A stretch of 32,000 nucleotides of DNA, from NCBI GenBank assembly GCA_963843145.1, contig CAWJJC010000020.1, positions 449,171 to 481,170 on the forward strand. The letters are read 5' to 3'. The notes beneath the pieces are model-generated. The model was not told the DNA's origin. It searched no databases and worked only from the letters and a program-made list of their open reading frames with translations. This stretch comes from an uncultured delta proteobacterium (GTDB lineage Bacteria > Desulfobacterota > RBG-13-43-22). This document shows, in pieces, positions 1 to 32,000 of this stretch. Made by a program: the position numbers and the translations under genes. Each line of letters begins with the position of its first letter. Position 1 is the first letter of the stretch.

Positions 1-266
1 CTTTGTCTCGCTTAATGGTGGTGGTGGAAAAATACCCGGACTTAAAATCAAACCAGAATTTTCTGGACCTCCAGCACCAACTGGAGGGCACGGAAAACCG
101 CATCAACGTGGCCCGGGGGAAATACAACAAGACCGTGGAGATTTTTAACACCTCCATCCGGACCTTTCCCAACAGCCTGACCAATAGCATTTTGCTGAAG
201 CTGAAATTAAAAGAACCATTCAAAGCCGAGGCCGGGGCGGAGAAAGCCCCCCAGGTAAAGTTTTAA
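1..266 (+). CDS. lemA: LemA family protein, C-terminal part (5' end outside window)
   Basis: The ORF is open from the window edge to TAA at 264-266. The translation ...[50 protein letters not shown]... is the conserved LemA C-terminal region. Two TPM-domain genes follow, which is the usual LemA neighbourhood. Confidence 0.85.
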
Positions 267-302
267 TAAGAATTCTTGGTTCGAACATAGGCTGAGAACT
301 AC

Positions 303-330
303 CTGGATCCCGGCTTTCGCCGGGATGACG
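303..330. repeat. Short extragenic hairpin repeat CTGGAT-CCCGGC-tttc-GCCGGG-ATGACG
   Basis: A 6-bp GC stem (309-314 / 319-324) sits inside a CTGGAT...ATGACG frame. A second copy of the same frame is at 19340-19369 (CTGGATGCCGGAtcaggTCCGGCATGACGG). Confidence 0.5.
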
Positions 331-379
331 ACAAAAGACGGACCCCGTTCTTCCATCAGGGTCAATACACCTCATTATA

Positions 380-1255
380 ATGAAAAAAATCTGGTTTCTC
401 ATCTTGATTATCCTCCTGTTGCCCTACTATTCTTGGGCTCTGGAGGTGCCGGCGCTTCAGGGGTATGTGAACGACTATGCCGGTCTGATCTCCCCGGAGG
501 CCAAGGCCAAGCTGGAAAATGATCTCCGGGCCTTTGAACAGAGTGATTCGACCCAGGTGGTTATTCTGACCATCCCTTCCCTCGAAGGGGAAGACCTGGA
601 AGGCTTCTCCATCCGGGTCGCCACCACCTGGAAGATCGGCCAGCAGACTAAAGACAACGGGGTGCTGCTGCTGGTAGCCAAGCAGGAGCGAAAAATCCGT
701 ATCGAGGTGGGCAAGGGGTTGGAAGGGGTCCTGACAGACCTGCTCTCCGGACGGATCATCGATCTGGTCATCAAGCCAAATTTCAAGCGAGGGGATTATA
801 GCGGCGGTTTTGTCGCCGGAGTGGCCGCTATCATCGACGCTACCCGCGGCGAATTCAAGGGCGACGCCCAGGGGCCGTCGGCCCAACATAAAAAAGGGGC
901 GCCTTCTTTTTTTACCTTGCTCCTTTTTTTAGGGATCCTCTTACTTTTTCTGGGCAGCCTGTCCCGTATTTTAGGTGGAATAACCGGCGCCGCCGGACTG
1001 CCCTTGATCACCAACCTGGGACTATTCCCGCTCGGGTTAACGGCCCTGATTATTCTAGGTCTGGTCGGGTTTGGTTTGGGGTTTCTACTGCCCGCCCTTT
1101 TTTCAGCCGGCCGAGGATCTTCCGGAGGCGGGCCCTGGTTCGGAGGCGGCTTCTTTGGATCCGGTGGCGGCTGGGGCGGGGGCGGTGATTCCGGCGGTGG
1201 GTTCAGCGGCGGCGGGGGCGACTTCGGCGGCGGCGGGGCCTCGGGGGGCTGGTAG
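380..1255 (+). CDS. TPM domain-containing protein (YgcG-like): signal peptide, TM segments, Gly-rich C-terminal tail
   Basis: ATG at 380. N-terminal signal-like MKKIWFLILIILLLPYYSWA. TPM-type motif YVNDYAGLISPEAKAKLENDLRAFEQSDSTQVVILTIPSL. Hydrophobic helices are followed by a GGGxGGG low-complexity tail. The gene lies downstream of LemA. Confidence 0.85.
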   Translation: MKKIWFLILIILLLPYYSWALEVPALQGYVNDYAGLISPEAKAKLENDLRAFEQSDSTQVVILTIPSLEGEDLEGFSIRVATTWKIGQQTKDNGVLLLVAKQERKIRIEVGKGLEGVLTDLLSGRIIDLVIKPNFKRGDYSGGFVAGVAAIIDATRGEFKGDAQGPSAQHKKGAPSFFTLLLFLGILLLFLGSLSRILGGITGAAGLPLITNLGLFPLGLTALIILGLVGFGLGFLLPALFSAGRGSSGGGPWFGGGFFGSGGGWGGGGDSGGGFSGGGGDFGGGGASGGW

Positions 1256-1313
1256 GGAAAACCGATCCTTGAGGCTGGATACGGAATGCGGGTTAACCAA
1301 GGGGAAATACTGA

Positions 1314-1949
1314 TTGAAGGCCGATAATTTTTTCAACCAACAGGAAAAGGAAGAGATCAGCCGGGCGATCAAGTCCATGGAAACACGGACCAGCGGTGAA
1401 ATAGCGGTGATCCTGGTTGACCAGAGCGATCCCTACCCCGAAGGAGAATTCCTGGGGGGGATTTTAATCGGAGGGCTGCTGGCCTTTGTGGCGGCGCTGT
1501 GGTTCTTTCACGGCCAGATCTGGTTTCTCGTCCCGCTCCACTTCCTTTTCTTTCTCCCCTTGTACCTCCTGTTCCAAAAAATCCCTTTCTTAAAAACACC
1601 CTTCCTCGGGGCCAGGAGAAAAGAGGCGGCGGTCAGAAGGAGGGCGTTACAGGCTTTCTACGAAAAGGGGCTGTATAGAACTCAGCAGCATACGGGCGTA
1701 CTTTTTTTTCTTTCGCTCCTGGAAAGAAAAGTCTGGGTCCTGGCCGATAAGGGGATTTACGAAAAGATAAAACAGGAAACGCTGAATCAATTTGCGGGCC
1801 AGGTGTCGGCGGGAGTCAGGGACCGGCTGGCCGGGCGAGCCCTGGTCCAGGCCATCCAAGGAATAGGGAATCTCTTGGCCGAGCATTTTCCAATAACACC
1901 GGGGGATATCGACGAACTGCCCGATGAAGTAATGACCCTGGAAAACTAA
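1314..1949 (+). CDS. TPM domain-containing membrane protein (second TPM gene of the LemA operon)
   Basis: TTG start at 1314 with AAGGGGA about 8 nt upstream. N-terminus FFNQQEKEEISRAIKSMETRTSGEIAVILV is typical of this family. Two TM helices are present. Confidence 0.8.
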   Translation: MKADNFFNQQEKEEISRAIKSMETRTSGEIAVILVDQSDPYPEGEFLGGILIGGLLAFVAALWFFHGQIWFLVPLHFLFFLPLYLLFQKIPFLKTPFLGARRKEAAVRRRALQAFYEKGLYRTQQHTGVLFFLSLLERKVWVLADKGIYEKIKQETLNQFAGQVSAGVRDRLAGRALVQAIQGIGNLLAEHFPITPGDIDELPDEVMTLEN

Positions 1950-2071
1950 GCAAAAATTGGCAAACCGGCCTGGCGCGGCGGATCACGGCTCCACTGGATT
2001 TTATTGTCGGCTAAGGTCGCTCTGACGGTGGTTACGCGGTCGTTTTCCGGAGCTTCTTTTCTCTGCCGACG

Positions 2072-3568
2072 TCAGAGTGCGAGGTCGATTCCGGTGATGC
2101 AGGTTCCGGGGCGGACCGTTACCGTGCAAACGGCGTTTGGCTTGTCCGCTGCACGGATTAGGTATTCATCCGCCGGCAGTTCCAGCCTTGAAAAGCGGTA
2201 CCGTCCTGAAGAGTCGGTGCGGGTCTCGGCGATGAGCCGCTCGCCCTTGAATGCCCTGACGACCGCGCCCGGCACAGCATCGGATCCCTGGCGCACGGTC
2301 CCGCAGAGGGCCAAAACCTTGTTCCGGAGCGTCTCCAGGTAGCGAAGCCCGTGCCCGCTGTAGGCGTATCCCTGGGTGTACAGGTTCCCCGATGGACTAT
2401 TATCGGTCCTGGTTGGACCGGAAGGATCCAGCGGTTCTATGGCCGTATCCTCGTTCCATTCGTTCCAACTGGTGATCAGAATCATATTCAGCCGGGGATC
2501 CACGAACCGAAATGCCGTCAGGTCGAACAGTTTGGCAAACAGGCTGGCTTCGCCTGCGCCCTCGCTCCATTCCCGTGGAATCGCGTAGTGATTCTCATTC
2601 AGCCGGACCCCGCGGTCGTTGTAGCCTGGAATAATCTGCGGGACAAAGTAGACCGTGCCGTTCGAGGCCGAGAGGTACTCGGTGTACTTGGCGGCGACGT
2701 CTGAGACGTAGGTGCTGCGGGCGGCATAACCCTTCTGGGATACGCTGCCGTTCTCATACATGTTGTACGAGGTGATGGCATCGAACAGGCGGAACCGGGT
2801 CGGCTGCGGGGTCTCTACCAGCGGGAAGGGAATCTGGCCGGGTCGGACTACCGGGGACACCTTCCAGAATACCTCGTCCCCGATCAGGAACAGGTCGTAC
2901 CCCCGCGTCCGCATGGCGGAGCGCAAACGGACGATGGCCTGCGCAAATGCGCCGCTGAAAGTTCTGGTCAGGTAAAGGAAGACGACGGGTCGCCCCCGGA
3001 TACGCAGATAGGACGGATGGCTGAAACAGCGCGTCGCGATTCTTTCGAAGTCGGCGATCATCCGGGTCGTTTTGGCCTCGTCGAAGCGGATGGTTCCCAG
3101 CCTGGAGTCGAAACCCAGCGCCTGTGTTTCGTAGAAGACACAGAACTTGATGTCGGCGATATTCGGGGTCTGGTACAGGCTGTCGAGGAACGACTCGGTG
3201 CGTTCCGATTCACTCGACCACCAACCGATGGACAGGAAATCGATCCCGTATTCGGAGCACCAGGCGATATGGCGTCCGATCACCTTGGTGTCGGTTGACC
3301 GATACTCGCCCCCGGGAAAAGTCTGCTTGGGACGAAGGTGTTCGCGCAAATAGCCCTGCCGGAAATTACCCGGATACCAGATGTAATAATGGGCGCCCAC
3401 AAGATACCGATCAGGCTGGATGACCGGAAGCGTTGCCGGCGGCGCGCTGATCCGTCGTTGTACGGTGTAATAAGCCAGTCCAACCAGGACGAAGGCCACC
3501 GCGATACCGGCGGCGGTCCAGATCCGGCGGCGACTGCCCCAAGCGGATAGTCTTTCTGCCGGGTTCAT
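2072..3568 (-). CDS. Membrane-anchored glycoside-hydrolase-like protein (GH99-like/TIM-barrel type) with C-terminal carboxypeptidase-regulatory-like beta-sandwich
   Basis: The track ORF runs 2072..3772. The first 68 codons are Arg/Pro/Gly-rich, so the likely start is ATG at 3568 (MNPAERLSAWG...) followed by one TM helix. The core YYIWYPGNF...WCSEYGIDFLSIGWW...ITSWNEWNEDTAIEP resembles GH99-like hydrolases. The C-terminus SGRYRFSRLELPADEYLIRA is CarboxypepD_reg-like. The family assignment is tentative. Confidence 0.6.
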   Translation of the reverse strand: MNPAERLSAWGSRRRIWTAAGIAVAFVLVGLAYYTVQRRISAPPATLPVIQPDRYLVGAHYYIWYPGNFRQGYLREHLRPKQTFPGGEYRSTDTKVIGRHIAWCSEYGIDFLSIGWWSSESERTESFLDSLYQTPNIADIKFCVFYETQALGFDSRLGTIRFDEAKTTRMIADFERIATRCFSHPSYLRIRGRPVVFLYLTRTFSGAFAQAIVRLRSAMRTRGYDLFLIGDEVFWKVSPVVRPGQIPFPLVETPQPTRFRLFDAITSYNMYENGSVSQKGYAARSTYVSDVAAKYTEYLSASNGTVYFVPQIIPGYNDRGVRLNENHYAIPREWSEGAGEASLFAKLFDLTAFRFVDPRLNMILITSWNEWNEDTAIEPLDPSGPTRTDNSPSGNLYTQGYAYSGHGLRYLETLRNKVLALCGTVRQGSDAVPGAVVRAFKGERLIAETRTDSSGRYRFSRLELPADEYLIRAADKPNAVCTVTVRPGTCITGIDLAL

Positions 3569-4014
3569 GTCGACGCCTTCACGCAGAGCCGTGGCGGGCT
3601 GGCCGGGTCGAATCTGGCCAGGCTCTGGGCCCGAAGGGAGCGCCGGTCTTCCACGCCCCAGTAGGATAGACAGGACAGTAATTCTCCGCTCCCAGGACAA
3701 CCGGCCAGAAAAAATCTTCGCGGCTATTGAATGGCTGGCGGCCATGACCTCTTCTATCCCCGGCCAGAGCAATCAAATGATTCGTTAGCATGGTTTCTAT
3801 AGTAATATCTCGTTGCGGATGACGGTGTTGGAATGGTCCAGGGTGTTGGTGCGAAACTCATCGGACTGGCCGACTCCCGCCGACCCCAAGACCTCAAACT
3901 TCCGGCCTCCTTTTATTAACAGTGTCATAATTGTACTTACACGGGGTGTTTTCTTTTTATCTCTCGCCCGCTTCGCTCGAGTTCGCCGAGGGCGCAGAGA
4001 AAGACCAAGTTGCT

Positions 4015-4049
4015 TTTTGAAAAATCGCTGAGACGCCGATTTTTCAAAA
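4015..4049. repeat. 13-bp AT-rich perfect hairpin (TTTTGAAAAATCG / CGATTTTTCAAAA, 9-nt loop)
   Basis: Read directly from the sequence. It lies in the 665-bp non-coding gap between the two minus-strand glycan genes. Confidence 0.4.
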
Positions 4050-4094
4050 GAACTCACGCCTCCGGCGGGGTCTTATTCGCGGAGCGGGAGATTT

Positions 4095-4129
4095 TTTTTG
4101 ATTGCCGGCCCCTCAGCGGCAATCAAAAA
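4095..4129. terminator. Hairpin TTTTTGATTGCCG-(9 nt)-CGGCAATCAAAAA, a possible bidirectional terminator
   Basis: A perfect 13-bp stem flanked by T8 on one side and A5-TTATTTATT on the other. It sits about 105 nt downstream of the 4234 stop of the membrane protein gene. There is no clean U-tract on the minus strand, so the call is tentative. Confidence 0.3.
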
Positions 4130-4233
4130 TTATTTATTCTCTGCGGTCTCGGTGTGCTCTGTGAGAGATCGTCTTTTGTCTTTGGTTGTGACTGGCGGCT
4201 TCAAGGAATCCTGTCAATATTATTTTGAGACCG

Positions 4234-6300
4234 TTAATAAGTCCCGGGATTCCTTAGAACCTGAAAGCCCACATACTCTCGATCTTCAAAGAACTTCCTC
4301 AGATTCGGGGTTTGGGCAAAGGCCGTCAGATACGTCTCCAGGGTGGGCAGGTCATATCTGGTTTTTTCCATAACGATCCAGTCCACCCGAATGACCGACA
4401 GGAAAGCCGCCAACTCCTTCCGGGTGATTGGTCGTTGCTTCCAAAAGGCCTCCACCCCGGGAAGCTTTCGGAAATAATCGAAGACGCTGTCATCGAGTTT
4501 CGAGGAGAAGCCTCCCACATTCCACTGCTGGTGAATTGTCTGATAAAAAAAGGTCCGGGTTTCCCGCTTCCCTTCCCAATGATCCCCGCTTTGGGTAAAT
4601 AGCGGAAGGTCCAGCAAGACCCCCTCTCGTCCCTGCGCCCTTTCGGCCAGGGCCTGATAGACGGGGGGAATCCGATAATCCGTTATGGGGCCCTGCACCG
4701 GAAAAGGGAAGAGGGCCGTTTCGAAGGCGGTGACCAGCACCAGCCCCAAGTAGCACAAAACCTTGGCGCCGGGTGATATTTTCTTAAAAAAATCTTTTAT
4801 GATCAGGCAGCCGATCACTAGGCTGAAAAGGGTCAAGGGGATCAGAAACCGGGACAGGGTCCGGGTGCTTCCCAATAAGGGCAGGTTCGGGAGCAGGTAT
4901 CCCGGAAGGACGAAATCGGTAAAGGTAATGCCGTGAAACTTTATATAAGGTCCGAGACAAAAAAAGAGAAATACCAGCCAGGCCAGGATCCATAGCCGCA
5001 AGGCCTCCCTTTTAAAAAAAAGGCTGATCCCGATAACTACCAGGATCATCCACAAATATCCAAAGAACCCGGGGGTCCCCCGCAGGGGCCCTCCCAGCTT
5101 CCAGTCCGCGGCGATTTTTTGGGATACACCCGACAGCCAGGGATGAAACGGGGCAAAGAAACTGGCCAGGTCCACGCTGAAGGTTTGAAAGTCGATCGGG
5201 AGGCTTTTCACGGCCGAGCGGGTACCCGGGTCGAGCAAGTAGGATTCCGTATAAGGGAAGGTCGTCAGGAGGGCCGTAGCCAGCACCAGCAGGCAAAGGA
5301 TTAAAATGGTGGCCGCCTCTTTTCCTTTCGGAGGCCGCCATTCCAGCGAGCGGGGCCGCAGCCGTTTTGCCCAACCCAAACGGGCTGGAGATGCCTCCCA
5401 TCCCGCTTTCCACCGCGCAACAAAAATATCCCCTATTATTAACAGAAAATAAATCCCCGCCAAGAACCCCAGAGCGATGGGGGTGCTAAACCAATCACCG
5501 ATTTTCAACGTTTCCCAGGTTTCCTTGGAAAGCAAGGTCAGGGAAAAGAGCAGGCCGAAAATCAACCAGGCCAGCACGGTTCCGAGCCGGAACCCTCCGG
5601 GTTCCCCAGAAACTTCGATCGGCTTCACGGACCAGGGAAAGAGCCGGTACAGAACCAGCACCGTGAGCCAGACCAGACCGAAAACAAAAAAATAGGGATA
5701 ATTATAAACCGAAAGCCCCAGGAGGATTCCGGCGGCAATCCCCCAGTAATAGCGGCGGACTTCGAAGAGATGAAAGGAGGCCAAAACGAAAAATACAAAC
5801 AGATAGGGTTCGATCAGACTTTGGGTCCCCTGGTAACTGGTCAGGATCGGTGAGTGTCCGAAGGCCAGGGCGCCGATAAAGGCCAGCCCGCTCAATCCGG
5901 TAAGCCTGAAAACCAAGGCATAGGCCGCCAGGGAATTTAGAAAAATGGACAGCCAGGTTATGGCGTTATGAAAGACCAGCAGGGGCACCCACGGCCTGAC
6001 CAGGGTATAGAAAAGCCCGTCCAGGAAGGTATAGGTGTGGTGGACCATGTTTATCCCCAGGGGATAAAGCATATGGTCGCTGTAAAAGGGGTTGCTTTTG
6101 AGGTCCAGCAGGGCATGGGCCGTCCACCAGACATTCCAGGGGTACTGGGCCGTATCCATGGCATCTCCCACCAGGTGGGTGGTGAAATGGGGGAACAGAT
6201 GGATAAAATTGACCGGAGACAGAACAAAAAGGAGAAAAATAAATAAGAGCTGAGCGGTTTTATTTAAACCCGGGAATGCCATGGAGGCCCAATGTATCAA
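4234..6300 (-). CDS. Large polytopic membrane protein, probable GT-C-fold glycosyltransferase / YfhO-like
   Basis: 688-aa ORF with more than 12 predicted hydrophobic helices followed by a soluble C-terminal domain of about 170 aa. The start is either TTG at 6300 or ATG at 6282 (MAFPGLNK). Neither has a clear SD. Family guessed from architecture only. Confidence 0.7.
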   Translation of the reverse strand: MIHWASMAFPGLNKTAQLLFIFLLFVLSPVNFIHLFPHFTTHLVGDAMDTAQYPWNVWWTAHALLDLKSNPFYSDHMLYPLGINMVHHTYTFLDGLFYTLVRPWVPLLVFHNAITWLSIFLNSLAAYALVFRLTGLSGLAFIGALAFGHSPILTSYQGTQSLIEPYLFVFFVLASFHLFEVRRYYWGIAAGILLGLSVYNYPYFFVFGLVWLTVLVLYRLFPWSVKPIEVSGEPGGFRLGTVLAWLIFGLLFSLTLLSKETWETLKIGDWFSTPIALGFLAGIYFLLIIGDIFVARWKAGWEASPARLGWAKRLRPRSLEWRPPKGKEAATILILCLLVLATALLTTFPYTESYLLDPGTRSAVKSLPIDFQTFSVDLASFFAPFHPWLSGVSQKIAADWKLGGPLRGTPGFFGYLWMILVVIGISLFFKREALRLWILAWLVFLFFCLGPYIKFHGITFTDFVLPGYLLPNLPLLGSTRTLSRFLIPLTLFSLVIGCLIIKDFFKKISPGAKVLCYLGLVLVTAFETALFPFPVQGPITDYRIPPVYQALAERAQGREGVLLDLPLFTQSGDHWEGKRETRTFFYQTIHQQWNVGGFSSKLDDSVFDYFRKLPGVEAFWKQRPITRKELAAFLSVIRVDWIVMEKTRYDLPTLETYLTAFAQTPNLRKFFEDREYVGFQVLRNPGTY

Positions 6301-6310
6301 ATAAGATTTA

Positions 6311-6565
6311 TTATAACAAAGACTTTTTACCGTCGCCTTTTCTCAGGTCATTTTCGGGAAAGTGAATCAGCATTTCCTGGACGAGGGCCGCCGCGAAATC
6401 CAGATCCCGGAGCGACACCGTTTCCACCAGTGAATGGGTATAGCGGCAGGGGAGGCAAATCGGCAGCACGCCCAGCCCCTGGCGAACCAGTTGCACGGCC
6501 GCCGCATCGGTTGACCCGCCGGTCACCCCATAAATTTTGGTAGTAACGCTATTGGTATACCTCAA
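6311..6565 (-). pseudogene. 3' remnant of an M42 family (FrvX/glutamyl aminopeptidase-like) peptidase gene
   Basis: The 84 codons GGSTDAAAVQLVRQGLGVLPICLPCRYTHSLVETVSLRDLDFAAALVQEML match only the last ~70 residues of M42 peptidases (GGTDAg...iPtRYiHSp.E..dlrD). The ~270 N-terminal residues are absent, and an opposite-strand ORF starts 37 nt upstream. Confidence 0.6.
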
Positions 6566-6601
6566 TTCTCTTAAATTTCAAACGGGCCATTTTACCTGTT
6601 T

Positions 6602-6937
6602 TTGACCCGTGAACCAATCTTTCGCCCATTCACGCCTGTCTTTGGGCGGGTCCTGGATCTTGGTGCGCGGTTCAAAGAAAGGGATTTGTTTTATGGCATC
6701 GATACCTTCGACTCATTGTGCCGGGATCTCGGCATAGCCCGCAATATTTTGGCTGTCCGATTGAAAAAATTGGGAGAAAGGGGATTAATCGATAAGCGGA
6801 CTGGAGAGAAGGGGTCGCGGAGGCAGTCCTATCGCCTCACGTCAAAAGCGATTGATATTCAGCCCCAAATAGGCCCCGGGGCGGCCAGGCTGGAGGCCCT
6901 GCCTCTCCCCTTACGGGCCGAGGAGGCCATAAAATAA
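6602..6937 (+). CDS. HxlR-like winged-helix transcriptional regulator (possibly degenerate)
   Basis: TTG start. The stretch FDSLCRDLGIARNILAVRLKKLGERGLIDKR...YRLTSKA fits the HxlR wHTH. The N-terminal part appears to lack about 4-5 residues of the usual ...RWTLLILRDL... segment. Confidence 0.45.
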   Translation: MTREPIFRPFTPVFGRVLDLGARFKERDLFYGIDTFDSLCRDLGIARNILAVRLKKLGERGLIDKRTGEKGSRRQSYRLTSKAIDIQPQIGPGAARLEALPLPLRAEEAIK

Positions 6938-6978
6938 ATCGGCCCCGGTTTCAGGGCTCCTGACCCCGAAAATTTCAT

Positions 6979-7323
6979 TTACCGGCCGCAACATTTTTTA
7001 TGTTTTTTCCCGCTGCCACACGGGCAAAGCTCGTTGCGTCCGACCTTCTTTTCAACCGTCACGGGCTCCAACGGATTCAGCAATCTTTCTAAATCGGTCG
7101 TATCCTCCGCCAGGTCCGGTTCCAATTCAACGGCATACTTCCAGCCCTTGGCTTCACATAGGGCGGCCACCTCATTCTGCCTTTCTTTGGTCCGGACGCG
7201 CACTCGCGCGGGATTCTTTTCAGTACCCAGTTTGGCCGGCCGGTTAGCCTCAAAGGCTTTTTTCCGCGGCTCTCCCTCAAATGATTTTCCTGTTAATTTG
7301 CCCTCGTAGTTTATTTTGGCCAT
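6979..7323 (-). CDS. SEC-C motif domain protein
   Basis: ATG at 7323 is preceded by GAGGAAACG. The C-terminus [14 protein letters not shown] is the SEC-C metal-binding motif. Confidence 0.85.
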
Positions 7324-7346
7324 CGTTTCCTCATTTTAAAATTTCT

Positions 7347-7364
7347 AGGCGGATTGATCCGCCT
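7347..7364 (-). terminator. Small hairpin AGGCGGA-ttga-TCCGCCT after the 7374 stop
   Basis: A 7-bp GC-rich stem. On the minus strand it is followed by AGAAATTTTAAAA. It sits between the stop of the 164-aa gene and the SEC-C gene start. Confidence 0.3.
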
Positions 7365-7373
7365 GATCCCCTT

Positions 7374-7868
7374 TCACCTCGATGGAGTTTGGGGACAGAC
7401 GATTTTTATTAAATTTTCTGAAACGGACTCCGGATACAAATCCTGCGGGGGGCGACGATGCGGATTTGGGGGGATGACACAGGGCACTTCGGAGTGATGC
7501 ACCAGCCGGCCGTCCTGGTCATAATCGGCGGATCTCAACAAGGTATCGCTACGATTTCGGCATTCAATCTGATGACGGGTGATGGTATACGCGCCTAGTT
7601 GAAGCCCTGCCTTCCCGTCCTGGCTGCTTCGGAGGCTCTTCTTTCTGCCCTCTCCTTCCTCGAAGTCATATTTGATGGTTTTGGTGCTCAATCTGACGAT
7701 TTCCGGAGAGGGGTAGGCAACGCTCCCTCGATCGTAATACTCCTCAATTCTTCCGTCCATACTGATGGCAAACAAAACCCAATCCTCTCCGAAAGCCTTT
7801 GGTAAGGGCATCCCCACGAATAGAACGGCCATGATTAAACCTATTTTATTCATTGAGGCTCTGCTCAT
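7374..7868 (-). CDS. Secreted/periplasmic hypothetical protein
   Basis: 164-aa ORF with a signal peptide-like N-terminus (MNKIGLIMAVLFVGMPLPKAFG). I recognise no family. Confidence 0.55.
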   Translation of the reverse strand: MSRASMNKIGLIMAVLFVGMPLPKAFGEDWVLFAISMDGRIEEYYDRGSVAYPSPEIVRLSTKTIKYDFEEGEGRKKSLRSSQDGKAGLQLGAYTITRHQIECRNRSDTLLRSADYDQDGRLVHHSEVPCVIPPNPHRRPPQDLYPESVSENLIKIVCPQTPSR

Positions 7869-7983
7869 GTCTTGATCTGGTCATAAAAAACCTGGTGGAA
7901 CCCGGAGACTTTCTCGAGTAGTATTATATCGTATTTTTCAATTAACAGGGAAAAGTTATTATTAATAAAGGAGCTGTCCTGCC

Positions 7984-8298
7984 TTGGATATAATCGTCAT
8001 CCTGATCATTGTCTTTATCGCCTTTGAGTTCCTGGAGCATGTGGTTTTTCCGCTAATCTGGGTACTGCTTCAACGAAGGAAGAAGCCCGTCACCGGCCCC
8101 TCCGCCCTGGAGGGACGAATCGCGGAGGTACTCGAATGGCGGCAAAAAGAAGGTTATGTCTTCGTCAATGGAGAGCAGTGGAAAGCGAACAGCGAGAAGC
8201 CCTTGACCCGGGGAGATCAGGTGGTTATTGAAAAGGTCGAGGGGTTGACTTTGACAGTCAAAGCCGGAGACACTACCGGGTACAGGACCTTGAAATAA
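7984..8298 (+). CDS. NfeD family protein (short form: TM + OB-fold)
   Basis: TTG start, an N-terminal TM helix pair, and the C-terminal NfeD OB-fold pattern GYVFVNGEQWKANSEKPLTRGDQVVIEKVEGLTLTVK. Confidence 0.75.
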   Translation: MDIIVILIIVFIAFEFLEHVVFPLIWVLLQRRKKPVTGPSALEGRIAEVLEWRQKEGYVFVNGEQWKANSEKPLTRGDQVVIEKVEGLTLTVKAGDTTGYRTLK

Positions 8299-8323
8299 TT
8301 TATTTTCTAGGCTATGGAACAGC

Positions 8324-8351
8324 CGGGGCGGGCCGTTAAGCCCGCCCCGGG
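8324..8351. terminator. Convergent-gene GC hairpin CCGGGGCGGGC-cgttaa-GCCCGCCCCGG
   Basis: A perfect 11-bp stem between the NfeD stop (8298, +) and the molybdopterin subunit stop (8364, -). There is no obvious U-tract on either strand. Confidence 0.4.
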
Positions 8352-8363
8352 TATCGGGGAGGA

Positions 8364-10710
8364 TTACTTCTTTTCTTGCAGCGCCCGCCAGATCCGTTCG
8401 GAGGTGATGGGCAGTTCGTTGATGCGTACGCCGGTGGCGTCGTAGATGGCATTGAGGATGGCCGGGATGACGGGCATGATGCCTCCTTCGCCGACTTCCT
8501 TGGCCCCGTAAGGACCGTTGGGCTCGCCGCTTTCGATGATCAGGGACTGGATCGCCGGCACGTCCAGGGCCGTGGGGATCTTGTATTCTCCCAGGGAGGC
8601 GTTCAGGATCTGGCCCTTATCGTTGAACTTCACTTCTTCGAACAGGGACTCGCCCAGCCCCATGGAGACCGAGCCCTCCATCTGGCCTTCCACCTGCGTC
8701 CGGTTGATGGCCAGGCCGCAGTCGTGGGCGTCGGTGACCTTGTCCATGGTCACCTCGCCGGTTTCCAGGTCCACAGTCACCTCGGCTATCATGGCCGAAC
8801 AGCCGTAGGCCGGGGAGGTCCCCACCGCCGCGCCCTTGAAGGACCCGCCCAGCTTGGGGGGCTTGTATTTCCCGGTACCCACGATGGTCCCCTTTTTCAG
8901 GTAGGCCAGGCGGGCCGCTTCCTTGAAGGTCAACTGGGTCTCCTGCGGCGGATCGCCCCAACCGCGGTGTTCCTTGATGTACCCGATCCGCAGGGCCTCG
9001 AAAGTCCGGCGTTTGCCCTTTGAAGGCGATCAGACCGTTTCGGACCATAATCTCCTCCACAGGCACGTTCAAGGTCTCGGCGAGCACTTCCAGCACCTGG
9101 CGCTTGGCGTCCTCGGCCGCCTGCTTGGTGGCGTGGCCGGTCATCAGGGTCTGGCGGCTGGAGTAGGCCCCCAGGTCCACCGAATAGTCCGTGTCGCCCG
9201 AGACGATCCGCACATCCTCGAGCCGCACCCCCAGGGCCTCGGCGGCGATCATGGCAAAGGCCGTATCCGACCCCTGTCCGATTTCGGCGCTGCCGGTCTG
9301 TACCAGGGCCGTTCCCCCGTCTTCCGCAAGTTTGATCACCACCGTGGCATGATAGGTGTCGGAACGGTAGATGGGGTAACCGGCCCCGGAGACAAAGAAC
9401 CCGCAGGCCATGCCGATGCCCTTGCCCTTGGGCAGCTTCCCCTTTTTTAATTTCCAGTCGGAGTTATCGCGGATGGCCTCGATGCACTCTTTCATGCCCA
9501 GACTGCTCATATCCAATTCGTTGCAGGTGATGTCCCCGGTTTCCATGATGTTTTTCAGACGCATTTCCAAGGGATCCAGGCCCAGCTCCTTGGCGATCAG
9601 GTCCAACTGCTGCTCGAAACCGGCTCGAGCGGCCACCCCGCCGTGGCCCCGCTGGGCCCCACAGGCCGGCTTGTTGGTATAGAGCCGGAATCCGTCATAT
9701 TTCATATTAGGCAGCTTGTAGGGGCCGCCCAGCAATGATCCGGCGTAATAGACGGTGGCGATGCCGAAACTGGAGTAGGCCCCTCCCTCCAGAAAACACT
9801 CGTTGTGCAGGGCCATCAGGGTCCCGTCCTTTTTCACGCCGGTCTTGAAAGTGTGAAAGAACTGATGCCGGCCGCGGCTGTGAAGAAAGACCTGCTCCCG
9901 GGTAAAGCCCATCTTGACCGGCTTGAGGGTCTTCATGGACAGCAGGCAGCTCAGCAGTTCCAGGGCGGAAGCCGCCGCCTTGGGCCCGAACCCGCCCCCC
10001 ACGTAGGGCTTCACCACCCGGACCTTGCCGATGGGCAGTTTCAGCACCATGGCCACGGTCCGCTGCACATAGTGGGGGACCTGGGTGGAGGTGTGGAGGG
10101 TCAAGTAGCCCTGCCCGTCGAAGACGGCCGTGCAGGCGTTGGGTTCCAGAAAGGCCGCGTCCTGCCTTTTGTTGACGAATTTGTGCAGGTGGATAAAGTC
10201 GCATTGAGCGAAGGCCGCTTCCACGTCCCCGAACTCCTGATGCACTTCGGCGCAGATGTTGCGGGGAAAATGCTCGTGTACCAGGGGCGCGCCTTCGGCC
10301 ATGGCGGCCACGGGGTCGAAGACCGCCGGGAGCTCCTCGTATTCCACCTTGATTAAACCCAGCGCTTCCAGGGCGGTTTCCTGGTCAATGGCCGCCACGG
10401 CCGCCACTTCATCTCCTACGTAGCGGACCTTGTTCACCGCCAAAATAGTCTCGTCGTAGCGGGCCGGGGAAACTCCGTAGGGAATGATCTCCAGGTCTTT
10501 AGCCGTCACCACGGCCTTGACCCCCGGAAGGGCCTTGGCTCGGGAGGTGTCGATGTTCAGGATGCGGGCATGGGCCAGAGGGCTTTGCAGGATAGCCCCG
10601 TAGAGCTGGTTGGGGAATGTCAGGTCATCGGCGTAAATCGCCTGGCCGGTGGATTTGGCCGGGGCATCCAATCGCGGCGCCCGGCTGTTGATCACGCTGT
10701 ATTGGCTCAT
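8364..10710 (-). pseudogene. Xanthine dehydrogenase-family molybdopterin-binding large subunit (4-hydroxybenzoyl-CoA reductase alpha-like), interrupted by a 1-nt insertion
   Basis: The N-terminal ~565 residues of ORF 8617..10710 read as a typical aldehyde-oxidase/XDH large subunit. After ...VRNGLIAFKG the frame degenerates into an Arg/Gly/Pro-rich reading. The true C-terminus (...GAKEVGEGGIMPVIPAILNAIYDATGVRINELP) is in ORF 8364..8933 in the adjacent frame, which stays open upstream to 9029. The span is 2347 nt, i.e. 3n+1. Confidence 0.85.
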
Positions 10711-10760
10711 AGGTAATTCCTTCCTTATGAATGGATCTGGGCTGGAATGCGGGACGGTCT

Positions 10761-11228
10761 TCAGCCGTCCGCTTTAACGGAGGCGATGGCCTCCACGATC
10801 TTCTGGTATCCGGTGCAGCGGCAGAGATTGCCGCTGATGGCTTCCCGGATCTCTCTTTCCGTGGGCGCGGGATTTTTATCCAGCAGGGCCTTGCTGGTCA
10901 GGATCATACCCGGACTGCAGAATCCGCATTGGATGGCACCGAGATCCACAAAGGCCTGCTGCAGGGGATGCAGTTTTTCCCCATCGGCCAACCCTTCAAT
11001 GGTCGTGATTTCCTGCCCGTCGGCTTCGACCGCCAGGACCAGACAGGAATTGACCGGCTTTCCGTTCAACAAAACCGTACAGGAGCCGCAATCCCCCACG
11101 GCGCACCCTTGCTTGGTCCCGGTAAGACGTAAATTTTCCCGCAGCACCTGGGTCAGGGTCTTATTCACCGGGATGACCAGATCGTATTCCTGGCCGTTCA
11201 CTTGCAAATTAATGGTCATCTTCTTCAT
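10761..11228 (-). CDS. (2Fe-2S)-binding small subunit of the XDH-family enzyme (CoxS/HcrC-like)
   Basis: Motifs GCAVGDCGSCTV (plant-type 2Fe-2S) and QCGFCSPGMI...CRCTGY (second cluster). 155 aa. Confidence 0.92.
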   Translation of the reverse strand: MKKMTINLQVNGQEYDLVIPVNKTLTQVLRENLRLTGTKQGCAVGDCGSCTVLLNGKPVNSCLVLAVEADGQEITTIEGLADGEKLHPLQQAFVDLGAIQCGFCSPGMILTSKALLDKNPAPTEREIREAISGNLCRCTGYQKIVEAIASVKADG

Positions 11229-11238
11229 CTGCGCTCTC

Positions 11239-12132
11239 CTAAGCCGTTTTCATGAGCTGTTGATAGGCGGACATCAGGGTCCGGACGGTTAAAATCTCGA
11301 TCAGGGCCCGGCGGTACTCGGCCGATCCGCGATGGTCGTCAATGGGCTTACCATCCCGGGCGGCCGCCCGGGCCGCTTCCAGGAACAAGGAATCCCCTGA
11401 TCCCACGGGCTTTTCGCCTTTCAGGATCTTTTCCGCCGATTTGGCCCGGAGCGGGGTGGGCCCCACGGCCCCCAAGGCAATTCGCGCCTGCCGGATGGAT
11501 CCCTCCGGACCCAATTCCAGAAAAGCGGCCACATTGACCAGGGAGATCTCCAGGGCCTTGCGGGAACCCAGCTTCAGGTAGGCGCTGCCGCAGGGACCTT
11601 CGCAGGAGGGGATATAGATTTGGGATAGAATTTCTTTGGGTTTGATGGAGGTTTTCCCGGGACCTTTGAAAAACTTCTCCACTTCCAATTCCCGCTCCCC
11701 GTCCTTGTTCTTTAAAATCAATTGCGCGCCTAAAACCATTAGAGGCGGGGCGAGATCCGAGGCCGGCCGGGCGGTAACGATATTTCCGCCCAGGGTGGCC
11801 CGATTGCGAATCAGGGGAGATCCCAACCGTCCGGCCCCCTGGGCCAGAACGGTCAAATGTTCCTGAACCAGTTCCGATTCCGCCAGTACGCTCGCGGTAA
11901 CCAACGGACCGATGGAGATCCCTTTCCCTTTCTTAGGAATAATCTCGTTGAGGCCTTTGATCTTATTCAGGCTTACCACCTGCTGGGGGGCCAGGACTTT
12001 TTTCTTCAGGTTGACCAGGAGATCGGTCCCGCCGGCCAGGAGCTTGGCCTTGGCCCCGAATTCCTCCAACAGGGCGCAGGCCTCCCGCAGGCTTTTGGGG
12101 GCCTGGTAGTCAAATTTGGGCAGTAACATCAT
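11239..12132 (-). CDS. FAD-binding medium subunit of the XDH-family enzyme (CoxM/HcrB-like)
   Basis: Motifs LLAGGTDLLVNLK, ATLGGNI and the C-terminal CO-dehydrogenase flavoprotein pattern DDHRGSAEYRRAL. AGGAGGA lies upstream of ATG. Confidence 0.9.
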   Translation of the reverse strand: MMLLPKFDYQAPKSLREACALLEEFGAKAKLLAGGTDLLVNLKKKVLAPQQVVSLNKIKGLNEIIPKKGKGISIGPLVTASVLAESELVQEHLTVLAQGAGRLGSPLIRNRATLGGNIVTARPASDLAPPLMVLGAQLILKNKDGERELEVEKFFKGPGKTSIKPKEILSQIYIPSCEGPCGSAYLKLGSRKALEISLVNVAAFLELGPEGSIRQARIALGAVGPTPLRAKSAEKILKGEKPVGSGDSLFLEAARAAARDGKPIDDHRGSAEYRRALIEILTVRTLMSAYQQLMKTA

Positions 12133-12255
12133 ATCCTCCTATTTAGTATGGTTGCGGGCTACGAGATCTTTTACGGAATTTATCCTGAGCCCAAGACCGA
12201 GACCCTTCGCGGAGTCTTTCCCGCCTGCGGGACTCAGGCTGACCGGTCAGCGCGA

Positions 12256-12609
12256 TCAATCGGGCCAATGGCTTAATTCCAACTCAATAGGTAATTCGGC
12301 GGCCCAAGCTTTCAAGAGCAGGGCATTGGCTTTGGCCTGGGCGATCCGCAAGGCCTGGATTTCTCCGGGGTCGATTCGTTCCGCCAGAGGAAAAACCAAG
12401 CAACTGAAATAATGCCAGTCTTTATACCCCCCAAAGGGCGTACCGTCAAGAGGACGATTGCCGGCTTTGATCCCCCGGGCAATCTGCAGGTCTACCGGCA
12501 CGACCACATGATACCGCTGCCCGTCCGGAGAAATCCCAATATACCCTTCGTTGCCGCATCGGTCGTCCAAGGTGGCCCGGAGAATGTCGTTGAAGTCGAT
12601 GGTCATCAT
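12256..12609 (-). CDS. Hypothetical protein (117 aa), no family recognised
   Basis: The ORF starts 10 nt after the ThiS-like stop. Amino-acid composition is ordinary and it is co-directional with its neighbours. No clear SD. Confidence 0.5.
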   Translation of the reverse strand: MMTIDFNDILRATLDDRCGNEGYIGISPDGQRYHVVVPVDLQIARGIKAGNRPLDGTPFGGYKDWHYFSCLVFPLAERIDPGEIQALRIAQAKANALLLKAWAAELPIELELSHWPD

Positions 12610-12618
12610 TATAATTAT

Positions 12619-12819
12619 TTATCCACCAAAGGCCGGATGGATCAACTCCAGCACATCCCCTTCTTTCAACGGGGTCGCTTCGTAATCTTTCTGATGGATA
12701 AACCGGTGGTTCAACTCCACAATCATGTGGACCTCAAATTCCTGATTGCTGCTGATGACCGAGGAGACCGTGCTGTTCTCCGGCAGTTCCTCCTGAAATC
12801 CGTTTAAAATAATCCGCAT
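12619..12819 (-). CDS. ThiS/MoaD-family ubiquitin-like small protein ending in Gly-Gly
   Basis: 66 aa. MRIILNG...PLKEGDVLELIHPAFGG with a terminal GG directly before the stop, which is the classic sulfur-carrier beta-grasp signature. Confidence 0.75.
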   Translation of the reverse strand: MRIILNGFQEELPENSTVSSVISSNQEFEVHMIVELNHRFIHQKDYEATPLKEGDVLELIHPAFGG

Positions 12820-12869
12820 GGCCCAACCCGAAATATCCGGTAAAGACTTTTTGCCTTTAGTTAACCTAC

Positions 12870-13505
12870 TTAAATAGTTGACGTTTCGTCTTTTCGTTCC
12901 GCCGAACCCGTTCTAGCCAATGACTCCCGAACCAAACGCCTGGCCGTGGGGGTCCGAAACCAGGTCTTGGATCCCTCCAGGAGAAACCGGCGGCCCTCCT
13001 GCAAATAATTCTCGCCGAACATCTTTCGGTAACGCTGCAGGCTTTCTTCACCGAAGCGGTCCAGGCGATCCGCCTCCATGACCAGGATGGCCTCCGGATC
13101 CGGCAGGGCCTGAATAGCATCCGGTAGATCATGAACGGCGATTATCTTTAGAACCAATTCTTTTTTGCCTTTCGGAAAATCAAGGGGATCCAAAATTTCA
13201 CGGGCCAGGACAGCGCCTTGAACCATATGTTCCTTTAGACTGCGGGTCTCCTTTTTTTTCTCCGGCGGGGCCTGCACGAAATCATCAAAGGAAACCCGGC
13301 TCCAGCCGATGTCGTGGAGCACCAGGGCGGTCAGGACGACCTCCGGATCCCCTTTTTCCTCATTCAACAAGGCCTTACCATATGCGATGGCCCTGAGGGT
13401 ATGATCCCAGTCATCGGGCCGCCCCTGGAGCAAATAGGGCCGTGCCTTCTCCTTAAGCTGAATTTCCCAGGGTGTTAAGGAACCCGCTGACTTTTCACCC
13501 GACAA
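12870..13505 (-). CDS. HD domain-containing phosphohydrolase
   Basis: H...HD motif (DHTLRAIAY...ALVLHDIGW). The TTG start overlaps the upstream UPF0261 gene stop by 11 nt. Confidence 0.8.
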   Translation of the reverse strand: MSGEKSAGSLTPWEIQLKEKARPYLLQGRPDDWDHTLRAIAYGKALLNEEKGDPEVVLTALVLHDIGWSRVSFDDFVQAPPEKKKETRSLKEHMVQGAVLAREILDPLDFPKGKKELVLKIIAVHDLPDAIQALPDPEAILVMEADRLDRFGEESLQRYRKMFGENYLQEGRRFLLEGSKTWFRTPTARRLVRESLARTGSAERKDETSTI

Positions 13506-14769
13506 GCTTTTCTCTTTTCCTATCCCTGGATTTCAAAAAGGGACTCTCGGTAATTTCCCGAAAAGTCCGCACCACTTCTTCGGCAAATCGGGGATCATTG
13601 ATGTGAGCCGGGATTTCCTTCACTCTGATCCCCGGGGGGGCGCTTCGTTTAATCGCCTCGATAAACACCCGGTCGACGGCCAGATCGAAAAAGGATTTTC
13701 CCGGACTGTCAAAGACCGAATATCCTCCGGAGGGCAGCAGGAGCGCTGTGGGGCCGGCGGCCAACTTTAATTTTTCCGCCACCACCCCGGCCAATCGTTT
13801 CATCTCCTGGGCGTTGGTCCGAACCACACAAATAGCCGCATTATGCACATGGATCGGACGGTTTTTATAGCGAGGCGGGAGGGTTTCCGGCGGTCCGGTG
13901 ACGATAAAATCGATGTTGCCCGGGATGAGGATCGTCGGCAGCCCTTTGGTTAAAGCCGCTTCCAGACGGTGGGCCCCGGCGTCATAGGACCCTTTGAAAA
14001 GATGGTCCACCAATTCATGAAGCGAGACCTCGATGACGGCTTGCGGTTCCCCCTCCACCACCAACTCCTCCAGAGCCTGGCCCCCGGAGCCGACGGTGTG
14101 AAACACCGCCAATTCCCAGCCCGACTTTTCCAGGTCCGTTCTGAAATGACGGATACAGGCTTCGGTAGTCCCCAGGGTGCTTACGGCGATCAGCGGCGTC
14201 TCAAAATGTTTCTTGCTCCGAGGGGTGAACCGGACCATCCCAGCCATAGCCCCGGCCGCCTGAGACAACACCTGCCGAGTCATGCGGTTGAGCCCCACTA
14301 AATCCACCACCGAATGGTACATGAGGATATCTTTACTCCCCACGAACGGCCGGGTATCCCGGGAAGCCATGGTGGAAACCATGAGTTTGGGAAACCCGAA
14401 AGGCAAGGCCCGCATGGCGCTGGTGCCGAGAGTGGTCCCCATGGATCCCCCCAGGCCGATGATACCGTCGATTTCTTCCTGATCGTAGAGGTCCCGGACC
14501 ACCTTGATGGCCCCCTGCACCATGGTCCCCATGGCCTTGCCTTCATGCCCCAGGCGGCGCAGGGCGGCCAGGGAACTCCCGGCCTTGCGGGCCAGGGCGC
14601 TGGCCGGAATATCCGCCGGGCTGGTCGCGCCACTCAAGATTCCCCCGTCAATCACCAGAACATTCACCTCGGCCTCCCTCAGTCGCTCTCTCAGGAAAGC
14701 GACCTCGGATCCTTTAGTATCCAGGGTGGCCAGAATGGCTACGGTGGGCTTGGCCTTTGTTTTTTTCAT
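13495..14769 (-). CDS. Tm-1-like ATP-binding protein (UPF0261 family), copy 1
   Basis: The track ORF extends to 14874, but ATG at 14769 (MKKTKAKPTVAILATLDTKG) has AGGAAGGA upstream. Family signature GLGGSMGTTLGTSAMRALPFGFPKLMVSTMASRDTRPFVGSKDILMYHSVVDLVGLN. Confidence 0.9.
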   Translation of the reverse strand: MKKTKAKPTVAILATLDTKGSEVAFLRERLREAEVNVLVIDGGILSGATSPADIPASALARKAGSSLAALRRLGHEGKAMGTMVQGAIKVVRDLYDQEEIDGIIGLGGSMGTTLGTSAMRALPFGFPKLMVSTMASRDTRPFVGSKDILMYHSVVDLVGLNRMTRQVLSQAAGAMAGMVRFTPRSKKHFETPLIAVSTLGTTEACIRHFRTDLEKSGWELAVFHTVGSGGQALEELVVEGEPQAVIEVSLHELVDHLFKGSYDAGAHRLEAALTKGLPTILIPGNIDFIVTGPPETLPPRYKNRPIHVHNAAICVVRTNAQEMKRLAGVVAEKLKLAAGPTALLLPSGGYSVFDSPGKSFFDLAVDRVFIEAIKRSAPPGIRVKEIPAHINDPRFAEEVVRTFREITESPFLKSRDRKREKLVG

Positions 14770-14819
14770 GGTGTCCTTCCTCATAACCTCGCAAAAAGTC
14801 AAAAAACGACTTTCTGCTC

Positions 14820-14847
14820 GGCGGGGGAGGGCTTCCCCTCCCCCGCC
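14820..14847. repeat. Perfect 12-bp G/C hairpin GGCGGGGGAGGG-cttc-CCCTCCCCCGCC
   Basis: Read directly. It lies between the ubiX stop (14894) and the UPF0261 copy-1 start (14769). It shares the GGGGAG(A)GGG core with the repeats at 15528-15659. An 8-bp AT hairpin (CATTTGAA/TTCAAATG) lies next to it, immediately after position 14847. Confidence 0.5.
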
Positions 14848-14893
14848 ATTTGAAATGAATTCAAATGGTCCCACCCCTACCCCAGCCCGGCGC

Positions 14894-15511
14894 TTAATCG
14901 CGCTCGGGCTGCTGACGGACCTCTGGCGAGTCCATCACACCCGCCCAGCGTTTAAAATCCGGAACTTCGATATCGAAGAGGTCCAAAATTTTTCCGATGC
15001 TGTGCCGGATGATATCTTCCAGGTCTCTGGGTCGATGGTAAAAAGCCGGTACGGGCGGAAAGAGGATCGCCCCCATATCGGTCAACCGCAGCATTAATTC
15101 CAAGTGTCCCCGGTGCAGCGGGGTCTCCCGCACCGCCACCACCAGCTTGCGCCGTTCTTTCAAGGTCACATCCGCCGCTCGAATCAGGATGTTGACGTTG
15201 AAGGAGTTGGCCAGGGCCGAAAGGGTTTTAATGGAACAGGGCAGGATCACCATGCCCCTCGTCCCTTTAAAAGACCCGCTGGAAACCGGAGCGGCGATAT
15301 CGTCGAGATCATAGCAGACCGTGGCCATTTTTTTTACCTGCTCCACGGCATAATCCGTCTCCAGTTCAATCGTGCGTTCGGCCGCCCGACTGAGGATCAA
15401 GTGGGTGGCGATGTTTATTTTCTGCAGGATCTCCAGCAGCCGGATGCCGTAAATGGCCCCCGAGGCCCCGGAGATGCCGATGATTAGTCCCTGGTTGGGC
15501 ATAGATACCAC
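14894..15511 (-). CDS. ubiX: UbiX-family flavin prenyltransferase
   Basis: N-terminal GISGASGAIYGIRLLEIL, then the PCS.KTLS and LKERRKLVV..RETPL patterns typical of UbiX/Pad1. The start is GTG at 15511 or ATG at 15502. Confidence 0.92.
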   Translation of the reverse strand: MVSMPNQGLIIGISGASGAIYGIRLLEILQKINIATHLILSRAAERTIELETDYAVEQVKKMATVCYDLDDIAAPVSSGSFKGTRGMVILPCSIKTLSALANSFNVNILIRAADVTLKERRKLVVAVRETPLHRGHLELMLRLTDMGAILFPPVPAFYHRPRDLEDIIRHSIGKILDLFDIEVPDFKRWAGVMDSPEVRQQPERD

Positions 15512-15527
15512 ATTTCCTTTAAATCGA

Positions 15528-15659
15528 CCCCCTCCACCCTGCTTTTAGGGGAGAGGGAACAATCAAATCTATCTCAGGTTGTAATAGTACGTTCCCTAGG
15601 TGTATTTCATTTTTTACTCCCTCTTACCCATCGTGGGGGAGAGGGTTGGGGTGAGGGGG
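15528..15659. repeat. Two G/C-rich hairpin repeats sharing GGGGAGAGGG (15548-15557 and 15636-15645)
   Basis: Each 10-mer is preceded by a partly complementary CCCTC(C/T)... arm. The second copy lies inside the 3' end of the LpdD-like ORF. Confidence 0.5.
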
Positions 15660-16035
15660 TTCCAGCCTTTTCAATGATCTTCCGGGTCAACCGCTCTGTC
15701 ATATTTACGATGGTCTGGATCTCTTCCGGGTTCAAATTATCCCAATGGATACCGGCGGTGACCACCACATTTTTCTTAAGGGCCGAGGCCAATACCTCCG
15801 ATACCCTCCTGGCGGTTACATCCTCCTTATGCCCCAACAAGGTCAGCACCGAAGAAGTCGCGCTGGTCTTCTTCTTATCCCGCAAACTGGGACGGGGCAG
15901 CGCCAGGGCTACGGCCCCGATATGGGGGTGGGTCCCGCCCCAGACGGCGACCAATAAATCCCGCCCCAGGGATTTTACCAAGGCCTCCAATTTAAAACGC
16001 CCCTCTTTGATGGAAACGGAAATAGGCTTCATCAT
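15607..16035 (-). CDS. lpdD: LpdD-like prenylated-flavin (prFMN) chaperone family protein
   Basis: The pattern LLVAVWGGTHPHIGAVA ... HKEDV ... VVVTAGIHWDNLNPEEI matches my recollection of Lactobacillus plantarum LpdD (GGTNPHIGDV ... TAGIH). It sits between UbiX and other UbiD-pathway genes. The last ~16 codons are repeat-derived. Confidence 0.65.
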   Translation of the reverse strand: MMKPISVSIKEGRFKLEALVKSLGRDLLVAVWGGTHPHIGAVALALPRPSLRDKKKTSATSSVLTLLGHKEDVTARRVSEVLASALKKNVVVTAGIHWDNLNPEEIQTIVNMTERLTRKIIEKAGTPSPQPSPPRWVRGSKK

Positions 16036-16084
16036 GGATATCGGCGTTCCCCCTGCCGGCCCCCCGGTCCAGAAAGGTTGGACC

Positions 16085-17323
16085 TCAGGGCTTGAGGACT
16101 CTGATCATAGCCTCCACCGCGGCTCGGGCGAAGGCGGGATCATTTAAATAGGCCTCAACGGTCTGAATGGTGATTTCGGGTTTACAATGCTGCCGGAGGG
16201 TTTCGGTAAAGAACCGATCCTCTTCCGGATCATAGGCGGCGCTGCCGGGGGCATCCGCCGTAGACCAGCCCCGGGTAGGGATCAGCAGGATCACCGGTCC
16301 CTGGGCCTGATTCAGTTTCCCGGCCATTACTTCGGCCACTTGTTTTAATTCATCCGTACTCAAACGAAGCCAGGTGCGGTCCTTATCCAGATCGTATTTG
16401 CGCCGCTGGGCGTAATCCGGTTTATAGTTTTTCCGGCTGGGGCTCATGAAATTCACCCCGCTGGGGGCGATCACTTGCGGGATACCCAACTTTCCGGCCG
16501 CCTCCAGCCGCTTCGATCCGGCGGCCCGCATGCCGCCCAGGAGCTGTTCGCCCACCCCGCCGGGGGCCAGATCCACCACGCCGTCGAAATAGCCTTCGGC
16601 GATCATCTCTTCCATCGCCCGATCGCAGATGCCGGCGGCGTGAAAACCGATGACCTGGAAACCGGCCTGGGTAAGACCGGCCTGGATGAGGTGAGCGCAG
16701 GGATCGCAAGGTCCGAACATGGACAGGGCGATCTGCTTTTGGGCCGATCCTCTGGCCGCCTCCGCGGAGAACCGAGGTTCCTGGGCCATGGCCCTGACCG
16801 CCCGGGCGGCCCGATTAAGCACATTTTTCAAGTGGGGACTCAACCCGGAGAGCTCAATAACTGTGTGAAAGAGCATGATGTCGCCGGTCCCGATGTAGCG
16901 GGTGGAGAGCCCCGGCAGGGCGGCGCTGGAGGAAACCATGACTTTGGGAATTCCAAAGGGCAGCGCGCGCATGATGTTCGTGGCGATCATGGAAAGTGTG
17001 GCCCCGCCCAGACCAAGGACGCCGGCCAACCGGCCTTCCTCCAGCAGTTTCCGGGCGATCTTGACCGCCCCCTGGGTCATATCCCTGGTAATACCGGTCC
17101 GATCGCGGGAGGCGCGGACGGCTTCAATCGTAGTTCCTCCTTGCAAAGCGACTTCGTCCGGCAGGATATCCCCCTTCTCCCTGGCCGCCGCCCCCATGGA
17201 CAAATCCATGGTCAGGGCCCGGCCGCCCAGCGCCCGGATCTGATCCTGCAAATAAAGGGTTTCCTGCGCCTTGGTATCCAAGGTTGAAATAATCAGAATG
17301 GCTGAGTCTATGGAATTTATCAT
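16085..17323 (-). CDS. Tm-1-like ATP-binding protein (UPF0261 family), copy 2
   Basis: MINSIDSAILIISTLDTKAQE... and GLGGATLSMIATNIMRALPFGIPKVMVSSSAA...GDIMLFHTVIELSGL. It is clearly paralogous to 13495-14769. Confidence 0.9.
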   Translation of the reverse strand: MINSIDSAILIISTLDTKAQETLYLQDQIRALGGRALTMDLSMGAAAREKGDILPDEVALQGGTTIEAVRASRDRTGITRDMTQGAVKIARKLLEEGRLAGVLGLGGATLSMIATNIMRALPFGIPKVMVSSSAALPGLSTRYIGTGDIMLFHTVIELSGLSPHLKNVLNRAARAVRAMAQEPRFSAEAARGSAQKQIALSMFGPCDPCAHLIQAGLTQAGFQVIGFHAAGICDRAMEEMIAEGYFDGVVDLAPGGVGEQLLGGMRAAGSKRLEAAGKLGIPQVIAPSGVNFMSPSRKNYKPDYAQRRKYDLDKDRTWLRLSTDELKQVAEVMAGKLNQAQGPVILLIPTRGWSTADAPGSAAYDPEEDRFFTETLRQHCKPEITIQTVEAYLNDPAFARAAVEAMIRVLKP

Positions 17324-17476
17324 AAGCTATCGCGTTTCCTGTTGACAAGGACCAAAGGATCGAGGAACGAGGATAAAGGTTTCTAGATCCTTTTTCCTCG
17401 TTCCTTTATCCTTAATTTGTTGTCTGATTTTTTTGCCTTTCCGCTTTGCGCTTTGCCCTCCGCGCTCTGCGTTTTC

Positions 17477-19136
17477 TTATTTTCCCGCCTTGACCCACTC
17501 TTCCAGTTGCGTCTTCAAAACCTTCTTATCGACCTTGCCTGAATCCCCTACCGTCGGCAGGGCCGGGACCAATTCCAAACGTTCGGGCAGCTTATAGGCG
17601 GAAATCTTCTTCTCTTTCAAAAAGGCCTTCATCTCTTCAAAGGTGAGGGTCTGCCCGGCCTTGGGAACCACGTAGGCGCAGGCCCGCTCCCCCATCTCCC
17701 GATCCGGGTAACCGACGACGGCCACACTGGCTACCGCCGGATGACCGTTCAGCAGACCTTCGATTTCCGCCGGGTAAATATTCTGGCCGCCGCGGATGAT
17801 CATGTCCTTGGCCCGTCCCAGGATCCAAAGGCAGCCCTGGTCGAACTTAACGATGTCGCCGGTGGTGGTCCAGCCGTCTTGATCGAAAACCGTGGCCGTC
17901 AATTCCGGATCCCGGTAATAGCCGGCCGGGGCATGGGGGCCCCGGAACCAGAGGATCCCGGGTTCGCCGTCCGGAACCGGGTTGCCCTGTTCGTCCTTAA
18001 GGACCACCTTGTTGCCCGGAAGCATCCGGCCCACTGTCCGGCGACGCAGGTCCTTGGAGTCATCGACCGAACAACCGGACACGGAGCCCACGTCCTGGGT
18101 ACCCAGGTCACTGGTAATGGCCGCCCCGAAGGCCTTTTCGGCCTCTTCCGCCACCTGGGGCGACAGGTAACCGCCGGCGGACCGGATGAACCGCAGGGAG
18201 CTCAAATCATATTTCGTGGTATCCGCCTCGAGCATCCGCACCAGGTGGGTCGGCACCACCCCGATGGCCGTGGCTTTTTCCTTTTCGATCAGGGCCAGGG
18301 CCGCCTCCGGGTTGAATTCTTCCAGCATCACGGTTTTGGCCCCGGCCAGGGGGGCCGCAAAATAGGTCAGGGTCCCGGCGGCCCCGCCGGCATGGGGGGC
18401 GATGGCCATGGTGATATCGTCTTTGGTCAGCTTCCAGATAGCCACCCGGCCCTTGGAGGTACAGACCCGGGGGGCGATGGGCCACTCAACCAGCTTGGGC
18501 AGACCGGTGGTCCCGGTCGTACTGGTCAGCAGACCGATGTCCCACTTGGGGTTGAAGCGCCGAGCATTCAGCAGTGCCTTCGTCAATCGGTTTAGCCAGG
18601 GATTCCTCCGCCAGTTTGATCAGGGAATAGGTATTTTTCGGGGCCTCCGGGGGAACCGTCTCCTCAAAAAGAAAAATGTGCTTTAAAAACGGAAAACGGA
18701 CCTGCAGTCCCTTATACATTTCCAGGTAATTAAAATTGCGGTAGATATAACAGATGATCACCGCCTCGGCCTGGGTCTTTTCGACGAAGTGCTCCAACTC
18801 GCGCTCCCGCAGATAGGGGTAGACGGTCAGGGAAATGAGCCCGGCCCGTTCGCTGGCGACGCGGGCCAGAAAGCCATAGACGCTGTTAGGGGATTGAATA
18901 ATGATCCGGGCATCCTTGGGGATGCCCATTTGGACAAAGTTCTGGGCGATCCCGTCAATCAGCCGTTTGGCCTGCTTCCAGGTGAGCCGGTATTTGGAAT
19001 CCACCAGGGCTTCGCGGTCCCCGAATTCCCGCACATTGCGTTCGTAAAAATCATAAAAGGTTTCGTCGGTCCAGTACCCGTCGCGGGTGTATTCATCGAC
19101 CATTTCCTGCGTGTAGCGTATGGGTTTCACTATCAA
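17477..19136 (-). pseudogene. AMP-dependent aryl-CoA ligase/synthetase (EntE / 4-hydroxybenzoate-CoA ligase-like), interrupted by a 1-nt insertion
   Basis: The N-terminal part (ORF 18486..19136) reads sensibly to ...LAEESLAKPIDEG and then degenerates. The adjacent frame (ORF 17477..18586) carries the AMP-binding P-loop LLTSTTGTTGLPK and the rest of the adenylate-forming fold to the C-terminus. The span is 1660 nt, i.e. 3n+1. Confidence 0.85.
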
Positions 19137-19253
19137 CCTCCGTTATGAATTAAAACGAATATCGATCACCGAATTCGTTTTTGTTTTCGTATTAAACCCC
19201 CATGCCCGGGGGGTACCCGCAAAGCATGAAGATGGATGATTAAACTAAAAGTC

Positions 19254-19470
19254 GTCATTCCGGCGGAAGCCCTTCGGCTTGCTCAGGGCCATGAGCTTTG
19301 TCGAATGGCCGGAATCCGGCAGTAAAGTTCTTGGGTCAACTGGATGCCGGATCAGGTCCGGCATGACGGCAAAAGCAGCTTCCTGGAAACGGTTATAGCT
19401 GGGTGCGGGAGGGGTTAACAGCTCGGCTGAACCTTTCGGTGAACTCAAGGCCCTGAGCTCGTCGAAGGGC
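19254..19470. repeat. Composite extragenic repeat block with nested inverted repeats
   Basis: GTCATTCCGGC...GCCGGAATC (19254-19316). CTGGATGCCGGAtcaggTCCGGCATGACGG (19340-19369). A 22-nt long-range inverted repeat at 19269-19290 vs 19449-19470 matches at 19 of 22 positions. Confidence 0.55.
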
Positions 19471-19589
19471 TCGCCGAAGTCCCCTCCCCTGCACTCGAAC
19501 TAATAATCAACGTCTAATTAATAATTAGTAATTGAGAATTGATTGTTGATCATTAATCACGGTCCTCCCCAGCCCCAAGGCTTTCCACT

Positions 19590-19622
19590 CCGACCCCCTT
19601 TCCTGGCAGGAAAGGGGGTCGG
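19590..19622 (-). terminator. Perfect 16-nt inverted repeat CCGACCCCCTTTCCTG-g-CAGGAAAGGGGGTCGG, 42 nt after the ubiD-like stop
   Basis: Read directly. It is a very stable stem-loop, but it has no U-tract. It could be a terminator, an mRNA 3' stabiliser or a repeat element. Confidence 0.35.
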
Positions 19623-19663
19623 CCATGGCAAAACGAGGAAGAACTTGGCTGACGTTCAGGCCT

Positions 19664-21070
19664 CTAGAGGCCGAATTCCTTCCAGCGGCTTTCAACTTGC
19701 TTGACCATATCCGGGTCCAGCGCAATCGGGATGGGTTTCTCCTTCCAGTCGTAGGGAATGGTGGCGTCCAAAAGCAACCGGCCGGTGATGTCCCGGGAAT
19801 CGATGGGCAGCGATGGATCCAACGGCGTGGATCGCCCGCGCTTGATAACCTGGCTGCGGTTGGGCTGGAAGCGAAAGCTCAGGGCGTACATGACCCGGGG
19901 AATGTCCCAGGCGTCGATGTCGTCGTCCACCACGATGACGGTCTTGAGACCGTAGGCCCCCATTTCGGTGGAGATGGCCGCGGTCAGCACCTGATCGGCG
20001 TGGCCCGGGTACATCTGCTTCAGGGAAATAATGGCCAGGAAGCGGCCCGATCCCTCGGGCGGACAATATACCGATTTAACCCCCGGAATCTTCATGGCAG
20101 TCAATTGTTGCCAGAGGGTCGACCCGTAAGACAAGGCCATGGTCATGTGCGTATCGGTCACCGCCCGGCCAACCGTGGTCCCCCAGAGTATGGGGTTGTT
20201 CCGGAAAGTAACGCATTGGACGTCAATAAAATTCCGGGGGTCCGTGCCCACCCCTGAATAGTAGCCGGTGTATTCCCCAAAGGGGCCTTCCGGCAAAAAT
20301 TTTTCCGCATCCACCAATCCCTCGATGACGATCTCGGCGTGGGCCGGGATGGGCAAGTCCACCGTCTCCCCCTTGACCACTTCAATGGGGGCCCCGGCGA
20401 TGGCCCCGGCCACATCGTACTCGGAAACGAAGGCCGAGAGCCGGGCCGCGCCCAAGACAAACAGCAGCGGATCCCCGCCGATAACCGAGGCCACCGGCAT
20501 GGGCTTTTTCAGGGCCTGGTATTTCTTGAGCATAATATCGGCATGTTTGCCCTTGATGAATTGGGTGCCGACCTTGTCCTTCTCCAGCAATTGGGAGCGG
20601 TAGGTCCCCAGGTTGATCCAGCCGGAGTCCGGATCCTTGGTGATGATGTAATGGGCCGTGCCGATAAAGCGCCCGCCGTCCTTGGGATACCATTTGGGCA
20701 CCGGGAACTTGAAGAGATCGATATCGCTCCCCTTCATGATGTTTTCCTTGCAGGGGGCCTGGTCTCGTTCCACCCAGACCGGCGGGATCAGTTTATCGCC
20801 CACCTTGACCCATTGCTCCATGAGCCCCACCAGGCTGGTTTCTCTGGGCATGCGCATGAGGATCGCTAACCGCTGAGTGGTGGTGCAGACGCTGGTCATG
20901 ACCGGGCTGCTATAGCCCTTCACGTTTTCAAAGAGCAAGGCCGGACCAAGTTTTTCCTCATTCAGTTTGGCGATGTGAGATAACTCCAGGTTCCAATCCA
21001 CTTCCGCCTTCACCCGATGCACTAATCCGTCGGGTTCCCCTATGGCAATAAAATCTCTCAGATCTTTCAT
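19664..21070 (-). CDS. UbiD-family (de)carboxylase, phenylphosphate carboxylase subunit-like
   Basis: 468 aa with MKDLRDFI...LLFENVKGY...EGPFGEYTGYY... The UbiD fold signature runs throughout. AAGGAGG/GGAGA lies upstream of ATG at 21070. Confidence 0.9.
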   Translation of the reverse strand: MKDLRDFIAIGEPDGLVHRVKAEVDWNLELSHIAKLNEEKLGPALLFENVKGYSSPVMTSVCTTTQRLAILMRMPRETSLVGLMEQWVKVGDKLIPPVWVERDQAPCKENIMKGSDIDLFKFPVPKWYPKDGGRFIGTAHYIITKDPDSGWINLGTYRSQLLEKDKVGTQFIKGKHADIMLKKYQALKKPMPVASVIGGDPLLFVLGAARLSAFVSEYDVAGAIAGAPIEVVKGETVDLPIPAHAEIVIEGLVDAEKFLPEGPFGEYTGYYSGVGTDPRNFIDVQCVTFRNNPILWGTTVGRAVTDTHMTMALSYGSTLWQQLTAMKIPGVKSVYCPPEGSGRFLAIISLKQMYPGHADQVLTAAISTEMGAYGLKTVIVVDDDIDAWDIPRVMYALSFRFQPNRSQVIKRGRSTPLDPSLPIDSRDITGRLLLDATIPYDWKEKPIPIALDPDMVKQVESRWKEFGL

Positions 21071-21129
21071 AATTATTCTCCAGGCCTCCTTATTATTAGT
21101 GATTTATGATAATAGTACCCACGAAAGAT

Positions 21130-21312
21130 CCCACTCCGCGGGGTTGTCGGTTTGAGCGAAGCCTGTCCTTTGGTGAGAGGCCAAAGGACGATAACGCCCC
21201 CCGGTTTTCCACCCTTCGAAAACCGCCGGCCGACTGGTCCGTCCCGGTCGTCCTCTCCCGGCCGAAACGGATCAGCCTCCGCTCAAAGATCCTTTCCCCC
21301 GCGGGGAATGGG
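21130..21312 (-). repeat. Highly nested ~183-nt structured element (candidate cis-regulatory RNA or MITE-like insertion)
   Basis: The outer helix 21130-21143 / 21297-21312 is 14 bp with a 2-nt bulge. The second helix 21151-21163 / 21275-21287 has an 8-bp perfect TTTGAGCG/CGCTCAAA core plus extensions. Internal hairpins are at 21165-21189 (9 bp) and 21202-21225 (8 bp). The element starts immediately after the ppsB-like stop codon. Confidence 0.45.
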
Positions 21313-22398
21313 CTAAAATTTCCTGCCCTGCATCAATCCGGCCACAATCTGTTCCATGGCCGTGGCCTTGGGCTTTACCACCGGCTCCACCTTTTTCTGG
21401 CTCCAGACCGTTTCTGGCCGGGCCTGAAGGATGCGGACATTGCCGCCGGCCGGCAGGTCCTTATCCACGGCCCACTCAATATCCATCTGTTTGCCGTAAT
21501 GGGCCTCGATCAACTTGCCGTACCGGGCCAGTTCCCTGATGTCTTTGTCGATGACCGATTGAACCTCCTTGCGTTCCTCTTCAACTTCCATCTCCACCAG
21601 TTGGTTGCGTTCGGGATTGGTAGTGAAATACATTTCCTTGCGGGAAATGGTCCTCTTGAGGATCTCCAGGTTGATTTTATCCACCACGAACTGGTCGGGA
21701 GTTACCGACCCGCTGACCACTGACTCCCCCACCCCCCAGTTGGCATCGATGACGATGACCGAAACGTCCCCGGAAGCCGGATTCAAGGTGAACATGACTC
21801 CGGCCGTAAAGGAGTTGACCATCTTCTGGATGCCCACGCTGATCAGGACCTTCTCATGGTCAAAGCCCATCTTGATCCGATAGGTGATGGCCCGGGGGGT
21901 AAACAGGGAAGACCAACATAACCGGACCTTGTCGATGATTTCTTCCTGGGTGCGGACAAACAGGTAGGTCTCCTGCTGCCCGGCAAAGCTGGCCCCGGGC
22001 AGGTCCTCGGCCGTGGCGCTGGATCGAACGGCCACCGGCATCAGGGGCAGTTGCAGCTCCCGCCATAAATGGTTATAGCTATCCCCGATAGCCGTGGCGA
22101 TCTCCTCCGGAATCGGGGTGCTTTCGATCAAGGCCCGGACAAATTGACTGGCGGACTCCACCCCGTCCATATCCTGCGGATCCAGACCCCGGAGCCGATC
22201 AAAAATCGGTTTCTTCAATCCCTGTTGGTTCAAATAGACGTCATAGGCTTCGGTGGTTATGGCATAACCGGGAGGGACCGGAATGCCAGCCCGGAGTAAC
22301 TCCCCCAGACTGGCATTCTTCCCGCCCACCAAAGGCAAAAAGCTCAGGTCGCATTCTTCGAACCGTAAAATATAAGGGCTTTTTACTTCCTGACCCAT
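21313..22398 (-). CDS. PPDK_N (ATP-grasp) domain protein, phenylphosphate synthase beta subunit (PpsB)-like
   Basis: 361 aa with LVGGKNASLGELLRAGIPVPPGYAITTEAY and ...VAVRSSATAEDLPGASFAGQQETYL, the nucleotide-binding domain of PEP synthase / PPDK enzymes. It has no His-domain of its own. It starts 3 nt after the upstream gene stop. Confidence 0.85.
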   Translation of the reverse strand: MGQEVKSPYILRFEECDLSFLPLVGGKNASLGELLRAGIPVPPGYAITTEAYDVYLNQQGLKKPIFDRLRGLDPQDMDGVESASQFVRALIESTPIPEEIATAIGDSYNHLWRELQLPLMPVAVRSSATAEDLPGASFAGQQETYLFVRTQEEIIDKVRLCWSSLFTPRAITYRIKMGFDHEKVLISVGIQKMVNSFTAGVMFTLNPASGDVSVIVIDANWGVGESVVSGSVTPDQFVVDKINLEILKRTISRKEMYFTTNPERNQLVEMEVEEERKEVQSVIDKDIRELARYGKLIEAHYGKQMDIEWAVDKDLPAGGNVRILQARPETVWSQKKVEPVVKPKATAMEQIVAGLMQGRKF

Positions 22399-22401
22399 TC
22401 C

Positions 22402-24246
22402 TTACCTCCTGATGCTAATAACTCCCGTGCTGCCGTCCACCTTGATATAATCCCCGGTCTTGATCGCCTGGGTGCCGAGACCGGTGCCGACGATAGCCGG
22501 CACACCGTATTCCCGGCAAACAATGGCCGCGTGACACATGACCCCGCCCACGTCGGTGACGCAGGCCTTGATCTTCTGAAAGGCCGGGGCCCAACTGGGC
22601 GAGGTGGTGGGGGCCACGAGGATCTCGCCTTCCTGCAGTTGGTTGATTTCGGTCACGCTGCGGCAGACCCGGGCCGGCCCTTCCACCTGTCCGGGAGAGC
22701 CGGGGAAGCCCTTGAGTTCGGTCAGGGTGCTCAGATCGCCCACCTCTTTGGCCTTGGCCCAGTTGGTCATGCTCTCCGAGGTGACCCCCCAGAGAACGAT
22801 GGTAAAGGGCTCGGTGATGGACTCCGGGGCGATCCCCAGGGCCGGCGGCGCGGTCCACTGCCGGAACTTATCCATGACCCCTTTGCGCCAGGTGATCTCC
22901 TTAGGCCAATAGAGCGGTCCGCGGGCCTTGGTGCCCGTGGCCCAACCGGTGACCAGATCCCAGAGGGCGTCCTTGATCTCGCTGCGCGAGAGGTACCAGA
23001 TATCTTCCACGTCCTTGATAAAGCCGTGGTTGACCATAATGCCGGAAATCTTGCGCATCTGTTTCCAGAAGATGCTGTGGAACCAGTGCTCCACATAAAA
23101 GAGGTGGTTTTCCACGTAAGGAAAAACCGTTTTGGAAGTGCCCAGAAGCTGGTCGAAGGTAGCCCGGTCCTCATCGGTTTTCAGGAGCTTGCGGTATTCG
23201 GTGGTGATCTTGTCCCGTTCTTCCCGAACATCGGCCAAGGGCCGTTCAATGGTGCCGCCCTTTTTCAGGGTGCCAATATAGATGCGGATCGAATCCAGCG
23301 GGATGTTGAGGTCATCCAGCCAGCAGGAGTCGTGGTGGTACCAACCGGTCCCGGTGGAGATGTAGAACCAGGGGTCTTTGGCCTTATCGAAGGCTGCCGT
23401 CCACTTCTTCCCCGCTTCTGTGGCCTGCAGTTTGGGCCAGAGCTGGTCGATCGTTCCGCCGTCCAGGATGGCATCGCCCAAACCCAGCTCCATGGCCAGC
23501 TTGGCCAATTTTTTCAGTTCCTCGTCGGGCTGGTACATGATGACGTCCACCCCGGAGACCATCTGGGTGACGCGCTGGATAGGAATATCCGGAAAGGCCT
23601 TCTGGCAGAAATCCAAAAAGACTACGTAGGCGGCATAACCGAGGTTTAAGAACTCAAAGTGATATTGCCAGGCCAGGATACCCAGGTCGATCAAATCGTC
23701 GTATTTTTTCAAGAGTTTATATCCGCTGCTGATTCCCAGACCTTCCAGTACCACCGACTCCTCCTCCATTTCCGGCAAATCGGAAATTTCGATAGCCGCT
23801 ACCCTTTCAATCACCTCCCGCATCTTCTTTTCCCAATTATCATGGAGGCGATCCCAATTCTGGTAATAATAGCCGGCCCGCTTCATGAAGAGTTCGACCC
23901 GGGCGGGGATCGTACTCGGATCGGCCACCGGGACGGGGGTAATGTAGATATTGCCGTTTACGATGCGGTGATCGACTCCCAGGGCCGGCGGGACGATGAA
24001 AACCCGGGTATTATTCTGCGACAGGGCTAAGAACCAGGCCTCATCCCAGATGATGTCAAAGGGATACATCGGCTCGGGATAATGAAGGGCATCGTTAAAC
24101 CAGAACATGCTTTTCTCATAGGCCTTTCGCTCCGGATCGTCGGTGGTAAACAGATAATGATAGGGATACATGCGTTCCCAGCCTTCCGTGCCGGGGATGG
24201 TGGGGATTTCATGGGGGTCAGGAAACTTCATATTGGTTCCGGCCAT
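22402..24246 (-). CDS. PEP-utilizing-enzyme mobile-domain protein, phenylphosphate synthase alpha subunit (PpsA)-like
   Basis: The track ORF extends to 24288. ATG at 24246 (MAGTNMKFPD) has AAAGGAGAAG upstream. The C-terminal phospho-His swivel domain reads GEILVAPTTSPSWAPAF...TDVGGVMCHAAIVCREYGVPAIVG. The large N-terminal region of about 500 aa is non-PPDK, as in PpsA. Confidence 0.85.
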   Translation of the reverse strand: MAGTNMKFPDPHEIPTIPGTEGWERMYPYHYLFTTDDPERKAYEKSMFWFNDALHYPEPMYPFDIIWDEAWFLALSQNNTRVFIVPPALGVDHRIVNGNIYITPVPVADPSTIPARVELFMKRAGYYYQNWDRLHDNWEKKMREVIERVAAIEISDLPEMEEESVVLEGLGISSGYKLLKKYDDLIDLGILAWQYHFEFLNLGYAAYVVFLDFCQKAFPDIPIQRVTQMVSGVDVIMYQPDEELKKLAKLAMELGLGDAILDGGTIDQLWPKLQATEAGKKWTAAFDKAKDPWFYISTGTGWYHHDSCWLDDLNIPLDSIRIYIGTLKKGGTIERPLADVREERDKITTEYRKLLKTDEDRATFDQLLGTSKTVFPYVENHLFYVEHWFHSIFWKQMRKISGIMVNHGFIKDVEDIWYLSRSEIKDALWDLVTGWATGTKARGPLYWPKEITWRKGVMDKFRQWTAPPALGIAPESITEPFTIVLWGVTSESMTNWAKAKEVGDLSTLTELKGFPGSPGQVEGPARVCRSVTEINQLQEGEILVAPTTSPSWAPAFQKIKACVTDVGGVMCHAAIVCREYGVPAIVGTGLGTQAIKTGDYIKVDGSTGVISIRR

Positions 24247-24444
24247 CTTTGCTTCTCCTTTTTGGTGGTGGGTAAAAATTAAAAGCAAAATACCTCTCCC
24301 TAAACTAAAGAACTATGAAGAAAAAAAATCACCTCCTTTTCGTGTTTTTCGGAGTCCCTCAGGGATTGCAATTTCAGCGTCGGGATGCTTGCGGATAGGC
24401 GCCAGGCCTCTGGGAGCTAGCTTAAAGGGTAAAAAAAAACCCGG

Positions 24445-24491
24445 GTCTTGTCAAGACAATTGATTTTATGATACTATAAGAATTATTTATA
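24445..24491 (+). promoter_or_regulatory. Candidate sigma70 promoter and operator palindromes upstream of the LysR gene
   Basis: TTGTCA (24448-24453), an 18-nt spacer, then TACTAT (24472-24477). Palindrome GTCTTG-t-CAAGAC at 24445-24457. TATAA-N7-TTATA at 24475-24491 is a T-N11-A-type LysR box candidate. Pattern match only. Confidence 0.25.
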
Positions 24492-24507
24492 GCTAGGGCT
24501 CGCCCAT

Positions 24508-25413
24508 ATGAACCTTAACCAATTAAAATTATTTTATATTTCAGGAAAAAGCCAGAGCTTCTCCGCCGCCGCCGAAGAACTCTATCTGACCCAGCCGGCA
24601 GTGACCATGCAGGTCCGGCAACTGGAAAACTATTTTGGGGTACCCTTGTTTCATCGCCACGGAAAACGGATCGAGTTAACCGAGGCCGGCCGCCTCCTTT
24701 TCGGCTATGCCCGGAGAATCTTCGACCTGACGGCAACCGCCGAAAGGGCCGTCTGGGAGTTGCGGGACCTGGAAAAGGGGACCCTAAAAATCGGCACCAC
24801 CAAAACCTACGCCAAGCACCTCATGCCGGCCCTGATCTCCTCCTTTCGCGAACTGCACCCGGGCGTCCATGTCATCCTGGATGAGGGTAGCTCGGCGGAA
24901 ATTGCCCGCAGCCTGCTGGTCCACAAGAATGAGTTGGCCCTGATCGCCAAGGAATCCTATCCCCCGCCCTTAAAGGTGATTTCCTTTGCCCAGGAGGAAC
25001 TGGTCCTGATCCTGGGACGCTATCACCCTTTAAGCAAGAGTCGCAAGCTGACCTTCCGGGATCTGGCCCGGGAGCCGCTGATCATCCGGGAAAGGGGCTC
25101 CGGCACCCGGGATATTATCCTGGATCATTTCCGGAAAGCCGGAATCAAACCCTCCATATTAACCGAAGCGGGAAATGTGGACTTCATCAAGGAACTGGTG
25201 GAAACCGGCAAGGGGATCTCCTTCGTGGTCCGCTCGGCGGTGGAAGAAGAACTGAAACGGGGCGCCCTTAAAACCCGGGCCCTGGCCGAGGGGCCTTTTT
25301 ATTTAAATGTGGATATTGTTTACTTGAAAAACCGCAGCCTCTCCCCCACGGCTCAGGCTTTTCTGGACCTGCTTTTGAAAAAAATCGGGGTCAGCGATGA
25401 AGCCCTGGCTTGA
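24508..25413 (+). CDS. LysR family transcriptional regulator
   Basis: N-terminal HTH LNQLKLFYISGKSQSFSAAAEELYLTQPAVTMQVRQLENYFGVPLFHR followed by a LysR substrate-binding domain. It is divergent from the pps-like operon. Confidence 0.92.
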   Translation: MNLNQLKLFYISGKSQSFSAAAEELYLTQPAVTMQVRQLENYFGVPLFHRHGKRIELTEAGRLLFGYARRIFDLTATAERAVWELRDLEKGTLKIGTTKTYAKHLMPALISSFRELHPGVHVILDEGSSAEIARSLLVHKNELALIAKESYPPPLKVISFAQEELVLILGRYHPLSKSRKLTFRDLAREPLIIRERGSGTRDIILDHFRKAGIKPSILTEAGNVDFIKELVETGKGISFVVRSAVEEELKRGALKTRALAEGPFYLNVDIVYLKNRSLSPTAQAFLDLLLKKIGVSDEALA

Positions 25414-25451
25414 ATCGGGTGGGGACCTGCCGGCCTATACCGGTTATTCCA

Positions 25452-25487
25452 TTGACACCGATCTAATTTTAAAGTTAGAATCGGTAT
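25452..25487 (+). promoter_or_regulatory. Candidate sigma70 promoter for the usp gene with an overlapping imperfect palindrome
   Basis: TTGACA (25452-25457), a 17/18-nt spacer, then TTAGAAT (25475-25481). The imperfect palindrome CCGATCTAA-ttttaaag-TTAGAATCGG spans the spacer and the -10 box. AAGAGG lies 6 nt before ATG at 25528. Confidence 0.45.
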
Positions 25488-25527
25488 CGTCAATTCGGAG
25501 AGCTCCAAATCCAGTAAGAGGTGATTC

Positions 25528-25986
25528 ATGACCCACATAAAAAAAATAGCCTATAGTACGGATTTTTCCGAGAATGCCGATCAGGCCTTTGAATTGGCCT
25601 TCGATCTGGCGAAAAAGTACGGGGCCCGGCTGTTTTTGGTCCATGTGGTCCCGCCCCTGGTCTTTCCTTCTCCTACCATGGAGGAATTCATTTCCGAACA
25701 GGCCAATTACCAGTTCATCGAACAGGTGACCCAACGGTCCACCGAACAACTGGAAAGCCGTTATGTTGGGCGGATGGACGATTACCGCAATGTCGAGGTC
25801 CGGGTCCTCTCCGGCCACCCGGCCAGTGAAATCCTGAACTTCATCGACCAGGAACAAGTGGACCTGGTGGTCATGGGCACCCATGGCTTTACCGGGCTGG
25901 CCCATTTCTTCCTGGGCAGTACCGCCGAAAAAGTGGTCCGTCGGGCCGGCTGTTCGGTTCTGACGGTTCATTCGCCCAGAGCCTGA
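25528..25986 (+). CDS. Universal stress protein (UspA family)
   Basis: 152 aa with ...DLVVMGTHGFTGLAHFFLGSTAEKVVRRAGCSVLTV, the canonical Usp ATP-binding C-terminal motif. Confidence 0.9.
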   Translation: MTHIKKIAYSTDFSENADQAFELAFDLAKKYGARLFLVHVVPPLVFPSPTMEEFISEQANYQFIEQVTQRSTEQLESRYVGRMDDYRNVEVRVLSGHPASEILNFIDQEQVDLVVMGTHGFTGLAHFFLGSTAEKVVRRAGCSVLTVHSPRA

Positions 25987-26139
25987 TCGGCCTCCCGAGC
26001 CTGATAGGCCGGAAAAGTCCAACGCGCTTTTAATCGTCCACCGAACGGCGACCGAACCGAGTGGCGAATACCGTCCCCCTTTTCCGCTGGGTTCAACGCT
26101 GGTCAACGATCGGATGGCTGCCATGGAGAAAAGGCGAAA

Positions 26140-26697
26140 ATGGCCATTGAAAAAGAGGTAACCTGCCCCCACTGCTTGAAACCCTTCCAGGCTGTCCCGC
26201 GGATTTCATTGCTCGGCTTTCAAAAGTTCGCCTGTCCCCACTGTCGGAAACCCATCCTCTATCCGCTTTATTCCCGAACCTATTACTGGGTCATCTTTAC
26301 TCTGCTCGGCCTGGTGGTGCTCTTGTCCCTGGCCGGGCTGTCGGAAACCGATTGGGGGGAGCAACTGTTGGCGGGAACCCTCTGGCTTTTCCTTTATTTA
26401 TACAACCGCCGGTTTCTGCTGTTGATCCCCCTGGCCATCTGGGGAATTATCCGCCTGTTCGGGATACCCTATCCCCGGATGAAAGCGGTAGCCCGCCCCA
26501 TTCTTTATTATCTGGGGCTCATCGCCCTGGTGGGTCTCGCGCTGGTTGTCCTGGGCGCCGTGGCCATCCTGATTGTCAGCGGCATCATCATTCCTCCGCT
26601 GATCGGGGCGCTGTTCTTGAGCGCCGTTTTTTCTTATGGCCTTTGGAAAGACGCCTCCCTCAAGAAAAAATTGAAGGGGATAGGGAAACCATTTTAA
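26140..26697 (+). CDS. Zinc-ribbon membrane protein (hypothetical)
   Basis: N-terminal CPHC...(17 aa)...CPHC zinc ribbon followed by 4-5 hydrophobic helices. Confidence 0.6.
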   Translation: MAIEKEVTCPHCLKPFQAVPRISLLGFQKFACPHCRKPILYPLYSRTYYWVIFTLLGLVVLLSLAGLSETDWGEQLLAGTLWLFLYLYNRRFLLLIPLAIWGIIRLFGIPYPRMKAVARPILYYLGLIALVGLALVVLGAVAILIVSGIIIPPLIGALFLSAVFSYGLWKDASLKKKLKGIGKPF

Positions 26698-26719
26698 CTT
26701 CAATTTAAACGAGGCTTTT

Positions 26720-28669
26720 ATGGAAGAGCCAAAAAGAACGGGAAAAGTACAAAACTTTTTAAAGGCCGTTCCTCCCTTTCACCTGCTTCCCAACATGGCC
26801 TTGCAAGAACTGGCCCTGACCCTAACCATCGAACATTTTTCTGAGGGTGAAATCATTCTCCATCCCGATGGTCCGCCCACCCAATTCCTCTACCTGATCC
26901 GTACCGGAGGCGTAAAATTTTTGATCCCCGACAAGCAAAACGAAGGTGGAGAAAAAATTATCGATATCCGGGGCGAAAAGGAATTTTTCGGAATTTTTTC
27001 CCTCCTGTCCAACCGCCCCAGCCCTTTTAAAATCGTGGCTGAAACGGATTCGATCTGTTACCTGTTAAAAAAAGGGGTCTTTGCCCGGATTCTGGACCAG
27101 CACGTCGACGTGTTGCTTTATTTCACCATGGGGCCCAGCAAAGGGTTTAAAACGGGGGCCACCGCTAAAGTCGGCGCCGGTGCGGATCCGCCCGGAATGG
27201 AGGCGGACCACCTGCTTTTTTCCACCAAAGTTCGGGATATCATGCATCGCCAGGTGTTAACCTGTCTGCCCGCCGAGACCATCGTGGAGGCCGCCCGGCG
27301 GATGACCCAGCGGGGTGTGGGCTCTCTGATCGTGGTCGACCCCGAGCAGCAGCCTATCGGCATTGTCACTGATGGAGACCTGCGTAAAAAAGTGATCGCT
27401 TCCGGGCAGTTGGACAACCGGCCGGTGGAAGCCATCATGAGCGTTCCCCTAAAGTCAATTCCCCCGGAATCTTTTTACTTTGAAGCCGTCATCTCCATGA
27501 TCCGCCACCGGATCAAATACCTGCCGGTCATGGAAGAAGACGAACTGGTCGGCATTCTCTCCGAGCGAGACCTTATGATCTCCCAGGGGAACAACCCGGT
27601 GGCCGTCATCCGGCAGATTCATCAGGCCCCCGACCTGGACCAGTTGGTGGTCATCCATAAAGATATTACCCGGACCATGAAGGTCATGCTCGAGCGGGGA
27701 GGCCAAGCCAAGGAAATTTGTGAACTGATCACCCAGCTCAACGATCACCTGACCTATAAAATTATCCGTCTGGGCGAGGAAGCCCTAGTCCAACAAGGGC
27801 TGGGAAATCCGCCGGTTGAATATATCTGGATGGCCCTGGGCAGCGAAGGGCGTCAGGAACAGACCCTCTCCACCGATCAGGATAACGCCCTGGTCTTTGC
27901 CGACGTCGAGCAATCTCGGGAATCCGAAGTCCAAGCCTACTTTCTGGCCCTGGCCGAACAAGTGGTCTCCGGACTGGAGCGCTGCGGGTTTCCCCGCTGC
28001 ACCGGGGACATGATGGCCTCCAACCCGAAGTGGTGCCAGCCACTCCGGGTTTGGAAAGACTATTACCGGAAATGGATTACGACTCGGGATCTTTCCGCCC
28101 AGGACATCCTGATATCCTCCATTTTCTTCGATTTTCGGACCATCTTGGGGCCGGAGAATTTTCTGAAGGAACTGAGCCAGGTCATCAAAGAGGCGGTGGG
28201 CCAGAGCCGGACCTTCCTGCCCAATATGGCCTTGCGCTCTCTGGAAACCCGGCCCCCGTTGGGTTTTTTCAACCGGCTGATCGTGGAAAAATCCGGTGAA
28301 TATAAGAACATGCTCAATTTGAAACTGCACGGTTTTATCCCTCTGGTCGATGCCGTCCGCATTTTAGCCTTGGAGCAAGGCCTGACCAAAACCAACACCC
28401 TGGAACGCATCCAGGGTTTGACGGATAAAGGGGTTTTTCCCGGGGATGATGGAAGAGACCTCTACGAATCCTTCAACCTGCTGATGCTCCTGCGGTTTCG
28501 GCATCACCTCGATCAGATGAACCGCGGGCAAAAACTGGATAACTATATCAAACCCTCGGCCTTGACTCAGATCCAGCGTTCCATGCTTAAATCGGCTTTC
28601 AAGGCCATCGACCGTCTTCAGAACCAGATAGAAATCCGCTTCGGTCTTACTGCCTTGCGGCAGCGCTAA
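26720..28669 (+). CDS. cNMP-binding / CBS-pair / DUF294 putative nucleotidyltransferase signalling protein
   Basis: N-terminal cyclic-nucleotide-binding-like domain (FGIFSLLSNRPSPFKIVAETDS). CBS pair (VRDIMHRQVLTC...; YLPVMEEDELVGILSERDL). GlnD-type NTase core ALGSEGRQEQTLSTDQDNALVF plus a DUF294_C-like tail. Confidence 0.9.
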   Translation: MEEPKRTGKVQNFLKAVPPFHLLPNMALQELALTLTIEHFSEGEIILHPDGPPTQFLYLIRTGGVKFLIPDKQNEGGEKIIDIRGEKEFFGIFSLLSNRPSPFKIVAETDSICYLLKKGVFARILDQHVDVLLYFTMGPSKGFKTGATAKVGAGADPPGMEADHLLFSTKVRDIMHRQVLTCLPAETIVEAARRMTQRGVGSLIVVDPEQQPIGIVTDGDLRKKVIASGQLDNRPVEAIMSVPLKSIPPESFYFEAVISMIRHRIKYLPVMEEDELVGILSERDLMISQGNNPVAVIRQIHQAPDLDQLVVIHKDITRTMKVMLERGGQAKEICELITQLNDHLTYKIIRLGEEALVQQGLGNPPVEYIWMALGSEGRQEQTLSTDQDNALVFADVEQSRESEVQAYFLALAEQVVSGLERCGFPRCTGDMMASNPKWCQPLRVWKDYYRKWITTRDLSAQDILISSIFFDFRTILGPENFLKELSQVIKEAVGQSRTFLPNMALRSLETRPPLGFFNRLIVEKSGEYKNMLNLKLHGFIPLVDAVRILALEQGLTKTNTLERIQGLTDKGVFPGDDGRDLYESFNLLMLLRFRHHLDQMNRGQKLDNYIKPSALTQIQRSMLKSAFKAIDRLQNQIEIRFGLTALRQR

Positions 28670-28705
28670 AGGCCTCCTGGTGAAGCGAGCGGTGCGGGAA
28701 CCGGC

Positions 28706-30577
28706 ATGAGCAGATCCAATTGGCCCGACGATTATCTGAGAAAACGGGTTTCGGCCCAGGAGGCGATCCGGAAGATTCAATCCGGGCAAAGGATCTTTAT
28801 CGGCTCCTCCTGCGGAGAACCCCAATGTCTGGCCCGGGAACTGGTGAACCAGGCCCATTCTTTTGCCGATCTGGAAGTTGTCCGCCTGCTGAGTCTGGAA
28901 AGTTCCCCCCTGACCCAAATTGCCGCCAAAAGCGGAGGTAATTGCATTACCATTCGTTCTTTTTACCTGGGGTCGATCAAACCCCGGAGCCTGGAACGGA
29001 ACAAGCGTTTTATGACCCCGATCAACCTTTCCGCCGTGCCCCGCTTGCTGAAAAGCCGCCAAATTCCCGTGCATGTGGCCCTGATTCAGGTGTCTCCCCC
29101 CGATGATTTCGGCTGGATGAGCCTGGGCGTTTCGGTGGATATCACCCTGGCCGGCGCCCAATCGGCCGACCTGGTGATTGCCCAGGTGAACAGCCGCATG
29201 CCGCGGGTTCTGGGACGCAGTTTCCTGCATGTCGATGATGTGCACCTGATCGTGGAATGCGAAGAAGACCTGCTGACCATCACCGATCCGCCCGAATCGC
29301 CGGCGACCCGAAGGATTGCCGAGCATGTGGCCAAGTTGATCGACGATGGCTCAACCATTCAAATCAGTCTCGGGGCGGCCCCCCGAGCCACCCTGCTGGG
29401 ATTAGGCGATCGCAAGGACCTGGGCATCCACACCCGTTACCTGACCGACGCCATCATGGATCTGGTGGCCCGCGGGGTCATCACCAACCGAAAGAAGGGG
29501 TTCCACGAGGGCAAACTGGTGGCCAGCGCCGCCATCGGATCCATGGACCTTTATGCCATTATCAACGACAACCCGGGTATTGAGTTTTTCCCCTCCGATT
29601 ATGTGAATAACCCGGCGATCATAGCCCGGAATAACAAAATGGTGGCCTTGAATGTGGCCATGGCCATGGATCTCACCGGACAAGTGGCCGCCGATGCCCT
29701 ACCCTATAATAATTTTTCCGGGGTATCCGGGATGATGGATTTTATTCGGGGGGCCGCGGACGCCCCGGAAGGGAAATCCATCCTCATGCTTCCCTCCACC
29801 ACCCTGGATGGGAAAAGCAGCCGCATCGTCCCCTCCCTGGAAAACATCGCCGTGGTGGTCCCCCGGGGGGATGTGCATTTCGTCGTTACCGAGTACGGCA
29901 TCGTCAACCTCTTCGGCAAGAGCCTTCAGGAACGGGCCATGGCCCTGATCAGCATCGCCCATCCCGATTTCCGGGAAGATCTCTTTTACCAGGCCAAAAA
30001 AATCGGCCTGCTGGGTCCGGAACGGACCCTCAGCGAATCCATTTTCGGCATTTACCCCTTGAAGGTAGAAGAAACCCGGACCATCGACGGCAGGAAGGTC
30101 TTTTTCCGGCCATCCAAGCCCACGGATGAGCGGCTCATCCAGGAGCATTTCTACGACATGGACAAGGATGATGTGATTTCCCGCTTCATGCATGAAAAAT
30201 TACTCTTCTCCCGTCAGGACCTGGCGGATATGTACCAGGTTGATTACATCAAGAACATGACCGTCGTGGCCGTGGTCGGAGAGGTGGGATTTGAGCGTAT
30301 CGTGGCCGTAGGGGCTTATTTTTTCGAACCGGCCCGAAACACCGCGGAGGTAGCCTTCTCGGTGCTCAAGGACTGGCAGGGGAAGGGCTTGAGCTCCATT
30401 ATCATCAAAAAGCTGGCCGACGCGGCCCGGGAAAAAGGGATTTCCGGACTGACGGCCTACACCGCACCCCAAAACCAGCGGATGATCCAGTTGTTCAAGT
30501 CCTTGCCCTATAAGGTCCATACTTCTCTTGAAGAAGATATGCTGTTTTTGAACTGCCGTTTTGACGAGCCGCTTTAA
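28706..30577 (+). CDS. Acetyl-CoA hydrolase/transferase-family domain fused to a C-terminal Pat-type GNAT acyltransferase domain
   Basis: N-terminal ~430 aa: SGVSGMMDFIRGA and VVTEYGIVNLFGKSLQERA are CoA-transferase/hydrolase signatures. C-terminal ~190 aa: FRPSKPTDERLIQEHFY...VDYIKNMTVVAVV...AEVAFSVLKDWQGKGLSSIIIKKLADAAREKGI resembles the GNAT domain of Pat/YfiQ protein acetyltransferases. Confidence 0.88.
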   Translation: MSRSNWPDDYLRKRVSAQEAIRKIQSGQRIFIGSSCGEPQCLARELVNQAHSFADLEVVRLLSLESSPLTQIAAKSGGNCITIRSFYLGSIKPRSLERNKRFMTPINLSAVPRLLKSRQIPVHVALIQVSPPDDFGWMSLGVSVDITLAGAQSADLVIAQVNSRMPRVLGRSFLHVDDVHLIVECEEDLLTITDPPESPATRRIAEHVAKLIDDGSTIQISLGAAPRATLLGLGDRKDLGIHTRYLTDAIMDLVARGVITNRKKGFHEGKLVASAAIGSMDLYAIINDNPGIEFFPSDYVNNPAIIARNNKMVALNVAMAMDLTGQVAADALPYNNFSGVSGMMDFIRGAADAPEGKSILMLPSTTLDGKSSRIVPSLENIAVVVPRGDVHFVVTEYGIVNLFGKSLQERAMALISIAHPDFREDLFYQAKKIGLLGPERTLSESIFGIYPLKVEETRTIDGRKVFFRPSKPTDERLIQEHFYDMDKDDVISRFMHEKLLFSRQDLADMYQVDYIKNMTVVAVVGEVGFERIVAVGAYFFEPARNTAEVAFSVLKDWQGKGLSSIIIKKLADAAREKGISGLTAYTAPQNQRMIQLFKSLPYKVHTSLEEDMLFLNCRFDEPL

Positions 30578-30604
30578 GACCAAAAAGGGATTCGGGATTT
30601 TAAC

Positions 30605-30790
30605 ATGAAAAACAAGGAAGTCTGGCCGTTCGTTTTTTTGCTGGGACTGCTGTTCTTTAATTGGCCGCTGATGGACCTCTTTGGATCGATACTGCCTTAT
30701 TATCTCTATTCGGCCTGGTTTCTTTTCATTCTGGGAATCGGTTTCCTGGCCACCGTGAAAGGTCGGGTGGAAAAAAACGATCATGTTTAA
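30605..30790 (+). CDS. 61-aa two-helix membrane peptide, translationally overlapping the downstream symporter-domain gene
   Basis: Two hydrophobic helices. Its TAA (30788-30790) overlaps the downstream ATG (30783) in ATGTTTAA. Confidence 0.5.
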   Translation: MKNKEVWPFVFLLGLLFFNWPLMDLFGSILPYYLYSAWFLFILGIGFLATVKGRVEKNDHV

Positions 30791-32000
30791 AAACTGGCAG
30801 CTTTCCCTGATCAGCCTGGGGTATCTGAGCATCCTGTTCATGGTTGCCTACTATGCCGAATGGCGGGAAAAGAAGGGCCGGAGCATTGTCACCAACCCCT
30901 ATGTCTACTCCCTTTCACTGGCCGTTTATTGCACCTCCTGGACCTTTTACGGCAGCGTCGGAGAAGCGGCAACTTCGGGGTTGTCGTTTTTGCCCATCTA
31001 TTTAGGCCCCACCCTGATGGCCGCTCTCTGGGGGGTGCTGCTCTTGAAAATTATCGGGATCGCCCATAAAAATCGAATAACCACCATCTCCGATTTTTTA
31101 GGGTCCCGGTATGGAAACTCCCTTTTTCTCTCCGGTCTGGTCACCGTGGTGACGCTGGTCGGGATCACCCCCTACCTGGGCCTGCAGATGAAGGCCATCA
31201 TGAATACCTTTACGATTATGGCCGGTGAACCCCGGGGAAGCATGGCCGCCGGATGGGTGATCACCCTGATCCTGGGCAGCTTCGCCATTATCTTCGGCGC
31301 CCGCCGACTGGACTCCTCCGAACGTCACGGCGGCCTGGTTTTTGCCATTGCCTTTGAATCGCTGGTCAAATTGATCGCCTTCCTCCTGGTGGGCCTCTTC
31401 GTCACCTTTGGTCTGTTCAACGGGTTCGGCGACATCTTCAACCGGATTCAAAGCTCCAACTTCAGCTATCTGTTGATGATCGGCAGCGGCTCTTCGGTCA
31501 GCTTTCAGGAGTGGGCTACCCTGCTCTTTCTTTCCATGATGGCCATCCTCTTTCTTCCGCGGCAATTTCACATCACCGTGGTGGAGAATTCGGACCCTTC
31601 CCATATTTCCAAAGCCACCTGGCTGTTCCCCCTCTACCTCCTGCTGATCAACGTCTTCGTCATCCCCGTGGCCTTCGGCGGTCTCCTGCTGGGCGGCAAC
31701 CAACTGGAGGCCGACAGCTTCGTCCTGACCATCCCCCTGCGCCAGGGAAGGTCCTACCTGGCCCTTCTGGCCTTTATCGGCGGTTTTTCCGCGGCCACCG
31801 GCATGATCATCGTGGAATCGCTGGCCCTGAGCACCATGGTCATGAACAGCCTGGTCATGCCGGCCATTTTTCGGTACAACCATGTCCGGGGCTTTCCCAC
31901 CATTATCTTGAACATCAAACGGCTCATCATCATCGGGTGTGTATTTTTAGGGTATTTTTTTGCCGTCTTTATTGGGCGCTTTTACACCCTGGTGGAGATC
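30783..32000 (+). CDS. Sodium:solute symporter (SSF)-type membrane domain protein, 3' end outside window (possibly the N-terminus of a CbrA/CrbS-type sensor kinase)
   Basis: It is not in the supplied track because no stop is reached. I read 406 sense codons from ATG 30783 to the window end. The translation MFKNWQLSLISLGYLSILFMVAYYAEW...YSLSLAVYCTSWTFYGSVG...ISDFLGSRYG has multiple TM helices typical of SSF domains. No kinase part is visible here. Confidence 0.8.
   Translation, partial: MFKNWQLSLISLGYLSILFMVAYYAEWREKKGRSIVTNPYVYSLSLAVYCTSWTFYGSVGEAATSGLSFLPIYLGPTLMAALWGVLLLKIIGIAHKNRITTISDFLGSRYGNSLFLSGLVTVVTLVGITPYLGLQMKAIMNTFTIMAGEPRGSMAAGWVITLILGSFAIIFGARRLDSSERHGGLVFAIAFESLVKLIAFLLVGLFVTFGLFNGFGDIFNRIQSSNFSYLLMIGSGSSVSFQEWATLLFLSMMAILFLPRQFHITVVENSDPSHISKATWLFPLYLLLINVFVIPVAFGGLLLGGNQLEADSFVLTIPLRQGRSYLALLAFIGGFSAATGMIIVESLALSTMVMNSLVMPAIFRYNHVRGFPTIILNIKRLIIIGCVFLGYFFAVFIGRFYTLVEI

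What the first reader, a model, noticed from the sequence alone, without database searches (positions are those of the whole stretch)
13495..17323. UbiX + LpdD-like chaperone bracketed by two Tm-1-like (UPF0261) ATP-binding paralogs inside a UbiD carboxylase pathway
Gene order on the minus strand is UPF0261 (16085-17323), LpdD-like (15607-16035), ubiX (14894-15511), UPF0261 (13495-14769), and then an 11-nt-overlapping HD hydrolase.

As far as I know, UPF0261/Tm-1-like proteins are functionally uncharacterised in bacteria. Their usual genomic partner is a TIM-barrel PEP-hydrolase-like protein, and none is present in this window. Instead, two diverged copies are embedded in the prFMN cofactor-supply module (UbiX prenyltransferase plus LpdD-type chaperone) of a UbiD enzyme. 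The block lies next to PEP-utilizing-family phosphotransferases.

The block occupies the position where canonical phenylphosphate systems carry PpsC, the second UbiD-type subunit, the phosphatase PpcC and the small PpcD.

Hypothesis (inference): the ATP-binding paralogs, possibly with the HD hydrolase, form an undescribed accessory or energising component of a UbiD-type aromatic carboxylase or of prFMN maturation.
Basis: partly seen in the sequence, partly recalled or inferred. Interest (0 to 1): 0.75.

Follow-up and report, generated by a model that had tools for sequence, protein, structure and literature searches.

The report
MarK-like kinases in anaerobic phenol operon
Two diverged copies of a little-studied ATP-binding protein family, whose only characterised member phosphorylates phenolic compounds, are conserved and substrate-induced parts of the operon that sulfate-reducing bacteria use to break down phenol without oxygen, and their role there has never been assigned.

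Summary
On the minus strand lie UPF0261-A (16085-17323), an LpdD-like prFMN chaperone, UbiX, UPF0261-B (13495-14769) and an HD hydrolase that overlaps B by 11 nt. They sit inside a phenol-to-benzoyl-CoA operon.

The statement that UPF0261 is uncharacterised in bacteria is out of date. MarK (JBC 2025, PDB 9MPY) is a stand-alone UPF0261 kinase that phosphorylates phenolic OH groups using ATP and releasing ADP.

The linkage is strongly conserved. In 80 species-level Thermodesulfobacteriota genomes, copy A follows the aryl-CoA ligase in 69 of 71 loci. PpsAB, UbiD and UbiX are almost always present.

Published Desulfatiglans anilini proteomes show the A ortholog induced about 50-fold on phenol. A paralog in the aniline cluster is induced on aniline and 4-aminobenzoate. 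Neither was ever interpreted.

Copy B keeps MarK's ATP and phenol-pocket residues. Copy A keeps the ATP site, but its pocket is rebuilt and acidic. A does not co-evolve with UbiD or the ligase.

Best reading (about 0.4): these are MarK-type phosphotransferases acting on the pathway's aryl-phosphate chemistry. prFMN maturation (about 0.2) and a carboxylase-subunit role (about 0.12) remain rivals.

This is a new variant of a known kind, worth testing experimentally.

The parts
22402..24288 (-). PpsA-like phenylphosphate synthase subunit (PEP-utilisers mobile His domain)
   Evidence: PF00391 at 7e-26; NF006152 at 1010 bits. Present together with PpsB in 53 of 55 related loci.
21313..22398 (-). 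PpsB-like ATP-binding subunit (PPDK_N)
   Evidence: PF01326 at 1e-115.
19664..21070 (-). Single UbiD-type carboxylase, PpcB-like
   Evidence: UbiD_N, UbiD and UbiD_C domains. TIGR02724 phenylphosphate carboxylase beta at 484 bits, above the cutoff of 469.
17477..19136 (-). Aryl-carboxylate-CoA ligase (probably 4-hydroxybenzoate-CoA ligase), split into two ORFs by a 1-nt insertion near 18579
   Evidence: AMP-binding N-terminal half at 18486-19136, and C-terminal half plus AMP-binding_C at 17477-18586. The gene is intact (552 aa) in relatives. The indel was located against L007.
16085..17323 (-). UPF0261 subfamily A: ATP site kept (D16 T17 K18), substrate pocket rebuilt and acidic. This is the universal, ligase-coupled copy.
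   Evidence: Pfam. 9MPY at E = 9e-45. AF2 model with pLDDT 86 matches only Tm-1 and MarK, TM 0.7-0.8. Pocket analysis. Synteny 69 of 71.
15607..16035 (-). LpdD-like prFMNH2-binding chaperone
   Evidence: PF21758 at 133 bits. LpdD PDB chains 8pzh, 8p4w and 8po5 at E = 2e-10. LpdD function from PMC10865409.
14894..15511 (-). UbiX flavin prenyltransferase
   Evidence: PF02441 at 4e-40; TIGR00421 at 243 bits.
13495..14769 (-). UPF0261 subfamily B: canonical MarK-like copy, 39% identical to MarK, with the ATP motif and the His-rich phenol pocket kept
   Evidence: 9MPY at E = 2e-87 over residues 7-406. Pocket residues G195, T196, H219, GxGG, F283, H302, H304 and N305 are conserved. Orthologs at 70% identity or more occur only in the window clade.
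12870..13505 (-). HD-domain phosphohydrolase, start overlapping the stop of B by 11 nt
   Evidence: PF01966 at 2e-13. Only remote characterised relatives. HD or NUDIX genes alternate at this kind of position in related loci.
12619..12819 (-). ThiS/MoaD-like 66-aa ORF with a C-terminal GG
   Evidence: PF02597 at 39.8 bits; TIGR01683 at 47.9 bits. Conserved in L007, L008, L010, L011 and L013.
12256..12609 (-). Conserved 117-aa ORF of unknown family that precedes the reductase genes
   Evidence: No Pfam or NCBIfam hit. Conserved upstream of the Hcr FAD subunit in several clades.
8367..12132 (-). 4-hydroxybenzoyl-CoA reductase-like FAD (11239-12132), 2Fe-2S (10761-11228) and Mo (8367-10710) subunits. 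The Mo subunit has a frameshift near 8965-9002.
   Evidence: Pfam. TIGR03194 at 695 bits. Frameshift.
24508..25413 (+). Divergent LysR-type regulator
   Evidence: HTH_1 plus LysR_substrate domains. Conserved at this position in most related loci.

Best explanation
The block is the accessory half of the anaerobic phenol-to-benzoyl-CoA operon typical of Thermodesulfobacteriota. UbiX plus the LpdD-like protein supply prFMN to the single PpcB-type UbiD.

The two UPF0261 proteins are MarK-family nucleotide-dependent phosphotransferases dedicated to this pathway.

- Copy B keeps every MarK ATP-site and phenol-pocket residue. It is most likely an ADP-forming aryl-OH kinase acting on a phenolic intermediate. 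Phenol to phenylphosphate is the simplest case, run in parallel with the costlier AMP-forming PpsAB. 4-hydroxybenzoate or its CoA ester are alternative substrates.
- Copy A keeps the ATP site, including the Lys whose acquisition raised MarK's activity 1600-fold, but has an acidic, His-poor pocket. It is co-transcribed, and often translationally coupled, with the aryl-CoA ligase. It probably acts either as a specialised partner of a B- or C-type copy, or on a common, non-aromatic ligand of the phosphate-handling steps.
- The HD hydrolase, replaced by NUDIX in other clades, is a phosphohydrolase. It either makes DMAP for UbiX or removes the aryl phosphate.

Shown here: family membership, residue conservation, synteny and induction. 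Inferred: substrates, direction of the reaction, and heteromer formation.
For: - MarK precedent. It is a UPF0261 protein and a homodimer, works without a TIM-barrel partner, uses ATP and releases ADP, and phosphorylates phenolic OH groups. About 25% of genomes with an aromatic kinase carry both MarK-type and Pps-type (AcvAB/HpeHI) kinases. HpeHI is a homolog of phenylphosphate synthase.
- Similarity to MarK. B hits 9MPY at 2e-87 and A at 9e-45. The A model matches only the Tm-1 and MarK folds.
- Residues. D14-T15-K16 is at least 93% conserved in subfamilies A, B and C. B keeps H219, H302, H304, F283 and GxGG. A carries S219 (85% of members), D225, D302 and D304.
- Synteny. The ligase-then-A order holds in 69 of 71 loci, PpsAB is present in 53 of 55, UbiD in 60 of 62 and UbiX in 42 of 46.
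- Expression in D. anilini. H567DRAFT_02057 (UPF0261) gives 0 / 5e7 / 5e7 / 2.5e9 on 4-aminobenzoate, aniline, benzoate and phenol. The ani-cluster paralog 03869 gives 5.4e9 / 6.5e8 / 0 / 0 and lies next to a ligase.
- Missing subunits. The pathway in these organisms lacks PpcA, PpcC and PpcD, and its energetics are an acknowledged puzzle.
Against: - PpsAB is present and active in D. anilini extracts, so a second phenol kinase is not obviously needed.
- Copy A, the only universal copy, lacks the His residues that MarK uses to bind the phenol. In most orthologs even H219 is Ser.
- B and C copies were found within 10 kb in only about half of the loci.
- B sits beside UbiX in the window clade, and B/C pairs sit beside a flavin reductase and a riboflavin kinase elsewhere. 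This also fits a cofactor role.
- MarK did not phosphorylate guaiacol, so an unactivated phenol may be a poor substrate.
- No biochemical data exist for any member of subfamilies A, B or C.
Confidence: 0.4

Rival explanations
1. prFMN supply or maturation. The UPF0261 proteins, together with UbiX, LpdD and the HD or NUDIX hydrolase, would form an ATP-dependent module that makes, matures or inserts prFMN into the UbiD carboxylase under anoxic conditions.
For: - In the window clade, B lies directly between UbiX and HD, and A lies directly before LpdD.
- In L087 and L088 a C-B pair follows a Flavin_Reduct gene (the PhdC family) next to a CTP-dependent riboflavin kinase and a HAD hydrolase.
- A's distance matrix tracks that of UbiX (r = 0.86, partial r 0.64-0.73).
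- The oxidant and route for prFMN maturation in strict anaerobes are unknown.
Against: - The D. anilini paper places its UbiX-like gene in the phe cluster, not the ani cluster, yet the ani cluster encodes its own induced UPF0261 next to a ligase.
- A's invariant neighbour is the ligase. UbiX sits at variable positions, up to 8 kb away.
- L021 and L068 carry ligase, A and a Pps-like dikinase but no UbiD or UbiX within 10 kb.
- LpdD and PhdC act without any ATPase.
- The only kinase step conceivable in this route is prenol to DMAP, and the HD or NUDIX genes already offer a DMAPP-to-DMAP route.
- The correlation with UbiX is no stronger than with other backbone genes such as LysR, CBS and Hcr.
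Confidence: 0.2
2. Carboxylase subunit. A, with or without B, would be a stoichiometric subunit of the PpcB-type carboxylase. It would replace PpcC/PpcD by stripping the phosphate from phenylphosphate at the active site, possibly passing it to ADP or AMP.
For: - A is universal in clusters that have one UbiD and no PpcA, PpcC or PpcD.
- The gene order UbiD, ligase, A holds in 56 of 62 loci.
- A retains its nucleotide site, and its acidic pocket could hold a metal-phosphate.
- No phenylphosphate carboxylase activity could be measured in D. anilini extracts, and two recombinant UbiD subunits did not convert phenylphosphate.
Against: - A does not co-evolve with UbiD (r = 0.23, partial r 0.03-0.13), whereas UbiD and the ligase co-evolve tightly (r = 0.88).
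- Within one A clade, two UbiD types only about 50% identical are exchanged without any change in A's pocket signature.
- Returning the phosphate to a nucleotide would remove the driving force for carboxylation. This is a thermodynamic inference from MarK running forward with ATP to ADP.
Confidence: 0.12
3. A function downstream of carboxylation and linked to the ligase. One version: A phosphorylates 4-hydroxybenzoyl-CoA (or 4-aminobenzoyl-CoA) to give the Hcr-type reductase a better leaving group. Another version: A recycles the ligase by-products AMP and PPi.
For: - The ligase-then-A order is near-universal and often overlapping (median gap 22 nt).
- The order ligase, A, (orf117), Hcr occurs in L021, L041, L047 and L059.
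- The partial correlation of A with HcrFAD is high, 0.54-0.81.
- MarK prefers para-carbonyl phenols, which resemble 4-hydroxybenzoyl-CoA.
- A B-type UPF0261 also follows a PaaK-type aryl ligase in L090.
- 03869 is most abundant on 4-aminobenzoate, a substrate that bypasses carboxylation.
Against: - Thauera 4-hydroxybenzoyl-CoA reductase needs no ATP (established knowledge).
- An extra ATP would worsen an already tight energy budget.
- A does not co-evolve with the ligase (r = 0.39, partial r about 0.1).
- A's acidic pocket is poorly suited to an anionic CoA ester.
- There is no precedent for UPF0261 acting on AMP or PPi.
Confidence: 0.15
4. A is a non-catalytic ATP-binding paralog (a pseudo-kinase or sensor), or is simply hitch-hiking in the operon. 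Only B- and C-type copies would have enzymatic roles.
For: - A has lost H219 (85% Ser), H302, H304 and the GG motif.
- A evolves with the cluster backbone rather than with any single enzyme module.
Against: - A shows very strong purifying conservation: 71% mean column identity, with more than 100 invariant positions including new A-specific motifs such as AAG[VI]CDRAME.
- The protein is abundant and induced on phenol.
- It is retained in 80 species.
Confidence: 0.08

Closest known systems
MarK (Saro_1862) of Novosphingobium aromaticivorans, PDB 9MPY, a UPF0261 multiple aromatic kinase
   Same: - The same two-domain UPF0261 fold.
- The same ATP motif D-T-K, including the activity-determining Lys.
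- Stand-alone, with no TIM-barrel partner.
- Embedded in an aromatic catabolic cluster that proceeds by phosphorylation and then carboxylation.
- B shares MarK's His-rich phenol pocket and is 39% identical to it.
   Different: - MarK belongs to an aerobic lignin-monomer pathway with a biotin carboxylase and a NagD-type phosphatase. Here the setting is a strictly anaerobic phenol pathway with a prFMN/UbiD carboxylase, and a Pps-type dikinase is already present.
- There are two or three diverged paralogs instead of one homodimer.
- MarK's H348, which binds the ketone, is Phe in B and Val or Ala in A.
- A's pocket is rebuilt: S219, D225, D302, D304.
Thauera aromatica phenylphosphate synthase (PpsABC) and phenylphosphate carboxylase (PpcABCD)
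   Same: - PpsA-like and PpsB-like genes.
- A PpcB-like UbiD that passes the equivalog model.
- UbiX.
[quoted passage not shown]
   Different: - The window has no second UbiD-like subunit (PpcA), no HAD-type phosphatase (PpcC), no small PpcD, and no CBS-type PpsC.
- In their place are UPF0261-A and -B, LpdD and HD.
Desulfatiglans anilini phe and ani clusters (Xie & Müller 2018; Xie et al. 2020)
   Same: - Same gene set and order: UbiD, a 552-aa ligase, a 403-aa UPF0261, UbiX, Hcr-like genes and PpsAB.
- The UPF0261 proteins are induced by the substrate.
   Different: - The D. anilini phe cluster has no LpdD-like gene, no B copy and no HD gene next to UbiX.
- The authors left the UPF0261 genes unassigned.
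Tm-1 / bacterial UPF0261 + TBST (PF09370) two-gene systems
   Same: The same UPF0261 N- and C-terminal domains and the same ATP-binding residues.
   Different: - No TBST/TIM-barrel partner in the window or in any related locus examined.
- Tm-1 acts as a virus-replicase binder, not as a metabolic enzyme.
LpdD (L. plantarum) and PhdC prFMN helpers
   Same: The window protein at 15607-16035 is an LpdD homolog placed next to UbiX. In related loci a PNPOx-like protein takes that position instead.
   Different: Neither LpdD nor PhdC is reported with an associated ATP-binding partner.

Membership tests
UPF0261 / MarK-type aromatic kinase | Two-domain architecture: UPF0261 N-terminal plus UPF0261_C | tested here: met
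   Both copies match PF06792 and PF23189 at E values of 1e-46 or lower. Both give full-length alignments to 9MPY. The A model reaches TM 0.7-0.8 against Tm-1 and MarK only.
UPF0261 / MarK-type aromatic kinase | ATP-site motif D14-T15-K16, where K16 gives a 1600-fold higher rate in MarK | tested here: met
   A carries D16 T17 K18 and B carries LDTKG. The motif is 93-100% conserved in subfamilies A, B and C.
UPF0261 / MarK-type aromatic kinase | Phenol-binding pocket: G195, T196, H219, F283, I285, H304 | tested here: inconclusive
   B keeps G, T, H, F, V and H. Window A keeps H219 but has P196, D302 and D304 with CD in place of GG, and 85% of A orthologs have S219. The feature is therefore met for B and not met for A.
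UPF0261 / MarK-type aromatic kinase | ATP-to-ADP phosphorylation of a phenolic OH; homodimer | not testable with these tools
   This needs enzyme assays and oligomer analysis.
Tm-1-like UPF0261 + TBST pair | An adjacent or co-occurring TIM-barrel TBST/PF09370 partner | tested here: not met
   No PF09370 hit in any window ORF scanned, nor in L001, L003, L005 or L087-L092. The rest of the genome could not be searched.
Thauera-type phenylphosphate carboxylase PpcABCD | A PpcB-type UbiD subunit | tested here: met
   TIGR02724 at 484.3 bits against a cutoff of 468.95.
Thauera-type phenylphosphate carboxylase PpcABCD | A second UbiD-like subunit (PpcA), a HAD-type phosphatase (PpcC) and a small PpcD | tested here: not met
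   There is only one UbiD ORF in the window, and one per related locus. No HAD-domain ORF was found. The small ORFs in the gaps gave only a ThiS hit. D. anilini likewise lacks PpcD, and its PpcC-like protein was not detected.
Phenylphosphate synthase PpsABC | PpsA (mobile His domain), PpsB (PPDK_N) and a CBS-type PpsC | tested here: inconclusive
   PpsA and PpsB are present. No stand-alone CBS protein occurs in the window operon, although one follows A in 27 of 46 related loci.
LpdD prFMNH2 chaperone | PAC_bac fold, homology to LpdD, and adjacency to UbiX/UbiD | tested here: met
   PF21758 at 133 bits. LpdD chains at E = 2e-10 over residues 10-133. It lies 95 nt upstream of ubiX. prFMNH2 binding itself cannot be tested here.
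UbiX flavin prenyltransferase | Match to the UbiX subfamily model | tested here: met
   TIGR00421 at 243.5 bits against a cutoff of 108.9.

The most novel reading that the evidence does not exclude
UPF0261-A, together with B- or C-type paralogs, would form a previously unrecognised ATP/ADP-linked aryl-phosphate phosphotransferase system. It would be an obligatory component of phenol and aniline carboxylation in strictly anaerobic Thermodesulfobacteriota, doing the phosphate-handling work of the missing PpcC, PpcD and PpcA subunits, or providing a one-ATP phenol kinase. That would explain how these energy-limited organisms afford the pathway. The remodelled acidic pocket of A would then define a new catalytic subtype of the UPF0261 fold.
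Probability: 0.3. Interest if true: 0.85.

Novelty: new variant of a known kind. Interest (0 to 1): 0.68.

Why it matters
Anaerobic phenol activation in sulfate reducers, iron reducers and syntrophs has two acknowledged gaps. Their clusters carry only one UbiD subunit and none of the Thauera phosphatase or small subunits. The calculated cost, up to four ATP equivalents, also seems too high for their energy budget.

The only universally conserved, substrate-induced gene of unknown role in these clusters is UPF0261-A. Its family has just been shown to phosphorylate phenols, which turns an old open question into a small set of direct enzyme assays.

The finding would also extend the newly defined MarK family in three ways: from aerobic lignin catabolism to strictly anaerobic prFMN-dependent carboxylation, to aniline degradation, and to a second and third pocket type. 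Finally, it bears on efforts to reconstitute UbiD-type carboxylases for CO2 fixation onto aromatics.

Tried and rejected
- **Promoter and terminator scan of 8000-25500.** Counts matched the shuffled expectation, so operon boundaries could not be drawn from it.
- **Literature searches.** Searches linking Tm-1-like or UPF0261 proteins to UbiD or phenol found nothing. Searches on the origin of DMAP for UbiX were uninformative. The Nudix/ThiM route to DMAP therefore rests on my own recollection.
- **HD protein.** It has only remote similarity to YedJ and BH2835 (E about 0.02), so no function could be transferred.
- **PNPOx-like UbiX neighbour.** It showed no sequence-level match to a solved PhdC. 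The analogy rests only on the Pfam class.
- **ATP regeneration (phenylphosphate + ADP to ATP).** I considered this and set it aside. MarK runs forward with ATP to ADP on a more acidic phenol, so the reverse reaction would consume the energy needed to drive carboxylation. This is inference.
- **Pocket signature against UbiD, Pps and ligase type.** The signature follows clade and Pps type, not UbiD type. This helped reject a tight carboxylase-subunit model but cannot separate the remaining hypotheses.
- **Coordinates of the A model.** They are not returned by the tool, so I could not verify that the A-specific Asp and Cys residues cluster in space.
- **Second structure job and the 1.84-billion representative search.** Not used, because neither provides genomic context.

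Full report
**1. Observation**

The minus strand between 8.4 and 24.3 kb carries one long co-directional gene array. Pfam and NCBIfam give the following order:

- PpsA-like, 22402-24288.
- PpsB-like, 21313-22398.
- A single UbiD, 19664-21070. It passes the phenylphosphate-carboxylase-beta equivalog model at 484 bits against a cutoff of 469.
- An AMP-forming aryl-CoA ligase, 17477-19136.
- UPF0261 copy A, 16085-17323.
- An LpdD-like protein, 15607-16035. It hits PAC_bac at 133 bits and LpdD crystal chains at E = 2e-10.
- UbiX, 14894-15511.
- UPF0261 copy B, 13495-14769.
- An HD hydrolase, 12870-13505, overlapping B by 11 nt.
- A ThiS-like small ORF, 12619-12819.
- A conserved unknown ORF, 12256-12609.
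- The three subunits of a 4-hydroxybenzoyl-CoA-reductase-like molybdoenzyme, 8367-12132.

A LysR regulator is divergent at 24508-25413. The two UPF0261 copies are 32% identical. No TIM-barrel/PF09370 protein was found.

**2. What the family is now known to be**

The premise that UPF0261 is uncharacterised in bacteria is out of date. MarK (Saro_1862) of Novosphingobium aromaticivorans is a stand-alone homodimeric UPF0261 protein. It phosphorylates the phenolic OH of acetovanillone, vanillin, 4-hydroxybenzaldehyde and related compounds, using ATP and releasing ADP. A Lys at position 16 raises the rate 1600-fold. Its crystal structure, 9MPY, shows the phenol held by G195, T196, H219, F283, I285, H304 and H348.

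MarK is the non-homologous functional analogue of the AcvAB/HpeHI dikinases, which are homologs of phenylphosphate synthase. About a quarter of genomes that have an aromatic kinase carry both types.

Copy B matches 9MPY at E = 2e-87 and is 39% identical to MarK. Copy A matches at 9e-45 and is 27.5% identical. An AlphaFold model of A (pLDDT 86) matches only Tm-1 and MarK, with TM 0.7-0.8.

**3. Conservation of the linkage**

Close homologs of A (55-100% identity) are abundant in Thermodesulfobacteriota. Three sampled contexts all show UbiD, ligase and A together with PpsAB, UbiX, Hcr-like genes and LysR. These were Desulfoferula mesophila, an uncultured Desulfatiglans and Desulfomonile.

A scan of one genome per species returned 80 loci. 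I scored synteny by tblastn with the window proteins:

| Feature | Loci with the feature |
|---|---|
| Ligase directly upstream of A (median gap 22 nt) | 69 of 71 |
| UbiD directly upstream of the ligase | 56 of 62 (elsewhere in the locus in four more) |
| PpsA plus PpsB | 53 of 55 |
| UbiX | 42 of 46 |
| LpdD-like or PNPOx-like gene next to UbiX | 33 of 46 |
| Second UPF0261 gene | at least 22 of 46 |

Two loci, L021 and L068, have a divergent Pps-like dikinase, the ligase and A, but no UbiD or UbiX within 10 kb. The refutation criterion "no conserved linkage" is therefore clearly not met. However, the invariant neighbour of A is the ligase, not UbiX or LpdD.

**4. Expression**

The D. anilini phe cluster (H567DRAFT_02049-02059) has the same order and the same gene lengths as locus L003. 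In the supplementary proteome of Xie et al. 2020, 02057 is annotated "Uncharacterized protein, UPF0261 family" (403 aa). Its peak areas are 0, 5.0e7, 5.3e7 and 2.5e9 for cells grown on 4-aminobenzoate, aniline, benzoate and phenol.

A second UPF0261 protein, 03869 (411 aa), lies in the aniline (ani) cluster beside an acyl-CoA synthetase. Its areas are 5.4e9, 6.5e8, 0 and 0.

The authors drew these genes as uncharacterised and did not discuss them. They also noted three things:

- PpcA, PpcC and PpcD equivalents are absent from the cluster.
- Phenylphosphate carboxylase activity could not be measured.
- It is unclear how a sulfate reducer affords up to four ATP equivalents for this pathway.

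Full-text searches found no paper that connects UPF0261 or Tm-1-like proteins with UbiD or anaerobic phenol degradation.

**5. Three subfamilies with different pockets**

I aligned 240 sequences against MarK and Tm-1. Three groups emerged:

- **Subfamily A** is the ligase-linked copy.
- **Subfamily B** contains the window B copy and mainstream relatives at about 50% identity.
- **Subfamily C** lies beside LysR or is paired with B.

All three keep the ATP motif (D14-T15-K16, E19) and the glycine-rich loop.

B keeps MarK's pocket: G195, T196, H219, GxGG, F283, H302, H304 and N305. The ketone-binding H348 is replaced by Phe.

C keeps H219 but lines the pocket with F196, I197, F302, F/W303, Y304 and F306. 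That would suit an unsubstituted aromatic ring.

A is rebuilt. H219 is Ser in 85% of members, although the window copy keeps His. T196 is Pro, GG224/225 becomes C/G-D, H302 becomes D/E, H304 becomes D, and T246-E247 becomes GG. A also carries subfamily-specific invariant motifs such as AAG[VI]CDRAME. A is thus under strong constraint but cannot bind a phenol in the way MarK does.

Orthologs of the window B copy (70% identity or more) occur only in the window clade. Within that clade B or HD is sometimes lost (L010, L011, L013), whereas A never is.

**6. Co-evolution**

I compared distance matrices for proteins extracted from the 80 loci.

- UbiD and the ligase evolve as one tightly coupled module (r = 0.88). 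The module exists in two deep types about 50% identical, and it is uncoupled from the rest of the cluster (r = 0.1-0.3).
- A correlates poorly with UbiD (0.23) and with the ligase (0.39). The partial correlations are 0.03-0.16.
- A correlates well with UbiX (0.86), the CBS protein (0.93), PpsB (0.70), HcrFAD (0.89) and LysR (0.80).
- Within a single A clade that has an identical pocket signature, either UbiD type can be present.

This argues against A being a co-adapted subunit of the carboxylase or of the ligase. It does not discriminate among Pps, UbiX and Hcr as partners.

**7. Contexts of B-like relatives**

None of the six sampled relatives at about 50% identity has a TIM-barrel neighbour.

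- Two (L087, L088) form C-B pairs downstream of a Flavin_Reduct gene. They lie next to a CTP-dependent riboflavin kinase and a HAD hydrolase, immediately upstream of LysR, PpsA, PpsB and UbiD.
- One (L091) is a pair beside LysR.
- One (L090) follows a PaaK-type aryl-CoA ligase in a cluster with aldehyde:ferredoxin oxidoreductase.
- Two are isolated.

LpdD is a prFMNH2 chaperone, and PhdC, a flavin-reductase-family protein, is a prFMN maturase. Neither needs ATP.

**8. Inference on mechanism**

Shown here: family membership, intact nucleotide sites, a MarK-like pocket in B, a remodelled pocket in A, conserved operon membership, and substrate-specific induction.

Inferred: substrates and direction of the reaction.

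The simplest extrapolation is that these proteins work on the aryl-phosphate chemistry that defines the pathway. B would be an ADP-forming aryl-OH kinase. MarK forms the ester of the more acidic acetovanillone with ATP to ADP, so phenol plus ATP giving phenylphosphate plus ADP should be feasible, at half the cost of the PpsAB reaction.

The reverse reaction, regenerating ATP, would remove the driving force for carboxylation. I consider it unlikely.

A's ligand is probably not the aromatic hydroxyl. It may act as a partner of B or C. MarK's ATP and phenol sites are about 25 Å apart and may work in trans. Alternatively, A may act on a common phosphate-bearing ligand.

The HD gene, or NUDIX in other clades, could provide DMAP from DMAPP for UbiX, or could hydrolyse an aryl phosphate.

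I put the aryl-phosphotransfer reading at about 0.4. The rivals are:

| Reading | Probability |
|---|---|
| prFMN supply or maturation | 0.2 |
| Ligase- or Hcr-linked function | 0.15 |
| Carboxylase subunit | 0.12 |
| Non-catalytic | 0.08 |

**9. Comparison and novelty**

The block works most like the MarK/AcvF kinase-phosphatase pairing and like the Thauera Pps/Ppc system. It is a member of neither in full. B passes the sequence tests for a MarK-type kinase, and A fails the pocket test. The carboxylase fails the PpcA/C/D tests, and the TBST partner of classical UPF0261 systems is absent.

The association of UPF0261 paralogs with anaerobic phenol and aniline carboxylation is visible in published supplementary data but has never been interpreted. 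I rate it a new variant of a known kind.

**10. Caveats**

- Two genes of the window operon are frameshifted: the ligase near 18579 and the Mo subunit near 8965-9002. Close relatives have intact genes, so sequencing indels are likely, but decay of the operon cannot be excluded.
- Counts of second copies are lower bounds, because the flanks were limited to 10 kb.
- Mirror-tree correlations are confounded by shared phylogeny.
- All functional assignments for subfamilies A, B and C are computational.

Noticed in passing
window 17477-19136 (-), indel near 18579-18598: The aryl-CoA ligase is split into two overlapping ORFs by a single extra A (AA in the window, A in the 95%-identical L007). Relatives encode an intact 552-aa protein.
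   Followed up: yes
window 8367-10710 (-), near 8965-9002: The Mo subunit of the 4-hydroxybenzoyl-CoA-reductase-like enzyme is also frameshifted (frames -3 then -1). Two frameshifts in one operon suggest long-read indel errors or the start of pseudogenisation.
   Followed up: partly
window 12619-12819 (-): An unannotated 66-aa ThiS/MoaD-like ORF ending in GG lies between the HD gene and the reductase genes. It is conserved in L007, L008, L010, L011 and L013. It may relate to molybdopterin or sulfur-carrier chemistry.
   Followed up: partly
window 12256-12609 (-): A 117-aa ORF with no Pfam or NCBIfam match is conserved directly upstream of the reductase FAD subunit in several clades (for example L041, L047, L058 and L059, where it directly follows UPF0261-A).
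   Followed up: partly
L007-L086 (related loci): UbiD and the ligase behave as one exchangeable module with two deep types about 50% identical. The module swaps independently of PpsAB, UbiX, LysR and UPF0261-A (r = 0.88 within the module, 0.1-0.3 to the rest).
   Followed up: yes
L001 814-1989; L003 3534-4748; L048 4283-5470; L087 5796-7004; L088 3881-5092 and others: A third UPF0261 subfamily (C) keeps H219 but has an aromatic, hydrophobic pocket (F196, I197, F302, F/W303, Y304, F306). It lies beside LysR or is paired with a B-type copy. It is a candidate binder of unsubstituted phenol.
   Followed up: partly
L005 2431-2943 and 17 other loci; L087 5147-5626; L088 3103-3582: The gene next to UbiX alternates between an LpdD-like protein and a PNPOx_N-like FMN-binding protein. 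In L087 and L088 a Flavin_Reduct gene, a CTP-dependent riboflavin kinase and a HAD hydrolase sit beside the UPF0261 pair. This looks like a variable flavin/prFMN helper set.
   Followed up: partly
L001 11244-12473 and many loci: A NUDIX or HD hydrolase and a CBS-domain protein (probably the PpsC equivalent) follow UPF0261-A in other clades. The window clade has HD but no stand-alone CBS protein.
   Followed up: partly
window 19137-19663: There is an unusually long gap of about 527 nt between UbiD and the ligase, with no convincing ORF. A similar gap of about 370 nt occurs in L007. It may be regulatory or an internal promoter.
   Followed up: no
window 4234-6300 (-): A 688-aa ORF has no Pfam match and lies in a stretch with strong AT skew (0.29 at 5001-6000).
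   Followed up: no
window 26720-30577 (+): A cNMP-binding/CBS/DUF294 nucleotidyltransferase is followed by a fusion of acetyl-CoA hydrolase/transferase with a GNAT acetyltransferase. The window start (380-1949) carries two TPM-domain phosphatase-like genes.
   Followed up: no
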